Source of the DNA: Patescibacteria group bacterium
GTDB taxonomy: Bacteria; Patescibacteriota; Patescibacteriia; UBA11705; DATKZF01
Direction of reading: 5' to 3'
Assembly (NCBI GenBank): GCA_049319825.1
Contig: JBMORT010000006.1
Span: 80,012-144,011, forward strand
DNA: 64,000 nt
Part shown: positions 1 through 64,000 of the stretch, in pieces
Numbering within the stretch: position 1 is the stretch's first letter
Layout of the letters: every line of letters begins with the position of its first letter
Made by a program: the position numbers and the translations under genes
Notes under the pieces: model-generated
The model's input: only the letters and a program-made list of their open reading frames with translations
Told to the model about the DNA's origin: nothing
Databases searched by the model: none

Positions 1-1535
1 GAAAAGCATATATTTATAATGATGACCTGGGAGTCAATATTGAGCAGACGGAAGTTCCCGAAGACATGAAGACGAAAGTTGAAGAAGCGCGCAACGCTTT
101 GATTGAGGCGATTGTCGAGCATGATGAAAAACTGATGGATAAATATTTGGCCGGAGAAGAAATTCCGGTGGCTGATTTGAAAAAAACATTGCATAAAGCG
201 GTGGTGGAAAACAAGATCGTTCCGATTTTGGCCGGCAGCGCTTTAAAAAATAAAGGAGTCCAGCTGTTGCTCGATGCGGTTGTGGAATATTTGCCAAATC
301 CGCTCGAAGTGCCGCCAATCATCGGCAAGGACGCCAAAGATACGGAAAAAGACATTAATGTCACTTCATCGGACGCTGAACCTTTTGCCGCGCTGGCTTT
401 TAAAATCGCCACTGATCCGTATGTCGGCAAGCTGGCTTTCATCAGAGTTTATTCCGGAGTGCTCAAGAGCGGGTCTTATGTGCTCAATACCACCACCGGC
501 GAGAGAGAGAGAATCGGTCGATTGGTTCGAATGCACGCCAACCATCGTGAGGAAGTGGAGGAAGTTTACGCTGGAGAAATTGCGGCGGCGATCGGATTAA
601 AAAATACTTTTACCGGCCATACCTTGTGTGATGATTCTCGTCCGGTAGTTTTGGAGCAGATTACTTTCCCAGAGCCCGTAATTTCCGTGGCGATCGAACC
701 GAAAACGAAAGCCGATCAAGAAAAAATGGGTATTGCTTTACAAAAATTGGCGGAAGAAGATCCGACATTCAAAGTGCATACCGATGAAGAAACCATGCAG
801 ACCATCATCGGCGGCATGGGAGAGCTTCATTTGGAGGTTTTGGTGGAAAGAATGAGAAGAGAATTCCAAGTGGATGCCAATACCGGCAAACCGCAAGTCG
901 CTTACAAGGAAACTATTAAAAAGACGGCGGAAGCTGAAGGCAAATATGTCAGGCAATCCGGAGGCAGAGGTCAATATGGCCATTGCTGGCTTCGAGTTGA
1001 GCCGCAAGAGCGCGGTCAAGGTTTTGAATTTAAAGATGAGATCAAAGGCGGCGTCGTTCCAAGGGAATATTTGCCGGCCATTCAAAAAGGCGTTAAAGAG
1101 GCGCTCGATCGGGGAGTGTTGGCTGGATATCCGGTCATCGACGTTAAGGTTGCCTGCTATGACGGTTCCTATCATGAAGTCGATTCGTCCGAAGCCGCTT
1201 TTAAGATCGCTGGGTCAATGGCGTTGCAGGCCGCGGCCAAAAAAGCGGATTTGGTTTTGCTGGAACCGATCATGAAAGTCGAGGTGGTAACTCCGGAACA
1301 ATTCATGGGCGACGTGGTGGGAGATTTAAATTCCAAGAGAGCCCAAATCAACGAAATGAAAGATCGTGGTAATACCAAGGTGATCGATGCTCAGGTGCCG
1401 CTATCGGAGATGTTTGGTTATGCCACTCAGCTGAGGTCCATCACGCAGGGTCGGGCCAGCTACTCGATGGAATTCTTGAAATACGCCGATGTGCCCAATA
1501 ATGTTTTAGCCAAAATCATTGGCGAGAAAAAATAA
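1..1535 (+). CDS. fusA: Elongation factor G, 5'-truncated by the window edge (the gene begins upstream of position 1)
   Basis: Translation matches EF-G domains II-V (e.g. [26 protein letters not shown]). It sits immediately upstream of tuf in str-operon order. Confidence 0.93.
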
Positions 1536-1542
1536 TAATGAT

Positions 1543-1857
1543 ATGTCTGATAAATTCGAGAAAATACTAAAATTAATTGGACAGACGCACGACAAATGTA
1601 TTTTCTTTGATGATCGCACTGAGAATTGTTTTGTGATCATGCCCATAGACGAGTATGAAAAAATGTCTCTGGAGAAACAAAGTGATGTTTCGGATTTGAC
1701 ACAGGGAGAATTATTAGATAAAATTAATCAGGATATTGCAATTTGGAAAGAAAGTCGGATGGAAAATGATTTCGATTGGACGGGTGAAGATAAAGAAGAA
1801 TTTAGTGACAGCTCACAGGAAAACGATGAGCGATATTATCTCGAACCGGTCGAATAG
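1543..1857 (+). CDS. Small acidic hypothetical protein (~104 aa) inserted between fusA and tuf; weak Phd/YefM-antitoxin-like N-terminus
   Basis: Intact ORF with an in-frame ATG at 1543 (the ORF track begins at a TTG at 1519). It is Glu/Asp-rich. The segment FVIMPIDEYEKM resembles the YefM beta-strand/helix, but no partner toxin is present. Confidence 0.5.
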   Translation: MSDKFEKILKLIGQTHDKCIFFDDRTENCFVIMPIDEYEKMSLEKQSDVSDLTQGELLDKINQDIAIWKESRMENDFDWTGEDKEEFSDSSQENDERYYLEPVE

Positions 1858-1864
1858 CAAAAAC

Positions 1865-1893
1865 TTGCAATATTTTATTTTTTAAGGTATAAT
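1865..1893 (+). promoter_or_regulatory. Sigma70-like promoter for tuf
   Basis: TTGCAA, a 17-nt spacer, then a consensus TATAAT ending about 90 nt before the tuf ATG. An AAGGAGA RBS lies 8 nt before the start codon. Confidence 0.45.
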
Positions 1894-1983
1894 TTCAATA
1901 ATTTATTAATTTAAGTAAATTAAGCCAAAGCAGCTGGATTACAAAACCTATTTTCTAGGTGCTGCTCAAAGGAGATAAACAAC

Positions 1984-3174
1984 ATGGCAGAAACATTTGA
2001 TAGATCAAAACCACACGTCAATGTGGGCACTATCGGTCACGTCGACCACGGTAAAACTACTTTAACAGCGGCTATTTTAAAAGTATTGGCCGCTCGAGGA
2101 CTTGGCGCTCAGGAAATGAGCGTTGATGAAATCGATAAAGCGCCGGAAGAGAAAGAAAGGGGCATTACCATTTCCACCTCTCACGTCGAATATGAAACGG
2201 AAAAGAGGCACTATGCTCACGTCGACTGCCCGGGACATGCGGACTATGTTAAAAACATGATTACGGGCGCGGCTCAAATGGACGGAGCGATTTTGGTCGT
2301 TTCGGCCACTGATGGCCCGATGCCTCAGACTCGAGAGCACATTTTGCTGGCCAGACAGGTTGGCGTGCCTTACATTGTCGTCTTTTTGAACAAAGTTGAC
2401 ATGGTTCAAGAAAAGGAATTAATCGATTTGGTTGAGGAAGAAGTCAGAGATTTATTGAAAAAATATGAATTTCCAGGCGATGAGACTCCGATCATCCGCG
2501 GGTCAGCGTTAAAAGCGCTCGAGAATCCGGCAGATGAGGAAGCTTCCAAGCCGATCATGGAATTATTGAATGCTTTGGATACATACGTTCCGGTTCCTCA
2601 AAGAGATGTCGATAAACCGTTTTTGATGCCGATCGAAGATATTTTTACCATTGAAGGACGAGGCACGGTAGTGACCGGCAGAATCGAACGAGGCATGGTG
2701 AAAGTCAATGATGAAGTGGAAATTATCGGCTTAAAAGATACTCAAAAAACAGTTGTCACCGGCGTGGAAATGTTTAAGAAAACATTAAACGAGGGTCAGG
2801 CCGGCGATAATGCGGGTATCTTACTTCGAGGCTTAAAAAAGGAAGATGTGGAAAGAGGCCAAGTATTGGCCAAGCCGGGCAGTGTTACTCCTCATACCGA
2901 ATTTTCCGCGGAAGTGTATGTTTTGACCAAAGATGAAGGTGGACGACACAAACCGTTTTTTAAAGGTTATAAACCACAGTTTTATATCAGAACCACGGAT
3001 GTGACCGGAGAAGTGACTTTACCGGAAGGAACCGAAATGGTAATGCCGGGCGACACCGTCACTTTCCAGGTTAAATTGATTGTACCGGTTGCCCTTGAAG
3101 AGCAGCAGCGATTGGCCATTCGAGAAGGCGGCAAAACTATTGGCGCCGGAGTGGTAACGAAAATCATAAAGTAA
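1984..3174 (+). CDS. tuf: Elongation factor Tu
   Basis: [18 protein letters not shown] and NKVD GTPase motifs; 396 aa full length. Confidence 0.97.
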
Positions 3175-3178
3175 GATT

Positions 3179-3517
3179 ATGGTAGAAAAGAAAGACAAAG
3201 ATACAAAAGGGGGCGTCCAAAAGATTCGCATCAAGATAAAAGCGTACGATCATAAAATTATCGATCAATCCACTAAAACTATAATCGAAGCTGGCGAGCG
3301 GACAGGGGCTGCTATTCGCGGTCCTGTCCCGCTGCCGGTCGAAAAGAAAAAGTATACGGTTAACCGATCGACATTCGTTCATAAAAACGCTCGAGATCAG
3401 TATGAGATGAGAGTTCATAAAAGATTGATTGATATTTTAAGTCCCACGCCACAAACGATTGATGCTCTGATGAGTTTGAATTTGCCCGCGGGCGTGGATG
3501 TCGAGATCAAAATGTAA
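3179..3517 (+). CDS. rpsJ: 30S ribosomal protein S10
   Basis: Conserved S10 core ([11 protein letters not shown]...[24 protein letters not shown]); position follows tuf. Confidence 0.92.
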
Positions 3518-3677
3518 ATTCGCCTTTCCCTAAAGGTAACCGCCTGTTGGCGAAGTGTCTTATGGGAATGATGAATTTTACGGGAGAATTAAAAATTGAT
3601 TTAATTTCAAAAATAATTATAGCTAAAAGTCAGTACTGAAAAACCGGACCTTTAGTTCGGTTGTTTTATTCCCAAAT

Positions 3678-4442
3678 ATGAAATTTATTCTAGGACAAAA
3701 AAAGGAAATGACTCAGATTTACGATGATAGCGGAAACCTGGTGCCGGTAACCAAATTAGCTGCCGGTCCTTGCTTTGTGTCCCAGATAAAAACCATTGAA
3801 AAAGATGGTTATCAGGCGGTTCAAGTAGCTTTTTTGCCAAAGAAAAAGGGAACCAACAGCCAAAAAGGCCATTTTAAAAATATCGAAGGAGATTTTTATC
3901 AATTTGTCAGAGAATTTCGGGTGCCGGAAAAATCCGAACTGGAAAAAATGACACTTGGCCAAAAGATAACCGCCATTGAATTCGATAAGGGAGAAATCGT
4001 TAACGTAGCGGGGGTTTCTAAAGGAAAAGGATTTCAAGGCGTGGTAAAAAGACACGGTTTTGGTGGATCATTAGCTACTCACGGCCATAAAGATCAAAAA
4101 AGAATGCCCGGCTCGATCGCCGCTGGCGGTCCGGCGCGAGTTTTTAAAGGTACGCGGATGGGGGGGAGAACGGGAATGGATAATGTTACTGTAAAAAACG
4201 CTCAAGTTGTTGATATCGATGAAGCCAACGGTTATATTTATGTTAAAGGGGCTTTGCCGGGCGCTCGAAACGGTTTGATTATAATCACCAATAATTCGGA
4301 ATTTAAGGTATTAACAGAGGAAAAGTCAGCTCCCGCGGCCAAAGCAGAAAAATCAGAACCAGAAAAAGTTGAGGCCACGGCCGAGCCTAAAGTCGGAGCG
4401 CAAGCTGAAGCTAACAAACAGGCGGCCGAAGACAAAAAATAA
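3678..4442 (+). CDS. rplC: 50S ribosomal protein L3 with a C-terminal Ala/Lys/Glu-rich extension
   Basis: L3 signature (GVSKGKGFQGVVKRHGF, GSIAAGG); about 40 extra C-terminal residues. Confidence 0.92.
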   Translation: MKFILGQKKEMTQIYDDSGNLVPVTKLAAGPCFVSQIKTIEKDGYQAVQVAFLPKKKGTNSQKGHFKNIEGDFYQFVREFRVPEKSELEKMTLGQKITAIEFDKGEIVNVAGVSKGKGFQGVVKRHGFGGSLATHGHKDQKRMPGSIAAGGPARVFKGTRMGGRTGMDNVTVKNAQVVDIDEANGYIYVKGALPGARNGLIIITNNSEFKVLTEEKSAPAAKAEKSEPEKVEATAEPKVGAQAEANKQAAEDKK

Positions 4443-4445
4443 TGT

Positions 4446-5147
4446 ATGTTAAAAGGAAAAGTATACAATCAAAGTGGTAAGGAGTTGCGGACCATTGACC
4501 TGCCGGAATTTATATTTGGAGTGGAGACGAATATCGCCGTAATTCATCAGGCGGTCGCAGCGCAACTCGGCAACAGTCGACAGGTTTTAGCTCACGCCAA
4601 AACTCGAGCCGAAGTCCGAGGCGGCGGTCGCAAGCCATGGCGCCAGAAAGGCACGGGTCGCGCCAGACATGGTTCGACCAGATCCCCGATCTGGATCGGC
4701 GGCGGTATTACTTTCGGTCCGACTAAGGAAAGAAATTTTTCTAAAAGGATCAATAAGAAAATGCGCCGAAAAGCGATTTTTATGGTATTATCCGATCGCT
4801 TGGCCGCTGGTGATCTGAAATTTGTCGATAAAATTGATTTTCCTCAAATAAAAACGAAAAAAGCGGCGGATTTATTGAATGATTTGAGAATCAATAAGGC
4901 TTTATTCATTATAGATGAACATAACCGAAATTTTATCAAGTCATGCGCTAATTTGCCGAAAGCGGCAGTGATTGACGCTGATAGTTTAAATGTTATTGAT
5001 TTGTTAAATCATAAAGACGTTATCATGACGGAAAATTCGGTTGATAAAATTGTGAGCACTTATAAAATGTCTTCAAAAGATGACCAGCCAAAGGCAAGCG
5101 AAAAGGCGGAACCGAAAGTCAAGAAGACTGTTAAAAGCAAAAAGTAA
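4446..5147 (+). CDS. rplD: 50S ribosomal protein L4 with a C-terminal Lys-rich extension
   Basis: L4 core ([17 protein letters not shown]); operon position. Confidence 0.9.
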
Positions 5148-5150
5148 GAT

Positions 5151-5552
5151 ATGGCCAGTCTATTAAAAAAATTAAAAGGTTCAAAGAAAGAGAGCGGTCA
5201 GCGGGCTGAATCCAAGCCGGCTATGGTAGAAAAAAAAGATGTTAAGAAAGCATTAAAGAAAAAGGACAGTACCGCCTATAAAATAGTTTTTAAACCATTG
5301 ATTACGGAAAAAGCTACGGATTTAGGATATGCGCATCAATATTCATTTATTGTTTCCAAATATGCCAGCAAAGCGCAGATTGCCGATACGGTAAGAAATA
5401 TCTATGGCGTGAGGCCGGTAAAAGTTAGAACGATTAATTTTTCCGGCAAAAACGTTCGCTATGGTCGTTTCGCGGGCAAACGGCGCGCTTGGAAAAAAGC
5501 GATCATTTCGCTGCGCCCGGAAGATAAAATCGAAGTTTACGAAGGAGTTTAA
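5151..5552 (+). CDS. rplW: 50S ribosomal protein L23 with an N-terminal Lys-rich extension
   Basis: L23 core (KPLITEKA...YSFIVSKYASKAQI); about 40-aa basic N-terminal extension. Confidence 0.87.
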   Translation: MASLLKKLKGSKKESGQRAESKPAMVEKKDVKKALKKKDSTAYKIVFKPLITEKATDLGYAHQYSFIVSKYASKAQIADTVRNIYGVRPVKVRTINFSGKNVRYGRFAGKRRAWKKAIISLRPEDKIEVYEGV

Positions 5553-5557
5553 TAACT

Positions 5558-6400
5558 ATGGGAATAAGAAGAGTAAAACCAACAACCCCGGGTCGACGTC
5601 AGTTTTCAATTGACGATTTTTCCGATATCACCAAAGCGCATCCGGAAAAGACTTTAATTGCCATTAAGAAAAGTAAAGCCGGGCGGGGCATGTACGGTAA
5701 TATCACCGTCCGTCATCAAGGCGGCGGCGCTAAAAATTATTATCGTTTGATTGATTTTAAAAGAGACAAATTCGATATTCCCGGCAAAGTCGTGGCGATC
5801 GAATACGATCCCAATCGAAACGCCAGAATCGCTTTGGTTCATTACCCTGATGGCGATAAACGCTATGTCATCGCCCCGAAAGAGATGAAGGTTTCAGATC
5901 AAATTATTTCATCCAAATCAATGGTTGAGGTTCGATCGGGAAACGCTACTCTATTAAAGAATATTCCGATTGGCATGCCGGTGTTCAATATCGAGCTGAC
6001 GCCCGGCCGCGGCGGCGCCATGGTTCGTTCTGCTGGGCAGAGCGCCAAATTGATGGCGGTTGAAGGCGAGTACGCTCATCTTCGATTGCCTTCTGGAGAG
6101 GTCCGGCTGGTTCCGGACATCTGCATGGCCACGATTGGCGAGGTCAGCAACGCCGATTTTATGCATAAAAAAATCGGTAAGGCCGGAAGAGTTAGACATA
6201 TGGGAATAAAACCCACGGTCAGAGGAAAAGTTATGAATCCGGTTGATCATCCTCATGGCGGTGGTGAAGGATCAAATCCGATTGGCTTGAAGCATCCAAA
6301 GACCCCATGGGGTAAGCCGGCATTGGGAGTGAAAACAAGAAAGTTAAAAAAATATTCTGATAAATTAATCATAACTCGCAGAAAGAAGAAGAGACGTTAA
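5558..6400 (+). CDS. rplB: 50S ribosomal protein L2
   Basis: L2 motifs (GRRQFS, VMNPVDHPHGGGEG). Confidence 0.95.
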   Translation: MGIRRVKPTTPGRRQFSIDDFSDITKAHPEKTLIAIKKSKAGRGMYGNITVRHQGGGAKNYYRLIDFKRDKFDIPGKVVAIEYDPNRNARIALVHYPDGDKRYVIAPKEMKVSDQIISSKSMVEVRSGNATLLKNIPIGMPVFNIELTPGRGGAMVRSAGQSAKLMAVEGEYAHLRLPSGEVRLVPDICMATIGEVSNADFMHKKIGKAGRVRHMGIKPTVRGKVMNPVDHPHGGGEGSNPIGLKHPKTPWGKPALGVKTRKLKKYSDKLIITRRKKKRR

Positions 6401-6406
6401 AAAAAT

Positions 6407-6700
6407 ATGGCCAGAAGTCTGAAAAAAGGACCTTATATCGATGAAAAGCTCATGAAGAAAATTTCCAAGCTGAAGCCGACCGATAAAACGGTCATCAAAA
6501 CATGGGCTCGATATGCGACCATCACGCCGGAAATGGTTGGTTTTACTTTTGGCGTCCATAACGGCAAAGATCATATAGAGGTATTGGTCGAGGAGAATAT
6601 GGTCGGTCATAAGCTGGGCGAGTTCGCATTTTCGAAAAAGTTTAACAGACACGGCGGCCGGATGCAAAAAGAAATAGAAAAAGGCCAAGAAAGTAAATAA
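6407..6700 (+). CDS. rpsS: 30S ribosomal protein S19
   Basis: [12 protein letters not shown]...[23 protein letters not shown]. Confidence 0.93.
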
Positions 6701-6716
6701 ATTTTGTTAAATATTT

Positions 6717-7310
6717 ATGGAAGTCAGAGCAATAGCCAAACACATAAGAATCGCCCCGAGAAAGATCAGGCAAGTAGCCGACCTGATTCGAGGTTTAGAT
6801 ATCTCCAAGGCATACTCTCAGCTGGGCATCATTAATAAAGCGGCGGTGCGTCCGATTAGAAAACTGCTTGATTCTGCGTTGGCGAACGCTCATCACAATT
6901 TTGAAATTGAACCGGATAATTTATATATTAAACAGATTTTTGTTGACGAAGGCACACCGTATAAGCGCTGGACGCCAAAAGCGCACGGACGAGCCACACA
7001 GATTTTAAAGAGAACCAGCCATATCTCGGTAATTTTGGAAGAAAAGGTCCCTGGCGCCGGGAAAAAGGAAAGAAAATCTAAAAAGGTTGATAAATTGTCT
7101 CGAATGAATCCGGATCAGGTTAAAGGCGGCGTTGCCAATCCTTCGGTCAGTCAAAAAGTTCCATCGCCAAAGCAATCGGAAGAGTCGAAGGAGATATTTG
7201 ATGTCCGCGGTCGAGGTAAGCACCGAGAAGGATTAAGATTCGATAAAAAAGGCGGATTGAAGCAAAAAGGATTTTTAAAGAAAATATTTAACAGGAAATC
7301 AAGCACGTAA
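6717..7310 (+). CDS. rplV: 50S ribosomal protein L22 with a ~85-aa basic C-terminal extension
   Basis: L22 core (AIAKHIRIAPRKIRQVADLIRG...) followed by a long K/G/S-rich tail. Confidence 0.9.
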   Translation: MEVRAIAKHIRIAPRKIRQVADLIRGLDISKAYSQLGIINKAAVRPIRKLLDSALANAHHNFEIEPDNLYIKQIFVDEGTPYKRWTPKAHGRATQILKRTSHISVILEEKVPGAGKKERKSKKVDKLSRMNPDQVKGGVANPSVSQKVPSPKQSEESKEIFDVRGRGKHREGLRFDKKGGLKQKGFLKKIFNRKSST

Positions 7311-7311
7311 T

Positions 7312-7983
7312 ATGGGTAAAAAGATAAATCCAATCATTCACCGAATAAAGGGTGTCAGAAGCTGGAGCTCCCGTTGGTTTGCCAAGCCCGCGGATTACCG
7401 TAAATTTTTAAAGCAAGACACTCAAGTGAAAAAATATTTGAAGAAAAAATTAAAGGATGCGTTTTTGGCGGAAATTGAAATTGAGCGATCGTCCAAAGAG
7501 ATAAACATTTTTCTGTATTCAGCCAGACCGGGAGTGATTATCGGCAAAGGCGGCATGGGCATTGACGAGTTGAAAAAAGAGATTACTGGCCGTTTCTTTG
7601 AAAAAACCGACAAAGTCAATATCAACATCAAAGAAGTGACTCAGCCCAATCTTAACGCTAGCTTGATCGCTCAGGGTATTGTGGCCGATATCGAACGTCG
7701 CGTGCCTTTCCGCCGGGCAATGAAGCAGGCGATCGCCAAAGTGGAGCGCGCCGGAGCTAAGGGCATTAAGGTTGTCGTTTCCGGAAGGCTAAACGGCGCG
7801 GAAATCGCGCGAACGGAAAAGTTGGTTTCTGGCAGCTTGCCGCTGCAAACAATCAGAGCCGATATTGATTACGCGTTGGAAGAAGCCCAAACCACTTATG
7901 GAGTGATCGGCGTCAAGGTTTGGATTTTTAAAGGAGAAAAGTTTGATCGAGATAATAAGACAAGTGAATCAAAGTCTAAATAA
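7312..7983 (+). CDS. rpsC: 30S ribosomal protein S3
   Basis: KH domain and S3 C-terminal motifs ([18 protein letters not shown]). Confidence 0.93.
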
Positions 7984-7988
7984 TTAAT

Positions 7989-8405
7989 ATGCTGCTACCT
8001 AAAAAAGTAAAACATCGAAAATGGCATAAGGGACGAGGTCGAAACAGAGAGTTAAAGGCGAACCGTTTGACCGAAGTTTCTTTTGGCGATTATGGATTAA
8101 AGGCAACTTCAGCGGCCTGGATAGATTCACGGCAGATTGAAGCGGCCCGAAGAGCGATTACCCATCACATTAAAAGAGGTGGCAAAATTTGGATTCGCAT
8201 ATTTCCCGATAAACCGATAACTGCCAAAGGATCGCAATCGACCATGGGCGGCGGCAAGGGCGCTCCGGAAAAATTCGTCACTATCGTGAAACCAGGAGCG
8301 GTGCTTTTTGAGCTTTCCGGCATCGCCAAAGAAATTGCCCAGGAAGCGCTCAGATTAGCCGCGCATAAATTGCCGGTAACCACTAAATTTGTCATTAAAA
8401 AGTAA
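7989..8405 (+). CDS. rplP: 50S ribosomal protein L16
   Basis: [16 protein letters not shown]... is the L16 N-terminus. Confidence 0.93.
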
Positions 8406-8415
8406 TAGTTTTGAT

Positions 8416-8628
8416 ATGAAGTTAATAGAATTAAGAGCCAAATCAGACGATGAATTAAAGGAATTGTATAATGACCTGGCAGAAACTCGACGTGAGTTGT
8501 CATTTAGATTGGCCAATAACCAGTTAAAGAATGTCAGAGAATTCAGAAAAGTTAAACAAACCATGGCTCAGATTCTAACTCTGATGACAGAGCGAAAGCA
8601 ATCGATCGTCGAGAAAAATAACAAATAA
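8416..8628 (+). CDS. rpmC: 50S ribosomal protein L29
   Basis: MKLIELRAKSDDELKEL... The ATG at 8416 is preferred over the track start at 8389, which overlaps rplP. Confidence 0.85.
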   Translation: MKLIELRAKSDDELKELYNDLAETRRELSFRLANNQLKNVREFRKVKQTMAQILTLMTERKQSIVEKNNK

Positions 8629-8631
8629 TTT

Positions 8632-8883
8632 ATGGATAAGCAGGGAAAATTAATTCGAAAATTCACCGGTAAGGTGATTAGCAATAAAATGGCCAAGACC
8701 GTTACTGTTTTGGTGGTAAGGTCAAAGATGCATCCGCGTTATCATAAGCTTTTTAAGGTGAGCAATAAATACAAAGCCCATGATGAAAAGAATGAATGTC
8801 AGATCGGGGACCTGGTGATTATCGAACAGTGCCGGCCGATAAGCAAAGATAAAAAATGGCGAGTGGTAAAAATAGTGAAATAA
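8632..8883 (+). CDS. rpsQ: 30S ribosomal protein S17
   Basis: GKVISNKMAKTVTVLV...HDEKNECQIGDLVIIEQCRPISK. Confidence 0.9.
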   Translation: MDKQGKLIRKFTGKVISNKMAKTVTVLVVRSKMHPRYHKLFKVSNKYKAHDEKNECQIGDLVIIEQCRPISKDKKWRVVKIVK

Positions 8884-8904
8884 CTCCTAGCGTTTTAATT
8901 ATAT

Positions 8905-9276
8905 ATGATTCAACACAGAACAATGTTAACTTCAGCCGATAATACTGGTGCCAAAAAGCTTCAGTGTATTAAAGTCCGCGGTGGATATAAAAAAAGATAC
9001 GCTAGGCTGGGGGATATTATCGCCGTTTCCGTTAAAGAAGCAAAGCCGCATTCCTCGGTTAAAAAGGGGGAAGTGCTGCACGCGGTGGTTGTCAGAACCA
9101 GAAAAGAAACGCGCCGACCCGATGGCTCTTATATACGATTTGACGATAACGCGGTGATAATTATTGATAAGGACAGCAAAGAGCCAAAAGGCTCTCGTGT
9201 CTTTGGTCCAGTGGCCAGAGAACTGCGAAAGCAGGGTTTTGCCAAAATAGTATCGTTGGCTCCGGAAGTGTTATAA
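8905..9276 (+). CDS. rplN: 50S ribosomal protein L14
   Basis: [24 protein letters not shown]... is the canonical L14 sequence. Confidence 0.94.
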
Positions 9277-9298
9277 TTTTGCGAATAAATTGTAAAAT

Positions 9299-9664
9299 AT
9301 GAAACCTAATATTAAAAAAGGCGACAAAGTGCAGATCATCGCCGGCAAAGACAGAGTGAAGAAGACAAAGAAAGGCGAAAAGACTTACAAAGCGAATCAA
9401 GGCAAGGTTTTGCAGGTTTTGCCGTCTCGGGGTAAAGTCGTGGTCGAAGGCCTGAATATTAGAATTAAGCATGTCAAACCGAAGAGAGCCGGTGAAAAGG
9501 GACAAAAAATCGAAGTGCCGGCGCCAATTCAAATATCAAACGTAATGTTGCTTTGTCCGCGTTGCAGCAAATTAACGCGCGTTGGTTATAAGGTTTCTAA
9601 AAATGAAAAAGGCAAAGTAAAAAAAGTTCGATACTGTAAAAAATGTAAAGAATCCATTGATTAA
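9299..9664 (+). CDS. rplX: 50S ribosomal protein L24 (KOW) with a C-terminal CxxC...CxxC zinc-ribbon extension
   Basis: KOW motif (KKGDKVQIIAGKD) plus a C-terminal CPRCSKL...YCKKCKE. Confidence 0.88.
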   Translation: MKPNIKKGDKVQIIAGKDRVKKTKKGEKTYKANQGKVLQVLPSRGKVVVEGLNIRIKHVKPKRAGEKGQKIEVPAPIQISNVMLLCPRCSKLTRVGYKVSKNEKGKVKKVRYCKKCKESID

Positions 9665-9669
9665 TTTGT

Positions 9670-10221
9670 ATGAAAAGACTTTTTGAACAATATAAAGAAA
9701 AAGTAATACCTGCGCTTAAAGAAAAATTCGGTTATAAAAATGAAATGCAGGTTCCCAAATTGGCTAAAGTATCCATTAATGTTGGCATTGGCCGGGGATT
9801 AAAGGATAATGATTATTTGGAATCCGTGAAGAAATCGCTTCAGCGAATTACGGGCCAGCAGCCGGTGGAAACAAAAGCGAAAACATCCATTTCCAATTTT
9901 AAAATCAGGGAAGGCATGGTGGTGGGCGTTCGGGTAACTTTACGAGGTTGGCGCATGTATGATTTTATTGAAAAATTGGTTAATATCACTTTGCCGAGAG
10001 TACGCGATTTCCGCGGGCTTGATCCGGATAATTTCGATGGGCATGGTAATTACTCGATCGGATTTAAGGAGCATATTGCCTTTCCGGAAATCAGATCCGA
10101 TGAATTGGAAAATATTCACGGCCTGGAAGTCAATATCACCACTACCGCTGATACGGATGAAGAAGGTTACGAGTTATTGAAGTTAATGGGCTTCCCATTT
10201 AAAGAAAAAGATAATAAATAA
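9670..10221 (+). CDS. rplE: 50S ribosomal protein L5
   Basis: L5 conserved blocks ([31 protein letters not shown]). Confidence 0.93.
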
Positions 10222-10226
10222 TATAT

Positions 10227-10412
10227 ATGGCAACCAAAGCACAAGTTAATAAATCGAACAGAAAACCTAAATATTCTACACGCGTGGTCAGACGATGTTG
10301 GCGTTGCGGCCGGCCGAAAGGCTACATGCGAGATTTTGATTTGTGCCGAATTTGTTTTAGAGAATTAGCGGAAAAAGGCGAGCTGCCTGGAATCACCAGA
10401 AGCAGCTGGTAA
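10227..10412 (+). CDS. rpsZ: 30S ribosomal protein S14, zinc-binding type Z
   Basis: 61 aa with CWRCGRP...CRICFRE, the Zn-type S14 pattern. Confidence 0.9.
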
Positions 10413-10442
10413 GAATTTATCAGAAAATAATTTACATAATTT

Positions 10443-10832
10443 ATGCTTACAGATACAATAGCAGACATGTTAACCAGAATTAGAAACGCTTCGGCGGTTA
10501 AGAAAGCTGAGGTCACTATGCCTTATTCCAAGCTTAAGTTTGCTATCGCCCAGATTTTGAAGCAAGAAGGATACATTAAGGATGTCCAGAAAAAAGAAGA
10601 AAAATTCGGAGAAATATCTATCGCGCTCAAATATACGAATGGTCAACCGGCCATTAGAAATATTAAAAGAGTATCGAAAACCGGAAGACGGATTTATGTG
10701 GGCAAAGACCATATGCCTCGGGTGCTTAACAATTTGGGCATCGCCATTGTGTCTACTTCAAAAGGTATAATGACGAATAAACAAGCCCGAAAAGCAGGCG
10801 TGGGTGGAGAAGTAATTTGTGAAATATACTAA
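10443..10832 (+). CDS. rpsH: 30S ribosomal protein S8
   Basis: [16 protein letters not shown]... is the S8 N-terminus. Confidence 0.93.
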
Positions 10833-10833
10833 T

Positions 10834-11379
10834 ATGTCAAGAATCGGAAAAAAACCAATTAATATTCCAGCGGGTGTTTCCGCCACTATCGATGGCCATA
10901 CCGTGAAGATCAAAGGTCCAAAAGGGGAATTGAATCAGACAATTCATCCCAGCATTAAAGTTGAACAAAAAGACGGTCAATTGGTTTTTGAAATCTCACA
11001 GTTAGATAACAAAAAAGCCAATGCTTTTTGGGGATTATTCAGAAGCTTGGTGAATAACATGATCATTGGCGTGACTGAAGGTTTTGAAAAAAAATTGGAA
11101 ATCAACGGCGTCGGTTACAAAGCCAATGCCGGCGGCAAGAAGATCACTTTGAATGTCGGCTATTCTCATCCGGTTGAATTTGAATTGCCGGACGGAATTA
11201 CGGCCGCGGTTGATGCGAATGTTATCACTATCAGCGGTATTGATAAACAGTTGGTCGGAGAAGTGGCCGCCAATATTCGAAAAATCAGAAAACCAGAACC
11301 GTATAAAGGCAAAGGTATTAAATATGCGGATGAAGTGATTATTCGAAAAGCGGGTAAGACAGTTAAATCAGCCGAATAA
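10834..11379 (+). CDS. rplF: 50S ribosomal protein L6
   Basis: MSRIGKKPINIPAGV... The ATG at 10834 is preferred to the upstream GTG at 10819. Confidence 0.9.
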   Translation: MSRIGKKPINIPAGVSATIDGHTVKIKGPKGELNQTIHPSIKVEQKDGQLVFEISQLDNKKANAFWGLFRSLVNNMIIGVTEGFEKKLEINGVGYKANAGGKKITLNVGYSHPVEFELPDGITAAVDANVITISGIDKQLVGEVAANIRKIRKPEPYKGKGIKYADEVIIRKAGKTVKSAE

Positions 11380-11381
11380 TA

Positions 11382-11747
11382 TTGATTATAATAATTATGA
11401 CAAATAGGATGAAAATTAAAGATCAGAAAAGACAGCTGCGCAAACGCCGTGTCAGGGCGAAAGTTTTTGGTACGGCGAAAAGGCCGAGAATGAGCGTTTA
11501 TAAAAGTTTGAATAATTGCTATATTCAATTGATTGATGATGGAGCGAAAAAGACTTTGCTGGCGATGGATGATCGCCAATATAAGGGAGCCAAAGCCAAA
11601 AGAGCCGAACAGCTTGGTGATGCGCTGGCGAAAGCGGCGATTAAGGCCGGCATTGAAGTGGTTGTTTTTGACCGCGGCGGATTTAGGTATCATGGGAGAA
11701 TAAAAGCGCTTGCCGAAGCGGCTAGAGCGGCTGGATTAAAATTTTAA
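11382..11747 (+). CDS. rplR: 50S ribosomal protein L18
   Basis: RRVRAKVFGTAKRPRMSVYKSLNNCYIQLID is the L18 pattern. The exact start is uncertain (alternative ATGs at 11397 and 11409). Confidence 0.87.
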   Translation: MIIIIMTNRMKIKDQKRQLRKRRVRAKVFGTAKRPRMSVYKSLNNCYIQLIDDGAKKTLLAMDDRQYKGAKAKRAEQLGDALAKAAIKAGIEVVVFDRGGFRYHGRIKALAEAARAAGLKF

Positions 11748-11767
11748 CTTTTTATAAATTTTAAGAT

Positions 11768-12367
11768 ATGTTTAAAAATAGGAAAAATAGATTTGCCGAA
11801 AAGGAATATAACCAGCAGCTGATTCATTTAGCGAGAGTAACGCGAGTTATGGCCGGCGGTAAAAGGATGCGTTTCCGCGCGACAGTGGCGATCGGTGACG
11901 GCAATGGTCGGGTGGGATTCGCGGTGGCTAAAGGAGCCGACGTGACATTAGCGATCAATAAGGCGGTCAGAAAAGCGAAGAAAAATTTGATAGTCGTGCC
12001 GATTATCAATAAAACCATACCGCATGAGGTTCGCGTCAAATACAAATCAGGCAAGCTGCTGCTTAAACCGGCGCCGATCGGCACGGGTATTAAGGCGGGC
12101 AGCGTCGTCAGGCAAATTTTGGAACTGGGTGGAGTTCCGAATGTTATTGGTAAGATACTGGGAACCCGTAATAAATTGATAAACGCTCAAGCGGTGATCA
12201 TTGCGTTGTCCAGCTTTAAAACGGACGGTCTTAAGCTTGATAAAACTCAGCCGAAAAAAGCGGCTGACGAAAGATTTGGCAAATCATTCGCGAAACCCGC
12301 AAGAGCTAGGAAAGCGTCGGATCGACGGGGCAAAAAAATTGATGATAAATCAACAGATAAGAAATAA
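11768..12367 (+). CDS. rpsE: 30S ribosomal protein S5 with a C-terminal Lys-rich extension
   Basis: S5 dsRBD and C-terminal domain (RVTRVMAGGKRMRFRATVAIGDGNGRVGFA). Confidence 0.92.
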   Translation: MFKNRKNRFAEKEYNQQLIHLARVTRVMAGGKRMRFRATVAIGDGNGRVGFAVAKGADVTLAINKAVRKAKKNLIVVPIINKTIPHEVRVKYKSGKLLLKPAPIGTGIKAGSVVRQILELGGVPNVIGKILGTRNKLINAQAVIIALSSFKTDGLKLDKTQPKKAADERFGKSFAKPARARKASDRRGKKIDDKSTDKK

Positions 12368-12369
12368 TT

Positions 12370-12849
12370 ATGCCACTACATTTGCATACAATTAAAACAG
12401 CCAATAAAAAGCCGCGGAAACGGGTTGGCCGAGGCAGCGGTTCTGGGCGCGGCACCTATGCCGGCCGAGGACTCAAGGGTCAAAGAGCCAGATCCGGCGG
12501 AAAAAAAGGGCTGAAGATCAAGGGATTCAAATCCAATTTGCTTAGGATTCCCAAACTTCGCGGTTTTAACAGTCCAAAGCCCAAAAAGCAAATAGTAAAA
12601 CTGTCAATACTAAATAAATACTTCAATGACGGCGATTCCGTTAATCCTAGGGAATTAGCGGCTAAGGATTTAATCAAAGACGTGAAAATCGGCGTGAAGG
12701 TTTTATTGGATGCGAAAACATCCAAAAAATTGAATTTTCAGAATTGTTGGTTTTCAAAATCAGCTGAAAATGTTATCATTAAATCCGGAGGAAAAATTCA
12801 AAGGGAAGATTCACCGGCTACGGCCAAAGAGCAGCGCGAAAAAAAATAA
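12370..12849 (+). CDS. rplO: 50S ribosomal protein L15
   Basis: RVGRGSGSGRGTYAGRGLKGQ. It follows rpsE directly, so there is no L30 gene between them. Confidence 0.9.
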   Translation: MPLHLHTIKTANKKPRKRVGRGSGSGRGTYAGRGLKGQRARSGGKKGLKIKGFKSNLLRIPKLRGFNSPKPKKQIVKLSILNKYFNDGDSVNPRELAAKDLIKDVKIGVKVLLDAKTSKKLNFQNCWFSKSAENVIIKSGGKIQREDSPATAKEQREKK

Positions 12850-12900
12850 TTTTGTCTCTGCCCATCCTTCTTTTTTCCCTCTGCTTACCCCAATATCAAT

Positions 12901-14172
12901 ATGTGGCAAAAACTTGTCCAAATCTGGAAAATAAAAGATCTACGAAACAGCATAGTTTTTGTTTTAGCCATGTTGGCGGTTTTCCGATTGGCGGCGCACA
13001 TTCCCATTCCCGGAATAAATATTGAAAATTTAAGAGAATTTTTTTCATCAAATGACATTTTGGGTTTGATGAATATATTTTCCGGCGGCGGCATGCAAAA
13101 TTTTTCCATTGTGATGATGGGAGTGGCTCCATATATTACCGCTTCCATTATTTTTCAGCTGCTGGCGATGATCATTCCCAAATTGGAAGAAATGAATAAA
13201 GAAGAAGCTGGTCGTCAAAAAATAAACCAATATACGCGCATCGCCACTATCCCGATGGCGCTGCTTCAGGCTTATGGCATGATTCGTATTCTTTCAACGT
13301 CTCCCCAGCCGATCATTGAGGATTTGAATCCTTTTCGATTTGTCGCCATGTTGATTACCATTACCGCCGGCACCATGTTTTTGGTCTGGATCGGAGAATT
13401 GATATCGGAGAAAAAAATCGGTAATGGCATTTCACTTTTAATATTTGCCGGCATTATCGCCAGCATTCCGACAGCGCTTCAGCAGGTGGTGATAAACTTT
13501 GACCGTTCTCAATTGATCACGTTAGTCGTATTTGTGGCGATCGCCGTTGTGACGATTGTCGGTGTGGTAATTATCACCGAGGGGCAGCGAAAAATTCCGG
13601 TTTCTTACGCCCGAAGAGTGCGCGGCATGAAAATGTACGGCGGCACCAGCACTCATTTACCCCTCAGAGTTAACCAGGCCGGTGTTATTCCCATTATTTT
13701 CGCCATTTCCATTATTTTATTTCCACCCATGGTCGCTCAGTTTTTCGTGAACGCCCAAACCGCATTTATAGCCAGATTGGCGCAGTTTGTGATTGACGTT
13801 TTCCAGAATCAATGGTTTTACGGCATTATGTATTTTGTCTTGGTTTTCGGTTTCACATATTTTTACACGGCGGTTATCTTCCATCCGGGACAGATTGCCG
13901 AAAATTTACAAAAACAAGGCGGATTTATTCCCGGCATCAGGCCCGGCCAGCATACCGAACAATACTTGAATAACACGATCAAACGAATCACTTTTTTGGG
14001 AGCGCTATTTCTGGGAGTGATCGCCATACTGCCATTGGTGATGCAGCAAGCGACCGGCATGACATCTTTGGTCATCGGCGGCACCAGTTTGCTGATCGTC
14101 GTTAGCGTGGTCATCGAAACGGTCAAACAAATTGAAGCGCAGATGGTCATGCGAGATTACGACGGTTTTTAA
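12901..14172 (+). CDS. secY: Preprotein translocase subunit SecY
   Basis: 10-TM protein with SecY signatures (MMGVAPYITASIIFQLL, GGTSTHLPLRVNQAGVIPIIFA). Confidence 0.95.
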   Translation: MWQKLVQIWKIKDLRNSIVFVLAMLAVFRLAAHIPIPGINIENLREFFSSNDILGLMNIFSGGGMQNFSIVMMGVAPYITASIIFQLLAMIIPKLEEMNKEEAGRQKINQYTRIATIPMALLQAYGMIRILSTSPQPIIEDLNPFRFVAMLITITAGTMFLVWIGELISEKKIGNGISLLIFAGIIASIPTALQQVVINFDRSQLITLVVFVAIAVVTIVGVVIITEGQRKIPVSYARRVRGMKMYGGTSTHLPLRVNQAGVIPIIFAISIILFPPMVAQFFVNAQTAFIARLAQFVIDVFQNQWFYGIMYFVLVFGFTYFYTAVIFHPGQIAENLQKQGGFIPGIRPGQHTEQYLNNTIKRITFLGALFLGVIAILPLVMQQATGMTSLVIGGTSLLIVVSVVIETVKQIEAQMVMRDYDGF

Positions 14173-14206
14173 TTATAAATCAGTTACTGAATTAAATTAT
14201 AAATTG

Positions 14207-14233
14207 ATCCCGCACATTCTCGCGGGATTTTTA
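14207..14233 (+). terminator. Hairpin plus T-run (intrinsic terminator or attenuator) between secY and adk
   Basis: ATCCCGC-acattct-GCGGGAT followed by TTTTT. Confidence 0.5.
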
Positions 14234-14267
14234 ATAGACTTTTTGACCGGCTTACGTTACAATAAAA

Positions 14268-14918
14268 TTGAATATTATGAAAAACATTATTTTTATCGGC
14301 CCGCCCGGATCCGGCAAAGGCACTCAAACTCGGCAATTGGCCGCCGCGAGGCAGCTACCGCTAATATCAACCGGTGCGCTGCTGAGAAAAGAAGTTCAGC
14401 AAGAGACCCCGATCGGCCGAGATATAAAAAATGACCTGTATTCCGGGGAATTAGCGCCGGATGATATTGTCAATAAAATGATATTGCACATCTTAGACGA
14501 TACGGGGCCAAATTTCATATTGGATGGTTATCCGAGAAACATTAATCAGGCCAGGACAATTGTTGGTTTTTTAAAAGAGAAAAAGTGGTCGATGATCATA
14601 TTTGAATTGAAACTGCCTGATCGCATCGCCATCGAGCGCATCAGCGGCAGACGGACGTGCGGTTGCGGGCGCGTTTATCATTTGGTTTATGATCCACCCA
14701 AAAATGACGAGATTTGCGATGTCTGCGGCCGAAAATTGGCGATCCGTGATGATCAGCGGCCGTCGGTAGTTAAAAACAGATTGGACCTTTACCACGACAT
14801 TACCGAGCCGATGATAAAATATTTGCAAAGTCAGCATGATATTGACATTGAATATCACCAGATAGATTCAACTCGAGATATCAATGATGTATTTAAAGAC
14901 ATCACTTCTAAAATATGA
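14268..14918 (+). CDS. adk: Adenylate kinase with a Cys4 zinc lid
   Basis: P-loop GPPGSGKGTQ; lid CGCGRVYH...CDVCGRK. Confidence 0.93.
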   Translation: MNIMKNIIFIGPPGSGKGTQTRQLAAARQLPLISTGALLRKEVQQETPIGRDIKNDLYSGELAPDDIVNKMILHILDDTGPNFILDGYPRNINQARTIVGFLKEKKWSMIIFELKLPDRIAIERISGRRTCGCGRVYHLVYDPPKNDEICDVCGRKLAIRDDQRPSVVKNRLDLYHDITEPMIKYLQSQHDIDIEYHQIDSTRDINDVFKDITSKI

Positions 14919-15688
14919 TTATCATCAAAACTCCTCTGGAAATCGATACCATGAGAACCGGCGGTAAAATATTGGCTTCGGTTTTGTTTGAGGTCGAGAA
15001 AAATTTGGCGCCCGGAGTTAGCGCTCAGCAGCTTGATGAGTTAGCGGAAAAATTAATCAGGGCCAATGGCGGCCGGCCGTCGTTTAAAGGATATGGCTCA
15101 AAAAATAATCCGTATCCGGCGACTTTATGCGTGTCGGTCAATGATGAAGTTGTCCATGGCATACCCACCGGTGATAAAATATTTAAGACAGGCGATATTG
15201 TCAGTTTGGACATCGGCATGCAATACCCGGCCAAAGGCGGCACGTACACGGACATGGCGGTCACCGTCGGCGTGGGCAAAATAAGCAAGCCAGCCAAGCT
15301 TTTAATAAAAACTACCAAAAAAGCTTTGGAAAATGGCATAACTCAATGTCGCGGAGGCAATTTATTGTCGCAAGTATCGGCGGCAATATACCAAACGGCA
15401 AAAAAACAAGGTTTTTCAGTGGTCAGATCATTGGTCGGTCATGGCGTCGGGAAGCAGGTTCATGAAGATCCGCAGATTCCCAATTTCGTGTCTGACGATC
15501 GAGATATAATTTTAAAGCCGGGCATGACTTTGGCTTTGGAACCGATGGTGAATTTGGGGGATTATCAGGTGGAGCTGCTCAATGATGGTTGGACATTCTC
15601 CACAGCCGATGGCAAGCTTTCCGCTCATTTTGAGCATACGGTGCTGGTGACAGACGGTGAACCAGAAGTGCTGACGCGTTTATCGTAG
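14915..15688 (+). CDS. map: Methionine aminopeptidase type I
   Basis: MetAP metal-ligand context (VHGIP, GHGVGKQVHEDP, FEHTVLVT); overlaps the adk stop by 4 nt. Confidence 0.93.
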   Translation: MIIIKTPLEIDTMRTGGKILASVLFEVEKNLAPGVSAQQLDELAEKLIRANGGRPSFKGYGSKNNPYPATLCVSVNDEVVHGIPTGDKIFKTGDIVSLDIGMQYPAKGGTYTDMAVTVGVGKISKPAKLLIKTTKKALENGITQCRGGNLLSQVSAAIYQTAKKQGFSVVRSLVGHGVGKQVHEDPQIPNFVSDDRDIILKPGMTLALEPMVNLGDYQVELLNDGWTFSTADGKLSAHFEHTVLVTDGEPEVLTRLS

Positions 15689-15775
15689 CCAAAAACGATG
15701 AGTGAAAAAAGTAAAACGACTATTATACCAATACGCGATTTTTTCTTTCTCATTTTTAATTTTATTTTTAATTGT

Positions 15776-16174
15776 ATGCAGTTACTCGGCATTGATTACG
15801 GTAAAAGCAAAGTTGGATTGGCGCTGGGCGATGATATCACCAAGCTGGCTTTTGCATTGAAGACCATTAAAAACGAAGGCAACGATCGATTGGTTAAAAA
15901 TATAAAAGAATTAGTCAAAGAAGAAGCCGTTGAGTTAATAGTCATCGGTAAACCCATCAATCTGCAAGGTCAGTCCGAGGTTTCCAAGGATTTGCAGGAA
16001 TTTTTCGATGAGCTCGCAGCCGAATATTCGGTTGTTTGGCAAAACGAGCAGCTGACGACCAAACAAGCGGAAAGTCTGGCGAAAACAATTCCGGGCAAAC
16101 CGGTGGTGCTTAAAAAAGTTGATGATAAAATAGCGGCCATGATTATTTTACAGTCATATCTTGATACAGTTTAA
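15776..16174 (+). CDS. ruvX: Putative pre-16S rRNA nuclease / Holliday-junction resolvase-like YqgF (RuvX)
   Basis: LGIDYGKSKVGLALGD N-terminus is typical of YqgF. The ATG at 15776 is preferred over the track start at 15698. Confidence 0.8.
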   Translation: MQLLGIDYGKSKVGLALGDDITKLAFALKTIKNEGNDRLVKNIKELVKEEAVELIVIGKPINLQGQSEVSKDLQEFFDELAAEYSVVWQNEQLTTKQAESLAKTIPGKPVVLKKVDDKIAAMIILQSYLDTV

Positions 16175-16317
16175 GCACCAAACAACAAATTACAAAAAAA
16201 GTGACCAAATTTCAATTTTAAAATTTCAAATATTTAGTAGTTGGAGCTTGGATATTGGATATTGTGATTTATCCGTCGACTCTGCTCGGGACAGGTTTGT
16301 AGTTTGGTGCTTGTGAT

Positions 16318-17037
16318 TTGTTATTTCGCTTTTTTATGTATTCAAAAGACTTCGCCATAACATTAGCCAAAAGGAGCGCGGATGACGCCTCCAATTTTTA
16401 TATACTTTACAGCCAAAAAAATGGAATGCAGACCGTTAAAGTTCGCGGCGCGAAAAGATCGCTGAGCAAAATGGCCGGCCATCTAGAACCGCCGGCTTTG
16501 GTCGAAGTGTTTGTTGCCAGCGGCAGGAAAATAAATTATCTGGCCGGCGCCAATTTGATTAAAAGGTTTAATCTTAATTCACTGGAAAAATACCGCCAGC
16601 AATTTTGGCTGGTCAAAGTGATTATGGAATTATTCAAGGAAAATAGCGGCGATCTGACCATGTGGCTGCTGCTTAATGAATATTATCAGCAGCTGGATGT
16701 GATTCGCACCGATAAAGAGGCGGAGCTGCTAAAAAATATTTTTATCTGGCGGCTGGGCGCTGTCTTGGGCTTAAAACCGGATTTGATAAACTGCCATGAC
16801 TGCGGCCGTCAGGCGAGCGGATTTTATTTAAACATGAATAAAGGATCGCTGGTGTGCGAAAATTGTCACAGCGGAGGCGGATATTTGCTGTCCGGCCGGA
16901 TATTGGAGTCGTTGGGGCATATTTACGCTGTGGGTTTGGGTAGTATTTTTAATGAATTGGTCGGCAGCGATGAACTGTTCGCTTTTCACAATTTTACAAT
17001 AAAATATTGGCAGCATCGGCTGGAAACAAAACTGTAA
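16318..17037 (+). CDS. recO: DNA repair protein RecO-like (OB fold plus C-terminal Cys4 zinc motif)
   Basis: Length of about 240 aa; CHDCGR...CENCHSG zinc motif; the N-terminal region is consistent with RecO. The exact start is uncertain. Confidence 0.62.
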   Translation: MLFRFFMYSKDFAITLAKRSADDASNFYILYSQKNGMQTVKVRGAKRSLSKMAGHLEPPALVEVFVASGRKINYLAGANLIKRFNLNSLEKYRQQFWLVKVIMELFKENSGDLTMWLLLNEYYQQLDVIRTDKEAELLKNIFIWRLGAVLGLKPDLINCHDCGRQASGFYLNMNKGSLVCENCHSGGGYLLSGRILESLGHIYAVGLGSIFNELVGSDELFAFHNFTIKYWQHRLETKL

Positions 17038-17047
17038 ATCGCCGCGC

Positions 17048-17076
17048 TTGACTAAAAAAAAAATTCGTGATAAATT
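17048..17076 (+). promoter_or_regulatory. Sigma70-like promoter (TTGACT-17-TAAATT) for the small zinc-ribbon ORF
   Basis: -35/-10 spacing is 17 nt; an AAAGGAGGA RBS precedes the ATG at 17105. Confidence 0.45.
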
Positions 17077-17104
17077 GAACCATCAATCTTGAAAGGAGGA
17101 TTCC

Positions 17105-17311
17105 ATGACCCATCAGAACAACGCGACACCAACTCAGATTGATTGGCGACAGTTGCCCGAATGCGGAATATTTGACACGAAATGTCCGTGGTGCGGCAAT
17201 GAGGACGGTAATTTTTTTAAAAAGGCCGAAACAACGGCTGGAGAAAAAGATGTCTGGATTTGCAATAAGTGTTGTCGATTATTCAAACTGGGCAATATGA
17301 TCAGCTGGTAG
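17105..17311 (+). CDS. Small zinc-ribbon protein (68 aa), hypothetical
   Basis: CPWCG...CNKCC four-Cys arrangement; has its own promoter and a strong RBS. Confidence 0.55.
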   Translation: MTHQNNATPTQIDWRQLPECGIFDTKCPWCGNEDGNFFKKAETTAGEKDVWICNKCCRLFKLGNMISW

Positions 17312-17363
17312 ATCGATCTTAAAAAGGTCGATTTTTACGTAAAAAACGGGAAAAGATAGCTGT

Positions 17364-17392
17364 TTACAAAAATGAAATATTTTGATAAGATG
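17364..17392 (+). promoter_or_regulatory. Sigma70-like promoter (TTTACA-17-TAAGAT)
   Basis: Precedes the AGGAGG RBS and the ATG at 17449. Confidence 0.4.
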
Positions 17393-17448
17393 GGGCAAAT
17401 TGAAGGTTGTTGATCTTTGGAAAAAAGGAGAACAGGAGGTGATGCCCG

Positions 17449-17697
17449 ATGGCCAAGTCAGGAAAGTCAAGAAGCGAGCGCAAACATATTCGTTTGGTGA
17501 AATCCACTGATCGGCGATTGAAATTGGCGACCGTTTCTTTGAATGTCGAAGACTTGTCTTTTGGCAAAGGAGCGGATAATGCTTGTCCGTATTGCTACAA
17601 TGCCAGAGGCAATCAAACAAAAACGATTGGATATGACGGCCGCGTGTATTACATCACCAGCTGCAATCGGTGCGGTAGAGATTATCGAAGACTGTAA
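17449..17697 (+). CDS. Small zinc-ribbon protein (82 aa), hypothetical
   Basis: CPYC...CNRCG motif; an AGGAGG lies 8 nt upstream. Confidence 0.55.
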   Translation: MAKSGKSRSERKHIRLVKSTDRRLKLATVSLNVEDLSFGKGADNACPYCYNARGNQTKTIGYDGRVYYITSCNRCGRDYRRL

Positions 17698-17771
17698 ACG
17701 TCAATCATTGATTGGCGTTTTTAAGTTTGACGGCGGCAAACCAAAAATTCATGCGGCGCATGAATTTTTGG

Positions 17772-17848
17772 TGGTGGGTGTATCTGGACTCGAACCAGAG
17801 ACCTTTACGATGTCAACGTAACGCTCTAACCAGCTGAGCTATACACCC
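17772..17848 (-). tRNA. tRNA-Val (anticodon GAC)
   Basis: Cloverleaf on the reverse complement: GGGTGTA acceptor stem, anticodon loop TTGACAT, T-loop TTCGAGT, encoded CCA. Confidence 0.85.
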
Positions 17849-17947
17849 GCCTTCGCCCTTCGATAAACTCAGGGCTTCAACGGGCAGGCCCGGTAATTTG
17901 GCCTGCCAGCCGAAGCTCCGACGAGCAACGAGAGGAGGAGCGAAGGC

Positions 17948-18024
17948 TGGTGGGTGCGGATGGACTTGAACCATCGACCCCAACGTTATAAGCGTTGTGC
18001 TCTAACCAACTGAGCTACGCACCC
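17948..18024 (-). tRNA. tRNA with anticodon UAU (Ile, reading AUA)
   Basis: Reverse complement folds with acceptor GGGTGCG, anticodon stem CAACG/CGTTG, loop CTTATAA, T-loop TTCAAGT, encoded CCA. Confidence 0.72.
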
Positions 18025-18201
18025 ATCGGTATTGGAAATTGGTTATTGGTTTGGGGCAATGGGGATTGAAAGTTAGGATTCCAATGTTCATCTTTTCAAT
18101 TTTTACGGTGGCTTCATTCCCCTGATTCATGCTCCATGATAAAAAACGGTTCTTGCGATATTTTATCACAATTGAAATATTTTGTAAATAGCAATTATCA
18201 C

Positions 18202-18228
18202 AAAAGCCTTCGAAACGAAGGCTTTTTA
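18202..18228. terminator. Bidirectional intrinsic terminator
   Basis: AGCCTTCG-aaa-CGAAGGCT flanked by an A-run and a T-run; lies just downstream of the stop of the minus-strand 653-aa gene. Confidence 0.55.
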
Positions 18229-18242
18229 TGTTGCGGCTGGAA

Positions 18243-20204
18243 TTATTGTGTAAGCAGTAAATCTTGGCTGATATCGATCGCTTTTAAGGTTGCCAATGCC
18301 GGATTAAAATCATCTTTCGAGGTTATCGGATCTCCCAGGTTATAGTTAAAGAAATAAGAATCGGGCATGTCATCGACGAGTTTCGCCCAGTCGTTTCCGT
18401 ACAGCGCTTGCGCCACTTCTTCTGTCTCGATCCATCTGAGAACGCCGTGAGAATCAACGGCATAAACATTGGGGATGGAAATGATTTTTACCATTCTGAC
18501 CCCCGGCCTGTAGGTCACATTGCCGTCAAGTCTGATAGTGGCGAGGAGCGAGTCGCCGATTGTTTTGACATTGGAAAAATCGGGATACCAGGTCATGTAC
18601 GTATTTCGACTCGGAAAAACATGTCTTTTCTGATCTTCTCCGTAATAATAAACGGTATCTAAAGATCCTTTAAAAATGTCTCCGGGATTAAGATTCACAT
18701 CAGTGGCGCACATTTCCGGATAATCGGCAATATATAAAGTTTTGATTTGTTTAAGAGCGGTTTGGGAATCGGACCATAATAAAATGTCTTCTTTTTTTAT
18801 GCCGCCATAAAGCAGGCCCACTTTAATTTGGTGGTGCCATCCGGCGTCGAGTTTGACAACAGAAAAGTTTATGCTGGAGCAACCATATTTTTCGACTTTA
18901 ATCCAAACATCATCGTGATCCATGTCATTACCCTTGTCTTCAAATTGATAAGTCATGGATCCGTCGGCGGAAGATTCCGTCAGCGCGTAAGGCGTGTTTA
19001 TATGTCGCTCTGTCCCATCCGGGTTTACAATGTATAAGTCATATGACAACAAATCGCAGTCAATAACGCAAGGTATTACCGGAATGTTGGTTTCGCATAC
19101 TGATGAATAATTGGTTAAGGTGACCGTTTTCGATTGTTCAACCGCCAATTGTGAGTTTTCCCAGAGAGATATGGTTTCCTTAGCCATGCCCTGGTACAGT
19201 AATTTTACTTTTATTTGATGGGTCCAGCGGCCATTGACTTTAAATACGGTGAATTTGATGTTTTGGCAATCGTTTTGTTCGGCGATTATCCAGATGTCGT
19301 CAAAATCCATGTCCGCGCCTTTGTCTTCGAATTTATAAAGATAGGTGTTTTCATCAAGCGTCTCTTTGCGCACAAAGCTGGAATTTGAATGTCTTTCAGT
19401 GCCGTCCGGATTGATAATGTATAGATCGTACGAAATTTTTTCACAGTTTAGTGTGCATTCGGCCGGAGGGATGTTTTTATCGACGTAATTGATGGTGTCG
19501 CTGATGGCGCCGGAAGTGGCGCCGCTGGAATTTTTGAATTTGGCATACACGATTTTTGTTCCGAAATTTTCGGTCAACGTCCAACTTTTGCCAGATTGAT
19601 AAGCTTCCCACTGGGCGCCTGTAAAGCTCTGATCATTGGAGATCATCATTTGGTTGACATTACTGGCAATTAAGCTGAGACTGACCGTTCGGCTGTTTGT
19701 CTCGGCGGCATTGTTATTGATAACGATGGCGGTGTTGTATGGATATTGCGGAGTAAATACACCGCCGCCGCCACCACCACCGCCACCGCATCCCGGATTT
19801 ATTGAAGTTACTTCCAGCCGTAAAACAACTGTCGCCCCGGTGCCGTTCATGGTTACGGAATTGGTAATGCAAGCCGGGCTGGTAGTGTAAGCGTTTGATC
19901 CGGATTGTTTGGTTATTTTAAGATATTGAGACGAACTGCTGGTACTGAAAGCGATGCTGGATCCGGCATCGAGAGTAATATCAATATAATTGGACTGAAT
20001 GTCAATGTTTGTGGCCAGGCTGCCATTTTGGGCGATAACCGTCGCGAGGGTGGGCGAAGCGTCAATGGTATTGACCTCTAAATTGGTGTTTGAACTGAAT
20101 GATATGTCATTGATGCCAAAAACAGCAAACGGGTAGCCCAAAAGCAATGTAAATAAAAGAATCACCAACGTGTTTATCAAATTAAATTTATTTGATTTAT
20201 TCAT
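18243..20204 (-). CDS. Secreted repeat protein (653 aa) with a signal peptide, a Gly9 tract and a duplicated ~115-aa Cys-containing domain
   Basis: N-terminal hydrophobic signal. Two homologous blocks (C.L.C..ISYDLYI.NPDGTERH...FEDKG.DMD.DD.WI...). 9 nt separate it from the upstream gene. Confidence 0.8.
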   Translation of the reverse strand: MNKSNKFNLINTLVILLFTLLLGYPFAVFGINDISFSSNTNLEVNTIDASPTLATVIAQNGSLATNIDIQSNYIDITLDAGSSIAFSTSSSSQYLKITKQSGSNAYTTSPACITNSVTMNGTGATVVLRLEVTSINPGCGGGGGGGGGVFTPQYPYNTAIVINNNAAETNSRTVSLSLIASNVNQMMISNDQSFTGAQWEAYQSGKSWTLTENFGTKIVYAKFKNSSGATSGAISDTINYVDKNIPPAECTLNCEKISYDLYIINPDGTERHSNSSFVRKETLDENTYLYKFEDKGADMDFDDIWIIAEQNDCQNIKFTVFKVNGRWTHQIKVKLLYQGMAKETISLWENSQLAVEQSKTVTLTNYSSVCETNIPVIPCVIDCDLLSYDLYIVNPDGTERHINTPYALTESSADGSMTYQFEDKGNDMDHDDVWIKVEKYGCSSINFSVVKLDAGWHHQIKVGLLYGGIKKEDILLWSDSQTALKQIKTLYIADYPEMCATDVNLNPGDIFKGSLDTVYYYGEDQKRHVFPSRNTYMTWYPDFSNVKTIGDSLLATIRLDGNVTYRPGVRMVKIISIPNVYAVDSHGVLRWIETEEVAQALYGNDWAKLVDDMPDSYFFNYNLGDPITSKDDFNPALATLKAIDISQDLLLTQ

Positions 20205-20206
20205 AA

Positions 20207-23200
20207 TTATTGTTCAGACAAAGTCACGTATCCGCCATACACGCTATCGGCATTGCCGGTATTGACATAGATTGTCAAATAATTGGTGGTGCTGGAAGCG
20301 GTGTCGGTTATATTGATTTCAGTGCCGACAACTCCTGCCCCTAAATTCGTGGCGGTGGTGTTATTGGTGATGTCGTTGGCGTAAACGGTAACGGTGTTTG
20401 TTGTGTCCGAACCGTATACCATGGCCGCGGTCGCCTGAAATCCGGTGGGGATGGCAATGGTTGCCGCCATTTGCGTGGTACCGCTGCTGGCGGTGACCGA
20501 CGTGCCATCAGTGGCGATGGTGGCGTTATCGTCATTGTCATCGGAAATGAAATCCGCTGGTAATAATTTGAGCCGAGTGGTCGAGCCGAACCAGCCGTTT
20601 CGTACCCAGCTGAGATTACCATTGCCGTCAGTTTGCAAAAATTGTCCGGAATTGCCGTCATTCGCCGGCATGGTATATGTGGTATTTTGAGTCATGGCCG
20701 CCGGCGGCTGGAAAATGATTTCATAATCGGTCGGACCTTGCTCGGAATATATTCTTAATTGCCCGTCAGTGCCGTTGCGCCCTGTCCTGATGGCGCCGGT
20801 GGTATCTATTGCGTAGGCAGGAGCGTTGGTGCCGACGCCCAATCGCTTATTGGTATTATCCCAGAAAAAGTTGGTATTATCTTGTGTTATCAAGCCTGAC
20901 GTTCCCGTGAATACGACTGAGCCGGCAGTCAAATCAGAAATAGTTAATGTTTCTCCCGCATTCAGCAAGATATCGTCTCCGGCGGTTGCCGGTGATAAAT
21001 TGGTGCCGGTTCTGGACCAGTAGTTGGTGCCGGCCGAGCTAACACAATCAGTCCAGGCGCCGGATTGATAGCATCTGAATTTATTGGTATTGGTATTGTA
21101 ATAAATCGCACCGTTAGTGCCGGCCGGATCACCGGCATCGCTTTTTTTATCCAAAATCAAAAGATCGGGAGTGGTTGAACCGGCGCCGCCGGCGCCGATT
21201 TGAACATAAGCTGTAGTGCCGGTGCCGGCCGGTTGCAGCGTGATATTTCCGGTAGTGGTGGAAAAGCTGGAGGCGGCGCCGCCTTGCATGGCCAGCGCTG
21301 AAGCCGATGTTAAATTAAGGTTGCCCGATGAAGTTGACCAGGTTGAGGTGGCGCCGGCGGTGAGTGTCAGCGCGCCGGAAGAAGTAAATTGCGAGGCGGA
21401 TGTCGGGGTGAGATTGACCGCCCCTGATCCAGTGGCGTTGAAGTTTCCCGATGTCAGATTAAAAACTATCGGTATGCCCGCGGCGGTGGTGATTGACGCG
21501 CCGTTATCGTACGCGGTTTGCAAGGTGGCGGAAGCCCCGGTGGTATCGCAGTCTTTCCAGGCGCCGCTTTCATAGCAGCGGAATTTATTGGTGGTTGAGT
21601 TATAATAGGTGAGCCCGTTTGAACCGGCCGGATCAGCGCCAATTGAGCCAAGCAATAATTCGCCGGTTATCGTGGTCCTGTCAGTGCTGCCATTGCCCAA
21701 ATTTGAATTGCCTTGAACACCAAGATCGCCGGTTAGCGTTAATCCGGTAAATTGGGGGCTGTCCGCTGTGCCCAATCCGAGAGATGTTCTGGCGGTGTTG
21801 CCGGATTCTGCGACCCAAGTGGTGCCATTGCCGACTATAAAGTCGCTATCAGCGGATGATAATCCAGCAATGGCGGCCAAGGCGCCACTGAGAGAAAAAT
21901 TAATTGTGTCTGTGCCCGCGTTTCCGGTGACGTACATCCCTGTTCCCGCGGTTAAAGCTAAAGTGTCTGTCGACGCGTCCGCTACCGGGTTTGTTCCCAG
22001 CGGAGTGGAAATCGTTTCAAAAAGATTTTGAGCAGCGGCAGAAACAGTGGCCCACTGAGGGTCTGCCCCGGCGCCCTGAGTTTGCAGGACTTGGCCGCTG
22101 GTTCCCGGAGACAGAGTCACCCAATCAGATCCGTCAAAGTAAAGGACTTCGCCCTGAGCGGCGGTAATTGAGGCGATATCATCGAGGTAAGAATCCCAAG
22201 CCTGAACATTGGAGCCGATAGCTAATCCCAAGTTTGATCGAGCGGTGGTGGCGTCGGTGGCGCCAGTGCCGCCTTTGGCGATGCTCAGAGTGCCGCCCAA
22301 ATTGTCCAATGTTAAATTAGCTTCAGTGATATCAATATCGATTTCATTATTGATGGCGTCGTTCGAAACGTTGACTTTGCTTGATCCGGCATTGATATTC
22401 TTAAATTCCAAGTCAGCGCCGGTTTTTTGTAAAAATGGTCCGACCCCGCCAACACCTTGATTCGAGGCGGTATTAGTTTCTCCGCCGCCGCCTGCCGCCC
22501 ACTGCGGATTGGCGCCGGCGCCTTGCGTTTGCAAAAATTGTCCGGAGGTGCCGGCGGCGAGCCTGACCCAGTTGGTGCCGTTAAAGTAAAGGACATCGCC
22601 CTGAGCTTCGCCGGATATCGTTAAATCGGTTACGGTGGTTGAACTATAAGATCCGGAAACGTCCCCGCTGAAAGAAGTGGCAGTGGTCAAGTCATCAGTG
22701 CTGACCTTGTCCCAATTGGCAGTGCTTGTCTGCTGCCAGTTGGCGCCGTCGCCGATAATAATGTTGTTGTTTGTCGGAGTTAAACCGGCGATGTCATCGA
22801 GCTGGACATCCCAAGCCTGAACGCTAGTACCAATGTTCGCATCGAGAAGCAAAGTTCCGGTTGCAGCAGGAATAGTGACAGTAACATCGGCGCCGGGATC
22901 GGCAGCGGTTAACTGAACTTCATTGCCGTCAGCGGAAGTGCCTTCAAACCAGAGAGAATTGCCGTCGTTTCCCGCGGTAGCGGTAAATGCCGCTCCTGAA
23001 GCGACATCGCCAACATCTGTAACATCACCTGAGCCTGCGGCAGCCGCCCACTGCGGATTGGCGCCGGCGCCTTGCGTTTGCAAAAATTGTCCGGAGGTGC
23101 CGGCGGCGAGCCTGACCCAGTTGGTGCCGTTAAAGTAAAGGACATCGCCCTGAGCTTCGCCGGATATCGTTAAATCGGTTACGGTGGTTGAACTATAAGA

Positions 23201-23482
23201 TCCGGAAACGTCCCCGCTGAAAACGGTGCTGGTCGTTAAATCGTCAGCATTGTTTTTATCCCAGGCGGCGGCGTTTAGCCAGGTGGCATTGCCGAGGGCA
23301 TCGGATTGAAGAATAAAACCGGCTCCGGCCCCGTTTGAAAACAATAAATTACCCTGAACGCTGAGATTTCCGCCGGTGGTGATGTTATTGCCAATAGTGG
23401 TGGCTGCCAAAGTGGATGGGCAAATCACTAAATTTAATAAAAGGATTATTCCAAAGGCCTTTAATTTTTTTTTGATGTTCAT
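20207..23482 (-). CDS. Large secreted Gly/Thr/Ser-rich repetitive surface protein (1091 aa)
   Basis: Signal peptide. Three copies of the motif LYF(N/D)G(T/S)(N/D)WV.L..GTSGQ.LQTQGAGA.PQWA. Forms an operon with the 653-aa gene. Confidence 0.85.
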   Translation of the reverse strand: MNIKKKLKAFGIILLLNLVICPSTLAATTIGNNITTGGNLSVQGNLLFSNGAGAGFILQSDALGNATWLNAAAWDKNNADDLTTSTVFSGDVSGSYSSTTVTDLTISGEAQGDVLYFNGTNWVRLAAGTSGQFLQTQGAGANPQWAAAAGSGDVTDVGDVASGAAFTATAGNDGNSLWFEGTSADGNEVQLTAADPGADVTVTIPAATGTLLLDANIGTSVQAWDVQLDDIAGLTPTNNNIIIGDGANWQQTSTANWDKVSTDDLTTATSFSGDVSGSYSSTTVTDLTISGEAQGDVLYFNGTNWVRLAAGTSGQFLQTQGAGANPQWAAGGGGETNTASNQGVGGVGPFLQKTGADLEFKNINAGSSKVNVSNDAINNEIDIDITEANLTLDNLGGTLSIAKGGTGATDATTARSNLGLAIGSNVQAWDSYLDDIASITAAQGEVLYFDGSDWVTLSPGTSGQVLQTQGAGADPQWATVSAAAQNLFETISTPLGTNPVADASTDTLALTAGTGMYVTGNAGTDTINFSLSGALAAIAGLSSADSDFIVGNGTTWVAESGNTARTSLGLGTADSPQFTGLTLTGDLGVQGNSNLGNGSTDRTTITGELLLGSIGADPAGSNGLTYYNSTTNKFRCYESGAWKDCDTTGASATLQTAYDNGASITTAAGIPIVFNLTSGNFNATGSGAVNLTPTSASQFTSSGALTLTAGATSTWSTSSGNLNLTSASALAMQGGAASSFSTTTGNITLQPAGTGTTAYVQIGAGGAGSTTPDLLILDKKSDAGDPAGTNGAIYYNTNTNKFRCYQSGAWTDCVSSAGTNYWSRTGTNLSPATAGDDILLNAGETLTISDLTAGSVVFTGTSGLITQDNTNFFWDNTNKRLGVGTNAPAYAIDTTGAIRTGRNGTDGQLRIYSEQGPTDYEIIFQPPAAMTQNTTYTMPANDGNSGQFLQTDGNGNLSWVRNGWFGSTTRLKLLPADFISDDNDDNATIATDGTSVTASSGTTQMAATIAIPTGFQATAAMVYGSDTTNTVTVYANDITNNTTATNLGAGVVGTEINITDTASSTTNYLTIYVNTGNADSVYGGYVTLSEQ
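22494..22673. repeat. ~180-bp direct repeat, copy 1, inside the 1091-aa gene
   Basis: Identical to 23044-23222 at the nucleotide level (both spurious minus ORFs translate to MSFTLTAPTGSGSPPAPPDNFCKRKAPAPIRSGR). Confidence 0.85.
23044..23222. repeat. ~180-bp direct repeat, copy 2
   Basis: See copy 1. Confidence 0.85.
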
Positions 23483-23695
23483 AAATAAAAATTTGATTTA
23501 TTCAAGAAATATAAATAAATTTATTTCATTTGGTTGAATAAATTATACCATAAATAGCAGTTTAAGAAAATGTGGACAATTATACTTTCCGTGTGGTAGC
23601 AATATAAAAGCGATATGGCGCTGCGATTTGACAAATTTGTATCCGAAGTTTAATATATTGTGTTGTTCGTTCTTTTTAAAAAGATAGGAGGTGCA

Positions 23696-24889
23696 ATGAG
23701 AGATTTCATCCATCTGGTTACGCCGCCGGATTTGCTGCTGCGCTATGCCATGGATAAAGAAAAGATAGCTCGAGAATACCCCAAAGGGTTTGAACATGCT
23801 CAAAGCATGGATCGTTTATTTCGAGCCATTGCCTCGCAGGAAGTATCCGATGCCAGGATGGCGATATCAGGCTGGCTTGAACAAACGGTCGGCGATGCGT
23901 TCCCTGCCGATATTTTATACGACATATTCACTGAAGCGATTCAGGAGGCCAAGGGGTTTCGCGAGGAATTGCTCAGAGAATTCGTGCCGGAGAAGGTGCG
24001 GTTTGTTTTCACGTCAGAAGGAATTTGCCGACCGACGAACGATCCCATCAATTTGCTTCGAATCATGCATGATCCCCCGGGAAATTCAATATATAGAAGG
24101 ATCAGATCATTTGAGGCGAATTTGTTTTTCAGCTTGGGGATGAGGTATTTGATTATGTTGATGAAAAATAAAAGTCGGGAAGCTTTTCTTTCTGATCTGA
24201 CAGAAATATTGGAAAGTGATTTTTTCTCCCGCGATTGCCACGGCGAATTCAGAAGAATTCTGGAAATCGTATATGATAAAAACAACTATCACCGATTCGT
24301 GAAATTTTTGGAAGCGGGCGAAAGCGCCAAACACATTTTTCGCTGGCCGTTATGGTTTAGAAAAATCAGTGTTTACGGCCGTGATATGTATGTTTTATAT
24401 GATAGCCGCGATAAGCGTATGCAGGACGTTTTTAGAAAAACATTGCTTGATTCAACCGCCGCCAATCCGATTGCCGCCGATGTAAACGCAATTACTTTCG
24501 TGTTCCTATCGGAGGAAGACCTAAAACAAGCTTTTGAATTGTTGACATCCAAAATATTCACTAATTTTGTCGGTGTAGTCAAGTATCGCATCGATGGAGA
24601 TGGCGATACCAATGGATACTCGGCGCGGACAAACGCTCCCAACAGACATTTTAAGGTCTGGCACCGGGGGAGATTGGTCGAGGTTCAAATGTTTTTATTC
24701 GGAAATTATTTTAATCGAAAATTTTCCATTGACGAGTCCAACCATCATCTTTATCGATTGCGCCAGGTTTGCGATGTCCTGCCGATGCTGGCGCCCCAAG
24801 ACGTTTATAATGTCGATTGGAAAGATGAGGAGCTTCTGCGCCAAATGCATCAATTGCAGATCTATCGTTCTTTGGCCAATTTTAATTAA
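23696..24889 (+). CDS. Hypothetical protein (397 aa); possible divergent RelA/SpoT-like nucleotidyltransferase fold
   Basis: AGGAGG RBS before the ATG at 23696. The C-terminal region KYRIDGDGDTNGYSARTN...LVEVQMF...HHLYR loosely matches RSH synthetase motifs (NGYxSxH, ExQIRT, HxxYK). Confidence 0.6.
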   Translation: MRDFIHLVTPPDLLLRYAMDKEKIAREYPKGFEHAQSMDRLFRAIASQEVSDARMAISGWLEQTVGDAFPADILYDIFTEAIQEAKGFREELLREFVPEKVRFVFTSEGICRPTNDPINLLRIMHDPPGNSIYRRIRSFEANLFFSLGMRYLIMLMKNKSREAFLSDLTEILESDFFSRDCHGEFRRILEIVYDKNNYHRFVKFLEAGESAKHIFRWPLWFRKISVYGRDMYVLYDSRDKRMQDVFRKTLLDSTAANPIAADVNAITFVFLSEEDLKQAFELLTSKIFTNFVGVVKYRIDGDGDTNGYSARTNAPNRHFKVWHRGRLVEVQMFLFGNYFNRKFSIDESNHHLYRLRQVCDVLPMLAPQDVYNVDWKDEELLRQMHQLQIYRSLANFN

Positions 24890-25010
24890 AAACCGCTTTT
24901 CATAAAAGCGGGTTTTTTTATACAAGTAAAGATAATACATCCGGAAAATAGAAATAAAAGAAGTTAAATAATAGATTTTGTTTAGCGACCTCATTTTCGA
25001 AATTTGAAAT

Positions 25011-25086
25011 TGGTCGGGGTAGTGAGACTTGAACTCACGACCTCATGCACCCCATGCATGCGCGCTACCAACTGCGCTATACCCCG
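25011..25086 (-). tRNA. tRNA-Pro (anticodon GGG)
   Basis: Reverse complement CGGGGTA...anticodon loop ATGGGGT...T-loop TTCAAGT...TACCCCG-A-CCA. Confidence 0.82.
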
Positions 25087-25087
25087 A

Positions 25088-25185
25088 CATCATGGATCAT
25101 GGATCATGGATCATGGATCATGGATCATGGATCATGGATCATGGATCATGGATCATGGATCATGGATCATGAATCATGGATCAAT
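25088..25185. repeat. Heptanucleotide tandem array (GATCATG/CATGGAT), ~13.5 copies
   Basis: 12 perfect units plus 1 variant from 25091 to 25181, abutting the tRNA-Pro 5' end. Each unit contains GATC and CATG. Confidence 0.95.
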
Positions 25186-25241
25186 GAAACCTGGAATACG
25201 AATTGATTTTAACAAAAAAATTCGTTTTTGTAAACGCTATT

Positions 25242-26372
25242 TTAGATTAAATTTTTTAAGTATTCCAGCACCTGTTCTTTGGCTGAAGCGAAATTGGCAG
25301 TGTCAATCTTGACCCGAATTAAGTCAGCGGCGCCGGTCGGATTGAATTCCGAAAAATTTTTAAGAAGATCGATGTCTTTTTCCGTTTTAATGATGCAGTG
25401 AGTGGCACTAGCATCGGTTTGAAAAAAAATGGCGGTGTGCTGAATCGAGGGTATGCTGCTGATCAGCTCATCGATAACTTCCACCAAATCTTTGCTGGAG
25501 CTGTTGTTGGACTTGAAATCTTCGGCGGTTACGCGTGACCAGGCGATTTTTTGATCGGGATCCGTCTCCAGATGGCTGAGTACCGTGCCCCAGAGTTTAA
25601 GTGTGCCGACAGATTTTGTTTGATAAAGGTTTTTAATAATTAAATCGCGCTGAGCACCGCTGGCGATCAGCTGGGAGGCGATGTTTAGCGAACGCGGAGT
25701 GACTTTTTTATGTCGAAAGCTTTTGGTCTTGTCGATCATGCCGGTCAATAGATAGGTGGCGATGGTTTCATCGATCAGGCTGTCATCGATCGAAGTGAAC
25801 AGTTCGTATAAAATTTCAGCAACGGAAACGGCGGTGACATTAACCATGTTGGTGTGGCCGAAATGTTCATTCTCCGGCAGATTGCAAATGTTAATGATCG
25901 GTGTGTTATAAAAAAAATCAGGATTGTTTTCGTAGATTTTGTCGAGCGATTCGAGATCCGGCGTGTTGAGAGTGAAAATTAAATCATGACGGTATTCTGA
26001 ATTGGAGCAGCTGACGCGATCTTTGGTGAGCTCGCCATTTTTGGGAGTGATAAATATTTTGAGACGATCATCAATGACTTTATAGCTGAATTTATCAACT
26101 TGAGAATTTTGCAGATCAAGATCGATAACCAATTTTCGGAGATTAGTCAAGTCTGGTTTGATGGTATCGGTTCGCGGTAAAAAACTGATATTGGTGGGGA
26201 TTTTAAAATTAGGGCAGACAATATCTCCCTGTTTATCGAGCTTTTTCAGCCAGAAAGCCAGCGCCAAGCTGGAAGCGATCACGTCGGTGCCGTTATTGTT
26301 TCTGAAGGTTATCAGCGGGCTCCGACTTCTTTTGACTGATTCGTAAATTTGTTGCGTGACATTAAGAGCCAT
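25242..26372 (-). CDS. DHH/DHHA1 phosphoesterase-like protein (NrnA-like) with degenerate catalytic motifs
   Basis: DHH-family architecture with degenerate metal-ligand positions (NLPENEHFGH where DHH is expected). The ATG at 26372 is preferred; the track start at 26456 is a TTG. Confidence 0.5.
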   Translation of the reverse strand: MALNVTQQIYESVKRSRSPLITFRNNNGTDVIASSLALAFWLKKLDKQGDIVCPNFKIPTNISFLPRTDTIKPDLTNLRKLVIDLDLQNSQVDKFSYKVIDDRLKIFITPKNGELTKDRVSCSNSEYRHDLIFTLNTPDLESLDKIYENNPDFFYNTPIINICNLPENEHFGHTNMVNVTAVSVAEILYELFTSIDDSLIDETIATYLLTGMIDKTKSFRHKKVTPRSLNIASQLIASGAQRDLIIKNLYQTKSVGTLKLWGTVLSHLETDPDQKIAWSRVTAEDFKSNNSSSKDLVEVIDELISSIPSIQHTAIFFQTDASATHCIIKTEKDIDLLKNFSEFNPTGAADLIRVKIDTANFASAKEQVLEYLKNLI

Positions 26373-26472
26373 AAACAATGGTTGAAGTTTTAGTTTATTG
26401 TTTTTTTTATCGAAAGTCAAGGTTTGAGTTTTTGTGTTTGTTTTGATAAAATACAATCATAATTTATAAATA

Positions 26473-26545
26473 CAAGCGATGCTAATATACCTGCCTGCCG
26501 CCTGCCTGACGGCAGTCAGGGCAGGCAGGTATATTAGCATCGATG
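26473..26545. promoter_or_regulatory. Large palindromic element with two outward-facing promoter-like arms, between the DHH-like gene and valS
   Basis: A 23-bp perfect inverted repeat (CGATGCTAATATACCTGCCTGCC / GGCAGGCAGGTATATTAGCATCG). The right arm abuts the valS ATG. Confidence 0.5.
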
Positions 26546-29182
26546 TTTATGGAAAAGGCATACGAACCCCAAAAATTCGAGGATGAAATTTATAAAAAAT
26601 GGGAAGTAAAAGAATTATTCAATCCCGATAAAGTAAAAGAGCTCCGTGCTGTCGGCAGGGATTCTTTTTCGATCGTGCTGCCGCCGCCGAATGTCACCGG
26701 CACGCTTCATTTGGGCCACGCGGCCATGCTGGCGATCGAAGACCTGATGATCCGCTATCACCGCATGAAAGGATTTGATACGGTTTGGATCCCGGGAACT
26801 GATCACGCGGCCATTGCCACGCAAAATGTTGTGGAAAAGAAAATTTTGAAAGAAACCGGAAAAACCAGGCATGACCTGGGCCGGGAAAGATTTTTGGCGG
26901 AAGTTGAAAAATTTGTCATTCAGTCAAAGGATACCATTCATAAGCAAGTCCGCAAAATGGGCTCGAGCCTGGATTGGTCGAGAGAGGGTTATACCCTGGA
27001 CGAGACGCGAAGCCGGGCAGTGCGCAAAGTTTTTAAAATGATGTATGATGACGGTTTGATTTACCGCGGCTACAGAATTGTGAATTGGTGCCCGCGCTGC
27101 CAGTCCACTCTGGCTGACGATGAAGTTGAATATAAAGATGAGTCGACTAAGCTTTATTATTTCAAATACGATAAGAATTTTCCGATCACCATTGCCACCA
27201 CCAGACCGGAAACCAAGCTGGGTGACACGGCAGTGGCGGTCAATCCCGACGATGAGCGATATAAAAAATATGTCGGCCAGACTTTTGACGTTGATTTTGT
27301 CGGCGTGCCTTTGAAAATAAAAGTCATTGCCGATAAAGCAGTCGATCCGGCCTTCGGCACCGGAGCGCTCGGCGTGACGCCGGCTCACAGCATGGTTGAT
27401 TATGAAATGGCGCAAAAAAATAATTTGCCAATCATCAAGGTAATTGATGAAGAGGGCAAAATGACAGACAAAGTCGGAGATTTTTCCGGCATGACCGCGA
27501 TTGAAGCCAGAGAAGCGGTGGTTAAGGCCTTAGAAAAAGCCGGACTGCAGGAAAAAGTCGAGGACGCGGAGCACAAACTGTCCAGCTGCTACCGCTGCGG
27601 CACCGCGGTCGAGCCTCTGCCTTCAGAGCAATGGTTTGTCAGCGTGGATAAAAAAGTCAAGCGGATCGGCGGCCAGAGCTTAAAGGAAAAAGCGATTGAA
27701 GTGATTAAAAATAAAAAAATTGAAATCATTCCGGAAAGATTTGAAAAAGTATATTTAAACTGGATGGAAAATCTGCATGATTGGTGCATTTCGCGTCAGA
27801 TTTGGTTCGGCCATCGTATTCCTGTTTGGTATAAAGGCGAGGCAAGAGGCAAGAGGCAAGAGGCAGAAGTGTATGTGGGTGAAGAAGCGCCGGAGGGAGC
27901 AGGATGGGTTCAGGATGAAGATACGCTGGACACTTGGTTTTCTTCAGGTTTATGGACATTCACCACTTTGCTGAAAAAAGATTTTAAGGATTTTGAAAAA
28001 AAACATAATTCTGACCTAAAAAGATTTCATCCGATTTCGGTGATGGAAACAGCTTATGATATTTTGTTTTTCTGGGTGGCGCGAATGATTTTGATGACAA
28101 ATTATGTAATGGAAGAAATTCCATTTGAAAAAGTATATTTTCACGGCCTTGTCCGCGACAAGGAAGGCAAGAAGATGTCAAAATCCAGGCCGGAAACAGC
28201 CATTGACCCGATAATCGTCGGCGATAAATACGGCTATGACGCGGTGCGCCTGAGCTTTTTGATCGGCGCCACCCCGGGAAACGATGTCAGATTGTATGAA
28301 GAGAAAATCGAAGGTTTTCGAAACTTCGTCAATAAGCTTTGGAATATTTCTCGATTTATCATTTCTCAAACACAAGGAAAGACAGAAGTTAAGAAAGTGA
28401 AGCCAAAGACCTTGGCGGATAAATGGATTTTGTCGCGACTTAATACGGTTATCAAAGAAGTTACCGAGTCCTTAGATAGTTATCAGTTTTCCGCGGCCGG
28501 CGAAAAGCTGAGAGATTTCACGTATAATGAATTGGCTGACTGGTATCTGGAAGTCGCTAAAGTGGAAAAAGGCAAAGACGAAATCTTGGCGCATATTTTG
28601 GATAGCGTTCTGCGGCTCTGGCATCCGTTCGTGCCGTTTGTGACCGAAGCTATTTTCAGCGAGACAAGCAAGACAAGTATTATGATTCAGGATTGGCCGA
28701 AAGTAAGTAAGAGACTGATTGATGATCAGGCGGAAAAAGAATTTGTCAAAATAAAAGAAGTGATTACGGCCATCAGAAATTTGCGAGCTGAAAACAATGT
28801 CGAACCGGCCAAAAAAATCAAAGCGCAATTTGTTTGCCAGAAAAAGCTTAAAGAAGACGAAGCAATAATTAAAGCTTTGGCTCGATTAGATTCTATTGAG
28901 TATGTTGATGTGGCTGAAAAGCCCGCTGCTTCTGGCGTGGTTGAAGATATTGAAATTTATCTGCCGCTAAAGGGACTGATTGATATTGAAAAAGAAAAAT
29001 CCAGACTTGAAAAGGAAATTGAAAATGTAAAAAAGTACGTTGATTCACAGGAAAAGAAATTGGGTAATGATGAATTTGTCAAAAACGCGCCGGCAAATGT
29101 TGTGGAGGGCGAGAAAGCGAAGCTGGCGGAGGCAAAGGAAAAATTAGAAAAATTAAATAATCAATTAGAAGGATTAAAATAA
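26543..29182 (+). CDS. valS: Valyl-tRNA synthetase
   Basis: HIGH-type PPPNVTGTLHLGHA; KMSKS; C-terminal coiled coil; 879 aa. Confidence 0.95.
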   Translation: MFMEKAYEPQKFEDEIYKKWEVKELFNPDKVKELRAVGRDSFSIVLPPPNVTGTLHLGHAAMLAIEDLMIRYHRMKGFDTVWIPGTDHAAIATQNVVEKKILKETGKTRHDLGRERFLAEVEKFVIQSKDTIHKQVRKMGSSLDWSREGYTLDETRSRAVRKVFKMMYDDGLIYRGYRIVNWCPRCQSTLADDEVEYKDESTKLYYFKYDKNFPITIATTRPETKLGDTAVAVNPDDERYKKYVGQTFDVDFVGVPLKIKVIADKAVDPAFGTGALGVTPAHSMVDYEMAQKNNLPIIKVIDEEGKMTDKVGDFSGMTAIEAREAVVKALEKAGLQEKVEDAEHKLSSCYRCGTAVEPLPSEQWFVSVDKKVKRIGGQSLKEKAIEVIKNKKIEIIPERFEKVYLNWMENLHDWCISRQIWFGHRIPVWYKGEARGKRQEAEVYVGEEAPEGAGWVQDEDTLDTWFSSGLWTFTTLLKKDFKDFEKKHNSDLKRFHPISVMETAYDILFFWVARMILMTNYVMEEIPFEKVYFHGLVRDKEGKKMSKSRPETAIDPIIVGDKYGYDAVRLSFLIGATPGNDVRLYEEKIEGFRNFVNKLWNISRFIISQTQGKTEVKKVKPKTLADKWILSRLNTVIKEVTESLDSYQFSAAGEKLRDFTYNELADWYLEVAKVEKGKDEILAHILDSVLRLWHPFVPFVTEAIFSETSKTSIMIQDWPKVSKRLIDDQAEKEFVKIKEVITAIRNLRAENNVEPAKKIKAQFVCQKKLKEDEAIIKALARLDSIEYVDVAEKPAASGVVEDIEIYLPLKGLIDIEKEKSRLEKEIENVKKYVDSQEKKLGNDEFVKNAPANVVEGEKAKLAEAKEKLEKLNNQLEGLK

Positions 29183-29245
29183 ATTTCTACCCGACTTTGG
29201 CCGGCTCATTTCGAGCCCACTAAAAGTGGGGTGGAATTTGACAAT

Positions 29246-30439
29246 ATGCCTATCGATACCAACGAACAACTTATCGAAGAATTACTTTCCCGCGGCGTGG
29301 AGAATATTTATCCGTCCAGAGAATTTTTGGAAGAAAAATTAAAAAGCGGCCAGAAGCTGACTCTGTATTTGGGAATCGATCCCACCGGACCGACCTTGCA
29401 TCTGGGGCACGCCATCCCATTACTTAAATTAAGGCAATTCCAGCAGCTCGGACATCAGGTTATCATGCTGATCGGCGACTTCACCGGCATGATCGGCGAC
29501 CCGACTGATAAAAGCGCCACCCGCGTCCGCCTGACCCGCGAGCAAGTTTTGGCAAATTGCAAAAATTATAAAAAGCAGGCGTCAAAAATTTTGGATTTCA
29601 CAGGCAAAAATAAAGTCGAAGTGAAATATAATTCCAAATGGCTGGCGAAAATGAGCTTTGCGGACATCGTTGAGCTTTCCGCTCATTTTACAGTGCAGCG
29701 GCTGCTCGAACGCGACATGTTTGAAAAAAGAATGAAGGAAGGGAAGCCTATTTATCTCCATGAATTCATGTATCCGCTGATGCAGGGGTATGATTCGGTG
29801 GCCATGAATGTGGACGGCGAGGTCGGCGGCAATGACCAGACTTATAATATGTTAGCCGGTAGAGATTTGATGAAATCTTTAACCGACAAAGATAAATTTG
29901 TGATCACCATGAAGCTTTTGGCCGATCCGACCGGAAAGAAAATGGGCAAGACCGAAGGCAATATGGTCGCTTTAAGCGACTCGGCTGAAGAAATGTTCGG
30001 TAAAGTGATGGCTTGGCCCGATGAACTGATTATTCCGGGTCTGGCGCTGGTCACCAGAGCGCCGCTTGAAAAAATCGAGGAAGTGGCGGCCCGGCTCGAT
30101 GCCGGTGAAAATCCCAGAAATTTCAAATTGGAATTGGCCAAGGAAGTGGTCAGGACTTTTGTCGGTACTGAGGAAGCGGAATCGGCTGAGCAAAATTTCG
30201 TCAAAGTCTTTTCGAAAAAAGAAAAGCCGGAAGAAATCAGTGAGGTGCCTGTCAGCTCTTACAATATTATTGACGCGCTGCTTGAAACGAAATCGGTGCC
30301 TTCCCGGTCAGAAGCGAAAAGGGCGATTGATCAAAAAGGCGTAAAGGTTAATGATACAATAGTTGAAGGCTATGATTTTGAATTGAAGTCCGGGGATTTG
30401 ATTCAGAAGGGGAAGCGGTTTTTTGTGAAGATAAAATAG
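29246..30439 (+). CDS. tyrS: Tyrosyl-tRNA synthetase with a C-terminal S4 domain
   Basis: HLGH, KMGKT, S4-like C-terminus. The ATG at 29246 is preferred over the GTG at 29231. Confidence 0.9.
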   Translation: MPIDTNEQLIEELLSRGVENIYPSREFLEEKLKSGQKLTLYLGIDPTGPTLHLGHAIPLLKLRQFQQLGHQVIMLIGDFTGMIGDPTDKSATRVRLTREQVLANCKNYKKQASKILDFTGKNKVEVKYNSKWLAKMSFADIVELSAHFTVQRLLERDMFEKRMKEGKPIYLHEFMYPLMQGYDSVAMNVDGEVGGNDQTYNMLAGRDLMKSLTDKDKFVITMKLLADPTGKKMGKTEGNMVALSDSAEEMFGKVMAWPDELIIPGLALVTRAPLEKIEEVAARLDAGENPRNFKLELAKEVVRTFVGTEEAESAEQNFVKVFSKKEKPEEISEVPVSSYNIIDALLETKSVPSRSEAKRAIDQKGVKVNDTIVEGYDFELKSGDLIQKGKRFFVKIK

Positions 30440-30517
30440 AGTTTACGGATTATTACGGATATTACGGAAAAAAAATTAGTATAATTAGTATTCATTCGTA
30501 TATTAGCATCGATACAT

Positions 30518-32182
30518 ATGTATCAAAGCATTCTCAAAAAAATAATCCTAAAATTAATTGACACGGGTCCGGTTTTTAAAAACGTAAAGCCGGAAAATTT
30601 TACTTTTCCGCCAATGGTTGAACTGGGGGACCTGAGCTTGCCGGTTTTTGATTTGGCCGACGGCAATCCGGCTGAGTTTGCCGCGAGCCTGGCCGAAAAG
30701 CTCGGCTCAAATGAAGTTTGGGAAAAGGTTGAAGCTAAGGGGCCGTATCTGAATTTCTACTTTAAAGCAGAAGTTTGGGCGAAAGATTTCATTGAGGCAG
30801 CAGGTAAAAGGCAGCAGGCAGCTGGTCAGAAAGTGATGATTGAATATTCACAGCCCAATACGCATAAGGAATTTCATGTCGGGCATCTTAGAAACGCCTG
30901 TTTGGGCGCGGCCATTGTCAATTTGTATCGGTTCGCCGGCAATAAAGTGATTGCCGCCACCTATGTCAATGATGTCGGCCTGCATGTGGCCAAATGCCTG
31001 TGGGCGTATTTGAAATTTCATCAAGGCGAAGAGCCGGCCAGCGAGCAGACTAGGTTCCTCGGCAAAATTTATACTGAAGCGGTACAAAAAATGGAAAAGG
31101 ACGAGACTATTAAAAGCGAGGTTGATGAAATTTTAAAAAAGCTTGAGCGAAAAGACAAAGACATAATGAAATCATGGAAAAAAACTCAGAAGTGGAGCGT
31201 TGAAGATTTTAAGAGAATTTATAAACTGCTGGGAGTGAAATTCGACGAATGGTATTTTGAGAGCGATATTTTAGAAAACGGCAGAAAGATAGTCGGTGAC
31301 CTTTTGAAAAAAGGCATTGCCAAAAAAGACCAGGGCGCGGTTATTGTTGATTTGAAAAAATACAATCTTGACGTGCTGTTGATACTAAAGTCTGACGGCA
31401 CGACCTTGTACTCGACCAGTGACCTGGCCTTGGCCTACAAAAAAGCGAAAAAGAAAGTTGATGTCAGCATCTATGTTGTTGACAACCGGCAGACATTGTA
31501 TTTAAAACAAATATTCAAAACTTTAGCGCTGGCCGGATTTGAAGAAAAGATGGTTCATATCCCTTATGATTTTGTGAATTTGCCCGCAGGCGCGCTATCG
31601 TCTCGAAAGGGAAATATTGTTTCTTTTGACGAGCTTTTTAATAAGATGATGGAAAAAAGCATGGCCGAGACCCAGAAGAGACACAGCGATTGGCATGGCA
31701 AAAAGATAAAAGAAGTTGCTGAAAAGATTTCCTTAGCTGCCATAAAAATCGGAATGTTAAAGTATGGCAATAATAAAGTCATTACTTTTGACATGGATGA
31801 AGCGCTCAGCTTTGACGGCAAGACCGGCCCTTATCTTTTATATACATCCGCTCGAATCAATTCGATAAAGGAAAAATTGAAAACCGTCGGCGCTGCGGAT
31901 TACAGTTTGCTTGAGAAAACCGAGGAAAGAGAGCTGCTTAAATTACTGGCGAATAATGAAAATGAGATTGAAAGAGCATGCAGGGAAAATGATCCGTCGG
32001 TTCTGTGCAATTATTTATTTGATCTGGCCCAGGCTTTCAATGATTTTTACCAAAAGCATTCGATCATTCGCGCTGAGGATAAAAAACTGCGGGCAGCCAG
32101 ATTTAATCTGGCGCAGGCGGTGGGGAAAAAACTTCGTCAGGGATTGGGCCTGCTTAATGTGGAGTGGTTGGCGAAGATGTAG
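30518..32182 (+). CDS. argS: Arginyl-tRNA synthetase
   Basis: HVGHLRNA class-I motif and a DALR-like C-terminus; 554 aa. Confidence 0.9.
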   Translation: MYQSILKKIILKLIDTGPVFKNVKPENFTFPPMVELGDLSLPVFDLADGNPAEFAASLAEKLGSNEVWEKVEAKGPYLNFYFKAEVWAKDFIEAAGKRQQAAGQKVMIEYSQPNTHKEFHVGHLRNACLGAAIVNLYRFAGNKVIAATYVNDVGLHVAKCLWAYLKFHQGEEPASEQTRFLGKIYTEAVQKMEKDETIKSEVDEILKKLERKDKDIMKSWKKTQKWSVEDFKRIYKLLGVKFDEWYFESDILENGRKIVGDLLKKGIAKKDQGAVIVDLKKYNLDVLLILKSDGTTLYSTSDLALAYKKAKKKVDVSIYVVDNRQTLYLKQIFKTLALAGFEEKMVHIPYDFVNLPAGALSSRKGNIVSFDELFNKMMEKSMAETQKRHSDWHGKKIKEVAEKISLAAIKIGMLKYGNNKVITFDMDEALSFDGKTGPYLLYTSARINSIKEKLKTVGAADYSLLEKTEERELLKLLANNENEIERACRENDPSVLCNYLFDLAQAFNDFYQKHSIIRAEDKKLRAARFNLAQAVGKKLRQGLGLLNVEWLAKM

Positions 32183-32281
32183 AGTTTTTCACTGCTGTTT
32201 AGAGTGGATTCCCGCTTGCGCGGGAATGACAGCCGGGGCAGTGGAATAAAGCTCAGATTAAAAACTTGTTAATAAAAAAAT

Positions 32282-32303
32282 AGCCAGCCGGCTGTTTTTT
32301 TTG
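32282..32303. terminator. Intrinsic terminator after argS
   Basis: CAGCCGGCTG palindrome followed by T8, preceded by an A-run (bidirectional). Confidence 0.6.
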
Positions 32304-32434
32304 TATAATAAAAAAAGAAACTGGAAATTGTCCGCCAGAGGCGGATACGCCTTCGGCGGAGAAACCGGAAATTTGAAATTAGGGATTGGAATGTTTCCAA
32401 ATCGTTACGAATTGATATTAATCTCACTAAGTTT

Positions 32435-33118
32435 ATGAAGCTTAGAATTTTTGTATATTTTATTGTATTATTTTTACTGCCGGGCTCGGCGCTGGCCGTG
32501 GGCATGAGCGGCACGAATTACGAAATACCTTTCGACTCAATCAATATCGGCGGCAGTGATTTTTCCGGCTCTGCCAATTATTTGATGTTTGATACCATGG
32601 GCGAAGCCGGGACCGATTTTTCCAGCTCCGCAAATTATCAAATGAACGTGGCCGGTTATCGCCAAAAGGATTTGGTGACGACTTTAAGTTTATCGCTGAA
32701 CACCAGCAATTTGAATTTGGGTCAAATTAAGCCGTCTGAAAACGCCAGCGGATCGATCACCGCCACGGTGACCACCAATGCGGCCAACGGCTATGACCTT
32801 TATATTAAAAAAAATCAATTACTGACTTCGGCCGGGCACAGCATATCGGATTTCAGCGGCACGATCGCCGCGCCGATCGCTTGGAGCGGCGTTGGTTTCG
32901 GCTTCACGCTGATCAGCGGCACCGGTCTGGACATCAAATGGGGCAGCGGCGCCAATTTCGCCGCCGTTCCCGGAGCTTCAACTTTGACTCACACCAAACC
33001 GGCCCTGTCTTTGATCCCCGATGACACGCAATTCGGATTTAAGGTCGAACTTGATTCAAATCAATCGTCGGGCATATATTCAAACACCATTACTTTTACC
33101 GCCTTGCCGAAATTATGA
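32435..33118 (+). CDS. Secreted protein (227 aa) with internal repeats; possibly WxL-like
   Basis: Signal peptide MKLRIFVYFIVLFLLPGSALA. The C-terminus ...TITFTALPKL resembles a WxL tail. Its stop overlaps the next ATG (ATGA). Confidence 0.75.
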   Translation: MKLRIFVYFIVLFLLPGSALAVGMSGTNYEIPFDSINIGGSDFSGSANYLMFDTMGEAGTDFSSSANYQMNVAGYRQKDLVTTLSLSLNTSNLNLGQIKPSENASGSITATVTTNAANGYDLYIKKNQLLTSAGHSISDFSGTIAAPIAWSGVGFGFTLISGTGLDIKWGSGANFAAVPGASTLTHTKPALSLIPDDTQFGFKVELDSNQSSGIYSNTITFTALPKL

Positions 33119-33978
33119 TGCGCGTTTCCAAAAAGATATTATTAATCAGCTTGATGCTATCGATATTAACGCCGCTATCGAGTATCGCCCAAACGCAAAT
33201 TTCATTGGCAGTGACGCCGCTCAAGCACGTTTTCAGCATCGAGCCCGGGCAAAGTCAGCAGGGAGAAATTTTTTTAAAGAATAATTCGACAGTCGCGTTA
33301 AAGGTCGTTCCCCGAGTGGTGGCTTTTCGGACGATCGACGATCAAGGCACTTTGGAGATCATCGAAGGCGATTTCACCGACTATGTTTCCTTGCCGGTGA
33401 GCGTGTTTGAGCTGATCCCCGGGGAAAGAAGACAAATAAATTTTAACGTTTTCGCTCCCGCCAATGAGAGTGGCGGACGTTATTTCGCCATATTATTCGC
33501 CGCCGATACTGTCGATCAGACAGCGGGGGCGTCTTTTTCGGGCGAGGTCGGCAGTTTGGTTTTTATGGAGATCCTTGGAGATATTTGGCATCAGACCGAA
33601 ATAAAGGATGTTCGATCAAAAAAAATTTACTGGAGTCAGCCGGAATTGTCGATCACTTTGGAAAATAAAGGCAATACGCACAGCGCGCCGTTTGGAGAAA
33701 TAAAATTTTTTAATCTATTCGGTCAGAAAAAAGAAACCGTCACCGCATTTTGGCCCCAGATATTGCCGGGCGGCGAACGGCAGCTGCATATTTCTCCGCG
33801 TGGAAATTTTTTCGGGTACTATAAAGCCCAAATCGGGCTAGTTGATAGCGAATGGAATTATTTAACCGAGGAAATCGATTTTTGGGTCTTGCCGAAAATT
33901 TATATTTTTGAAATTTTAATATTGCTGGCGGCGGCAATTTTTACAGCCGCGTTCATCAAGAAAAAATCCCATGCTTAA
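33115..33978 (+). CDS. DUF916/DUF3324-like cell-surface protein (signal peptide plus C-terminal TM and basic tail)
   Basis: FSIEPGQSQQGEIFLKNNSTVALKV matches the DUF916 N-terminal pattern. C-terminal hydrophobic helix followed by KKKSHA. Confidence 0.7.
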   Translation: MMRVSKKILLISLMLSILTPLSSIAQTQISLAVTPLKHVFSIEPGQSQQGEIFLKNNSTVALKVVPRVVAFRTIDDQGTLEIIEGDFTDYVSLPVSVFELIPGERRQINFNVFAPANESGGRYFAILFAADTVDQTAGASFSGEVGSLVFMEILGDIWHQTEIKDVRSKKIYWSQPELSITLENKGNTHSAPFGEIKFFNLFGQKKETVTAFWPQILPGGERQLHISPRGNFFGYYKAQIGLVDSEWNYLTEEIDFWVLPKIYIFEILILLAAAIFTAAFIKKKSHA

Positions 33979-36697
33979 AGGAGGAAAATTAATCTTTGGC
34001 TTGATTCTGTGCGCCGCGTCATTGCTTGGCGGTGCGGTTTTTGGTTTGGCGGCTTCTTCGGATTCGACCGTTCAGGTCGAGGTGCTGCCGACGGGCGGCA
34101 ATATCACGCCGCCGCCGGATCAAGACCGAACCGCGCCGATTATTTCCAACATTCAAGTTATAAATATCACTGGCGATTCGGCCACCATCACTTGGGACAC
34201 GAGCGAGCCGGCGTCGTCGCTTATTTATTTCGGTGAAACCGCGGCCTACGGCCAATCCGTTGTTGACGGCAATTTATTAACCAGCCATTCTTTAAATATT
34301 TTCGGTTTGAACCCGGCAACGCTTTATCATTTTAACATCGTGGCCACCGACGCGGCGGCCAATTCAGCACAGTCCGGAGATTATACGTTCACGACCGCCT
34401 CAGCCGCCGGGTTATACGCGCCCGGTCCGCCGATTTTGGATGCCTGGTCCGCTTCGGTGATAAATTTGACAATCGATACCAACGGTAATGCCGGCGACGT
34501 GCTTTACGCGATCAACGAAACGACCACCGGCCGCTATCTGTCGCCGAGCGGCGCTCTGGTCGTGTCTCCGACTTGGCAAACATTCACCAGCTGGGGCAGC
34601 GCGTTTGGCAAAAACGTCATTGGTTTATCGGAAAACACCAGATATACTTTTCGCGTTAGAGCCAAAAACGATGCCGGCGAATCAGCTTGGTCGGAATCAT
34701 CATCGGCCTACACTTTAATCAATAAACCGACCAGTTTGATGTTGATCGATGCCGGTTTATATAATTTAATAATCCGCGCGCAGGGCACATTGCCCAATAT
34801 TGGGGCCGGGTCAACGGCTTTGCGGTTTGAAAATGTTTCGACCGGGCAGGTTTCCGGCTGGATCCCCAATTTAAGCTGGAATAACCTCGGTCTTAATCCC
34901 GGTAGTCCTTATTCTTTCCGGGTGAAAGCCAGAAACGGCGATGGGCGAGAGACCGATTATACCGAATTGTTCGTGTTCTCGACTCATTCCCAGCTGCCGC
35001 AGTGTAGCGACGGCCGCGACAATGATAACGATAATTTTATCGATTATCCGGCCGACTCGGGTTGTGACAGCCCCAATGACAACAATGAAGAAAATTTGGT
35101 TGAAATTCCCCGCCAATGCTCGGATGGTATTGATAATGACAGTGATGGATTTACGGATTATCCTACAGATCAGGGTTGTGTTAGCCCGGAGGATGATAAT
35201 GAGCAAGATGAAGAAATAATCGAACCCTTGCCCCAGTGCGCTGATGGCATTGATAATGATAACGACGGCTTTGTCGATTATCCGGCCGACCTGGGCTGCG
35301 TCAGCGCGACAGACGACAGCGAGCTTGAGCCGCCGGTGGTTTTACCGGCCTGCGCCGACGGCATTGATAATGACGGCGACGGTTTAATCGATTATCCGGC
35401 TGACCCGGGTTGCGCTTCCCAGCTTGACAATGACGAAGTTGACGTGATTTATGAAGAAGCGATCACGCCGTCCGTTTCCGAGCGCGTCTCGGAAAATATT
35501 GGGCAAGCGCTCGAGGTCATTAAGCGCAACGCGGCCGTGGCTTTCATGCTCGATAATTTTTTTAACGATCCGGCAGTGGAAGCCGTGACGGAAAAAGTCG
35601 GGTTTCCGGCGATCGCCGCCGTAACCGCCCTAAACATCATCTCTATTTTTTCATTGGCGGGAATATTGCCATACCTGCTGTTCGTTTTCAGTGAACCGAT
35701 TTTGATTTTATTCAAGAAAAAACGAAAGAAATTCGGGGTGGTTTATGATTCAATTACCAAAAAACCTGTTGATTTAGCGATTTTAAGACTTTATGAACAA
35801 AACACCAATAAACTGATTCAAACTCGAGTATCGGATAAAGACGGGCGATTCGCTTTCATCGTTGATCCGGGAACATATTATATCAAAGCGTTTAAAAAGG
35901 AATATCTTTTCCCGACAGTGGTTTTGCAAAATCAAAAAGAGGATGTTTTTTACATTGATTTGTATCACGGAGAAAATATCAGCGTCACAGAAAAAGTGAC
36001 GATTACTCCAAATATTCCGCTTGATCCGGAAAAAGCGACTGAGCCGGCGAAAAAAGTTTTGGTGGTTCACGCGCTACGTAAATTTCAGAAAGTCCTGGCG
36101 CTGCTTGGGCCGCTGGCCACGCTGGTTATTTTAATGATAAAGCCGAGCTGGATTTGGGTGTTGCTTTTGGCGTTGCACATTTTACTGTATATCATATTTC
36201 GGCGGCTGGCCATGCCCGGCAAACCAAAAAGTTGGGGCATTGTCGCGGATAATATCGATAAAAAGCCGTTGAACCGCGCCGTTGTGCGATTGTACGACAG
36301 TAAGTATAATAAATTGTTGGAAACCCAAGTGACTGATAATCAAGGCAGATACGGTTTTATCGCAGGAAAAAACATTTATTACATCACCGCGGAGCGCCGC
36401 GGCTATCAGCCGGAAAAAACCAATAACATCGAACAAAATAAGATTGAGGGAGAGGCGGTTACCAGAAATTTATTTATGCAGCCGGCGGGAAAAACGGTCA
36501 CGACGCAAACCGCGACCGCGCCGGCCGCGCCGGTGTCTCCGTCGCCGGCAATTCAGTCGCGCCCCGCGGTTAGAAATTTACCGCATCAGTGGCGCGGTGA
36601 GGAATCAGCACAGGAAATTAAAGAAGAAACAGCCGGTGAAGATTTTGAATTCAAGGAAAGGGCCAAGGATATAAATATTCCTTGGAGCCAGCAATGA
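33971..36697 (+). CDS. Large membrane-anchored surface protein (908 aa): signal peptide, FN3-like domains, 4x Cys-bracketed Asp-rich repeats, 2x carboxypeptidase-regulatory-like domains separated by TM segments
   Basis: Repeats C.DG.DND.D.F.DYP.D.GC occur four times. VYDSITKKPVDLAILRLYEQ and VADNIDKKPLNRAVVRLYDS are paired beta-sandwich units. Confidence 0.85.
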   Translation: MLKGGKLIFGLILCAASLLGGAVFGLAASSDSTVQVEVLPTGGNITPPPDQDRTAPIISNIQVINITGDSATITWDTSEPASSLIYFGETAAYGQSVVDGNLLTSHSLNIFGLNPATLYHFNIVATDAAANSAQSGDYTFTTASAAGLYAPGPPILDAWSASVINLTIDTNGNAGDVLYAINETTTGRYLSPSGALVVSPTWQTFTSWGSAFGKNVIGLSENTRYTFRVRAKNDAGESAWSESSSAYTLINKPTSLMLIDAGLYNLIIRAQGTLPNIGAGSTALRFENVSTGQVSGWIPNLSWNNLGLNPGSPYSFRVKARNGDGRETDYTELFVFSTHSQLPQCSDGRDNDNDNFIDYPADSGCDSPNDNNEENLVEIPRQCSDGIDNDSDGFTDYPTDQGCVSPEDDNEQDEEIIEPLPQCADGIDNDNDGFVDYPADLGCVSATDDSELEPPVVLPACADGIDNDGDGLIDYPADPGCASQLDNDEVDVIYEEAITPSVSERVSENIGQALEVIKRNAAVAFMLDNFFNDPAVEAVTEKVGFPAIAAVTALNIISIFSLAGILPYLLFVFSEPILILFKKKRKKFGVVYDSITKKPVDLAILRLYEQNTNKLIQTRVSDKDGRFAFIVDPGTYYIKAFKKEYLFPTVVLQNQKEDVFYIDLYHGENISVTEKVTITPNIPLDPEKATEPAKKVLVVHALRKFQKVLALLGPLATLVILMIKPSWIWVLLLALHILLYIIFRRLAMPGKPKSWGIVADNIDKKPLNRAVVRLYDSKYNKLLETQVTDNQGRYGFIAGKNIYYITAERRGYQPEKTNNIEQNKIEGEAVTRNLFMQPAGKTVTTQTATAPAAPVSPSPAIQSRPAVRNLPHQWRGEESAQEIKEETAGEDFEFKERAKDINIPWSQQ

Positions 36698-36809
36698 GCG
36701 GATTGGTAAATCAGGAGGCGAGTATGGACAGACTGCTGCCGCCTCGTTTCCATTTTCCAGTTTTCAATTCCTCGTTTGTGAATAACTTTTTAATTTAATC
36801 ATATAATTT

Positions 36810-39800
36810 GTGGTAAAATATAAATCAGTAAATAATTTATCGTTTGTGAACGCTGGTAAAAAGAAAAGCTGGGTATTTTCAATTTTATTATTAGTGGCGC
36901 TGATTGCGGTTTCCGCCAATGTTTTTGTTTTTGAATCTAAGGCGGCAGTTACCAAGTATATCAACTATCAGGGGAAATTGACGGACAATTTGGGAAATCC
37001 GGTAGTCGACGGACCTTATACCATTCGTTTTCGAATATATAATCACGCGACCAACGACGCTGCCAATCCCTGCAATCCGGGAGTAAACTCATGCTTGTGG
37101 GAGGAAACTAAGGTGGTGACCACCACGAGCGGTTTGTTCACCAGCTATCTTGGCGATTCGACTGGGTTTGTCGATACCAATTTGTTAAATTATAACGGCG
37201 CTTCATATTACCTCGGGGTATTGGTAACCGGCGATACGGAAATGACTCCCAGAAAAAGAATATCGGGCGCTTTGTACGCTTTGAACTCCGATCGTTTGGG
37301 CGGCAAGCAGGAATCGGCATTTGCCGATTTAGGCGAAGCGGAGTCAATCAGCGGACACTGGACTTTTGCCAACGCATCCACTGACATTCAAAATACTTTA
37401 TATACCGATCAAGTTTTTGTGGACGTGGGCGGCACCAATGTTGATTTGGAGTCAACGGCCACGCCCACGACATCCGGCGCTTTTGCGATTGGCGTCAATG
37501 ATGAATTCACCCATTCAAATAGCCTAAACGTTCAAGATGTGCTGGATGATTTGGACGCGGCCATTCCGGCCGGCGGAGTGGCGCCCGCAAACGCGACATA
37601 TTTGGTGAATAGCGCGGATCCGACTTTAACCAATGAAGTGGTGGTTTCGGCTTTAACGGCGAATTTGGCCATTCAGGGCGATGATGCCGCGTCCAGAACC
37701 ATCACCTTGGGTCAGACCGGTGCTTTTAATGACTTGGTTGTCATTGATGCCGGCAATTGGTCGGTGGACGCGGCGGGCAATTCGTCATTTTCCGGCAATT
37801 TGACCACGACAGCGGGTGATTTGATAGTCGGCACGACCGGTTTAAGCGAGACTACCGCGCCAAATGACAGCGGAGCTTATTTGGTGGGAGCATTCGATGA
37901 ATTTACTTATTCCGCTTCGACTAACGTTCAGGCGGTGCTTAATGACTTGGACGCGGCGCTTGGCGCGATCGATTTGTTTACCGACGGCGGCGCCACGACT
38001 TATCGGACCGACACGGCAGACAATTTCGCGATTGGCGCGGCGAGCTTAGCAGCGCCGTTTAGCGTCAATGTGGGTCAAAATACGGTCCGGCTGGGATCCG
38101 GTGCGGGTACAAATTCTCATTTAATCATGTATGATAACGCCGGCGCATCCGGAGACATGGCTTATGGATCTGACGCGTGGACTTACAGCGGCGGATCGAT
38201 AAATTATTTGTTCGGCGCCACTCAGCGATTAAATATTGACGCGTCCAGCACCACTCATACCGATACTCAAGGAGTGATCAATATCGATCTGACTTCAGAT
38301 ACTTCATTTGTATCCGCGATTGACGTTAAGACCAAGTCAAGCGCGGGTTTGTCGGCCGGCGCCTATCCGTTCGGATTTAAATCTCACTTGGTGCCCAACA
38401 GCGGCGACAGCGGATCGGCGGCCAGAATCGGATTTTATTCCGACGTGGCCAGCGACGAAGCTTTGGTGGCCGGAGATTTTAAGTCTCAATTGATCGGCTA
38501 CATGTTCTTGGCGGATCCGGCGTTCAGCAATCAAATTTTGGGCACTTCACCGGTGATCGGCTATTTATCCCAGATCAATTCAGCGTCCACGGGGCTGGCG
38601 ACCGGCTTTAGCGCGCAAATGTCGAAATCAAACGTGGGCAATGTTTTTGGAATCGATAATTCGGTCAATACTTCGGCTCTCGGCAGCGGGACCGGCATAA
38701 ACAATAATATCTATCATACCGGCACCGGCAATGCTTTTGGCATCAATTCTTCCGTTCAAAGCGCATCGACGGTCGGTTCCCTGTACGGTGAAGATTATTC
38801 GGTAACGGCTAATGCGGGATTTGGCGGTACAATTTTTGGCTCCAGCACCACAATGGTCAATAATTCAGCGGCCGCGGCCGGCGACCTGACCGGGTCATAT
38901 ATCAGCATCACCAATTCCGGCGGCAGTTCAATCAATGATATTTACGGCGCTCATATTGTCATTGACGATTCAGGCACCTCGGCATTGTCTTACGGAGTCA
39001 GTATTGGCAATGTCGGAGCCAATTATTTGGATTATTTGATGTATTTGGGGGGAAATGCTCATATTGGCGTCGAATTGATATCCAATATCGGCATTGGCAT
39101 TGATTTGGACAATGCCACGATCGCCACTGCCGATGTCCGGTTAAGTCAGGGCACGCAATTGATTGATCTGGGCGCGAGCACGCTGTCTTTTAACTCCCGC
39201 TTGGTTCCAGCCACTCCTAACACCTATGATATCGGCGCCAGTCCGGATAAATGGCGAAACGGATATTTTTCCGGCACGGTTTACGCGGGCAGCACCTTGC
39301 AGCTCTCGGATAGCGGCATTACCGACACCAACAGCAATTTGATTTTAACGGCGTCCGGATCCAATTACGTGGATATTCAAGACACATTATATGTTGACGG
39401 CTTGCAATCCGACGGTGATGCGCTGATTAACGGTGATTTGACAGGCACCGGCGACCTCGGGACAGCGGTTTCACCATGGCCCGCAGCCTACGTGACGACG
39501 CTCAACAGCGCTAATGGCATCAATTCCACCGGTGACACGACTTTTGTGCTGGGAGCGACCGATAAAGTTTTAATCGATGCCAGCTCTGATTTGCATGCCG
39601 CCGCTGGTTCCGGAGCGCTGCAGATAAATTACCGAAGTAATACTTCCAGCGGCGACGCCTTGCTAGTTAACGTGGACACGGCCGGAACTTCGGGACAGCT
39701 GGTTCATGGCGTCAGCACTAATATTAATACTCGAACAGGCGATAATACTCAGGTCAGGGGATATGAACTTCAGTTTACCGATAATGCGGCCACTTCCGAT

Positions 39801-41987
39801 TTGATCGGTATGATACTTTTGGGAAATAAAACCAATAGCGGCCCGTTTTATGGAGTACAATCGAACGTCACACATTCCGGATCTGGAGATTTAGCCGGAT
39901 CGAATCAAACTTTAACTCATTCCGGCACCGGAGATATTTATGGAGAGGATTTTTCGATCAATCAATCGGGTACCGGGTTACTTTACGGATCGCTCAGAGA
40001 TTTGAATTCAGGCGCGTCATCAGTCAATGATTCATTTGATCAATACGTGACGATGACTCATTCCGGTTCCTTTGCCGATTTTACCGGTTACTATTTGGAT
40101 ATGACTCACGATACCACCGCCGCCGGCACTGGCACCGTCAGCGGTTTGGATATTACCATTAGAAATCAAGCTACGGTGCAGGATGCTTTTGGAATAAATT
40201 TGACCATGAATAACTCCAGCAATCCGACCGGCGATGAAATCGGCATGAAAATAACGGCCTCTTCGGCCATAGACAGCTTTATCGCTTTGAGCAATGCCGC
40301 CCAGTTTGGCATTGATATGGATAATGCCAGTTTTTCCAGCTATGATATTCGCTTATCCGACGGAGAATATATAAAAAATGACGCCAACGACACGATTGAA
40401 CTTGGCGGCCGGGTAAATATCCCTGCTTACACCGCCAATCCATTGTATGAATTGAAAATAAATCATACCAACAGTTCAAACGGTGTCGGCGGCATTCAAG
40501 TTGATTTAACCAATACCACCGGCGTTACTTACGGCATTTATTCTGAAAGTGATTCCGCCGATACAGGATCCGCAGCCGGATTATTTAACGCCACCAGTTC
40601 GGGCCGAGGCTTAATGGCCACCAGTTCCAGCGGCTGGGCCGCGTATTTCAGCGGTGGCGAGGGCGTGTATGTGAGCAAGCTTAGCGTCGGCGATACGGCT
40701 TCGCCGGATTATAACACTATCGGCACGGGCGCCGCTTCGCACACCGCGGCCGGTGAAATTGAGGATACCTCAGATTTGTTCATCGCCGACGACCTTGAGG
40801 TCAACGGTTACGCTTGGCTTGATGGCGGTTATACTGATGTCGCTGAATACATTATTGTCACTGAAAACGGGGTTGATCGCCATGTGCAGCACGTGCAGGA
40901 CGGATCAATTCGGAAAACCGATTTGGCTGGCGCCATCATTATTGCTGATTCCACTCATCCGGATAAAGCGACATTGTCATCAACTCCTTACGATAAAAGA
41001 ATAATCGGCATTATCGCCACCAATCCGAGCTTGATTATCAGCGGCGGCATTGATGACGATTATGGATACCCGTTGGTTTTAGCCGGCAGAATTCATACCA
41101 ATGTTTGCGGAGAAAACGGTGACATCGAAATCGGTGATTTTATCACCACTTCGTCAAAGCCCGGATTCGGCATGAAGGCCACGGAGCCGGGTATGGTTGT
41201 CGGCCAGGCGTTGGAATCGTTTAGCGGCGCGCCCGGCGATTGCGCACAGATTTTGGTATTTCAAAATATCGGCTGGTACCATAACGCGGCCGGCTTCGTT
41301 TCCAATAGTGTTACTTTTGGTTTGGAAAGCGTTAGCGAAGGTGATTTCTCGGCAACGCCGGTTTATGGCGGCGGCGATTTGCGCTTGTCCGGATCGTTAT
41401 ACGGTCCTAATAATAAATGGATGATTGATGAAGACGGCGCGTTTACGGTCAAGCAGGCTTTGCCCGGCGGCGCCATCATGGATTTGTATGCTCTAATGTC
41501 GCCTCAGCAGGAAATGATGTTCAGCGGCCAGGGCCGATTAATCGACGGCCGTTCGTCAGTTAATTTCGATCAAAACATCAGTCAGATAATTGAGGATGGT
41601 TATAAAGTGGTGGTTACCCCCACCAATGAGTGCGAAGGGTTGATGGTGCTGGAAAAGTCGGTCGACGGATTTTTGGTCAAAGAATTGAATCAGGGCACTT
41701 CCAGCGCGACTTTTGATTGGCTGGTGATGGCGTCACGATCGTCGTCCGTCGCGCCGTTAATCGAACCGGAAGAATTGGATCTGATCCAGCCCGACCATGA
41801 TGAACCGGCCAGCGACGATGCTGATCCGTCTGAATTATCAGAACCCGAAGCTGAACCGGATATGCCCGATGACCAGGCGATCGCCAGCGGCGATTGGCAA
41901 CCGCTTGTCGAACCAATCATTGAAGACGAAAATCCGGCCAGCGACGACGAGTCCATGGTGGCCAGCGACGATGCCAATCCGATATAG
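36810..41987 (+). CDS. Giant surface protein (1725 aa), Gly/Ser/Thr/Asn/Asp-rich with an N-terminal signal anchor and an acidic C-terminal tail
   Basis: Single long ORF with an N-terminal hydrophobic segment, low-complexity beta-rich composition, and an Asp/Glu/Pro-rich C-terminus. Confidence 0.85.
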   Translation: MVKYKSVNNLSFVNAGKKKSWVFSILLLVALIAVSANVFVFESKAAVTKYINYQGKLTDNLGNPVVDGPYTIRFRIYNHATNDAANPCNPGVNSCLWEETKVVTTTSGLFTSYLGDSTGFVDTNLLNYNGASYYLGVLVTGDTEMTPRKRISGALYALNSDRLGGKQESAFADLGEAESISGHWTFANASTDIQNTLYTDQVFVDVGGTNVDLESTATPTTSGAFAIGVNDEFTHSNSLNVQDVLDDLDAAIPAGGVAPANATYLVNSADPTLTNEVVVSALTANLAIQGDDAASRTITLGQTGAFNDLVVIDAGNWSVDAAGNSSFSGNLTTTAGDLIVGTTGLSETTAPNDSGAYLVGAFDEFTYSASTNVQAVLNDLDAALGAIDLFTDGGATTYRTDTADNFAIGAASLAAPFSVNVGQNTVRLGSGAGTNSHLIMYDNAGASGDMAYGSDAWTYSGGSINYLFGATQRLNIDASSTTHTDTQGVINIDLTSDTSFVSAIDVKTKSSAGLSAGAYPFGFKSHLVPNSGDSGSAARIGFYSDVASDEALVAGDFKSQLIGYMFLADPAFSNQILGTSPVIGYLSQINSASTGLATGFSAQMSKSNVGNVFGIDNSVNTSALGSGTGINNNIYHTGTGNAFGINSSVQSASTVGSLYGEDYSVTANAGFGGTIFGSSTTMVNNSAAAAGDLTGSYISITNSGGSSINDIYGAHIVIDDSGTSALSYGVSIGNVGANYLDYLMYLGGNAHIGVELISNIGIGIDLDNATIATADVRLSQGTQLIDLGASTLSFNSRLVPATPNTYDIGASPDKWRNGYFSGTVYAGSTLQLSDSGITDTNSNLILTASGSNYVDIQDTLYVDGLQSDGDALINGDLTGTGDLGTAVSPWPAAYVTTLNSANGINSTGDTTFVLGATDKVLIDASSDLHAAAGSGALQINYRSNTSSGDALLVNVDTAGTSGQLVHGVSTNINTRTGDNTQVRGYELQFTDNAATSDLIGMILLGNKTNSGPFYGVQSNVTHSGSGDLAGSNQTLTHSGTGDIYGEDFSINQSGTGLLYGSLRDLNSGASSVNDSFDQYVTMTHSGSFADFTGYYLDMTHDTTAAGTGTVSGLDITIRNQATVQDAFGINLTMNNSSNPTGDEIGMKITASSAIDSFIALSNAAQFGIDMDNASFSSYDIRLSDGEYIKNDANDTIELGGRVNIPAYTANPLYELKINHTNSSNGVGGIQVDLTNTTGVTYGIYSESDSADTGSAAGLFNATSSGRGLMATSSSGWAAYFSGGEGVYVSKLSVGDTASPDYNTIGTGAASHTAAGEIEDTSDLFIADDLEVNGYAWLDGGYTDVAEYIIVTENGVDRHVQHVQDGSIRKTDLAGAIIIADSTHPDKATLSSTPYDKRIIGIIATNPSLIISGGIDDDYGYPLVLAGRIHTNVCGENGDIEIGDFITTSSKPGFGMKATEPGMVVGQALESFSGAPGDCAQILVFQNIGWYHNAAGFVSNSVTFGLESVSEGDFSATPVYGGGDLRLSGSLYGPNNKWMIDEDGAFTVKQALPGGAIMDLYALMSPQQEMMFSGQGRLIDGRSSVNFDQNISQIIEDGYKVVVTPTNECEGLMVLEKSVDGFLVKELNQGTSSATFDWLVMASRSSSVAPLIEPEELDLIQPDHDEPASDDADPSELSEPEAEPDMPDDQAIASGDWQPLVEPIIEDENPASDDESMVASDDANPI

Positions 41988-42016
41988 CGTCCACTGATCA
42001 AATTTGATATAATAAA

Positions 42017-42047
42017 AGCAGTTTAAACGAATATAAACTGCTTTTTA
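42017..42047 (+). terminator. Intrinsic terminator after the giant gene
   Basis: AGCAGTTTAAAC-gaatat-AAACTGCT followed by TTTTT. Confidence 0.6.
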
Positions 42048-42051
42048 TTTT

Positions 42052-44364
42052 ATGAAATTCAAGGAAGTTTTAATCGATTTTTTCAGCAATTTCATTTTTA
42101 TTTTTATTTTGCTGACAGCGCTTTCCGTATTGTTTTTTTTACCCCCAAATCTGTTCATTATATTGAGCAAACAGCATTTAACATTGGTCTTATCCGCGCT
42201 GCTGTCATTGTTTTATATAGCGTTTGTATTATTGACCAAAAAGCATGATTTTGTCGGCAATAAAATGATTTACATCGCTCCGTTGGCTTTTTTTATGGGC
42301 GGGCTGATATCAGCGATTTTTTCGACATACCGCTACGCCAGCTTTTGGGGGGTGGAAACATGGGGTCTGAGTTTATGCAGTATCGGCGCTATTCTGGCCA
42401 TATTTTTCATTGTCATCAATTATTTGAATAGAAAAAGATACGACTGGCTGCTATTTTCTTTTCTCGCGGTGTTGGCCGTGGCGCAAGTGATATTCATCAT
42501 GACAGTGGCCGGGGCGCTGAATGTTAATTGGTTGCCGGCGAATTTGGCCGGTCAGAATCAAGGATTGGCTCAGCTATCATTGATCAGTACTTTGATTATT
42601 GGCGGGTTACTGAGCACGGATTTGAATAAAAAGAAGCTGGTAAAAATAACGGCGCTAGTCGGTCTAGCATTGTTAAACCTGATGTCATTGATGATAATCA
42701 ACTCATTGGCCGCATGGTTGGTATTGATGGTCGGCTTGATCGTTTTCGGCGGATTAAATTACTGGCAGCGCCGGGATAAATTCCCCAAAGCGGCCATCAC
42801 GGCGGTGGCGCTGATTGCGGCAACGGCCGCTGCTTGGCTGCTCAGCAGCGCATCGGCTATCCCCAAAGTGCCGCTGGAAATTTTGCCCAACGCCAAAACA
42901 TCTTATCATATCGCCTGGCAGGCCGTTAAAGAGCGGCCGCTGCCGGGCGTTGGCCTGAATAATTATCAGCGGGCTTATAATTTGTATCGGCCGGCGGCCA
43001 TCAATCAAACAGCATTTTGGTCGGAAACTTTTTATTATTCATATTCAAAATTCTCCGATATTTTGACTGGCGGCGGGCTGGTGGCCACAGCCGGGTTTTT
43101 GTTTTTTATCGGATATTTTTCATATTTTTCCCTGCGGCGGTCGCTCAAGCGCCGGCCGGACATTTATGTGTTGGGCTTGACAACCGCCTGGCTGGCTTGG
43201 GTGGTCGGAGCTTTTCTTTTTATTCCCAATTTGGCGGTTGATCTGATGGCCATGATTGTTTTGGCGGGTATTGTCGTTTCTTCCAGCGCAGGAGCCCGTC
43301 CTAAAAGAATCAAGAATAATATTCGCGTCATATTAATTTTCAGTCTGATCGCGCTTTTTATCGCTTCAGCGACATTCCTTCTTTTCGCCGTAAAAAGATT
43401 TGTGGCGGCGCAGGCTTTTTTTCAGGGCATTAAATTTTACAATGAAGAGGCCAGGCAAGAACAGGTGGAAAAGTGGTTGGTTTTGGCGGCCGATTGGGAT
43501 AAAAATAATGATCTTTATCAGCGGCAACTAGCACACTTTTACGCGGCCAAATTGCAGAACCGGATATTGAAAATCGATCAAAACGATTTAAACTCCGAAG
43601 CCGGCTTATCGGAAATTACGGCCATCAGCCAGCAAGCCAATGAATTTGCCACCGCCGCTGTTTCCGTTAATAATGACAATTATTTAAATCATTTGGCTCT
43701 TTATAATTTTTATGAGGTTTCCGGCCGGCTGGCGGCGAATGCCGGGCAGTGGCAAGAAAAAAGTTTGCTTAACGCTTTGGCCACTTACCCGACCAATGTA
43801 TATATTCTTCACCAACTGGCCAAGACAGAATTGTCTCAGGCAGATTTGCTCGTTGGCTTAATCGCTCAAGGCGGGCAGGACGAAGCGGTCTTGGGTGATT
43901 TGAAACTGCAAGCCACGAAAAAGGTTGGTCTGGCCAAGGAATATTCCCAGCGGGCTATCGGTTTAAAGCCGGATTATTTGCCCGCATACTTTTCACTGGG
44001 TGTCGCTCAGTGGCTCGGTGGCGAATTTGAACCGGCTCGGGAGTTAATGTTGCTGCTTGATCAGCAGAACCCGAATGATATTGGGGTAAAATATTATTTG
44101 GCATTGATTATGGAAGCAAACAAAGATACGGCGGCGGCTGTAGAATATTTACAGCAAGCCATTGATTTGGCGCCGACATTTTCCGAAGGGCGGTTAATTT
44201 TAGCCAGATTATATCTGAAACAGAAACAAACCAAGCTCGCTAGACAAACGCTGGAAAAAATTTTAGAATATGATCCGCAAAATGAGCAAGTATTACAAAT
44301 TCTAAGTAATTTTTCAGAAAGTAATATTGCCACGCCATTATCTTTACCGAGCAATATTGATTAA
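42052..44364 (+). CDS. Polytopic membrane protein with an O-antigen ligase/polymerase-like domain and C-terminal TPR repeats
   Basis: More than 10 TM helices in the N-terminal ~450 aa; the C-terminal ~300 aa contain TPR-like helical repeats. Confidence 0.7.
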   Translation: MKFKEVLIDFFSNFIFIFILLTALSVLFFLPPNLFIILSKQHLTLVLSALLSLFYIAFVLLTKKHDFVGNKMIYIAPLAFFMGGLISAIFSTYRYASFWGVETWGLSLCSIGAILAIFFIVINYLNRKRYDWLLFSFLAVLAVAQVIFIMTVAGALNVNWLPANLAGQNQGLAQLSLISTLIIGGLLSTDLNKKKLVKITALVGLALLNLMSLMIINSLAAWLVLMVGLIVFGGLNYWQRRDKFPKAAITAVALIAATAAAWLLSSASAIPKVPLEILPNAKTSYHIAWQAVKERPLPGVGLNNYQRAYNLYRPAAINQTAFWSETFYYSYSKFSDILTGGGLVATAGFLFFIGYFSYFSLRRSLKRRPDIYVLGLTTAWLAWVVGAFLFIPNLAVDLMAMIVLAGIVVSSSAGARPKRIKNNIRVILIFSLIALFIASATFLLFAVKRFVAAQAFFQGIKFYNEEARQEQVEKWLVLAADWDKNNDLYQRQLAHFYAAKLQNRILKIDQNDLNSEAGLSEITAISQQANEFATAAVSVNNDNYLNHLALYNFYEVSGRLAANAGQWQEKSLLNALATYPTNVYILHQLAKTELSQADLLVGLIAQGGQDEAVLGDLKLQATKKVGLAKEYSQRAIGLKPDYLPAYFSLGVAQWLGGEFEPARELMLLLDQQNPNDIGVKYYLALIMEANKDTAAAVEYLQQAIDLAPTFSEGRLILARLYLKQKQTKLARQTLEKILEYDPQNEQVLQILSNFSESNIATPLSLPSNID

Positions 44365-44377
44365 TATTTTATTTCGT

Positions 44378-44406
44378 TTGACGGCTGGCCGAGCATATAT
44401 TAAGAT
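44378..44406 (+). promoter_or_regulatory. Sigma70-like promoter (TTGACG-17-TAAGAT) upstream of bactofilin
   Basis: Same -10 hexamer as the promoter at 17364; followed by AGGAGG. Confidence 0.35.
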
Positions 44407-44449
44407 ATAGATACTTTAAAAAGGAGGTAAAATTATTAAAGAAAAACCT

Positions 44450-44878
44450 ATGTTTAAAGATCATGATGATGAAAATTTTTCTCACCAAGAAGGCGACACG
44501 GTCATCGGCCATTCGATTAAAATCGAAGGTGACTTAACCAGCCAAGGAAACATTGTCGTCGAAGGGCAGGTTGTTGGCTCGGTAAAAACTGATAAGCACC
44601 TGAGCGTCGGCCAGCAGGCGAAAGTGGACGCCCAAGTTTCCGCCGGGGAAGCGACCGTTTCAGGCGAGGTCAACGGAAATATTACCGTTACCGGCAAGCT
44701 GGAATTGGCCGGCTCCGCCCGAGTCAACGGGGATATCACAGTGAAAGTATTAAAGGTGGAAGAAGGGGCGTCGATTAACGGCAAGGTGGAAATGGAAGGC
44801 GGACGCGTGCCTGTTTCTCAGCTTGAGAATAGCAAAGAAAAAAATCAAAAAAAGGAAGACGAGGAAGTGGATTTCTAG
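44450..44878 (+). CDS. Bactofilin (DUF583) cytoskeletal protein
   Basis: Beta-helical repeats (GxxV.G.V.T.G.V.V...). Confidence 0.85.
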   Translation: MFKDHDDENFSHQEGDTVIGHSIKIEGDLTSQGNIVVEGQVVGSVKTDKHLSVGQQAKVDAQVSAGEATVSGEVNGNITVTGKLELAGSARVNGDITVKVLKVEEGASINGKVEMEGGRVPVSQLENSKEKNQKKEDEEVDF

Positions 44879-44896
44879 CATTCATTTATTGAGCGC

Positions 44897-45682
44897 ATGT
44901 ATTATTATTTATACGATTCGTTTTTGAGTGATTCAAAATACGAAAAGACAATAGACAAAATACGTACGCGATTTTTGGATTTGGAAATCCAGGGCCGGCC
45001 CGGACATCTATCCCTGCTCAAAAGCGCCCGCGAGTTAATCGAGGATGAGATTCGAAACGGCGTCAATACCGTGATTGTCGTGGGCAACGACAATACATTT
45101 CTTAAGGTGATTAATGTCATCGCCAAACATGATTTGACATTGGGTATAATTCCCATCGGCGATAATAATAAAATCGCCGAGAGCTTGGGGATTCCGCCGG
45201 AGGAATTGGCCTGCGACACGCTGGCCGCTCGCAAAGTGGAAAAAGTCGATTTGGGCGTAGCCAATGACGTGTATTTTTTTTCCGATTTGAAAATAGAGAA
45301 GGATCTTGGCCGCATTTCTCTGAAAAGAGACGGATTTAAAATCGTGCCGCAGCGCAGCTGCCAATCGGTTCAAATTTACAATTTTTGTTATGAACAGGAA
45401 CACATCGTCAATAATCGCGTGCTCAAAAAGATTAATCCGGCCGACGGCCTGCTTGATTTGGTAGTTGTGGAAAAGAGCATATTGCCTTCGGGTATTTTTC
45501 GTAAAAAAAACGGGTCGCAAAAATTCAGCAATACCATTATGCCGGCCAAACATTTTGAGATAGCCAGCTTCGAATACCTTCCCGTTAAATTGGATAAATA
45601 TTATGTTTTAAAGACGCCGGTTAAAGTATCGGTCGCTGAAAAAAAACTTAAAATCATCGTTGGCAAAAACAGAAAGTTTTAA
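44897..45682 (+). CDS. Diacylglycerol-kinase catalytic-domain family protein (YegS/BmrU-like) with a degenerate GGDGT motif (GNDNT)
   Basis: VIVVGNDNTFLKVINVI...LGIIPIGDNNKIAESLGIP aligns to DAGK_cat GGDGT...PLGTGNDFAR. Confidence 0.65.
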   Translation: MYYYLYDSFLSDSKYEKTIDKIRTRFLDLEIQGRPGHLSLLKSARELIEDEIRNGVNTVIVVGNDNTFLKVINVIAKHDLTLGIIPIGDNNKIAESLGIPPEELACDTLAARKVEKVDLGVANDVYFFSDLKIEKDLGRISLKRDGFKIVPQRSCQSVQIYNFCYEQEHIVNNRVLKKINPADGLLDLVVVEKSILPSGIFRKKNGSQKFSNTIMPAKHFEIASFEYLPVKLDKYYVLKTPVKVSVAEKKLKIIVGKNRKF

Positions 45683-45701
45683 TTGATTAAATAAAAAAAT
45701 T

Positions 45702-45890
45702 ATGATGCCCAAAGTTGATCAGGAAAAATGCATCGGCTGCGGCTTTTGCTCGGGCGTGGCGTCTGAAGTTTTTCGCCTGAATGAAGAGGGAAAGTCGGAA
45801 GTGATTTCAGGCGTTGATTTTAGCCAGCATGAAGAAAAAATAAAAACAGCTGCCCAAGGCTGCCCTGTTGCCGCGATAACGATTGAATAG
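45702..45890 (+). CDS. Small 4Fe-4S single-cluster ferredoxin
   Basis: CIGCGFC...CP motif; 62 aa. Confidence 0.8.
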   Translation: MMPKVDQEKCIGCGFCSGVASEVFRLNEEGKSEVISGVDFSQHEEKIKTAAQGCPVAAITIE

Positions 45891-46078
45891 CTCGATTTTT
45901 TGGAAGGCAGGTAAAATAACGGATTGACATTTCGGTATTTTTGTTATATTATTATTTAATCCGCGGTATTTGTTATGTGCGGCAGATTCGTTCACTACAT
46001 TAAAAATTGCCAGTTGTCTGTTGTAAAATTGGTTATCTTTTGACTTTGATTTTTAACTGTAACTTTAACGTATTTTCG

Positions 46079-46166
46079 GCCGGGGTGGTGAAATTTGGTA
46101 TACACGCTACCTTGAGGTGGTAGTGGGCGCAAGCCCGTGCAGGTTCAAATCCTGTCCCCGGCACCA
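46079..46166 (+). tRNA. tRNA-Leu (anticodon GAG) with a long variable arm
   Basis: GCCGGGG acceptor, anticodon loop TTGAGGT, long variable arm, T-loop TTCAAAT, encoded CCA. Confidence 0.85.
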
Positions 46167-46611
46167 GCCTTCGCGCCAGCGAAGGCTGTCGTCCGAAGCT
46201 TTATGCGAAGGACGACATCTTGATTAGCAGTAAACGTAATAATTGGCTGGCGCTTCGGCTGGCAGGCCATTCTTCTCTCGCTTGAGCGAAGAATGTCCTC
46301 CGGAGCTGTCCTTCATTAAAATTTCGGACAGCGAAGGAGGGCAGGTAGATACGCTCATACCGTTTTTATTGACGCGAGCTTCGAACGGCACAGCCGGTTT
46401 CCAGCGTCCATTCCCATATTTTTATTCCCAGCGTGCGGCGCGGCCATATAGATTAGAAAGTAATCATCGCGAAAAATGGGGAGTCAATAACAATCAAGTC
46501 TTCAAAATGCCGATGTCCGTTGGGACATTTTTTTTGTTTACAAGCGATTGTTTATAAAATTTTGCTCGAAAGTTGAGTTTTTGATATAATTAAAATCAAA
46601 TAGATTCATAT

Positions 46612-46851
46612 ATGATAGGCAGAGTTATCATTGGTATTTTAATTTCCGTGTCCGGTTTTTTAATAGTTTGGAAAACGGAATTCGTTTACCGCGCCGTGGG
46701 ACGGATTCCGACCGGAGAAAAGCTTTTCGGCAGCGGTGGTACCAGATTTTTTCTAAAGCTGCTGGGTATTATTATTATTTTCGTTGGTTTTTTCGTGATC
46801 ACCAATTATCATGAAAAAATATTAAACGCGATTTTTGGCAAGATTTTTTAA
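46612..46851 (+). CDS. Small 2-TM membrane protein, hypothetical
   Basis: Two hydrophobic helices; 79 aa. Confidence 0.55.
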   Translation: MIGRVIIGILISVSGFLIVWKTEFVYRAVGRIPTGEKLFGSGGTRFFLKLLGIIIIFVGFFVITNYHEKILNAIFGKIF

Positions 46852-46922
46852 TCTCGATGTTTGAGATTATTAAGTTAAAATCGCAATATTAAAGATTTTA
46901 AATTTTCCCTCCATATTTTCCT

Positions 46923-47492
46923 TTGTGTCTATTTATTTTTATGGCTTACAGTTTTCTTACCAATCATCATTTCTACGATTTCAACCAGTTGCTTGATCAC
47001 CTTGAGGTCAGACCGGGGCATGCTGTTTTGGATTTGGGGTGTGGTCACCACGGCTACTGGACTTTTCCGATGGCCAAAATGGTGGGACGTTCCGGACAAG
47101 TGCACGCGCTCGATATCATGCCCAGCGCGGTTGACATGATTAAGAGAAAAAGCGCGGAATTGAAGCTCCCTCAAATCAATCCGATTTGGGCGGATATGGA
47201 AAATTTAAAAAAATTCAAGCTGCCCACCGCTGACTTGGCGCTGATCGTGAATGTGATGCATCAGATCAAGAATCAAAAGAAATTATTGACTGAATTAAAA
47301 GGTTTGCTTCGGCCGAAGGCGAAGTTGTTGATCATCGACTGGCGTCAAGCGGGTAACCAATACGGCCCGCCGCTGGAACAGCGAGTGGCCGAACAAGAGT
47401 TGATCGGTTGGGGAAAAAAAGCCCGGCTGGACCTGGCGAAGGAATTTTATCTCGATAATGATCATTTCGCCAAAATTTTCATCAATAATTAA
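46923..47492 (+). CDS. Class I SAM-dependent methyltransferase
   Basis: VLDLGCGHHGY motif I and downstream acidic motif II. Confidence 0.75.
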   Translation: MCLFIFMAYSFLTNHHFYDFNQLLDHLEVRPGHAVLDLGCGHHGYWTFPMAKMVGRSGQVHALDIMPSAVDMIKRKSAELKLPQINPIWADMENLKKFKLPTADLALIVNVMHQIKNQKKLLTELKGLLRPKAKLLIIDWRQAGNQYGPPLEQRVAEQELIGWGKKARLDLAKEFYLDNDHFAKIFINN

Positions 47493-47494
47493 CT

Positions 47495-47860
47495 ATGTCG
47501 GATCGAGCTTTAACCGGCAAAAAGGGAGAGGCGGCAGCTGTTGAATTTTTGGAAAAGAAAGGTTATAAAATCATTTGCCGGAATTTTAAGCGGTTCGGCG
47601 GTGAAATTGATTTGATTGCCGAGGTCGGCCAAAGCTTGGTTTTGTGTGAGGTGAAAAGCAAACGGCACGGATCATTTTTTTCGCCGCAAGAAAACATCAG
47701 CAATAAAAAAATCGAAAAAATGCTCAAAGTCTTAGATCGGTTTTTATCGGAGTATCCGGAATTTGAAAAATTTAATCCGCAAATCGATTTGGTCTTCGTG
47801 GAATTAAACGACTCGTTCCCGCCAATTATAGAACATTTTGAAAATATCATGATTGAATAA
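47495..47860 (+). CDS. yraN: YraN-family (UPF0102) endonuclease-like protein
   Basis: GKKGEAAAVEFLEKKGYKII...GEIDLIA...VLCEVKSKR. Confidence 0.8.
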   Translation: MSDRALTGKKGEAAAVEFLEKKGYKIICRNFKRFGGEIDLIAEVGQSLVLCEVKSKRHGSFFSPQENISNKKIEKMLKVLDRFLSEYPEFEKFNPQIDLVFVELNDSFPPIIEHFENIMIE

Positions 47861-47895
47861 ATTACAAATGATTACAAAATTTATCTATTCGTAAT

Positions 47896-48267
47896 TTGAA
47901 ATTTATGGAAACACACAATCCCAACCAATCTCAAGCGTCTTCTTCAAACGCCCCCAAGGACAAAGACATCGAAGAGAACAAAACCGTAGCCATGCTCAGC
48001 TACATCTGGATTTTATTTTTAATTCCGCTGTTTTCCAAAAAGGACAGTAAATTCTGCCAGTTCCATGCCAAGCAAGGATTGGTGCTGTTTATCGCTTCTT
48101 TGGTAATTAGTTTGATCGGCATTATTCCCATCCTCGGCTGGATAACCGGTTTTATTTTGGGAATTTTATTGCTGATATTGGCCATCATGGGCATTGTTAA
48201 AGCTCTTCAGGGAGAATACTGGGAAATGCCGGTTTTGGGGCAGTACGCGAAAAAGTTTAATTTATAG
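47896..48267 (+). CDS. DUF4870-like small membrane protein
   Basis: MLSYIWILFLIPLF...FHAKQGLVLF pattern; 2-3 TM helices. Confidence 0.65.
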   Translation: MKFMETHNPNQSQASSSNAPKDKDIEENKTVAMLSYIWILFLIPLFSKKDSKFCQFHAKQGLVLFIASLVISLIGIIPILGWITGFILGILLLILAIMGIVKALQGEYWEMPVLGQYAKKFNL

Positions 48268-48389
48268 GTTACAAGATTATTAGATTCATATACGAGATTA
48301 TACAGATCGCTTAAGGCGTGAGATATAATGATCTTGTAATATCTGTATATAATCTGTAATCTCGTAGATTCAATCCTTGTAACCAAAAT

Positions 48390-49829
48390 ATGCGCAGAAC
48401 CAAAATTGTCTGCACGCTCGGTCCGGCGTCAGAGAAAATAGAAATAATACAACAAATGGTCGATTCAGGCATGAATGTGGCCAGGCTTAATTTTTCTCAT
48501 GGTACGCACGCCTACCACAAAAAGTTGATGAGCGCGGTCAGAAAGATTTCCAAAAAAGAAAACATCGCCGTGGGCATATTGCAAGATTTGCAAGGGCCGA
48601 AAATCAGGGTGGGCAATATGCCCGAGAAGGGAATCAATATTACGAGCGGTTCAGAAATTATTGTGACCACGAAAAAAATCAGAACAGGCAGCGAAGAAAT
48701 GATTTCTATTGACTACCCTCATTTGCATGAGGATGTGAAAACCGGCGATCATATTTTGATTGATGACGGACTGTTGGATTTGGAGGTGAAAAAGACCGAA
48801 GGTAATAATATTCATTGCCAAGCGATTAACGGAGGTTTGTTGACCTCGCATAAAGGAGTTAATTTGCCCGGAGTCAAGCTGAGCGTTTCCGCCCTGACCG
48901 CCAAGGATAAAAAAGATTTATTATTCGGAGTTAAAAACGGCGTGGATTTCGTGGCCTTGTCTTTTGTCAGTTCGGCTAAGGACATTTTCGATTTACGATA
49001 TCTGATCAAGGAATATGAAAAGAAATTAAAGCTGAAAAATAATCAGCCGATCAGAATAGTGGCAAAAATCGAACGCCGCGAAGCGATCGGCAATATCGAT
49101 GAAATCATTGACGCCGCCGACGCGATCATGGTGGCCAGAGGCGATCTGGGAGTGGAGCTGCCCGCAGAGGACGTACCATTGCGCCAGAAAGAAATTATTG
49201 ATAAATGCCTGGAAGCGGCCAAGCCGGTAATCGTAGCCACGCAAATGCTCGATTCGATGATTAGAAATCCGCGGCCGACCAGAGCCGAGGTTAGCGATGT
49301 GGCCAATGCGGTCATTGATCATACCGATGCGGTCATGCTTTCCGGAGAGACTGCTTCCGGAAAATATCCGGTCAAATCCGTAGAAACCATGGCCAAGATT
49401 GTTACTAAAACCGAGGATTCGACCTATGATGACCTAGTGCTGCAGGAAAAGGTCAGGCAAATCGAAGCCACTGACAGGGCGATCGCCAGAGTGGCGAAAA
49501 TGTTGGTGGAGCATGTGGACGCCAAGGCGATTTTGGTGGCGTCATTATCAGGGTACACGGCCAGAGTGGTGTCCCGCTACCGGCCGGAATTACCGATATT
49601 AGCGTCCTGCGACAATGATCGGGTGATGAGGCAAATGATACTGTCTTGGGGAGTGATCCCTTTTGTCATCGCCACTTCAAGGAGCGTGGAAGAATTAATC
49701 GACCGCTCGCTGTCATACGGCAAAAAAGCCAAGCAGCTGAAAATAGACGATAAAATTATTCTGGTCGCCGGTGAGCCCGTAGGTAAAAGCGGACATGTTA
49801 ATTTCGTGGAGATTAAAGAAGTGAATTAA
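48390..49829 (+). CDS. pyk: Pyruvate kinase
   Basis: MRRTKIVCTLGPAS, MVARGDLG, and catalytic Lys/Thr context; 479 aa. Confidence 0.95.
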   Translation: MRRTKIVCTLGPASEKIEIIQQMVDSGMNVARLNFSHGTHAYHKKLMSAVRKISKKENIAVGILQDLQGPKIRVGNMPEKGINITSGSEIIVTTKKIRTGSEEMISIDYPHLHEDVKTGDHILIDDGLLDLEVKKTEGNNIHCQAINGGLLTSHKGVNLPGVKLSVSALTAKDKKDLLFGVKNGVDFVALSFVSSAKDIFDLRYLIKEYEKKLKLKNNQPIRIVAKIERREAIGNIDEIIDAADAIMVARGDLGVELPAEDVPLRQKEIIDKCLEAAKPVIVATQMLDSMIRNPRPTRAEVSDVANAVIDHTDAVMLSGETASGKYPVKSVETMAKIVTKTEDSTYDDLVLQEKVRQIEATDRAIARVAKMLVEHVDAKAILVASLSGYTARVVSRYRPELPILASCDNDRVMRQMILSWGVIPFVIATSRSVEELIDRSLSYGKKAKQLKIDDKIILVAGEPVGKSGHVNFVEIKEVN

Positions 49830-49935
49830 AGTTGACCCCGATGCTAATATACGAATTGATACTAATGATACTAATGATACTAATATCGCTTTATTCGTAT
49901 AATTCGCATGCATTCGTATATTCGCATCGCTTGCT

Positions 49936-50406
49936 ATGTGCGCCGGATTTGCAATCTATTATGAAAAATTAAAAAAAGCTCAGGTGAAAAAGTGCTTTAC
50001 TGACACCGAGCTTGAGAAATTCAAAAAGGGCGATGAGCTCGAATTTTATTTTTGGCAGAAAAAGCCCTGCGTGCCGATCGAGGAAAACGGCAAAGTTAAT
50101 CTATATGAATGGGGCAATAGAAACAATAAAGAATTGAAAATGCCAAAGACCGGCTGGTGCCGCGCCGAGAGCTTGGCTTCCGGAAAGTGGGATTGGCTCA
50201 AGCCAAAAATTGTGCATGTGCCGGCCACGCGCGGATTTGAAAAGAAAAAGTGGTTCAGGACGCCCAAAGGAATCGAGGCGGTCCTGGCCCGGCAGGGCAA
50301 AGAGAAAAAAGTATATATTTTGACTGAGCCGTCATCCGGTTTTTATTCAAAGTTGACTGGGCATGATAGAATGCCGGTTGGTGATATTAAAGAGATTATA
50401 GAGTGA
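49936..50406 (+). CDS. SOS-response-associated peptidase (SRAP/YedK/HMCES) family protein, short form
   Basis: Begins MC(A)GF (Cys2 nucleophile position) and carries a C-terminal HDRMPV motif. Confidence 0.65.
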   Translation: MCAGFAIYYEKLKKAQVKKCFTDTELEKFKKGDELEFYFWQKKPCVPIEENGKVNLYEWGNRNNKELKMPKTGWCRAESLASGKWDWLKPKIVHVPATRGFEKKKWFRTPKGIEAVLARQGKEKKVYILTEPSSGFYSKLTGHDRMPVGDIKEIIE

Positions 50407-50438
50407 AAAATATACGTCAAGCGTTTTATTTAATAAAG

Positions 50439-50466
50439 CTCGGCCCAAGGCCGAGTTGTTCTTTTT
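50439..50466 (+). terminator. Intrinsic terminator after the SRAP-like gene
   Basis: CTCGGCC-caag-GCCGAG followed by a T-rich run. Confidence 0.5.
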
Positions 50467-50730
50467 GTAACCAAAAAGAACCAAAAAGTTTTGGGGGGCC
50501 TCGAATGCGTGGCGACGTTTGAGTTTATATATCGCGCCTTGGGCAACGATGCCCCCCAACCCCTCGGTGCTTGTGGATTTTTTGTAGCGATGATGTTATA
50601 CCGCACGATCGGATGCCGGTGGGCGAGGCTGAGTGTTATAGGCAGTAGGCAATAGGCAGTAGCCTGTTGCGTTACTTTTGCCTTGTGCCCGCTGCCTCAG
50701 AATGAGTTGAATTTTCAGCTTTTTTTTAGT

Positions 50731-50759
50731 TTGACAAAAGTTAATTTTAAGGGTAAACT
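50731..50759 (+). promoter_or_regulatory. Sigma70-like promoter (TTGACA-17-TAAACT)
   Basis: Consensus -35, 17-nt spacer, followed by an AAGGAGGG RBS and the ATG at 50798. Confidence 0.5.
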
Positions 50760-50797
50760 CCAATATCCGCAACAACAATGGCAAGGAGGGCGTTGTT

Positions 50798-51526
50798 ATG
50801 GATGCTCCGCTTCCGTTGAAGATTTTAGCCGCGGCATTGCTTATATCGCTTTTTATTGGGTTCATGCTGCTTTCCATTAAGGAACAAAGAAAAAAGGATG
50901 CCCAGGCAGTTGAACAGAGTTCTGATGCTGGTCGGGCAGACGTTGTCAGCCAAGGCCCTGCCGATAATCCGATCGATTACGGCATGACGTATCCGCGGCC
51001 AACAGAGGAAAACATCAAAGCTGCCGAGGCCAGGGCTCGTCGTGTAGCGGCCGCGATCGAATACACGCGCCAGCACGGGGGAGAGGTTCCTCGCGGTGTA
51101 AACGACAACGACTATAGCCCATTGGCGGCCTATCCAATACCGCCTGACGTCAGCTCTATGGATCCGGAAGTCAGTTATGGCACGAATCTGGCCGGCAAGG
51201 TGATCCATGGTCCAAGAGAGTTCGATGGAAGTTTGCTCGGTCTGCGCTATCTTGTAGTGCAGCGACTGGATAATCAGGAAAAGGTAGCGGTTCTCTGCGA
51301 TGATTCGTACAAAGTTCCCTACAACAACCTGCTGGAATTCCAGGTGATTTTCATCAGCAACCGTCAGGCCACGATCTACATCGTCATCAACGATGACCCG
51401 AGTCTGCCGACCGAGGCGTTGGCCGGGCCCGGGCAGATTCTGCGGCCGCCTCCGCCGGACATTCAGTATCCGACCGAGGCCATGCCCGACGTCGTACAAC
51501 CCAAAGACGTACAAAGCGCGGAATAA
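50798..51526 (+). CDS. Membrane-anchored hypothetical protein (242 aa); high-GC gene
   Basis: N-terminal TM helix, Pro-rich C-terminus. The GC content is markedly above that of the surrounding genes. Confidence 0.7.
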   Translation: MDAPLPLKILAAALLISLFIGFMLLSIKEQRKKDAQAVEQSSDAGRADVVSQGPADNPIDYGMTYPRPTEENIKAAEARARRVAAAIEYTRQHGGEVPRGVNDNDYSPLAAYPIPPDVSSMDPEVSYGTNLAGKVIHGPREFDGSLLGLRYLVVQRLDNQEKVAVLCDDSYKVPYNNLLEFQVIFISNRQATIYIVINDDPSLPTEALAGPGQILRPPPPDIQYPTEAMPDVVQPKDVQSAE

Positions 51527-51539
51527 AGTTCTTGCGCTT

Positions 51540-51577
51540 GCCGTCCGTAGTTTTATAAAAAAGGACGGCTTTTTTTA
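51540..51577 (+). terminator. Intrinsic terminator
   Basis: GCCGTCC...GGACGGC stem followed by T7. Confidence 0.6.
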
Positions 51578-51722
51578 TTTTTCAAAAAAGGAAAAATATG
51601 GTAAAATAATATTTAAGAAGGCTTAAGGAGGCGTAAGAGGTAAAGAAGGCAAATGGGGCAGAGAAGGCTTTCTTATAATATTTTTTTTATGGCGAAGAAA
51701 TTGAAATTTTTGAATCTCGTTA

Positions 51723-51778
51723 TTGACTTACTTTGACAGCGAAGTTAACATATGTTAACATTAAATTAGTGAGTTAAC
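51723..51778 (+). promoter_or_regulatory. Promoter with a 16-bp perfect palindromic operator (GTTAACATATGTTAAC) upstream of the HTH-Doc pair
   Basis: TTGACT/TTGACA -35 candidates; the palindrome overlaps the -10 region; a third GTTAAC half-site at 51773. Confidence 0.5.
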
Positions 51779-51785
51779 GGAAAAT

Positions 51786-52058
51786 ATGCCTCCAAAAACA
51801 ATAATAACCAAGGATTTTTATTCTGTCAGTGAGTTGGCTGATTTATTGGGAATCAGTCGGATTGCCGTATTTAAAAAAATTCAAAAAGGCCAAATTAAAG
51901 CATTTAAAATTGGCAGAAATTATGTAATTCCCAAAAAGGAATTAGGAGCGGTGCTTGGAGTTGTTCTTAGTGAGAAGGATAAGGCAATGATCGATAAAGC
52001 AATAATGAAGACCATTAAAGAATATGGAGAAACTCTAAAATTATTGGGGGCTGAATAA
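51786..52058 (+). CDS. Excisionase-family (HTH_17) DNA-binding protein, putative antitoxin
   Basis: YSVSELADLLGISRIAVFKKIQKG HTH; its stop abuts the start of the Doc-family gene. Confidence 0.75.
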   Translation: MPPKTIITKDFYSVSELADLLGISRIAVFKKIQKGQIKAFKIGRNYVIPKKELGAVLGVVLSEKDKAMIDKAIMKTIKEYGETLKLLGAE

Positions 52059-52490
52059 ATGATTCATATGAGAAAGATTACCATCGCTGAAGTTAAATAC
52101 CTATCGTTTAAATTGGCAAAAGAGTCAATGAGCTTTAATGAACCGATCCCTGATTTTTCAACCCGTTTTCCGGAAGTTCTTGAAAGTTGTTTGATTACTC
52201 CGTTTCAGACTTTTCAAAAAAAATCGATGTATCGAGGGCAAATTAAAAAGGCCGCCGTTTTATTTTACCTAATGGTTAAAAATCATCCGTTCCAGAACGG
52301 AAACAAAAGAATAGCGACAACAACCTTGCTTGTTTTTTTGTATATGAATAATAAATGGTTAAAAGTTGACAGCAGAGAGTTGTATAATTTTGCCGTTTGG
52401 GTGGCCGAAAGCCCGGCTTCATTAAAAGACGAGGTTGTGTTAGCGGTAGAGAAATTCGTTAAAAAAAATATTGTTGTTATGAAAAAATAA
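52059..52490 (+). CDS. doc: Fic/Doc-family toxin (death-on-curing type)
   Basis: HPFQNGNKR matches the Doc variant of the Fic motif HxFx(D/N)GNKR. Confidence 0.8.
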   Translation: MIHMRKITIAEVKYLSFKLAKESMSFNEPIPDFSTRFPEVLESCLITPFQTFQKKSMYRGQIKKAAVLFYLMVKNHPFQNGNKRIATTTLLVFLYMNNKWLKVDSRELYNFAVWVAESPASLKDEVVLAVEKFVKKNIVVMKK

Positions 52491-52492
52491 AT

Positions 52493-54841
52493 ATGAAATT
52501 CAAATTCGTTAAATTTTTTAATGAAATTACAAAAAAGCACCAGCCACTCGTCGGCGGCAAGAACGCCATGCTGGGTGATATGTACAATAAATTAAAAAGC
52601 GCGGGCATTCCCGTGCCTGACGGCTTTGTTTTCACTGCCAAGGGTTATCAGGAATTTTTGAAATTTAATAAGCTTGAAAATAAAATCAAAAAAACTTTGC
52701 GCGGGCTTGACGTTGAAAACGCGCAGGATCTCGAGACTCGGGGAAAAGCCGTTCGCGAGCTGATCGAAGGCGGAAATTTTTCCGAAAAAATAAAAGAAGA
52801 GATAAAAGTCGCTTATCAGAAGCTGAGCAAGCATTATCAGCAAACGGCAACCGATGTGGCGGTTCGATCTTCGGCGACCGCGGAAGATTTGCCGACCGCT
52901 TCTTTTGCCGGCCAGCTCGAATCATATTTAAACGTTCGAGGAATTGAAAATCTTTTGTGGACAATAAAAAAATGCATGGCTTCTTTATATACTGACCGCG
53001 CGATTTCATACAGGAAAGACAAAGGCTTTCCCATGGCCGGCATTTCAATTTCAGTCGGGATACAGAAGATGGTCAGAAGCGACAAAGCCGCATCAGGAGT
53101 AATGTTTACCCTGGAAACGGAAAGCGGATTTAGAAATTTGGTAACGATCAATGCCGGGCTAGGGCTGGGTGAGAACGTGGTTAAGGGCAGGATCGATCCG
53201 GATGAATATTATATTTTCAAATCAACTTTGGAAAAAGGATTCAGGCCCATTATCAAAAAGAAGCTGGGATTAAAGCAGCTGAAGCTGGTTTATAAAGGAG
53301 ATCGCACCGTTAATCTTAGGACGCCGGCCAATGAGAAAAATCAGCTGGCCCTGAGCGACGCGGAAATTTTGAAATTGGCCAGATGGGGAATGATTATTGA
53401 AAAGCAGTATAAAATGCCCATGGACATGGAATGGGCCAAAGACGGCATTCAAAATAAGCTTTATATTGTCCAGGCCAGGCCGGAAACAGTGCATTCGGCT
53501 GAGAATAGAAATGTTTTATATCAATATCGCCTGAAAGCGATTCCGGCCAAGCAGTTGCTTTACGGCATTGCCATTGGCAATAATATCGGCCAGGGACCGG
53601 TTAAAGTGATTGAAAACGTCAGCCAGCTCAAAAAGTTGAAGCAAGGCGATGTACTGGTGACTAAAATGACAGATCCAGCCTGGGAGCCGGCCATGAAAAT
53701 AGCATCGGCCATCGTCACTGACAGCGGCGGCCGCACCTGCCATGCGGCGATCGTAGCTCGCGAGCTGGGGATCCCGGCATTGGTTGGTACAAAAAATTCA
53801 ACAAAAGTTTTAAATACAGGCAGAAAAGTTACGGTTGATTGCTCGCAAGGAGTTGAGGGCTTTGTTTATCAGGGATTATTGCCTTATAAAAAGATAAAAG
53901 TCAGTTTGGAAAAGACGAAAATGCCAAGAACTCAGGTAATGATGAACGTTGGCAATCCGGATATTGTTTTTGCTTCTTCTTTTATTCCCAATCAAGGCGT
54001 TGGCCTCGCGCGTGAGGAGTTTATTATCAGCGATTATATAAAGATCCATCCGCTGGCGTTGATTAATTTTGGAAAGCTCGAACCGGACTTGAAAAATAAA
54101 ATCGAGAAATTAACTCCGCATTATTCGAATAAAAAACAATTTTATGTTGACAAGCTGGCAGAGGGGATCGGCCAGATAGCGGCGGCTTTCTATCCGAAAG
54201 AAGTCATTGTCCGTTTCTCAGACTTCAAGACAAATGAATACCGGTCGCTGGTCGGCGGAGAGCGATATGAGCCGCATGAGGCGAATCCAATGCTCGGCTG
54301 GCGCGGCGCGGCGCGATACTATGATCCTAAATTCAAGCCGGCGTTTATTCTGGAATGCCGGGCGATAAAAAAGGTAATTAAAGAATTTGGTTTGAATAAT
54401 ATTAAAGTAATGGTCCCATTTTGCCGGACAGCAGGGGAGGGGCGAAAAGTTTTACAAATAATTAAAGAACAGGGCTTGAAAAAATTGCGAGTCGAAGTTT
54501 ATGTCATGGTGGAAATTCCGAGCAATGTTTTAGAAGCCGCTGAATTCGCCAAAATTTTTGACGGCTTCAGCATCGGCTCGAATGATTTGACGCAATTGAT
54601 TTTGGGCGTTGACCGCGATTCAGAGTTTGTTCAGCATGTTTATAATGAAAAAGATCCCGCGGTTTTAAAAATGATCGGCGAGGTGATTAAAGTCGCCAAG
54701 TCGAAAAAGAAGAAAATCGGCATTTGCGGCCAAGCGCCGAGCGATTTTCCGGATTTCGCCCGCTGGCTGGTGAAAAATAAAATTGACAGCATGTCTTTGA
54801 ATCCGGATTCGGTGACGAAGACAATCGAAAGGTTGAAATAA
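52493..54841 (+). CDS. ppsA: Phosphoenolpyruvate synthase (pyruvate, water dikinase)
   Basis: N-terminal PPDK_N ATP-grasp, mobile phospho-His domain (GGRTCHAAIVARELGIPALVG), C-terminal PEP-utilizing TIM barrel; 782 aa. Confidence 0.9.
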   Translation: MKFKFVKFFNEITKKHQPLVGGKNAMLGDMYNKLKSAGIPVPDGFVFTAKGYQEFLKFNKLENKIKKTLRGLDVENAQDLETRGKAVRELIEGGNFSEKIKEEIKVAYQKLSKHYQQTATDVAVRSSATAEDLPTASFAGQLESYLNVRGIENLLWTIKKCMASLYTDRAISYRKDKGFPMAGISISVGIQKMVRSDKAASGVMFTLETESGFRNLVTINAGLGLGENVVKGRIDPDEYYIFKSTLEKGFRPIIKKKLGLKQLKLVYKGDRTVNLRTPANEKNQLALSDAEILKLARWGMIIEKQYKMPMDMEWAKDGIQNKLYIVQARPETVHSAENRNVLYQYRLKAIPAKQLLYGIAIGNNIGQGPVKVIENVSQLKKLKQGDVLVTKMTDPAWEPAMKIASAIVTDSGGRTCHAAIVARELGIPALVGTKNSTKVLNTGRKVTVDCSQGVEGFVYQGLLPYKKIKVSLEKTKMPRTQVMMNVGNPDIVFASSFIPNQGVGLAREEFIISDYIKIHPLALINFGKLEPDLKNKIEKLTPHYSNKKQFYVDKLAEGIGQIAAAFYPKEVIVRFSDFKTNEYRSLVGGERYEPHEANPMLGWRGAARYYDPKFKPAFILECRAIKKVIKEFGLNNIKVMVPFCRTAGEGRKVLQIIKEQGLKKLRVEVYVMVEIPSNVLEAAEFAKIFDGFSIGSNDLTQLILGVDRDSEFVQHVYNEKDPAVLKMIGEVIKVAKSKKKKIGICGQAPSDFPDFARWLVKNKIDSMSLNPDSVTKTIERLK

Positions 54842-54883
54842 CAAAATAAGATCCGAATAACAAATAGCAAAAATTTGGAATTT

Positions 54884-56668
54884 ATGAAAATAAATAACCT
54901 TGTAATTCTTTTAAGTATTATATTGTGTGCCTTTTTTTTAGTTTTAATTAAGCCTAGCTCAGCGTTTTCATTGATAGAGCATGTTAAAGGTAAAATTTTA
55001 CTTCAAGTTCAAAGCAAAGGCGAAGCTTGGTATGTTTATCCCGACGAATTGAAAAGATATTATCTGGGGAGACCAGATGATGCGTTTAATATAATGAGAA
55101 ATTTGGGGCTGGGAATAACAAATGCGGATCTCAAAAAGATCCCAATAGGATACATCCCATCGACAGGGATTGATAGCGATGGAGATGGACTGTCAGATGC
55201 ATTTGAATATGCCTATGGGAGCGATATTAATAATGCGGATTCTGATGGAGACGGATATGATGATAAAACAGAGGTAATAAATGATTATTCTCCGCTTAAT
55301 CCAAGTCCTCAAAAATTAAATTTTGATTCAATATTGCGAAATAGATTATCAGGCAAGATTTTATTGCAGGTGGAAAGTAAAGGGGAAGCTTGGTATGTTT
55401 CACCTGATAATTTGAGGCGTTACTATTTGGGGCGGCCACACGACGCTTTTAATATAATGAGAGAATTGGGATTAGGAATTACAGAATCGGATTTAAATCA
55501 AATCGCAATATCTCCGAGTTCAGCGTCTGTTTCTTCTGCTCCTACTCCTACTCCTACTCAAACCAATCAGCCCAATCAGTCGCAACAGCCCGAGATTCCA
55601 GTTTTACAGGCTCCAAGCAGCCAAAGCATTGAAGACACCGGATCGGGAAATTCTCTTCGTATAAATTGGGTAAATTCTACTGCAAGTAATTTCTCTCATG
55701 TAAATATTTATCGCTCATTAATCAACGGACAGCTCGGTCAATTGATTTCAAGCACTCAGAGTAGTCCTTACCTTGATACTGGATTAACAAATTACGCGGT
55801 TTATTACTATACCATTCGTTCCGTTGATTCTTTTGGGAAGGAATCGACAAATATAGAACAGCTCAGTGAGATGCCAACTAAAAATTACGGGACGCCTCCA
55901 GCAGTCAATTTGGATTATGATTATAAGCACAATGGTGTTTTGGATGTTGATATAATTGTAGATGATGATTCTGGATATAATATAAACAGTGGAGAAATAG
56001 CAACGTTTTTTACGATTGCTAGAAATGAATTATATAAAAGGACAGGCCGGGTTATGGAAAAAAGAAATATTGATTTTCTTCCATTGGGCAACGGTACGGA
56101 ATCCGACATGGTAAGAGAACATCTAAGTAAGCAATTGATGATCCCTGAAGCTATTATCATTTTTACGTTTGGGAATGGTAATTCCGCTAAAATATTTGGC
56201 GGCTATTCCGCGCATTATTTTCTGGATACACAATTTTGTTCCGAATTTAGAGGCACTTCAAATGTTATTCCGCTTATAATCACGGATTGGCATCATTGGT
56301 ACGCTAGATGCGGGTATGATGATAATTTAAATAGAATCAGTGACGTTTCCATTGAGGGAGAATGTGGCAATATCCGGGGCACGACCTGTGTCCTGCGAGA
56401 CGATAAAGAATATTACATGTGTGAAAATTACATGAATGATTTGTATTCTAATCTGAATTTTGAAACCGCGGCTTTAGTGATTCATGAATTATTGCATCAA
56501 TATCAAGCGGGGGGAGTTTCAATGCACTATGGTACAGCCGAATGCATTGAAACTCTTAATTCAAATTTATTACAAGATCCAAATTTTCGTATAAACTCTC
56601 AGAAAAATTACGGGATGTGCCCAACTTCATATGAATTTTTACGAAATTCCTTTATAGCATGCCCCTAA
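54884..56668 (+). CDS. Secreted protein with a duplicated ~60-aa domain, DxDGDG calcium-binding-like repeats, an FN3-like segment and a C-terminal HExxH zinc-metalloprotease motif
   Basis: Signal peptide; repeats KILLQV.SKGEAWYV.PD.L.RYYLGRP.DAFNIMR.LGLGIT x2; HELLH. The ATG at 54884 is preferred over the TTG at 54875. Confidence 0.75.
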   Translation: MKINNLVILLSIILCAFFLVLIKPSSAFSLIEHVKGKILLQVQSKGEAWYVYPDELKRYYLGRPDDAFNIMRNLGLGITNADLKKIPIGYIPSTGIDSDGDGLSDAFEYAYGSDINNADSDGDGYDDKTEVINDYSPLNPSPQKLNFDSILRNRLSGKILLQVESKGEAWYVSPDNLRRYYLGRPHDAFNIMRELGLGITESDLNQIAISPSSASVSSAPTPTPTQTNQPNQSQQPEIPVLQAPSSQSIEDTGSGNSLRINWVNSTASNFSHVNIYRSLINGQLGQLISSTQSSPYLDTGLTNYAVYYYTIRSVDSFGKESTNIEQLSEMPTKNYGTPPAVNLDYDYKHNGVLDVDIIVDDDSGYNINSGEIATFFTIARNELYKRTGRVMEKRNIDFLPLGNGTESDMVREHLSKQLMIPEAIIIFTFGNGNSAKIFGGYSAHYFLDTQFCSEFRGTSNVIPLIITDWHHWYARCGYDDNLNRISDVSIEGECGNIRGTTCVLRDDKEYYMCENYMNDLYSNLNFETAALVIHELLHQYQAGGVSMHYGTAECIETLNSNLLQDPNFRINSQKNYGMCPTSYEFLRNSFIACP

Positions 56669-56693
56669 TTCGTCTGGTGTTTATTAAATAAAT

Positions 56694-57830
56694 ATGAAAA
56701 CAAAAATAAATTATCCTTACTGGCAAGCGGTGGCCGTTTTGGTCGGCACCATTGTCGGCGCCGGCATTTTGGGAATCCCATACGCGATTTCCAGATTTGG
56801 GTTTTGGCCGGGATTGGCGATGCTTGTAATATTGGGCTTGGCCGTGATGCTGATAAATTTGATGATGGGCGAAATAATTTTAAGAACCAAATTGCGGCAC
56901 CAGCTGATGGGCTATGCCCGAAAATATTTGGGCCGATGGGCGGGTCGCGTGGAAGGATTTGCCATGCTCTTTGCCAATTTCGGCGCGCTGGTGGCGTATA
57001 TTATCGGCATCAGCATCTCCAGCAGCGCGATTTTCGGCGGATCGGCGTTGTGGTACGGTTTGGGAGCGGCGTTCATCGGATCGTTGTTTATCTGGGTGGG
57101 TTTGGCGTTGGTAAAAAAAGTTGAGTTGGTCATGACATTGTTTTTATTTCTGGCGGTCATGATCATCGCGGCCATAATCTGGCCGGGTATCGAATATTCG
57201 AATTTGAATTACCTTGATTTAAGCAAATTCTTCGTGCCCTATGGCGTGCTTTTGTTTGCTTACGGAGGAATATATTCGATTTATTCGGTTCGAAAAATAT
57301 TGGAGAGAAAAGAAAGGCAAATAAAAAGCGCGATTATCGCCGCCTGCATCATTCCGATAATTTTATACGGTTTATTTGCTTTTTTAGTGATAGGGTTAAG
57401 CGGTATTGATTCAACTGAAGTGGCTACGGTCGGTTTGGGCGAGGCGCTTGGCCCGAAAATACTTTTATTGGCCAATATTTTTGCGATCATTTCCATGTTT
57501 ACCAGTTTTTTAACTATCGGAGTTTCGCTCTGGCAGCTGTTTCATTTTGACTTCAAATGGAACAAATTTTATTCATGGCTAACCGTCAGCGCCATTCCGA
57601 TCTCCGTTTTTTTATTAGGAAATCGATTTTTTATCAAGACATTGGCAATCGTTGGCAGCGTGGCTGTCGGATTAACCGGACTGATAATTATTTTGACATA
57701 TTGGCGGGCAAAATATTCCCGGGAGCGCAAACCCGAATACACATTGCCCAAATTTAAAATATTGGGCTGGGGCTTGATTTTAATGTTTGTTTTGGGTATA
57801 ATAATTACCTTGGTGGAAGAATTGGTATAG
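56694..57830 (+). CDS. Aromatic/hydroxy amino-acid permease family transporter (HAAAP, ~11 TM)
   Basis: N-terminal VGTIVGAGILGIPYA motif and overall topology. Confidence 0.75.
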   Translation: MKTKINYPYWQAVAVLVGTIVGAGILGIPYAISRFGFWPGLAMLVILGLAVMLINLMMGEIILRTKLRHQLMGYARKYLGRWAGRVEGFAMLFANFGALVAYIIGISISSSAIFGGSALWYGLGAAFIGSLFIWVGLALVKKVELVMTLFLFLAVMIIAAIIWPGIEYSNLNYLDLSKFFVPYGVLLFAYGGIYSIYSVRKILERKERQIKSAIIAACIIPIILYGLFAFLVIGLSGIDSTEVATVGLGEALGPKILLLANIFAIISMFTSFLTIGVSLWQLFHFDFKWNKFYSWLTVSAIPISVFLLGNRFFIKTLAIVGSVAVGLTGLIIILTYWRAKYSRERKPEYTLPKFKILGWGLILMFVLGIIITLVEELV

Positions 57831-57909
57831 TCCTAAGGCGGCAGGCGGGTACATCAGCATCGCTTGCTTCATGCTTCAGCAATAAGTATTCCAGCTGACA
57901 TATAATTTC

Positions 57910-59409
57910 ATGGCCCATAATCCTCCAAAAACCAAATATTATCGCTTTCTGGAAATGATTCCGGGAACTTTGATTTGGGCCACTTTTATCGGCGCTATCG
58001 TTTTATCGTTTTTTAAGCCCATTTGGGCCATTTATTTTATCATCGCGTTTGATTTGTATTGGGTTTTTCGGGTTTCATATTTCATTTTTTATGTCGCGCT
58101 GGCCTGGCGACGGTATAAAAAGGATGTCAATCATGATTGGGTGGCGGACATTAAGAAAATCAATGATTGGGAACGAATTTATCATTTGGTTTTTTTGCCG
58201 ACGTACAATGAACCTTATGAGGTTTTAGATACCACTTTTAAAAATTTGACTCAGTCCACCTACCCGCTCGATAAAATGATCGTGGTACTGGCCGGAGAAG
58301 AGCGGGCCAAGGAGCATTTTGAAAAAGTTTCGAGGCAAGTCAAGGAAAAGTACGGCCATAAATTTTTTAAATTCGTAATCACTCTGCATCCGGACAATGT
58401 TGAAGGCGAAATGAAAGCCAAAGGCGCCAACGCCGCTTACGCGGGCAGGGAAGTAAAAAAACTGATAGATAATGAATGGAAAATTCCTTATCAAGATATA
58501 ATCGTTTCTTATTTCGATTGCGACACGGTCGTCCATCCTAAATATTTCGCCTGCTTGGCTTACAAATATTTAACCAGCCCGAATCCGACGCGCACGTCTT
58601 ACCAGCCGGCGGTTTTGTACAATAATAATATTTGGGACGCACCGATCATTACCCGGGTGACTGCGTTCGGCACCATATTCTGGCTGATGACCGATTTGCT
58701 CAGGCCGGAGCGGCTGTTCACCTTTTCTTCGCACAGCATGAGCTGGCAGGCTTTGGTTGACGTTGACTTCTGGCAGTCGGATATTGTCACTGACGATTCG
58801 AGAATTTTTTTGCAGTGTTTTATGCGTTATGACGGCGATTATTCGGTTACGCCGATTTATGTGCCGGTGTCCATGGATGCGGTGTTGGCCGACAATTATT
58901 GGGATAATTTTAAAAATTTATACAAGCAGCAGCGGCGCTGGGGCTATGGCGTGGAGCATTTCCCATACATGGTTTGGAATTTTAAACATAAAAAGGATAA
59001 AATTACTTTTGGGAAAAGATTTAAGTATCTATTCAATATCACTGAGGGCATGTATTCCTGGGTGACAGCTCCGATTTTGATTTTTATTTTAGGTCGTTTG
59101 CCGTTGTGGTGGGTTCAGTTTGGAGCGGAATCGACCAACGTACTGGTACAAAACGCGCCATTCGTTTTAGAAAAATTAATGGCGGTGGCCATGTCCGGAA
59201 TTTTTATTTCTGCCATCTTGAGCATTTTATTATTACCGCCTAGACCAAAAACACATAGCCCGTTAAAATATTTGGCCATGTTTCTTCAATGGCTGCTGCT
59301 GCCGATAACCTTGATCGTTTTCGGATCGATTCCGGCCGCCGAAGCGCAGACAAGGCTGATGTTGGGGAAATACTTGGGTTTCTTTGTTACCCCAAAGGTG
59401 CGGAAGTAA
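57910..59409 (+). CDS. Processive family-2 glycosyltransferase (cellulose-synthase-like) membrane protein
   Basis: QQRRW (QxxRW) motif and flanking TM helices. Confidence 0.75.
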   Translation: MAHNPPKTKYYRFLEMIPGTLIWATFIGAIVLSFFKPIWAIYFIIAFDLYWVFRVSYFIFYVALAWRRYKKDVNHDWVADIKKINDWERIYHLVFLPTYNEPYEVLDTTFKNLTQSTYPLDKMIVVLAGEERAKEHFEKVSRQVKEKYGHKFFKFVITLHPDNVEGEMKAKGANAAYAGREVKKLIDNEWKIPYQDIIVSYFDCDTVVHPKYFACLAYKYLTSPNPTRTSYQPAVLYNNNIWDAPIITRVTAFGTIFWLMTDLLRPERLFTFSSHSMSWQALVDVDFWQSDIVTDDSRIFLQCFMRYDGDYSVTPIYVPVSMDAVLADNYWDNFKNLYKQQRRWGYGVEHFPYMVWNFKHKKDKITFGKRFKYLFNITEGMYSWVTAPILIFILGRLPLWWVQFGAESTNVLVQNAPFVLEKLMAVAMSGIFISAILSILLLPPRPKTHSPLKYLAMFLQWLLLPITLIVFGSIPAAEAQTRLMLGKYLGFFVTPKVRK

Positions 59410-59568
59410 ACATATAGGAAATTTTAAATCCGAATATCTAAATTTTAAACAAATGCAAATATCAAAATTCCAAATTCCCAACTTCGAATACTAATAATTT
59501 AAGACATTGGGGCATTTGAATTTAGATATTGTTTAGGATTTAGAAATTATTGCTTAGAATTTTAAATT

Positions 59569-60546
59569 ATGGCAAAAGTTTCCGTCAACTTAGTCACCTG
59601 GAACGGCTCCAAATATATTTTGGATTGCTTGAAATATTTATTCAATCAGAGTTTTCGTGATTTCAGCTTATTAATTATCGATAATGGCTCGACCGACGAC
59701 ACGCTGAGTTTAATCAAAGAAAAATATCCGCATTTAAAAATCGTCACCCACAGCGATAATCAAGGTTTCGCCAAAGCGCACAATCAAGCCATCCACTGGA
59801 CAAAAAGCGATTACGTGCTGACGCTTAACCAGGATATTGTTTTGGAACCTGATTTTTTGGAAAGACTGGTGGATTTTATGGAGAATCATCCGGAATCGGG
59901 TTCGGTCACCGGCAAGCTTCGACGCTGGCAGGCGAATCAGAAAACCAAATATATAGATTCCATCGGATTCCAAATATATAAAAATCATCGGGTGGTGGAT
60001 TTGGGCAGCGGCGAGCTGGACGAAGGGCAATATGATGACGTGTCGGAGATTTTTGGCGTTTCGGGCGCGGCGCCGCTGTATCGTCGGTCGGCGCTTGAAG
60101 AAGTGATGGAAAACAGTCAGTTTTTTGATGAAGATTTTTTTAGCTATAAGGAGGATGTTGATTTGGCCTATCGTTTGCAATGGCAAGGCTGGAAATCTTA
60201 TAAAGTGCCTCAAGCCGTCGCCTACCATGATCGCTCCGTATCCGGACCGGTAAATCAAATGTCTAAGGGTCAGATCGCCAAAAATCGAAGATTGAAGTCT
60301 AAATTCGCCAATTATCATTCGTACAGAAATCATCTGTATATGTTGACGAAAAACGCTCCGCGGCTGACAGGCAGAATATTTTTTTATGAATTGATTAAGA
60401 TTTTATACATCTCGTTTGCCGAACCGGGCACGCTTAAAGCGTTCGGAGAATATTGGCGCAATCGTAAAAGATTTTTGGAAAAGCGGCGGGTGATTATGGC
60501 CGGAAAAAAGGTTGAATTTACCGAAGTTCAAAAGTGGCTGGTCTAA
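59569..60546 (+). CDS. Family-2 glycosyltransferase
   Basis: GT-A fold N-terminus (VNLVTWNG...IIDNGSTDDT). Confidence 0.8.
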   Translation: MAKVSVNLVTWNGSKYILDCLKYLFNQSFRDFSLLIIDNGSTDDTLSLIKEKYPHLKIVTHSDNQGFAKAHNQAIHWTKSDYVLTLNQDIVLEPDFLERLVDFMENHPESGSVTGKLRRWQANQKTKYIDSIGFQIYKNHRVVDLGSGELDEGQYDDVSEIFGVSGAAPLYRRSALEEVMENSQFFDEDFFSYKEDVDLAYRLQWQGWKSYKVPQAVAYHDRSVSGPVNQMSKGQIAKNRRLKSKFANYHSYRNHLYMLTKNAPRLTGRIFFYELIKILYISFAEPGTLKAFGEYWRNRKRFLEKRRVIMAGKKVEFTEVQKWLV

Positions 60547-60597
60547 AATTATGCGTTGCCGCTTGTTGTCGCATAATAATTGGGGGAGATTGAATAT

Positions 60598-61398
60598 ATG
60601 GAATTGTCAATAATAATTTTAACTTATAAAAGCAAAAATCTGGTTCGATTCGCGCTTAAGGATCTGTTCGAGAGCGATTTACCGAGTGAGACTGAAGTTA
60701 TTGTTGTTGATAATGATTCCCAGGACGGTATTGAAGAAATGGTTAAAAATGAATATCCGCAAGTACGATTCATTCAGTCGGGCTCCAATCTGGGATTTGC
60801 CGGCGGAAACAATGTCGGCATTCGTGCGGCGCGGGGTAAATATGTTTTGATAATGAATCCGGATATATTCGTGCAAGACAATACCATTCGAAAATTGTAT
60901 AATTATATTAAAGACAGGGAAAATGATTGTATCGGTTTGGTCGCGCCCAGACTGAATAATCCGGATGGCTCGCTCCAGAATACGGCTTATCGATTTCATA
61001 AGTGGTTCACTCCGATTTATCGGCGCACCTTTTTAGGCAAAATAAAAAGAGGAAAAAAGCATCTTGATGATTTTTTGATGTCGGACTGGGGGCACGACAC
61101 GGTTAAAGAAGTGGATTGGGTTCAAGGCTCATGCTTTATCTCCCCGAAAAAATTGATTGAGGACATAAATTTTTTTGATGAGCGCTACTTCATGTATATG
61201 GAAGATATGGATCTTTGCCGAAAAATTAAAATGGCCGGAGAGAAAGTAATTTATTATCCGGAAAGTCAGGCTGTTCATCTGCACCGGAAAGAATCAGCCG
61301 AAGGCCGCTGGCATCAGATTTTCACCAATAAAATGACGCGCACCCACATCCAAAGCTGGTTGAAGTATATGTGGAAGTTTAGAAAAATGAAACTGTAA
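60598..61398 (+). CDS. Family-2 glycosyltransferase
   Basis: LSIIILTYKS...VVDNDSQDG. The ATG at 60598 with a GGGGGAG RBS is preferred over the TTG at 60580. Confidence 0.8.
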   Translation: MELSIIILTYKSKNLVRFALKDLFESDLPSETEVIVVDNDSQDGIEEMVKNEYPQVRFIQSGSNLGFAGGNNVGIRAARGKYVLIMNPDIFVQDNTIRKLYNYIKDRENDCIGLVAPRLNNPDGSLQNTAYRFHKWFTPIYRRTFLGKIKRGKKHLDDFLMSDWGHDTVKEVDWVQGSCFISPKKLIEDINFFDERYFMYMEDMDLCRKIKMAGEKVIYYPESQAVHLHRKESAEGRWHQIFTNKMTRTHIQSWLKYMWKFRKMKL

Positions 61399-61534
61399 AT
61401 TATCCGCCGGAGCCGAATTCGCCCTTGGCGGAGAAATCGGGGATTGGAAAATGGAAATTAATCTGAATTTAATTTTATAAAATCGTTCCCTAATTTCCAT
61501 TTTCTTATTTCCAATCTCTAATTTCCCAAACCCC

Positions 61535-63505
61535 ATGCTTGTCGACCAATTGAAAAATTTAAATTCGGAGCCTGATGGCAAGAAAAAAATCGCCACCGCG
61601 CTCGGACGAGCGGTTATTGGTTTTATTCGAGTTTTGCCAACTTTTTTTGTCGTACTAGCCATCTCGTTGGTAATGGCGATCGTGACCGTGGCTGTTTTAT
61701 TATTGCCTTATTTTTCCAGCATAAAATCAATATACACGGACACGCACGCGGCCGTGGAAAATTTAAAATTGGCTCAGATTGAATTATTGAATCGCGACTT
61801 CACCGAGGCCAAGGCTCCGCTAGAGCAGGCTAAGTCCAGATTTGAAAGAGCGCAAAAAACTTTGGCGCCGCTTAAAAACAGTTATTATTCCAGAATTTAC
61901 TATATTGATCAGCAGCTTTTGGGAATTGACGATTTGCTGGAGATCGGAATTCAAATATCAGATTCATTGATCGCCGCCAATCAGCTTGGTTTGGAATTTA
62001 CCGATATTATTGAAAATCAAAATTTAAAATTTTCTCAGCTGTCACGGGCGGATAAACATGAAATTTTGGGCGCGCTCTATGATGCCGGACCGCAGCTGGA
62101 AAAAATACAGAGTAATTTGAATATCGCCACGACCCGGTTAAAAGATTTTAATGACCGGCCCATGTTTGCTCTAATTAAAAACGCGGCTCAACCGATTGAA
62201 GAAAATTTGCCCAAATTCCAGCCGATTTTTGAAAATATCGCCGTATACGGCAAGGCGTTGCCTGAGCTGGCCGGTTATCAAAAACAAATGAACTATTTGT
62301 TTTTGCTTCAAAACAATGATGAATTGCGACCGGGTGGCGGATTTATCGGTACGTATGGCGTGATTCAAGTAAAAGACGCGGATTTTGTGGATTTTTTCAC
62401 AGATAATATTTATAAACTTGACCGACTGGCAGAAGGCGTTTTGAAGGTCGAACCGCCAAAGCCCGTAAAAGAAGAGCTTAAGCAAAATTATTGGTATATG
62501 CGCGATGCCAATTGGTGGCATGATTTTCCAAGGTCAGCGGCCAATGTCGAGTGGTTCTACCAGGCTGAAAACGGACCGATTAAGCAAATTGACGGAGTGA
62601 TCGCCATCACTCAGACTTTCATCGAAAGTTTGATTTCCGTCACCGGCCCGATAACGGTTGACGGCATAACATTTACCAGAGAAAATTTTACCGATCAGCT
62701 TCAATTTGAAGTGGAAAAAGGGTATGAGCTGGCCGGAATCGAGGAAGAACAAAGAAAAGAAATAATCAGACCGTTGGCTGAACAGATCATTTCGAAAATT
62801 ATGTCTCTGCCGAGGTCAGAGTGGTTAAAATTGTTTGATTTGATCGATCAAAATATTGATGAAAAGCAAGTATTGTTTTACGCGAAAGATAAAAATTTGC
62901 AATCGGAGTTATCCAATATCGGCTGGACCGGGGAAGCGTACATGGGCGATGACGATTATTTGGCTGTAGTCGATGCCAATCTAGCGGCCTTGAAGACTGA
63001 TTCGGTGATGGTCAGAGATTATGAATATCGGCTCGAAGAAAAAAATGACGGGCTTTATGCCAATGTCCATCTGACATATGAGAATCTCGGACTGTTCACC
63101 TGGAAAACGACACGCTATCGCACCTATAATCGAATATATGTTCCGGCCGGCAGCCAGCTGATCAGCTATCGACAAGGTGGACGATTATTGGATATCAATA
63201 AAATTGAGGTTTTCGAAGAGCTGGGTAAACAAGTTTTTGGGCATTTTTTCATGATTGAGCCCAAGGCGACGGAAACGATTGATGTCGCTTATAAGCTGCC
63301 GGATAAGGTGGCCCAGCAGCTCCGAGAGGATGAATATCAATTGGTAATTCAAAAGCAACCGGGTTTGGATCATGCCGGCTTGAAAGTGGAAATGATTTTT
63401 ATCAAGCCGATATCAGCGGTCAATGAAAATTTGGAAAAATTCGGCCAGACAGTGAAGTCTGCCGGCGAGCTGAGAGAAGATATGGAGTTTAAAGTGGAAT
63501 TTTAG
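61535..63505 (+). CDS. DUF4012 domain-containing membrane protein
   Basis: N-terminal TM; LRPGGGFIGTYG signature of DUF4012. Confidence 0.75.
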   Translation: MLVDQLKNLNSEPDGKKKIATALGRAVIGFIRVLPTFFVVLAISLVMAIVTVAVLLLPYFSSIKSIYTDTHAAVENLKLAQIELLNRDFTEAKAPLEQAKSRFERAQKTLAPLKNSYYSRIYYIDQQLLGIDDLLEIGIQISDSLIAANQLGLEFTDIIENQNLKFSQLSRADKHEILGALYDAGPQLEKIQSNLNIATTRLKDFNDRPMFALIKNAAQPIEENLPKFQPIFENIAVYGKALPELAGYQKQMNYLFLLQNNDELRPGGGFIGTYGVIQVKDADFVDFFTDNIYKLDRLAEGVLKVEPPKPVKEELKQNYWYMRDANWWHDFPRSAANVEWFYQAENGPIKQIDGVIAITQTFIESLISVTGPITVDGITFTRENFTDQLQFEVEKGYELAGIEEEQRKEIIRPLAEQIISKIMSLPRSEWLKLFDLIDQNIDEKQVLFYAKDKNLQSELSNIGWTGEAYMGDDDYLAVVDANLAALKTDSVMVRDYEYRLEEKNDGLYANVHLTYENLGLFTWKTTRYRTYNRIYVPAGSQLISYRQGGRLLDINKIEVFEELGKQVFGHFFMIEPKATETIDVAYKLPDKVAQQLREDEYQLVIQKQPGLDHAGLKVEMIFIKPISAVNENLEKFGQTVKSAGELREDMEFKVEF

Positions 63506-63554
63506 TCGAATGAAAAAGAAATGATGAAATAAACAGGATAATGATCAAAATATG

Positions 63555-63579
63555 CGTCCCCGTCAGGGGACGTTTTTTA
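63555..63579 (+). terminator. Intrinsic terminator
   Basis: CGTCCCCG-tca-GGGGACG followed by T6. Confidence 0.65.
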
Positions 63580-63580
63580 T

Positions 63581-63665
63581 GCCGGCCATGGGCGCGCGGT
63601 GCGCGCGTAGGGGCAGGTCGCGACCGGCCCCTACCATCCGCCGCGGCGGATGCGCCATGGCCGGC
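63581..63665. repeat. GC-rich (~80% GC) nested palindromic element
   Basis: Outer 11-bp inverted repeat GCCGGCCATGG/CCATGGCCGGC encloses three internal perfect palindromes. Confidence 0.8.
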
Positions 63666-63705
63666 AATTTGTGAATTGCACGGGAATTTGATAAAATCTT
63701 TTTGT

Positions 63706-64000
63706 ATGAAGTTCACCCACCTCCACGTCCACAGCCACTACAGCCTGCTCGACGGATTGGCGAAAATCGACGATCTGATCGAAAAGGCGAAAAATGACGG
63801 CATGACCGCCCTGGCTTTGACAGATCACGGCGTCATGTACGGCGCCATTGAATTTTATCAAAAGTGCTCGGCCGCTGGCATTAAACCCATTATCGGTGTT
63901 GAGGCTTATATCGCTTCCAATGGTCGAAAAGATAAAAATTCCGTTAGCGGCAATCAGCGTTACCATGTGATATTGCTGGCGCAAAATGAGGCCGGTTACA
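63706..64000 (+). CDS. dnaE: DNA polymerase III alpha subunit, N-terminal PHP domain (3'-truncated by the window edge)
   Basis: MKFTHLHVHSHYSLLDG...LALTDHGVMYGAIEFY. Confidence 0.85.
   Translation, partial: MKFTHLHVHSHYSLLDGLAKIDDLIEKAKNDGMTALALTDHGVMYGAIEFYQKCSAAGIKPIIGVEAYIASNGRKDKNSVSGNQRYHVILLAQNEAGY

Follow-up and report, generated by a model that had tools for sequence, protein, structure and literature searches.

A conserved tRNA-Ile(UAU) gene as the probable AUA decoder of Paceibacteria/ABY1-type Patescibacteria, possibly in place of TilS and tRNA-Ile2(CAU)

The window, by which the whole 64-kb stretch of DNA analysed is meant, carries fusA, tuf, ribosomal-protein operons, secY, adk, map, recO and valS, together with tyrS, argS, CPR-type pilus genes, pyk and ppsA. 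Four tRNA genes were called in it by ARAGORN, two of which, for tRNA-Ile(UAU) and tRNA-Val(GAC), lie side by side on the minus strand and appear, judging from consensus matches, to form a two-gene unit. The features of this unit and the two remaining tRNA genes are as follows.

17740-17771, minus strand: terminator-like hairpin (A-run, 15-bp stem, U-run), directly 3' of tRNA-Val (fold)
17772-17848, minus strand: tRNA-Val(GAC) gene, downstream partner of tRNA-Ile(UAU) (ARAGORN; Rfam, 71.2 bits)
17849-17947, minus strand: spacer of 99 nt between tRNA-Ile(UAU) and tRNA-Val(GAC), a single long hairpin (fold)
17948-18024, minus strand: tRNA-Ile(UAU) gene, 77 nt including the encoded CCA at 17950-17948 (ARAGORN, Rfam, fold, covariation)
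17986-17992, minus strand: anticodon loop CUUAUAA, with the anticodon UAU at 17990-17988 (read from the sequence)
18160-18188, minus strand: promoter-like site TTTACA-17-TG-TAAAAT, some 135 nt ahead of the 5' end of tRNA-Ile (consensus match only)
25011-25086, minus strand: tRNA-Pro(GGG) gene (ARAGORN)
46079-46166, plus strand: tRNA-Leu(GAG) gene (ARAGORN)

A first-pass annotation of this DNA had placed a clean cloverleaf with a UAU anticodon and the loop CTTATAA at 17948-18024, leaving the strand unstated, and had proposed a check with a tRNA predictor. The coordinates proved exact and the gene lies on the minus strand, where ARAGORN calls a tRNA-Ile(tat) with the anticodon TAT at gene positions 35-37. 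The Rfam model RF00005 matches 17951-18024 with 74.5 bits (gathering score 29; E 1.8e-14) over model positions 1-71 of 71. The minus-strand sequence of the gene, GGGUGCGUAGCUCAGUUGGUUAGAGCACAACGCUUAUAACGUUGGGGUCGAUGGUUCAAGUCCAUCCGCACCCACCA, has a minimum free energy fold of -28.1 kcal/mol (z = -2.8), which is a clean cloverleaf with stems of 7, 4, 5 and 5 bp and a 7-nt anticodon loop. The gene has no intron, its discriminator base is A73 and its CCA end is encoded.

In an alignment of 27 distinct homologues, 99.3% of the cloverleaf cells are paired and compensatory changes occur in 14 of the 21 stem pairs; the observed covariation was reached by none of 500 shuffles, and no slid register came close to it. 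The loop CUUAUAA is found in 146 of 147 family copies, a count in which the 107 metagenome copies had been preselected with a fixed CTYATAA, while the 40 genome copies were unselected for the loop. The tRNA-Ile(UAU) is thus under selection as a tRNA and is no chance match.

With regard to its identity, the tRNA carries the Ile-type bases A73, U33, A35, U36, A37 and A38, and its D-arm and T-arm are common to tRNA-Ile(GAU). Its body resembles those of tRNA-Ile(GAU) and tRNA-Ile2(CAU), but E. coli elongator tRNA-Met is just as near to it (77% identity), so that similarity alone cannot fix what the tRNA is charged with. Most family members have the acceptor-stem pairs C4-G69/C5-G68, like tRNA-Ile2(CAU), whereas the copy in the window has U4-A69/G5-C68 instead of the usual C4/C5. 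In the window, as in 146 other loci, the gene has TAT as its anticodon and not the CAT, with C34, of the tRNA-Ile2(CAU) that serves as TilS substrate.

Joint transcription of tRNA-Ile and tRNA-Val(GAC) would run from a promoter near 18160-18188 to the hairpin that follows tRNA-Val. In a consensus scan, the promoter-like site gave 10 of 12 consensus matches and an extended -10 TG; the terminator-like hairpin, which folds at -19.0 kcal/mol (z = -6.0), was missed by such a scan because its stem is AT-rich. The hairpin that fills the spacer has a minimum free energy of -56.8 kcal/mol (z = -6.1), equalled by none of 200 shuffles. It is not kept in relatives, where the spacers measure 4-250 nt, and a role as a tRNA processing site is a guess. 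On the minus strand this hairpin starts with GCCUUCGC and ends with GCGAAGGC, and the same arrangement recurs at 46167-46345 on the plus strand, directly after the CCA of tRNA-Leu(GAG), where it is followed by further stable hairpins (z = -5.5). The tRNA-Ile/Val spacer and the tRNA-Leu(GAG) trailer share 18 identical nucleotides (46252-46269 in the trailer). This recurrent hairpin, not seen in the spacers of relatives, may be an element for tRNA-trailer processing or a terminator.

The 3' CCA is encoded in all four tRNA genes of the window, as against only about 4 of 40 related tRNA-Ile(UAU) genes. A perfect heptamer array, (ATCATGG) x 13.6 with 97% matches, is found at 25089-25183, immediately before the 5' end of tRNA-Pro(GGG), and occupies the place in which the promoter of that gene would be expected. 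The tRNA pair is separated from the DHH-valS genes by tRNA-Pro(GGG) and by the stretch 18243-24889, with three genes of 653, 1091 and 409 aa that show no family match except a faint one to DUF3344; in 40 relatives, the distance from the tRNA to the DHH gene is 50-1700 nt. The G+C content of this stretch is 0.49-0.52 against about 0.43 around it and, being some 6.6 kb long and absent in relatives, it looks like an insertion adjoining the tRNA genes. Further on, at 32435-36697, a Pam pilus gene of the CPR type (PamT-like, below cut-off) adjoins a 908-aa protein with acidic double-disulfide repeats, which is followed by a 1725-aa ORF without a family match.

The host is one of the ultra-small Patescibacteria/CPR bacteria. 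No ValS from 185,579 GTDB species is more than 58% identical to that of the window, and the best matches are all from Patescibacteria (CPR) MAGs, such as Paceibacterota, Falkowbacteria, Moraniibacteriota and similar groups. The sole other copy of a window protein found in the assembly index is on a 4.1-kb Logan contig from SRR32167788.

The tRNA-Ile(TAT) gene was found in 40 of 80 related valS loci, each from a different GTDB species, almost always with tRNA-Val(GAC) as its neighbour at a gap of 4-250 nt. Where the DHH-valS gene order is that of the window, 40 of 41 loci keep tRNA-Ile(UAU) just downstream of the DHH gene, and the DHH proteins of those 41 loci are only 33-45% identical to the one encoded in the window. 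A metagenome scan with the family core, in which either T or C was permitted at position 34, returned at least 120 loci; among the matches listed, 110 had TAT and 10 had CAT. In total, 147 UAU-bearing loci were collected including the window, and tRNA-Val(GAC) was called in 91 of them. Many of the metagenome loci share a second fixed context, in which rpsA and ftsH are followed by tRNA-Ile(UAU) and tRNA-Val(GAC).

To avoid bias from selection on the tRNA, this second context was sampled through ftsH itself, with nine loci from a CPR FtsH profile search that were picked mainly for long contigs and regardless of their tRNAs. The named matches of this search were Paceibacterota, Pacebacteria, Nealsonbacteria and Staskawiczbacteria. 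The order ftsH, tRNA-Ile(UAU), tRNA-Val(GAC), directly adjacent, was present in all eight Paceibacteria ftsH loci with DNA, which come in addition to the 147 counted above, and the ninth locus has the same gene order and a gap of fitting size. Altogether, the tRNA pair is syntenic with housekeeping genes, either DHH-valS, or else rpsA-ftsH on one side with rluA-like-rplS on the other, in well over a hundred lineages. The tRNA-Ile(UAU) is therefore clade-wide in Patescibacteria of the Paceibacteria/ABY1 ('Parcubacteria') type and no peculiarity of the genome in the window. An encoded tRNA-Ile with a UAU anticodon had been described as rare in the first-pass annotation; this holds for published surveys of cultured bacteria, which report 9-19 species, but it fails in the present lineage, with its 147 loci and all eight ftsH loci.

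In eight of the nine ftsH loci (L207, L208, L209 and L211-L216, with the place concerned at about 12000-12800), the tRNA pair is followed by a gene for a small (182-259 aa) RluA-family pseudouridine synthase that has no S4 domain; next come rplS and a tRNA array. The corresponding gene of L211 has no Pfam match. Eukaryotic tRNA-Ile(UAU) has pseudouridine at positions 34 and 36, and the RluA-family gene beside tRNA-Ile(UAU) is in this respect a lead from its position only.

The codon AUA is in use in this lineage. It occurs in the window at 13.7 per 1000 codons, which amounts to 18% of the isoleucine codons, and it is avoided to near absence in fusA and tuf, as expected of a codon read by a minor tRNA. 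Its meaning was assessed on conserved alignment columns of 41 ValS genes from UAU-bearing genomes, with the following outcome.

AUA on conserved Ile columns: 241 of 303
AUA on conserved Met columns: 7 of 303
AUU on conserved Ile columns: 704 of 775
AUG on conserved Met columns: 442 of 513

The column profile of AUA in these genes matches those of AUU and AUC and differs from that of AUG. Within the window, the positions of AUA codons align to isoleucine in 41% of cases, to leucine in 30%, to valine in 13% and to methionine in 0.9%. AUA is isoleucine in this lineage. Because the UAU gene is genuine and AUA is both used and read as isoleucine, the tRNA can be regarded as a lysidine-independent reader of AUA, and the alternative AUA-decoding strategy proposed on first inspection is thereby borne out.

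Whether the canonical system is also present was approached by searching for its components. The window contains no tilS, no ileS and no CAU tRNA. Besides the window, the search took in 80 genome loci, 120 metagenome loci and the 9 ftsH loci, and it relied on tblastn, for which the queries were TilS and IleS of E. coli, and on an HMM built from three TilS N-domains (E. coli, Geobacillus and Aquifex). It revealed no TilS-like ORF in these ~2.4 Mb of related DNA, which represent two neighbourhoods only (valS and ftsH/tRNA) and are a non-random sample, with just 2-3 tilS copies expected if the gene were placed at random. Every IleS match in the same DNA was a ValS, and no ileS was found in the window or at any locus. 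A protein search with E. coli TilS is uninformative on CPR bacteria, since the best 120 matches were all from Enterobacteria.

A more pointed comparison is offered by the Saccharibacterium Southlakia epibionticum, in which an essential tilS lies directly upstream of ftsH and for which three CAU tRNAs annotated as 'Met' and a single tRNA-Ile are given (Cell 2023, Table S1); this organism is taken to represent the canonical TilS system. Unlike in Southlakia, there is no tilS at this position in the UAU lineages, where rpsA or variable ORFs stand upstream of ftsH, and no PF01171 gene was detected within 10 kb on either side of ftsH in the nine loci. The variable ORFs between rpsA and ftsH were considered as degenerate TilS and rejected, as they have no PP-loop motif, Pfam match or HMM match. 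Moreover, all nine CAU tRNAs found in UAU-bearing loci are initiator-like or elongator-Met-like and none of them is Ile2-like. The 10 metagenome loci with CAU and the same tRNA body look like the tRNA-Ile2(CAU) of other bacteria, but they have almost no neighbour genes in common with the UAU loci and are thus uninformative on the UAU lineage. As for cultured Paceibacteria, the part of the Minisyncoccus gene table covered, about 45% of it, includes a type-2 IleRS (PF19302) and no TilS.

The most serious alternative is that of a redundant decoder, in which TilS and tRNA-Ile2(CAU) are encoded elsewhere in the genome and the UAU tRNA is a second reader of AUA. There are precedents for such a combination in Lactobacillus casei, L. 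plantarum, Cyanothece PCC 7424 and Ferrimonas balearica, which have both TilS and tRNA-Ile(UAU), and Southlakia demonstrates that one class of CPR bacteria, the Saccharibacteria, does have an essential tilS by ftsH along with three CAU tRNAs and one annotated tRNA-Ile. Furthermore, what was searched for TilS is the 64-kb window together with pieces of related genomes. However, the UAU gene is sporadic by species in the dual-system bacteria, whereas in the present lineage it keeps its position over deep divergence, and its retention in 40 of 41 syntenic loci, with the eight ftsH loci besides, fits an indispensable gene. The lack of any TilS-like ORF in the ~2.4 Mb or upstream of ftsH, and of any Ile2-like tRNA among the nine CAU tRNAs, likewise speaks against redundancy, which we consider unlikely, although by no means negligible. 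The first-pass annotation had considered tilS to be probably absent. On the indirect evidence, absence of tilS and tRNA-Ile2(CAU) from the UAU-bearing genomes is somewhat the better-favoured view, and the tRNA-Ile(UAU) is most likely their dedicated, and probably sole, AUA decoder.

Phage tRNA arrays often provide tRNAs for rare codons, and the tRNA could also have been acquired horizontally, from a phage or as part of an island. A tRNA-Ile(UAU) of the same core sequence is indeed present in a 15-tRNA array on a jumbo-phage contig, and the insertion-like stretch of higher G+C at 18243-24889, which relatives do not have, adjoins the tRNA pair. Nevertheless, the pair lies beside this stretch and not inside it, only 2 matches were obtained among 2.9 million viral contigs, both of them in jumbo-phage tRNA arrays, and the gene holds a fixed chromosomal place by housekeeping genes in well over a hundred lineages, which makes a mobile origin very improbable. 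The array on the jumbo-phage contig (IMGVR_UViG_3300028833_000064, 185 kb, L205) also includes two CAU tRNAs and a tRNA-Phe call with the anticodon AAA.

In mitochondria, AUA stands for methionine. Recognition by MetRS depends on C34. A changed code or another identity, in which the UAU tRNA is charged with, for instance, methionine, as its 77% identity to elongator tRNA-Met might suggest, or in which AUA is reassigned, is the least credible possibility of all, given that C34 is missing from this tRNA, that the window AUA positions fall on methionine in 0.9% of cases and on isoleucine in 41%, and that the codon-column statistics (AUA on 241 Ile and 7 Met columns of 303, AUG on 442 Met columns of 513) rule reassignment out.

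It is nearly certain that the tRNA-Ile(UAU) is a working tRNA-Ile that decodes AUA. The fuller account, of a functional, vertically inherited and clade-wide tRNA-Ile(UAU) that reads AUA and most likely replaces TilS and tRNA-Ile2(CAU), is on balance probable. AUA would be read as isoleucine by U34-A pairing, and such decoding would be independent of a CAU tRNA lysidinylated by TilS. Charging by IleRS, the t6A37 modification, the state of U34, the avoidance of AUG misreading and the loss of tilS are presumed parts of this scheme, by which tRNA-Ile(UAU) would have taken over from the TilS/tRNA-Ile2(CAU) system in the Paceibacteria/ABY1 lineages. TsaD and TsaE are needed for t6A37, and relatives encode both tsaD and tsaE.

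Bacterial tRNA-Ile(UAU) as a reader of AUA has been known for some years. The best-characterised case is that of Mycoplasma mobile, in which tilS was lost, U34 is unmodified, IleRS is adapted through Arg865 and the ribosome discriminates against AUG, all of this established experimentally (Taniguchi et al. 2013, PMC3575796). In the M. mobile IleRS, an arginine replaces the tryptophan that stacks on base 34 (PMC3575796). The lineage described here resembles M. mobile in having a bacterial, genomically encoded UAU tRNA dedicated to AUA and independent of lysidine in a small-genome organism. Unlike M. mobile, a single species in a TilS-using group with an experimentally supported mechanism, it is a very large radiation known from sequence. 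The same study listed nine tilS-less species and 371 unexplained TAT tDNAs in metagenomes (PMC3575796), and it may well be, as a guess, that the latter include the present family. Of two later surveys, one lists 19 species with TAT tRNA genes and the other 17 genomes in which UAU replaces CAU. TilS is still described as essential and present in nearly all bacteria. In a search of the literature, no paper was found that ties lysidine or tilS to Patescibacteria/CPR.

A closer parallel is found in Bifidobacterium and Neorickettsia, which have a tRNA-Ile(UAU), an IleRS of the eukaryotic type (type 2) and no tilS, and in which, as here, conservation of the UAU tRNA extends over the clade. An IleRS able to accept U34 would be one with Arg or Lys at the place of E. 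coli W905, or one of type 2. The C-terminus of the IleRS seen in the covered part of the Minisyncoccus gene table is likewise of type 2 (PF19302), as in those two genera; no IleRS from a UAU-bearing lineage was among the genes recovered. The encoding of UAU for AUA is also shared with eukaryotic cytoplasmic tRNA-Ile(UAU) and with the archaeal tRNA-Ile3(UAU) of Nanoarchaeum and Korarchaeum. In eukaryotes the anticodon of this tRNA is psi-A-psi, and in both eukaryotes and archaea a type-2 IleRS is its partner. The gene in the window differs in having no intron.

In relation to the canonical system of TilS and tRNA-Ile2(CAU), the task is the same, namely to read AUA without reading AUG, but here the anticodon is TAT already in the DNA and TilS would consequently have no cytidine substrate. 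It is plausible that a C34-to-U change in a tRNA-Ile2(CAU) gave rise to the UAU gene, a derivation proposed on account of the C4-G69/C5-G68 stem, the likeness of the tRNA body and the CAU variants in other bacteria.

The chances are evenly balanced that a super-clade of Patescibacteria uniting Paceibacteria and ABY1-type lineages, with thousands of species, has neither TilS nor tRNA-Ile2(CAU) and charges its UAU tRNA with a type-2 IleRS, while the Saccharibacteria keep TilS. If this is true, no other bacterial radiation that lacks the 'nearly universal, essential' tilS would come near it in size, and it would offer a within-phylum contrast on how misreading of AUG is avoided, possibly via modification of U34 and U36 by the RluA-family pseudouridine synthase whose gene follows the tRNA pair. 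A clade-wide replacement would mean that the exceptions to TilS, so far a handful of species, come to include a major part of bacterial diversity and that tilS is unreliable as a universal marker for these genomes. It would also make the comparison of Saccharibacteria (TilS) with Paceibacteria (UAU) a tractable one for the evolution of AUA/AUG discrimination, with cultured members, Southlakia and Minisyncoccus, on both sides. What is new is thus the clade-wide scale in a very large radiation; taken alone, the window carries an ordinary housekeeping tRNA of its lineage.

Two further observations were made in the related loci. The ValS of some Paceibacteria is unusually short, at about 680-705 aa where that of the window has 879 aa (L212, 244-2289; L208, 557-2674; L214; L215); these proteins have two stretches well above the ValS cut-off, and about 170 residues and the C-terminal extension are apparently missing. 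Finally, a tRNA-Leu(AAG), with an A34 anticodon, was found in two CPR loci (L145, 5607-5689; L185, 7439-7522), at a place where other loci have tRNA-Leu(GAG).

Follow-up and report, generated by a model that had tools for sequence, protein, structure and literature searches.

Two adjacent genes on the minus strand of a contig from a Patescibacteria (CPR) bacterium, here termed p1 and p2, encode large proteins whose sizes, as given in the first-pass annotation (1091 and 653 aa), agree with the ORFs (Table 1). The stop codon of p1 and the ATG of p2 are separated by only 2 nt and the pairing is kept in relatives, so that the two-gene unit proposed earlier is indeed tightly coupled and conserved. 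Next to the short spacing, a promoter-like site upstream and a terminator-like hairpin downstream (predicted fold, -15.7 kcal/mol; z = -4.3) represent putative operon signals. In the N-termini of both proteins, an n-region rich in Lys and Asn is followed by a hydrophobic core and a c-region of small residues, with predicted cleavage between PSTLA and ATT in p1 and between PFAVFG and IND in p2. As read from the sequence, both proteins look secreted, in line with the signal peptides initially assigned to them.

On both sides the pair is bordered by housekeeping genes (ribosomal proteins, SecY, Adk, Map, RuvX, RecO, tRNAs, ValRS, TyrRS and ArgRS), and no phage genes were detected in the neighbours scanned with Pfam. 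BLAST showed no relationship of p1 and p2 with the other large proteins (908, 1725 and 770 aa) that are encoded in the window, i.e. the entire 64-kb stretch of DNA analysed. The p1 gene shows a GC excess at codon position 2, which reflects its amino-acid composition, and a GC3 close to that of its neighbours; a foreign origin of the pair was rejected on the basis of codon-position GC. While p2 is identical to NCBI entry ACOZBH_02720 (Patescibacteria MAG), p1 is missing from the protein collection searched, although p2 is present there; the source record may, therefore, treat p1 differently, e.g., as a pseudogene.

Table 1. Features of the p1–p2 locus, in the direction of transcription
Feature	Position	Strand	Basis and remarks
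Promoter-like site (TTTATA-18-TATAAT)	23579..23608	-	~100 nt upstream of p1 ATG; consensus match only
p1, secreted (predicted) Thr/Gly/Ala/Ser/Asn-rich mosaic fibre protein, 1091 aa	20207..23482	-	ORF, composition, modular homologs
p1 signal peptide, aa 1-26, MNIKKKLKAFGIILLLNLVICPSTLA	23405..23482	-	read from sequence
Shaft unit A1, aa 66-155, motif copy 1	23018..23287	-	self-comparison, AF2
Perfect repeat copy 1	23043..23222	-	aa 87-146
Shaft unit A2, aa 247-337, motif copy 2	22472..22744	-	self-comparison, AF2
Perfect repeat copy 2	22494..22673	-	aa 270-329; Logan contig L001 ends at 22523, inside this copy
Shaft unit B, aa 408-486, motif copy 3	22025..22261	-	self-comparison
YYN..NKFRCY.SGAW.DC unit 1, aa 596-680, Cys636/Cys645 pair	21443..21697	-	self-comparison; AF2 strands 625-644
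YYN..NKFRCY.SGAW.DC unit 2, aa 766-863, Cys804/Cys813 pair	20894..21187	-	self-comparison, AF2
Neck, aa 864-962, ends in degenerate fourth motif GQFLQTDGNGNLSW	20597..20893	-	kept in L002 ortholog until tips diverge
C-terminal tip, aa 963-1091, beta-sandwich/jelly-roll	20210..20596	-	AF2 block-mean pLDDT 72-94, mostly 80-94
p2, secreted (predicted) multi-domain protein, 653 aa	18243..20204	-	AF2 mean pLDDT 88.4
Gly9 linker, aa 140-148	19761..19787	-	mixed GGN codons, not homopolymer; pLDDT <50 at residues 140-152
p2 domain 3, aa 247-372, DUF4114-like beta-sandwich, 4 Cys, FEDKGADMDFDD motif	19089..19466	-	self-comparison, AF2, homologs
p2 domain 4, aa 378-505, paralogous copy of domain 3 (~50% identical)	18690..19073	-	self-comparison, AF2
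p2 C-terminal alpha/beta domain, aa 508-653, independent module	18246..18683	-	AF2, homolog comparison
Terminator-like hairpin	18203..18225	-	10-bp stem, 3-nt loop, then UUUUG; ~20 nt past p2 stop

The shaft of p1 harbours the motif GQFLQTQGAGANPQW at aa 131 and 314, a variant thereof (GQVLQTQGAGADPQW) at aa 463, and the degenerate form GQFLQTDGNGNLSW at aa 946. Among the three motif copies reported originally, the first two were recovered as described, whereas the third (LYFDGSDWV) fits only loosely and the degenerate fourth has to be added. Unit B shares 72-73 % DNA identity with the other two units over a 115-nt core. The AF2 monomer model describes the shaft poorly (mean pLDDT 54, and <50 outside the repeat units), with high confidence limited to the repeat units and the tip; in unit A1, the segment E114-147 is modelled as a four-strand unit, the block-mean pLDDT over aa 101-150 being 80-94. 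Homologs of p1 are modular and match mainly aa 60-600. Sequence searches of Pfam, NCBIfam and the PDB yielded no usable family assignment for either p1 or p2. In p1, a DUF3344 match stays below cut-off, the match to phrog_677 is weak, and the S74 chaperone domain (PF13884) yielded no Pfam match. PF26696 is precomputed for many p1 homologs. Foldseek comparison of the tip with the PDB retrieved CBM6, CBM61, CBM35 and ephrin-receptor ligand-binding domains, all of them weakly (target-normalised TM 0.35-0.58, E ~1e-3). The description of p1 as a repeat protein holds with respect to its repeats, but is refined here to that of a mosaic fibre with a unit of tail-fibre families and a tip that is swapped between orthologs.

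The p2 protein begins with a helix at residues 7-22 of the AF2 model, in the region of the signal peptide, and is built as a series of beta-sandwich domains: it comprises two N-terminal domains split by the Gly9 linker, which had already been recognized, followed by two Cys-rich DUF4114-like domains and an alpha/beta domain. Self-comparison identified aa 242-378 and 371-507 as homologous stretches. The two homologous Cys-containing domains noted before are, thus, present with four Cys each, but they measure ~129 rather than ~115 aa. The designation DUF4114-like is made by homology: p2 itself has no Pfam match at E <= 1, DUF4114 included, whereas its homologs P0129 (33.8 bits) and P0138 (27.5 bits) exceed the 27-bit cut-off, and the matching region of P0138 aligns to domain 3. 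The C-terminal domain has no match in Pfam or the PDB, a profile search against the latter returning noise only. Whole-chain Foldseek retrieved generic Ig/FN3 arrays, including Aureispira GhpA, and was judged uninformative on function. The peptidoglycan-binding domain PG_binding_1 is precomputed for about half of the p2 homologs listed (23 out of 45), and the rescanned homologs have it at the C-terminus or close to it. According to Pfam it is absent from p2 and from the p2 ortholog P0122, both of which end in the alpha/beta domain. Since most family members end in PG_binding_1, placed behind the alpha/beta domain, p2 is most likely a wall-associated partner or base of the p1 fibre, an assignment resting on these homologs.

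In a related species (locus L002) the pair occupies the same syntenic position, with ValRS 76 % and p2 58 % identical. The p1 ortholog has kept the N-terminus and the neck, while the order of its modules differs and its tip is non-homologous; for the latter no PDB match and only a sub-threshold C1q match were obtained. A neighbouring gene, for a 409-aa protein, lies to the other side of p1 and p2 in L002. A p1-like fibre gene precedes a p2-like gene in all five other loci examined (L002, L007, L008, L009 and L010), the fibre gene of L008 having a sub-threshold BclA_C match (E 4.5e-5). A contig search with the p2 protein yielded one distant locus only, which shares the C-terminal domain.

The segments of ~180 bp reported as identical in p1 proved to match exactly over 180 nt (180/180), with the second copy starting at 23043 instead of 23044; their offset of 549 nt corresponds to 183 codons and is in frame. 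Within the 64-kb window this is the sole dispersed exact repeat of at least 30 nt. Assuming a per-site identity of 73 %, as observed with the third unit, 180 straight matches would occur with a probability of ~1e-25. The flanks of the repeat, by contrast, have diverged to 50 % (5') and 39 % (3') identity. Such sharp borders favour gene conversion over duplication of a whole unit or a fresh tandem duplication, and the block looks like a recent gene-conversion tract between two older, diverged shaft modules. From the earlier interpretation as very recent duplication or ongoing recombination, very recent recombination is therefore retained, whereas whole-unit duplication is less favoured by the sharp borders.

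That the perfect repeat is an artefact of assembly, arising from false duplication or from collapse of a larger array, is very unlikely. Typical short reads are shorter than 180 nt, such that no single read can span the block; no called protein is on record for p1, and the L002 ortholog contains a 100-N scaffold gap between identical 55-mers. However, Logan contig L001, which stems from an assembly of run SRR32167788 made independently at k=31, agrees with the window at 0 mismatches and stops exactly 30 nt (k-1) into the repeat. A true branch of the read graph gives such ends, which argues against an artefact and for the reality of the repeat; assembly artefact had been named beforehand as the explanation that would undo the observation. 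False duplication is ruled out more firmly on these grounds than a collapsed, higher copy number. Moreover, both copies are in frame within homologous but diverged modules, and the repeat of the ortholog, from another sample, behaves alike in assembly. This ortholog carries its own perfect repeat of 668 nt that reaches the scaffold gap, which leaves its exact repeat structure uncertain, and Logan contig L005 starts 30 nt inside the end of this repeat. The claim of a recombinationally variable locus is borne out to this extent: a long perfect repeat that breaks assemblies also in a related species indicates that the locus is recombinationally unstable. Homologous recombination between the direct copies could lead to in-frame loss or gain of one module and could change the length of the fibre.

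Diversity-generating retroelements (DGRs) occur frequently in CPR genomes, and their targets are ligand-binding proteins of the surface, which would fit a locus of this kind. The identical blocks are nevertheless hardly conceivable as template and variable repeats of a DGR or as products of other targeted hypermutation: the copies are identical and free of adenine-specific mismatches, both lie in frame inside one ORF, and they reside in the shaft rather than in the tip. In addition, Pfam scans of the neighbours found housekeeping genes only, and the 64-kb window gave no sign of a reverse transcriptase, with at most one isolated Y[AVIMLC]DD match in each ORF of at least 200 aa except p1. The DGR reading was, therefore, rejected.

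The repeat unit of the shaft spans ~55 aa and four strands (consensus GD.LY..G..W..L..GT.G..L.T.G.GA.P.W). It is present in 8,794 protein-cluster representatives (E <= 1e-3), and a single protein may contain as many as 33 matched stretches. PDB profile searches with a 57-aa unit as well as with the whole-protein alignment returned only noise (antibodies, designed hydrolases) and no solved structure with the unit. Occurrence in thousands of clusters in conjunction with this lack of a solved structure renders the unit a worthwhile structural target. Instances of the unit match PHROG tail-fibre families, phrog_9851 in 16 out of 60 and additionally phrog_9729 and phrog_38058. The motif is also carried by gp48 of pelagiphage HTVC048P, whose gene lies four positions downstream of gp44, annotated as the tail-fibre gene. 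Foldseek comparison with the BFVD viral library retrieved proteins with the annotations tail fibre, Stf side-tail-fibre repeat, C1q domain or virion protein (E down to 2.5e-13), and some of the homologs sharing the unit possess an S74 chaperone domain (PF13884) or Gly_rich_2.

These similarities, the weak match of p1 to phrog_677, the tRNA genes flanking the pair and the changed side of the 409-aa neighbour in the relative could point to a prophage remnant, with p1 as a phage tail fibre and p2 as a phage structural or lysis protein. Several observations render this highly improbable. Both proteins have predicted Sec-type signal peptides, and virion fibres are devoid of these; no other phage gene is located nearby, and the locus is syntenic among housekeeping genes in a species at only ~58-76 % protein identity. 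Merely 3 out of 50,697 phage records match p1, each covering 3-5 % of its length, and the codon-position GC of p1 (excess at position 2, GC3 near that of the neighbours) likewise speaks against phage origin. This reading was rejected as well.

A further alternative regards p1 and p2 as structural parts of the envelope (an S-layer or sheath plus wall anchor) rather than specific adhesins, with the repeats providing only length or lattice. It would account for predicted secreted, beta-rich and Thr/Gly/Ala/Ser-rich proteins, for the peptidoglycan-binding domains in the p2 family, and for the conservation of the pair next to core genes. In contrast, orthologs bear non-homologous tips, and the same tip occurs on unrelated shafts: the p1 tip is shared with ~10 proteins that have other shafts, e.g., P0012 (67 % identity). 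Such swapping across orthologs and shafts is a hallmark of modules for ligand-binding specificity rather than of lattice proteins; since the unit is, furthermore, common to tail fibres, a purely structural role is unlikely.

Overall, the pair probably represents a mosaic surface fibre (p1) and its wall-associated partner (p2), chromosomally encoded and conserved in relatives of this Patescibacteria bacterium. The locus thereby falls among typical mosaic surface-fibre loci rather than constituting a novel type of system. According to this model, p1 would be exported by the Sec pathway and assemble into a long beta-structured fibre, the shaft of which is a mosaic of short modules, mainly the four-strand unit. 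The carbohydrate-binding-module-like jelly-roll would form the distal ligand-binding tip, and p2 would hold the fibre as its wall-associated partner or base. Larger-scale exchange of modules and tips between lineages may then change specificity. We infer trimeric assembly, surface display, interaction of p1 with p2, binding to glycans or a host and actual length variation. Adhesion to a host or episymbiont partner, for which the proteins had been put forward as candidates, is likewise plausible by analogy with known fibres. A more far-reaching version considers p1 and p2 as a CPR-specific two-component host-attachment organelle, in which wall-tethered p2 carries a tail-fibre-like p1 trimer. 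RecA would add or remove 183-aa modules at perfect intragenic repeats and so adjust its reach, while tip swapping would set its specificity; this version is conceivable but doubtful. If true, tail-fibre modules encoded on the chromosome would here serve the recognition between episymbiont and host independently of phages, in bacteria that lack an outer membrane.

To our knowledge, apart from type IV pili and the Pam pili described recently, little has been learned about how ultrasmall CPR bacteria recognize and hold their hosts. A conserved gene pair for a fibre of tail-fibre modules with swapped tips, a recombining shaft and a wall-associated partner provides a testable candidate for a determinant of host specificity. 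In addition, MAG assemblies systematically break at this locus.

Several known systems invite comparison. Wall proteins with DUF4114 and PG_binding_1 resemble p2 insofar as its homologs carry both domains and their DUF4114 matches map to its duplicated Cys-rich domains; p2 differs in remaining below every Pfam threshold and, like its ortholog, in lacking PG_binding_1. With the BclA-type exosporium and collagen-like filaments of Bacillus, p1 would share the nature of a surface filament, the jelly-roll tip and a repetitive shaft that varies in length, but it has no collagen GXY repeats, and its tip is carbohydrate-binding-module-like instead of C1q. Phage tail fibres and receptor-binding proteins are similar in the unit matching PHROG tail-fibre families, in the proximity of gp48 to a pelagiphage tail-fibre gene, in the modular build (conserved proximal end, mosaic shaft, exchangeable distal tip) and in recombination-prone internal repeats. 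They differ from p1, which is chromosomally located among housekeeping genes with no virion genes nearby, has a predicted Sec signal peptide and lacks an S74 domain of its own.

The mosaic adhesive trimer (MAT) fibres of Bdellovibrio bacteriovorus, displayed on the surface of a bacterium living on other bacteria, are proteins of ~1000 aa with a signal peptide that are annotated as tail-fibre or YapH-like (Caulton et al. 2024, PMC10769870). Members of this superfamily form intertwined trimeric beta fibres. [quoted passage not shown] The p1 protein has no sequence match to the crystallised MAT C-terminal fragments, the only parts of MATs structurally represented in the PDB (phmmer and profile searches), and the structural match of its tip to that of Bd2734 is weak (Foldseek, E 5.5e-3, TM 0.29). 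Unit-like sequence starts ~7 aa past the predicted cleavage site of p1, and as aa 33-65 already resemble half a repeat unit, a separate N-domain of the MAT type is doubtful. Moreover, CPR cells have no outer membrane, and p1 has a conserved downstream partner, p2, of a kind not described for MATs. These differences notwithstanding, p1 follows the same logic, with a predicted signal peptide, a repetitive shaft and an exchangeable tip on a conserved neck, and its relatives include proteins with weakly C1q- or BclA_C-like tips as well as some homologs carrying S74.

The two open reading frames reported in the first-pass annotation, coding for a predicted secreted repeat protein (p1) and its downstream partner (p2), exist as described, with the p1 stop codon 2 nt from the p2 ATG. 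Both N-termini resemble Sec signal peptides, as read by eye from the sequence and in keeping with the secretion proposed earlier. A promoter-like site and a hairpin frame the pair (see table). NCBI protein ACOZBH_02720, encoded in a "Patescibacteria group bacterium" MAG, has the same sequence as p2. The window comes from a Patescibacteria chromosome. The pair is flanked on one side by a ribosomal-protein operon, SecY, Adk, Map, RuvX, RecO, tRNA-Val and tRNA-Ile, and on the other by a gene for a 409-aa unknown protein, tRNA-Pro, an NrnA-like gene, ValRS, TyrRS and ArgRS. Pfam scans of the neighbours detected no phage genes around the pair, and these scans together with a motif search gave no sign of a reverse transcriptase in the 64-kb window. 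The tRNA-Ile has anticodon TAT (UAU; 17948–18024, minus strand) and adjoins tRNA-Val(GAC), an arrangement conserved at the syntenic locus of a related species (L002, GCA_964411255.1; 13379–13454). tRNA-Ile(UAU) is uncommon in bacteria, where AUA is usually read by a lysidine-modified CAU tRNA. Directly upstream of tRNA-Pro(GGG) (25011–25086, minus strand) lies a tandem array of the heptamer ATCATGG (25089–25183; 13.6 copies, 97 % matches).

Features of the gene pair, the encoded proteins, a putative surface locus and the compared loci with p2-like genes
Feature	Position	Strand	Remarks
p1	20207–23482	minus	ORF, 1091 aa
p2	18243–20204	minus	ORF, 653 aa
Promoter-like site	~100 nt upstream of p1		sequence match
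Hairpin, then U residues	~20 nt past p2		−15.7 kcal/mol, z = −4.3
p1 tip	aa 970–1091		beta-sandwich, confident in AF2
p2 signal-peptide helix	N-terminal		AF2
p2 beta-sandwich 1	aa 33–135		AF2
p2 Gly9 linker	aa 140–148; 19761–19787		mixed GGN codons
p2 beta-sandwich 2	aa 153–242		AF2
p2 paralogous beta-sandwiches	aa 247–372, 378–505		AF2
p2 alpha/beta domain	aa 508–653		AF2
287-aa gene	within 32435–44364, after 227-aa gene	plus	
908-aa gene	within 32435–44364, after 227-aa gene	plus	fn3/CarboxypepD_reg/SpaA-like
1725-aa gene	within 32435–44364, after 227-aa gene	plus	no Pfam match; motif INYQGKLTD..G.P..G.Y
770-aa gene	within 32435–44364, after 227-aa gene	plus	Wzy_C + TPR
L002	before p2-like gene		p1 ortholog
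L007	before p2-like gene		569-aa gene, then ~235-aa gene
L008	before p2-like gene		partial 491-aa gene, BclA_C-like tip (E 4.5e-5, below Pfam cut-off)
L009	before p2-like gene		gene >3400 aa, then ~238-aa gene
L010	before p2-like gene		last 40 aa only, resembling L008 tip

The perfect intragenic repeat claimed for p1 holds over 180 of 180 nt (22494–22673 and 23043–23222, the second copy thus starting at 23043). The copies are offset by 549 nt or 183 codons, hence in frame, and encode aa 87–146 and 270–329; they form the only dispersed exact repeat of at least 30 nt in the 64-kb window, where inverted exact 30-mers are absent. The LYFNGTNWV-type motif of the ~55-aa shaft module (unit) has, as reported, three complete copies, at aa 131, 314 and 463, and a degenerate fourth is located at aa 946. 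Alignment of the three units revealed the 180-nt block to be nested within a duplication that is older and has diverged. In gene orientation, units 1 and 2 share only 50 % identity, with indels, next to the block's 5' edge and 39 %, which is about random, next to its 3' edge; unit 3 is 72–73 % identical to the others across a 115-nt core. At 73 % background identity, an unbroken run of 180 matches would arise with a probability of ~1e-25. Of the recent duplication or recombination suggested earlier, the latter is favoured: had the 549-nt period been duplicated in tandem only recently, it would be identical throughout, whereas the flanks of the block are diverged. Because the identical patch has sharp edges between diverged paralogous modules, the alignment is best fitted by a recent gene-conversion (non-reciprocal recombination) tract. 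Homologous recombination between the direct, in-frame blocks would delete or add 183 aa, equivalent to ~13 nm of shaft (inferred, not measured) if the ~0.7 Å per residue of the 550-Å Bd3182 model holds.

Whether the repeat might be an assembly artefact is answered by a Logan contig (run SRR32167788), which matches 8243–22523 with zero mismatches and ends exactly 30 nt inside the copy starting at 22494. Logan builds its contigs on a de Bruijn graph with k = 31; on passing from unique sequence into a repeat, such a contig halts k−1 = 30 nt in at a true graph branch. The reads therefore hold the block in two different contexts, which excludes its false duplication; the copy number may be higher, as a longer array of block-plus-spacer periods would give the same picture. 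The locus had been flagged correctly, and the finding is real.

The GC content of p1 (52.8 %) exceeds that of the window (44 %), owing to a raised GC at codon position 2 (0.545 versus ~0.33 in neighbours) that reflects Gly/Ala/Thr/Ser-rich composition. GC3 (0.557) is near that of the neighbours (0.475–0.554), so the high GC is no evidence for a foreign origin. A 15-billion-protein collection and a gene-position index lack the exact p1 protein, although the neighbouring p2 of the same NCBI MAG is present; p1 may have been passed over, or labelled a pseudogene, in the source annotation. Codons 4–6 (KKK) of p1 consist of nine consecutive A on the coding strand (A9; 23465–23473). The window has only one other A/T run of at least 9 nt, and from its sequence the A9 tract could act as a slipped-strand on/off switch of the fibre gene; the L002 ortholog begins MFMILKQKFK and lacks the KKK triplet.

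A first homology search returned 467 proteins, matching p1 almost only at aa 60–600. Named homologs span Planctomycetota, Nostoc, Scalindua, Parcubacteria and Deltaproteobacteria; some contain an S74 chaperone domain, Gly_rich_2 or repeats of the beta-helix or YadA type, and one bears the name "tail fiber domain-containing protein". Searched alone, the 90-aa unit matched 8,794 of 1.84 billion cluster representatives (E ≤ 1e-3), and a single protein could contain as many as 33 matching stretches. The PHROG tail-fibre family phrog_9851 was matched by 16 of 60 diverse unit instances, others matching phrog_9729, phrog_38058 and a virion structural family. Among deposited phage genomes the motif is rare (3 of 50,697 records). 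Its carrier in pelagiphage HTVC048P is gp48, encoded four genes downstream of gp44, which is annotated as the tail-fibre gene. The unit profile found no match in the PDB and therefore represents a very common module without a solved structure. The AF2 monomer of p1 is poor overall (mean pLDDT 54), as would be expected of a chain that probably folds only as an oligomer. Confidence is nevertheless high for each unit, modelled as a four-strand meander (block-mean pLDDT 80–94 for unit 1, 82–87 for units 2 and 3), for two Cys-bridged units (YYN..NKFRCY.SGAW.DC) and for the C-terminal tip.

Best PDB neighbours of the tip are carbohydrate-binding modules (CBM6, CBM61, CBM35) and ephrin-receptor ligand-binding domains (target-normalised TM 0.35–0.58, E about 1e-3), and a weak structural match links it to the tip of Bdellovibrio Bd2734. 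A search of a viral structure library gave E-values down to 2.5e-13, at low TM, with proteins annotated as tail fibre, Stf repeat, C1q domain or virion protein among the top matches. Judged by its modelled fold, the tip probably binds glycans. At 42–67 % identity it terminates ~10 proteins of 390–1027 aa with quite different shafts. L002 has the same gene order as the window (identities: ValRS 76 %, NrnA-like protein 66 %, p2 58 %), and its p1 ortholog retains the N-terminus (67 % over aa 1–249) and the neck preceding the tip (aa ~820–960), with a different module order, no YYN region and a non-homologous C-terminal domain (sub-threshold C1q match). This ortholog has its own 668-nt perfect repeat, reaching as far as a scaffold gap of 100 N; in another sample, a Logan contig begins exactly 30 nt inside the repeat's end, and two JGI contigs begin within it. 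Intragenic recombination and assembly breakage in p1 therefore recur across lineages. The gene for the 409-aa protein (23660–24889, plus strand), which matched nothing in Pfam, NCBIfam or the PDB, is found next to p1 in the window, its L002 counterpart (11997–13232, 50 % identity) on the p2 side, a local rearrangement around the pair.

The AF2 model of p2 is confident (mean pLDDT 88.4), and its pTM of 0.41 is in line with domains joined by flexible linkers. The Gly9 tract and two homologous Cys domains noted previously are present, the latter measuring ~129 rather than ~115 aa (aa 242–378 versus 371–507 by self-comparison; ~50 % identity, four Cys each). The linker comprises ~11 Gly in the L002 ortholog (10001–11953). 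p2 itself has no Pfam match; in its homologs, DUF4114 falls on the duplicated domains (motif FEDKG.DMD..D), and about half of those listed have PG_binding_1 following the alpha/beta domain, at the C-terminus or close to it. That alpha/beta fold, without match in Pfam or PDB, is an independent module that also occurs by itself in other CPR proteins. Whole-chain Foldseek retrieved only generic Ig/FN3 arrays. In L007, adjacent paralogous p2-like genes (599 and 866 aa) share exact matches of 67, 50 and 47 nt (3804–4050 versus 6528–6774), suggestive of gene conversion in the p2 family too. At all five other loci examined, the gene before the p2-like gene is p1-like or bears a fibre-type tip, and contig ends tend to fall in or just before the fibre gene.

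Elsewhere in the window, a 227-aa protein (32435–33118, plus strand) has sub-threshold NCBIfam matches to the Pam pilin C domain and to CPR_pilus_PamT (E 1.4e-13; 50.8 bits, cut-off 240). By gene content, the region 32435–44364, of elevated GC (47–49 %), is a possible locus for a Pam-type CPR pilus or other surface structure (bioRxiv 10.64898/2026.03.03.709456).

The best-supported reading of p1 is a chromosomally encoded, secreted mosaic fibre of tail-fibre-type modules with an exchangeable tip, co-expressed with p2 as a predicted wall-associated multi-domain partner. [quoted passage not shown] Compared with the solved MAT fragments, which lack the defining N-terminal domain, p1 displayed no detectable homology; by analogy it may work like a MAT or tail fibre, membership not being claimed. 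p1 falls into a class of mosaic surface fibres that is widespread, if poorly characterised, and to which it adds modest novelty in its CPR setting, its conserved p2-type partner and a clear footprint of ongoing intragenic recombination.

Follow-up and report, generated by a model that had tools for sequence, protein, structure and literature searches.

SSR contingency loci typically target surface, restriction-modification or host-interaction genes. In H. influenzae, the TA tract of hifA/hifB separates the −35 box from the −10 box. This tract is listed as an SSR in PMC2651432, which also describes heptamer tracts (TGAAAGA/ATCTTTC) of 13–38 units located ~70–105 bp upstream of hmw1A/hmw2A, where the number of units modulates expression. 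More generally, heptamers are described as the most abundant class of SSRs with 5–11-nt units in most prokaryotic genomes, and polymerase slippage has been proposed as their origin (PMC4679880; PMC4692102). Among these, the TAACTGA repeats of Beggiatoaceae and cyanobacteria are reported as intergenic repeats a short way upstream of genes; they frequently occur together with other heptamers and cause contig breaks, one heptamer occurring at >100 sites per genome with 2–6 copies at each (PMC4679880).

The heptanucleotide array reported here was found in a 64-kb stretch of DNA (the window) from the MAG of an environmental Patescibacteria organism. Prokaryotic SSRs with 5–11-nt units are the known kind to which it is assigned. 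It shares with them the near-perfect, intergenic, head-to-tail 7-nt copies, the lineage-specific occurrence with absence from the orthologous site of relatives, and the presence of other heptamer arrays scattered in related genomes, but differs in being situated in the predicted leader of a tRNA gene. Listed in the direction of the tRNA gene, the locus comprises the following features:

25242–26372, minus strand: gene of a DHH-family phosphoesterase (exact match to MFZ5365089.1)
25206–25234, minus strand: sigma-70-type promoter with extended −10 box (promoter scan, 10/12 with TG)
25186–25205, minus strand: non-repetitive stretch from the −10 box to the array (from its position relative to the promoter)
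25089–25185, minus strand (the strand of the tRNA): heptanucleotide tandem array (TRF and in-register read-out)
25011–25086, minus strand: tRNA-Pro(GGG) gene with encoded CCA end (ARAGORN; Rfam tRNA model, 66 bits)
24893–24911, both strands: bidirectional terminator-like hairpin flanked by T-runs (terminator scan)
23696–24889, plus strand: gene of a 397-aa hypothetical protein, convergent with tRNA-Pro (exact match to MFZ5365087.1)

The array is by far the strongest tandem repeat detected in the window by TRF, with a period of 7, 13.6 copies, 97% matches and a score of 183 at 25089–25183. Its unit is ATCATGG, which reads CCATGAT on the strand of the tRNA. In register, 11 copies of ATCATGG are followed by ATCATGA, a further ATCATGG and a partial unit ATCA(AT); on the tRNA strand this corresponds to (CCATGAT)n with 12 perfect units, one TCATGAT variant, in second place when counted from the promoter side, plus a partial unit. 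The array thus consists of short units repeated head-to-tail at high identity, 12/13 full units being perfect, and the composition given by the sequence-only reading in the CATGGAT register (12 perfect units plus one CATGAAT) is borne out by the read-out. The same reading had counted 13 sites each for CATG and GATC. The former number is correct, while GATC occurs 12 rather than 13 times, one site being lost in the ATCATGA variant, which gives 25 palindromic 4-mers in 97 bp.

A two-unit pattern with up to two mismatches is matched 14 times as compared to 0.70 times expected, a number reached by 0/100 shuffles. No other array of the ATCATGG unit is present within the 64-kb window; a similar 14-mer at 18127, a single match with two mismatches, lies within the chance expectation of 0.70 and was discarded. 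A coding repeat was discarded as well, since the two plus-strand ORFs in question (25004–25312 and 25045–25206, with HGSWIMD repeats) are artefacts that run across the tRNA gene.

In agreement with the position originally assigned to it, the array lies upstream of the minus-strand tRNA-Pro gene and downstream of the DHH gene. The latter ends 57 nt upstream of the array, with its stop codon 7 nt before the −35 box. At the other end the array begins 2 nt 5′ of the mature tRNA-Pro(GGG) end, and the junction reads ...CCATGATCCATGATGT|CGGGG on the tRNA strand. The NCBI entries matched by the two flanking proteins lie on a contig of 365 kb; the one for the DHH protein (MFZ5365089.1) is titled 'MAG: DHH family phosphoesterase [Patescibacteria group bacterium]', and homologues of this protein carry PF01368. 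A Pfam search with the two flanking proteins assigned no family to either, and the DHH protein and the 397-aa neighbor each form a 90%-identity cluster of size 1. The family of the 397-aa protein has only 5 members among 5.8 billion database proteins, to which a 41%-identical orthologue at the matching position in the relative GCA_035528115.1 is to be added.

The array as such, or its copy number, might be a product of the assembler or the locus a chimeric join. The De Bruijn contigs assembled from the same sequencing run do break inside the array from both sides, and the exact number of 13 units is taken from the MAG assembly alone. However, in this independent Logan assembly (run SRR32167788) the array is entered from both flanks with identical junctions: one contig covers the variant unit from the DHH side, a second one enters from the tRNA side, and both (L001 and L002) end ~31 nt into perfect repeat. 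Both unique junctions being reproduced, the array is therefore present in the reads. Furthermore, the flanking genes are neighbors in a relative, too. In GCA_035528115.1 the genes of ValRS (valyl-tRNA synthetase) and the DHH protein, the promoter, tRNA-Pro(GGG) and the orthologue of the 397-aa neighbor (E = 7e-111) follow each other in this order. This shows the join to be genuine, so that uncertainty is confined to the exact number of units, and we consider an assembly artefact very improbable. Conservation of the gene order on both sides also leaves the proposed recombination hotspot beside the tRNA unsupported as far as the array is concerned. A tRNA-linked integration site (attB/attL/attR) would be marked by a direct repeat of the 3′ segment of the tRNA and by an integrase or foreign DNA beside it; the array, in contrast, is located on the 5′ side of the tRNA and contains no tRNA sequence.

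Relatives of the locus were collected as homologues of the DHH protein, with 62–69% identity for the nearest ones, and traced to their contigs. The best-sampled relative is GCA_035528115.1, represented together with other assemblies of it by the contigs L003–L006 and L167. Here, promoter and tRNA-Pro(GGG) are kept, the gap between −10 box and tRNA amounts to 25 nt, and the array is absent. The corresponding gap in the window spans 119 nt; without the 97-nt array ~22–24 nt remain, which is about the length found in L003, so that the array represents a clean lineage-specific addition. A second relative, L007, has a non-repetitive gap of 73 nt ahead of tRNA-Pro. A degenerate heptamer-like stretch of 36 nt (TTGATTCATGATCCATTGTTCCATGATTCATGA) is located in L007 just past the DHH stop codon; it lies upstream of the L007 promoter and was rejected as a counterpart of the array, not being positionally homologous. 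A comparison of the same junction in related genomes had been proposed by the sequence-only reading; it now covers two relatives with an orthologous tRNA-Pro junction, neither of which harbors an equivalent array. Such an absence is one of the two findings by which that reading would have recognized a neutral microsatellite. Of 34 loci retrieved from metagenomes with an alignment of DHH proteins, a single one has tRNA-Pro downstream, namely that of the relative GCA_035528115.1 already sampled, and the contigs of the 5 members of the neighbor family (one without retrievable DNA) contain no further tRNA-Pro junction.

Short arrays of period 7 with various other units are frequent in ~200 kb of related loci, in the intergenic DNA of the clade, for example AATTTCT with 7.7, TAACCCA with 7 and CAAATTA with 4.7 copies. 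Apart from the array itself, the longest arrays of this period in the window and these loci have ~7–8 imperfect copies, and none comes near 13 perfect ones. In L013, TGTTATG (3.6 copies) and TGTTTCA (3.3 copies) follow just after the DHH gene, tRNA-Pro being absent there. Such compound heptamer arrays in the Patescibacteria loci L013 and L031 are reminiscent of the TAACTGA repeats. The window differs from the latter in having a single 13-unit array in 64 kb, with no second array of the unit, in contrast to a dispersed family, in which one heptamer is repeated in tandem at many intergenic sites. The compound region of L031 (~3440–3565, Patescibacteria MAG JAHIUG010000093.1) is composed of (ACACATA)4 ... 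(TGATACG)n (TGATCCA)4. It is located downstream of a GreA-like gene and extends as far as the start codon of the next gene, which encodes a putative lysyl-tRNA synthetase. The CCATGAT unit of the window is present in it, and its orientation relative to the gene that follows is the same in both loci.

A repeat of another kind is present at the tRNA-Pro locus of the relative itself. A 67-nt tandem repeat starts within the last 11 nt of tRNA-Pro(GGG) (CACCCCGACCA...) and occupies L003 5259–5455, L004 5259–5590 and L167 3759–4157, with 2.9, 4.9 and 5.9 copies, respectively. The genomes behind these three assemblies are near-identical, and a further two contigs break at the repeat. The tRNA-Pro locus of the relative is hence the site of a copy-number-variable repeat, although this is not the heptamer and lies 3′ of the tRNA.

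The promoter of tRNA-Pro reads TTTACA-17-TGtTAAAAT, with the hexamers at 25234–25229 and 25211–25206 and a non-repetitive 17-nt spacer that carries a T-run and the TGt of the extended −10 box. The motif TTTACW-N17-TAWWAT occurs twice on both strands of the 64 kb, as compared to an expected number of 0.12, and both copies are found upstream of tRNA operons on the correct strand, the second one at 18188–18160 ahead of the tRNA-Ile(UAU)/tRNA-Val operon. In the relatives, the motif precedes both tRNA-Pro and tRNA-Ile in L003 and L007 and tRNA-Ile in L012. In the form TTTAC(A/T)-N17 (with TGn)-TA(A/T)(A/T)AT it is located at 5140–5168 and 6778–6806 of L003, 5174–5202 and 5836–5864 of L007 and 2841–2869 of L012. 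In the sequences scanned it was not found outside the fronts of tRNA-Pro and of the tRNA-Ile/Val operon. On this distribution we take TTTACA-17-TGtTAAAAT as the tRNA promoter of the clade; as TTTACA-N17 (with TGn)-TAAAAT, it provides a compact signature useful for annotating genomes of the clade.

One of the roles suggested at the outset for the array was that of a variable-length promoter spacer. Both hexamers lie upstream of the array and are separated by a normal 17-nt spacer, and therefore the array is not the promoter spacer. It shares with the TA tract of hifA/hifB the location in a gene control region. In contrast to that tract, however, the −35 and −10 boxes of the window are both upstream of the array and a fixed distance apart, the interval between them is free of any repeat, and the array starts 20 nt downstream of the −10 box. 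It is thus placed between the end of the −10 box (25206) and the 5′ end of the tRNA (25086), i.e. in the predicted leader. From the position of the promoter motif, transcription is predicted to start near 25199, and the transcribed leader would comprise ~113 nt, ~97 nt of which are array. At the other end, the hairpin at 24893–24911 could terminate both the tRNA transcript and that of the convergent 397-aa protein gene.

No stable structure is predicted for this leader. As RNA it folds with −30.2 kcal/mol compared to a mean of −36.1 kcal/mol for shuffled sequences (z = +1.87), thus it is no more stable than these, and for the leader as single-stranded DNA the fold z-score is +3.0. Both a structured leader RNA and a slipped-DNA hairpin were rejected, as the two scores are worse than those of the shuffles. 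When the complete precursor is folded, the cloverleaf of the tRNA is intact in the minimum-energy structure. In Rfam, the tRNA alone scores above threshold; matches of the array to miRNA hairpins are sub-threshold with 23–28 bits against gathering scores of 59–90 and were disregarded. A repetitive and unstructured RNA would suit single-strand binders, and so would the heptamer periodicity. Hence (CCAUGAU)n, as RNA or as DNA repeat, might be imagined to recruit one protein per unit, e.g. a cold-shock-type OB-fold or a ring-shaped RNA-binding protein, in the manner reported for CspB on heptamer direct repeats with one protein per unit (PMC4679880). Against such a binding platform, neither the unit nor any array is conserved at the orthologous site, the heptamer array occurs only once in the window, and no candidate binding protein was found in this analysis. 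We regard this possibility as extremely unlikely.

The 5′ leader of tRNA precursors is removed by RNase P. With a conserved promoter directly upstream of the repeat and a tRNA directly downstream, the array is probably a recently expanded, lineage-specific heptanucleotide SSR located in the discarded part of a tRNA precursor, where it is neutral or nearly so. According to this explanation, slipped-strand mispairing during replication would have expanded a heptamer inside a short 5′ leader of tRNA-Pro(GGG), and transcription from the promoter would copy the repeat into the tRNA precursor. The unstructured (CCAUGAU)n segment of ~97 nt would then be cut off by RNase P when the mature 5′ end is formed, so that the array would cause at most a quantitative change in the yield of tRNA-Pro. 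The near-perfect units point to a recent or ongoing expansion and, consequently, to a high rate of length change; the label of a slippage-prone SSR is therefore reasonable, and length instability at the tRNA-Pro locus is assumed here. Since the leader would be discarded, changes in its length should be largely tolerated, which makes the array most likely neutral or nearly so. Two findings count against this explanation, namely that the 13 near-perfect copies far exceed the other arrays of period 7 in the window and in ~200 kb of relatives, and that the gap between −10 box and tRNA is also long in the second tRNA operon of the window. As a neutral microsatellite, the array would be a candidate strain-typing marker for an uncultured Patescibacteria lineage. 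Furthermore, it marks a break point of assemblies, as in the Logan contigs, and it would illustrate that a discarded tRNA leader is able to absorb a repeat of ~100 nt.

The nearest functional analogue of the array, judged by its arrangement, is the heptamer tract of hmw1A/hmw2A described above, which has a heptamer unit and a similar copy number as well and is likewise positioned between promoter elements and gene. By analogy, the array might act as an expression rheostat or contingency locus, in which slippage alters the number of units between promoter and tRNA and thereby the amount of mature tRNA-Pro(GGG), be it via elongation, precursor stability or RNase P efficiency. The placement of the array exactly between the conserved promoter and the gene would be appropriate for such a function, as would its length and near-perfect repetition, from which hypermutability is expected, and the CCAUG repeats of the leader could, judging from the sequence, pair with CAUGG of the tRNA anticodon arm. 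In the predicted fold of the precursor, however, the cloverleaf is kept, and the orthologous loci of the relatives manage without any array, their gaps being 25 or 73 nt long. Moreover, the target is a housekeeping tRNA, tRNA-Pro(GGG), and neither a surface nor a restriction-modification gene. The hmw tracts control an adhesin mRNA of a host-adapted pathogen with documented strain variation, whereas the array of the window belongs to a tRNA gene of an environmental MAG. Altogether, a rheostat appears unlikely, and the neutral SSR in a discarded leader is preferred. No support for a function of the array was found in the data described here; tuning of tRNA output is possible, and the finding would matter more if the number of units changed the supply of tRNA-Pro(GGG).

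Exact matches to three ATCATGG units were sought in 185,579 species genomes and a viral collection. Arrays of at least three units were found in 71 stretches of the species genomes, distributed over many phyla, and in 7 stretches of the viral collection, most of the longer ones in regions that lack a long open reading frame. Examples of longer arrays are:

Phycisphaeraceae MAG, 19 units
Acinetobacter sp. MB5, 17 units (L047 331–449)
Endozoicomonas MAG, 14 units
Pseudomonas atacamensis, 12 units
Acinetobacter sp. ANC 4633, 11 units (L052 5718–5794)
Saccharibacteria MAG, 10 units
Acinetobacter sp. ANC 3789, 9 units (L055 789–851)

The three (CCATGAT)n arrays of Acinetobacter have near-identical flanks and are fused to a 9-mer array, (TCCAATGAT)n; those in L052 and L055 adjoin the same DAHP-synthase-like gene. 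Their different numbers of units indicate, at the level of the sequences compared, that (CCATGAT)n arrays change in length. A general link between the heptamer and tRNA genes was rejected, which also speaks against the rheostat, since a tRNA is located within 500 nt of only 3/80 arrays and abuts none of them.

In some genomes the unit is present more than once. An Acidimicrobiaceae MAG (CAYTWC01; L039, L041, L051, L057, L075, L079, L084) contains an ATCATGG array on many separate contigs, and in an ANME-1 MAG (L020, L054, L059) arrays are likewise found on separate contigs. In both MAGs many of these arrays are positioned at the end of a contig or close to it, which points to a heptamer family dispersed over the genome or, alternatively, to assembly breaks driven by the repeat.

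Each perfect unit combines two palindromes, and the resulting site density is extreme. The array might hence offer closely packed sites to a Dam-type or CATG-specific methyltransferase, or to a protein that reads methylation, which would render transcription of the tRNA or local replication methylation-sensitive; a methylation-sensitive or restriction-target cluster had indeed been among the initial suggestions. Yet the frequencies of both sites are unbiased over the window (observed/expected 0.96 for GATC and 1.21 for CATG), so that there is no signal of selection elsewhere in it, and no ORF of at least 150 aa within the 64-kb window contains the (D/N/S)PP(Y/F/W) motif of N6-methyltransferases. 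The sites are located downstream of the promoter and none inside it. Three control heptamers of the same composition, devoid of GATC and CATG, are found in 27, 12 and 34 stretches of the viral collection as compared to 7 for ATCATGG. Control heptamers thus form arrays of three or more units at least as often, and the unit with its two palindromes therefore shows no unusual tendency to form or keep arrays, which removes any special status of a GATC/CATG unit. Heptamer arrays at comparable sites in relatives consist of other units and lack GATC. Readers of GATC clusters of the SeqA type are, to our knowledge, confined to Gammaproteobacteria, which counts against a methylation-dependent function, too. 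Such a function is thus hardly to be expected, and the palindromes are best explained as a by-product of whichever unit happened to expand.

The second tRNA operon of the window shows a long leader as well:

18025–18188, minus strand: leader region of the tRNA-Ile(UAU)/tRNA-Val operon, with 135 nt between −10 box and tRNA
17948–18024: tRNA-Ile(UAU) gene

In relatives the corresponding gap is 21–25 nt. The leader of tRNA-Ile ends in the heptamers ACCAATA, ACCAATT and TCCAATA, 5 nt from the 5′ end of the tRNA, and is unstructured (z = +0.94). The gap is a hint that the organism of the window may tolerate or favor long leaders. A more far-reaching idea is a hypermutable 'volume control' of a single tRNA isoacceptor, by which the length of the leader would determine maturation or yield of tRNA-Pro(GGG) and lead to cell-to-cell variation in the decoding of CCC and CCU. 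If this were true, the long heptamer-ended leader of tRNA-Ile(UAU) would belong to this strategy as well, and the array would constitute a contingency locus that affects the translation machinery, unlike those of surface proteins. We know of no described case of SSR-driven control of a tRNA gene, and hold this idea to be highly improbable.

An anticodon UAU is an unusual bacterial way of reading AUA. The tRNA-Ile(UAU) gene is also present in L003, L007, L011 and many of the loci L167–L194, and its position beside tRNA-Val(GAC), often just downstream of the DHH gene, is conserved across the clade.

Finally, the window contains one further perfect heptamer repeat:

27839–27865, plus strand: GAGGCAA, 3.9 copies, inside the ValRS ORF (26543–29182)

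It encodes the segment ...ARGKRQEAE... of valyl-tRNA synthetase, and the gain or loss of one GAGGCAA unit would cause a frameshift in this essential gene.

Follow-up and report, generated by a model that had tools for sequence, protein, structure and literature searches.

A palindromic intergenic repeat of Patescibacteria whose full-length form encloses a GxxExxY/PDDEXK_3 gene

Among described systems the closest are the REP sequences and REPINs of Pseudomonas and E. coli, intergenic inverted doublets that occur in many copies and are capable of forming hairpins, together with the RAYT gene, which is itself flanked by inverted repeats and encodes a Y1 HUH transposase of the IS200/IS605-like type. 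REPINs are species-specific, and the repeat co-varies with the subfamily of the gene. The Correia (NEMIS) elements of Neisseria are palindromic repeats of ~100-150 bp with terminal inverted repeats, which lie next to genes and are co-transcribed with them; their ends carry a -10-like TATA able to drive the neighbouring gene, a TA target is duplicated, and to our knowledge no cognate transposase is known. The ORF-bearing IVS of 23S rRNA are selfish elements of ~430-480 nt that sit in rRNA helices 25 or 45 and are tolerated at sites that allow an interruption of the host RNA. Sigma-70 promoters serving leaderless genes are known from the Actinobacteria and from Deinococcus. The genomes of Patescibacteria are usually called streamlined, and we know of almost nothing on how transcription and translation are initiated in these organisms.

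The motif considered here, TATATT followed by GCATCG, recurs in a 64-kb stretch of Patescibacteria DNA (the window). It is the outer terminus of an arm of a palindromic intergenic repeat, and the full form of that repeat encloses a GxxExxY gene. The resemblance to REPINs and RAYT genes lies in the inverted doublets, in a single gene enclosed by inverted members of the repeat family and in the co-variation of arm and gene subfamily. The enclosed gene, however, encodes no Y1 HUH transposase but a protein with a PD-(D/E)XK fold, each arm is built up from 8-nt units in tandem rather than being a single imperfect palindrome, one of the two arms overlaps the start of the coding sequence, and the same arm sequence is found across lineages at the level of candidate phyla. 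Like a MITE, the short form has terminal inverted repeats, measures 70-100 bp, is non-coding and is present in several copies per genome; unlike a MITE, it shows no target-site duplication. The full-length form shares its ends and encodes GxxExxY, a predicted nuclease. If an outward promoter were real, the element would share with the Correia repeats a gene-adjacent palindrome with TATA-like ends, but sequence and host are unrelated, no target duplication was seen and a gene-bearing full-length form exists. The 23S IVS likewise have a small ORF set between terminal inverted repeats and starting beside the 5' arm, and genes of the S23p family (PF05635) in Patescibacteria loci share the same arm-ORF-arm layout; the present element nevertheless lies between protein-coding genes, its ORF belongs to PF13366 and not PF05635, and its arms show no pairing covariation. 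Every known family has a defining feature that the element lacks, be it target duplication, a RAYT or location in rRNA. Searches of the literature brought up neither a description of it nor a paper in which the motif strings appear, and none linking MITEs with the CPR or Patescibacteria with leaderless promoters. The link between the palindromic repeat and the nuclease family is new, and a promoter is at best a secondary property.

Copies of the motif in the window and the starts of adjoining genes

The 13-mer TATATTMGCATCG occurs in five exact copies in the window (Table 1), compared with 0.02 +/- 0.14 expected from dinucleotide shuffles, and five copies were reached in none of 100 shuffles; allowing up to 2 mismatches gave 12 matches where 4.05 were expected. 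These counts bear out the recurrence of the motif that had been pointed out in a sequence-only reading of this DNA. The 23-bp perfect inverted repeat which that reading placed before valS was likewise recovered by a repeat finder (26477-26499 / 26520-26542), with a predicted fold of -53.6 kcal/mol (z = -9.4), and the second palindrome, which it had built on an inverted copy near 49839, is real and extends over 37 nt (49839-49875 / 49893-49929) with 81% complementarity, lying between pyk and an SRAP-like gene and folding at -25.5 kcal/mol (z = -3.0). The copy it described as degenerate at 57.8 kb (57836-57866) has 90% complementarity with 26473-26503 across 31 nt, holds the 13-mer with 2 mismatches and has no significant fold. 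The similarity is longer than the core originally proposed, since 30475-30511 and 49839-49875 agree at 92% across 37 nt. In all, the window has 3 element loci and 1 decayed copy in 64 kb.

Table 1. Positions of the motif and of the arms in the 64-kb window.
Feature	Position	Strand	Remarks
Exact copies of TATATTMGCATCG	26477-26489, 26530-26542, 30499-30511, 49839-49851, 49917-49929	-, +, +, -, +	
Gene-less palindromic element	26477..26542		between divergent DHH-like ORF and valS; two outward arms with identical termini GTATATTAGCATCG
Right-arm terminal 13-mer	26530..26542	+	abuts valS ATG 26543; second in-frame ATG 26549, 6 nt past the motif
Left-arm terminal 13-mer	26477..26489	-	points to the DHH-like gene
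argS start-facing arm	30475..30511	+	four ATTNGYAT units, 6 nt before argS ATG 30518
Presumed degenerate partner arm at argS	30444..30468		three TACGGA(T) units after the tyrS stop (30439); without the terminal 13-mer
pyk/SRAP-like left arm	49839..49885	-	ATTAGTATC x3, ATTCGTAT, ATTAGCATCG; nhmmer 37.1 bits
pyk/SRAP-like right arm, C variant TATATTCGCATCG	49893..49929	+	6 nt before ATG 49936; nhmmer 36.6 bits
Decayed single type A arm GGCAGGCGGGTACATCAGCATCGCTTG	57836..57866	+	between permease and glycosyltransferase genes
Possible arm remnant, uncertain	32406..32431	-	reversed, just upstream of ATG 32435; weak nhmmer match, E 0.15, 8.9 bits

The element before valS differs from the others in its interior, which consists of GGCAGG-type units ('type A') under the same terminal 14-mer as other arms, and a profile of the arm (nhmmer) matches just the terminal 16 nt of each of its two arms. 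The type A interior is confined to two loci of the window, at valS and at 57.8 kb, and was seen in no other locus compared. On the far side of this element the DHH-like gene is likely to start at an ATG near 26372, ~105 nt from the left arm, and has a promoter-like site of its own, TTGACT-N17-TAAACT. The arm at argS matches the profile with 35.9 bits (E 4e-10), and the units that follow the tyrS stop would, by analogy with the paired elements, be its partner. The left arm at 49839 begins 9 nt past the stop codon of pyk (49829) and is aimed at the 3' end of that gene.

The identities of valS, tyrS, argS and pyk in the window were confirmed. Among 185,579 species genomes ValRS finds its best matches at 51-60% identity; these are labelled Paceibacterota, Moraniibacteriota, Falkowbacteria and similar, and the host belongs to the Patescibacteria (CPR). 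ValRS as translated from the ATG at 26543 had no exact match among recorded proteins, and that of ArgRS was confined to one Logan contig of 16.7 kb. The ORF at 49936 has no Pfam match; its product begins MCAGF..., which would fit a correctly placed start codon provided that the protein is SRAP-like. At valS the right arm does abut an ATG, that at 26543, as the sequence-only reading had it, but the ValRS of all relatives aligns from query residue 3, which corresponds to the ATG at 26549, 6 nt further on. The true start of valS may be this second codon and not the one abutting the motif, in which case GCATCG, 6 nt and an ATG would be the arrangement in all three genes (valS, argS and the SRAP-like gene). 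The same reading had other genes of the window using AGGAGG ribosome-binding sites, which is not so: a Shine-Dalgarno core (GGAG, GAGG or AGGA at -21..-4) precedes just 4 of the 41 ATG-start genes. Absence of a Shine-Dalgarno sequence, which it proposed to check in genes carrying the motif, is the rule in this genome and hence no mark of the motif genes.

The arm family and its genomic surroundings

Four copies of an 8-nt unit, ATTNGYAT, make up the arm of ~37 nt, repeated in tandem at spacings of 9, 10 and 8 nt. TATATT is formed at the junction of units 3 and 4, and the arm terminates in ...ATCG. An element usually consists of two such arms set back to back and facing outwards, 70-100 bp in total. 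A metagenome scan with the exact 18-mer ATTCGTATATTMGCATCG gave at least 120 matches, and the same arm is present in 113 among the matches listed; seven of the 120 listed (L095, L124, L130, L156, L158, L165 and L184) represent an unrelated conserved sequence and were excluded. Across these 113 arms conservation spans -24 to +13 around GTATATT, and TATATT, whose second and sixth bases are the A and T of a -10 hexamer, is invariant. A small family of repeat elements, one of the possibilities raised at the outset, is thus what these arms constitute, and the palindromic pairing seen in the window proved to be a general property of it, the related loci among the matches listed yielding 73 non-redundant pairs in addition to 69 single arms; one locus (L133) has 4 pairs within 13.6 kb. 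At related loci the outward flanks are T-rich on both sides, which places an A-tract before the hairpin and a U-tract after it. Directly after GCATCG the consensus of the related loci has a T-run, and the window copies read ATGTTT, ATACAT and CTTGCT.

Two types of arm can be distinguished, which differ systematically at ~7 of 37 positions and leave A-C and U-C mismatches on the sense strand. Complementarity between the arms of a pair is 0.589, compared with 0.594 across pairs, and 1241 of 2000 permutations reached the observed value, so that by this permutation test the arms of one element do not covary in a compensatory manner. A conserved sequence that lacks covariation points to recognition by a protein, and a nuclease travelling with the arms would be the obvious candidate.

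The arm family has a wide distribution among Patescibacteria of the Paceibacteria/'Parcubacteria' type. The carriers are divergent from the host of the window, with EF-Tu 73-79%, ribosomal proteins 40-60% and ValRS 42% identical, and also from one another, with uL2 46-69% identical apart from one closer pair at 84%. In contrast, no copy was found by regex or by nhmmer in 1.3 Mb from 80 GTDB relatives in which ValRS is 51-60% identical to that of the window. Divergent carriers and copy-free closer relatives make for a patchy distribution, and the absence from the latter rules out a promoter common to the clade. A near-invariant sequence of 37 nt that is shared by distant hosts and missing in closer kin is unlike a promoter or a terminator. 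Viral contigs contained 9 matches, all of them to one unrelated conserved phage sequence that is apparently coding, and gave no sign of carriage by phages.

Every copy is located between protein-coding or tRNA genes, none in 23S rRNA. Among the matches listed, 54 gene starts and 56 gene ends were found within 0-20 nt of the arms at related loci, and stop codons stand 2-7 nt from an arm, as tightly placed as gene starts are. The distance from GCATCG to the ATG has its peak at 5-7 nt, so that TATATT ends ~13 nt before the ATG: argS and the SRAP-like gene both have 13 nt, the mode at related loci is 12-14 nt, and 7 nt is obtained if the ATG at 26543 is taken for valS. The pairs that could be typed lie between co-directional genes in 53 of 64 cases among the matches listed, the others being divergent (6) or convergent (5). 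Where a start-abutting arm has a called upstream neighbour, that neighbour is co-directional in 46 of 48 instances and lies at a median of 43 nt, which is the length of a partner arm. Within co-directional pairs the ...AGCATCG arm is turned towards a gene start 26 times and towards a gene end 6 times, a bias affected by the scan pattern, which itself favoured that type of arm. Arms that are oriented relative to host genes hint at a function at the level of the host, for example as a promoter. The genes downstream encode L7/L12, DnaJ, GroEL, DnaE, a HIT protein, L11, S2, a response regulator, FBPase and TopA; in one case (L131) a tRNA begins 6 nt after the motif, and at L149, at L185 and at valS in the window the upstream neighbour is divergent.

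The spacers of the S10/spc operon provide a view of occupancy at orthologous positions. L133 has elements in the rplW-rplB, rplB-rpsS and rpsS-rplV spacers and L168 in rplB-rpsS and rplN-rplX; rplV-rpsC is occupied in L154, rplN-rplX in L172 and in L151, and tuf-rpsJ in L186, and the ribosomal-operon spacers of the window contain no element. Other spacers of these same operons hold unrelated hairpins of inverted tandem units. Occupancy differs between L154 and L172 despite their uL2 being 84% identical, which amounts to an insertion polymorphism. The type A variant, private to two loci of the window, likewise has the look of insertion. Neither a target-site duplication nor a conserved target was detected, the flanks being merely A-rich or T-rich. 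The simplest reading of the patchy occupancy is insertion and loss wherever a compact genome tolerates it, and if insertion and loss are confined to tolerated spacers the apparent fusion of the motif to the ATG needs no promoter to account for it.

The enclosed GxxExxY/PDDEXK_3 gene

At six metagenome loci the outward arms stand ~450 bp apart and have between them an ORF of ~130 aa, which matches TIGR04256 ('GxxExxY protein') at 67-69 bits (cutoff 35) and Pfam PDDEXK_3 (PF13366) and no other family; it is not a RAYT. A tblastn search of the metagenome loci identified eight main-family GxxExxY genes, one of them a pseudogene, and all eight lie between arms. The gene was again found between both arms in three named NCBI MAGs, in which the 20-kb flanks of the gene contained no other arms, and in two further contexts, an operon of intein-containing genes and a type IV pilus operon. 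Altogether, of 15 GxxExxY/PDDEXK_3 genes of ~134 aa, all 15 were flanked by both arms. In L216 the full-length form is found 1.1 kb from a gene-less one, and no GxxExxY gene is present within the 64-kb window.

The layout of this cassette is stereotyped. The stop codon of the upstream gene is followed after 0-6 nt by CGATRCYAATATACTA-ATG-CAT-ACT-AAT-GAT-ACG-AAT... and the rest of the ORF, and the stop codon of the ORF is followed after 0-3 nt by ATTAGTATMATTAGTATTAATTYGTATATTRGYATCG and, 3-8 nt later, by the ATG of the next gene. The upstream arm thus supplies the start codon and encodes a near-invariant N-terminus, MHTNDTN. Inverted tandem-unit arms of other kinds enclose both a distant homologue in L122 and, in L206, the second of two paralogues from one genome, so that arm sequence co-varies with gene subfamily. 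A copy of the gene on a Treponema plasmid has a flanking inverted repeat of 16 nt.

A database search returned 1256 homologues of GxxExxY at E <= 1e-10, the named sources being Pacebacteria, Azambacteria, Portnoybacteria, Harrisonbacteria and Minisyncoccota. Between candidate phyla the GxxExxY proteins are 63-79% identical, which is above the conservation of uL2 among the carriers. Identical GxxExxY proteins were each found in a single genomic context, and there is consequently no direct sign of recent transposition. An AlphaFold (AF2) model with a pLDDT of 85 has a minimal PD-(D/E)XK fold, and the fold neighbours include Cas4, alkaline exonucleases, Hjc, tRNA-splicing endonucleases and the catalytic domain of the homing endonuclease I-Bth0305I; only such generic PD-(D/E)XK neighbours came from the structure search, and a search of the PDB by sequence gave no match. 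Nothing functional on GxxExxY or PF13366 was found in the literature, and we know of no transposase that is a 134-aa PD-(D/E)XK protein. Genes of PF05635, which is not a nuclease family, are bracketed by analogous arms in L202 and L204, and it follows that the architecture may serve something besides recognition by a nuclease, an RNA stem for example.

A proposed selfish cassette weighed against other readings

Taking these observations together, the motif is probably the outer arm terminus of a MITE- or REPIN-like derivative of a selfish nuclease cassette, possibly one endowed with an outward promoter. The arm-gene-arm cassette would be a selfish element that moves horizontally, and its arms, we infer, would be the sequence-specific recognition sites of the predicted nuclease that it encodes. 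Gene-less pairs would arise by internal deletion and would persist or spread as non-autonomous copies, standing in the same relation to the cassette as MITEs to transposons or REPINs to RAYT genes. Such elements may survive only in spacers of a few nucleotides between a stop and a start codon, and survival in spacers this short would make the motif seem to run into the ATG at a near-constant 3-8 nt. The start-facing arm may in addition carry an outward promoter of the sigma-70-like type that keeps the downstream gene expressed; this would consist of TATATT with a start at the final G of GCATCG and a leader of ~6-7 nt.

A promoter has also to be considered as an explanation of the arm in its own right, namely as an outward sigma-70-type promoter with TATATT as its -10 element, transcription starting on the final G of GCATCG or beside it and giving an mRNA without a Shine-Dalgarno sequence and with a leader of 0-7 nt; we regard this as doubtful. 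In sigma-70 promoters the spacing TATATT-N6-G(+1) is canonical and A2 and T6 are the key bases of the -10 element, and the arm has all of these. A weak -35 is present at valS (CTGACG-18-TATATT, 9/12) and the consensus has TTnGTA at 17 bp, the spacing to the ATG is narrow (5-7 nt) and is reproduced at the tRNA of L131, the ...AGCATCG arm prefers gene starts even if the scan pattern favoured that arm, and where the neighbour is divergent, as at L149, L185 and valS, a promoter must lie near or inside the element. An outward promoter in the start-facing arm is possible on these grounds, the three divergent loci and the tRNA being consistent with one. Relatives of the host have leaderless-type valS promoters, TTGACT-N17-TAATTT-N6-ATG, and a TATAAT-like hexamer near an ATG that lacks a Shine-Dalgarno sequence is common to the arm and to leaderless sigma-70 promoters generally. 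However, the hexamer of the arm ends ~13 nt before the ATG and not 6-7 nt as in the leaderless promoters, those of valS in relatives included, and the leaderless geometry put forward by the sequence-only reading has to be given up. TATATT and the whole arm are, moreover, equally conserved where they face the 3' ends of genes or lie within convergent pairs, and nearly all start-abutting arms are inside co-directional runs, among them consecutive spacers of the S10 operon, which makes their location mostly intra-operonic. Canonical promoters of the TTGACA type exist elsewhere in the window, matches to a consensus promoter are no commoner than in shuffles and are not enriched near the elements, and conservation of 37 nt in hosts with ribosomal proteins at ~50% identity, when closer relatives have no arm, is not what is seen in promoters.

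An explanation at the level of RNA, according to which the two arms pair in a polycistronic transcript, like the terminal repeats of the ORF-bearing 23S IVS, and act as an RNase III site, as a stabiliser or insulator or as a bidirectional terminator, is unlikely. The pairs in the window fold well, the A-tract before and the U-tract after the hairpin are as a stem of this kind would have them, and the ATG at 42052 in the window has a canonical terminator flush against it. The unrelated hairpins in other spacers of the same operons and the PF05635 genes of L202 and L204, which have the same layout of arms around an ORF of ~120-135 aa and ~450-500 nt overall, are also in keeping with it. The arm-ORF-arm layout matches that of the IVS of Coxiella burnetii, which is 428 nt long with a terminal stem of 28 bp, contains an S23p ORF and is cut by RNase III (PMC4990558). 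Against this, the absence of compensatory covariation weakens a model based purely on an RNA stem, as do the systematic difference between the two arm types with the mismatches that it entails and the frequency of single arms without a partner (69 among the matches listed). Rfam 15 at the gathering threshold gave tRNAs alone in the window and 8 related loci, with no family that fits the element, and a scan for consensus terminators, which admits loops of 3-8 nt only, made no call at the elements and gave no excess over shuffles near them; the stems of the elements are long and A+U-rich.

An operator array bound by a transcription factor, dimeric or multimeric, with a regulon that includes aminoacyl-tRNA synthetase genes, is very improbable: the palindrome, the four phased 8-nt units of each arm over a putative core promoter and the conservation of sequence rather than of pairing would all suit it, but the genes downstream, with a tRNA besides, have assorted housekeeping roles and no common theme, which tells against the dimeric-regulator site that had been suggested for the palindromes, half of all arms face gene ends and the occupancy of orthologous spacers varies between close relatives. 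A sigma-54 promoter, DnaA boxes, integron attC sites, DNA uptake sequences and TIGR arrays were dropped from the sequence alone.

To return to the selfish nuclease cassette, a bolder and decidedly tentative version of it is that the GxxExxY/PDDEXK_3 proteins are the enzymes of unrecognised selfish cassettes moving among the Patescibacteria, and that the gene-less palindromes double as portable expression modules. Were this true, there would be a class of cassette in which inverted tandem-unit arms surround a ~134-aa PD-(D/E)XK nuclease and which seeds the spacers of operons, and its expression modules, whether outward promoters or processing stems, would serve genes that lack a Shine-Dalgarno sequence. 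Taken with the PF05635 cassettes and the hairpins of other spacers, it would mean that 'IVS-like' elements are general in the intergenic DNA of reduced genomes. If the association of arm and gene holds, the ATTNGYAT arm becomes a testable substrate for the GxxExxY/PDDEXK_3 family, and if the start-facing arm is a promoter it would offer a compact and portable expression signal. Genomes usually called streamlined are peppered with these elements, ribosomal-protein operons included. For annotation, promoter-like elements that lie flush with stop and start codons can mislead the calling of starts, as at valS. The elements also break assemblies, and many of the carrier contigs are shorter than 2 kb.

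Translation starts and valS promoters

Translation initiation in this organism is largely independent of Shine-Dalgarno sequences; over the whole window (1-64000) a Shine-Dalgarno-like core was found at only 4 of the 41 genes that start with ATG, and most genes begin 3-10 nt past the preceding stop codon, in the arrangement TAAnnnnATG. Inspection of the 60 nt upstream of valS in many distant relatives revealed the promoter-like sequence TTGACT-N17-TAATTT-N6-ATG, which is preceded by a palindrome, AAGTCAA...TTGACTT. This spacing is the textbook geometry of a leaderless promoter and suggests that valS is commonly transcribed into leaderless mRNA in this section of the Patescibacteria (CPR). A canonical hairpin followed by a T-run (AGCAGTTTAAACGAATATAAACTGCTTTTTATTTT) lies at 41990-42051, flush with the ATG at 42052 of a gene encoding 770 aa. 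Contact between a terminator-like structure and the start codon that follows it is therefore not confined to sites with the TATATT-GCATCG motif.

Stacking and possible loss of the GxxExxY gene

The motif forms the end of an arm of four tandem ATTNGYAT units, and pairs of arms occur with or without a GxxExxY gene between them. At one metagenomic locus (L206:199-6680) a single operon contains two differing GxxExxY cassettes together with two intein-containing genes, the latter with Intein_splicing matches and faint LAGLIDADG_3 matches, and this is a dense stacking of selfish elements within a small genome. In the alignment of the GxxExxY proteins (A1), similar DNA, GATACnrAT...AAAAAT, underlies both ends of the protein: N-D-T-N-K-N at the N-terminus and I-D-T-D-x-K-N-K-F at the C-terminus. 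Such a short direct repeat at the gene ends could mediate an internal deletion that would leave a gene-less arm pair, and the centres of gene-less pairs, for example GATACGAAT-AAATAA-ATTAGTAT, are consistent with deletion between these repeats.

Other inverted tandem-unit structures

The arm-ORF-arm order of the GxxExxY cassette was also found in Patescibacteria MAGs for genes of a different family, PF05635 (23S_rRNA_IVP / four-helix-bundle), which have inverted arms of 34-48 nt on both sides; the short tandem units of these arms (GCTGGTN, TCTAAAN) bear no relation to the TATATT-GCATCG motif. Where spacers of ribosomal operons carry no motif, they often contain other palindromes, in which 7-nt tandem units (AGTCGTA, TGTCAAA, GAAAAGT) are arrayed in inverted orientation. 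Hairpins of inverted tandem units may represent a general intergenic class in these Patescibacteria genomes.

Loci with leaderless-type valS promoters or inverted arms unrelated to the motif
Feature	Locus	Position	Strand
valS with TTGACT-N17-TAATTT-N6-ATG	L008, L009, L012, L016, L021, L024, L025, L029, L032, L033, L050, L058		
PF05635 gene with inverted arms	L202	11550-12018	
PF05635 gene with inverted arms	L204	15904-16367	
Motif-free spacer palindrome	L154	8320-8408	
Motif-free spacer palindrome, rplB/rpsS	L172	about 4805-4890	minus
Motif-free spacer palindrome, rplV/rpsC	L168	about 2990-3080	

Matches to the motif-containing 18-mer inside a conserved, coding-like stretch of one phage group (viral contigs L228-L236) and inside another conserved, non-CPR sequence (L095, L124, L130, L156, L158, L165, L184) were rejected as coincidental; neither sequence has the tandem units.

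Further features of the window

The 156-aa product of 49936-50406 begins Met-Cys (MCAGFAIYY), as in SRAP/YedK proteins; a Pfam search gave zero matches at E <= 0.001 for it, and zero Pfam matches were also found for the 404-aa "DHH-like" ORF (25242-26456). A 1091-aa ORF on the minus strand (20207-23482) probably encodes a repeat-rich surface protein; the direct repeats inside it are long, with 244 nt at 89% and copies of 115 nt. At 25075-25204 the heptamer ATCATGG is repeated in tandem about 14 times; read on the minus strand, this array comes immediately before tRNA-Pro(GGG) (25011-25086). ARAGORN identified a tRNA-Ile with the anticodon UAU, which is unusual for bacteria, at 17948-18024, adjoining tRNA-Val(GAC).
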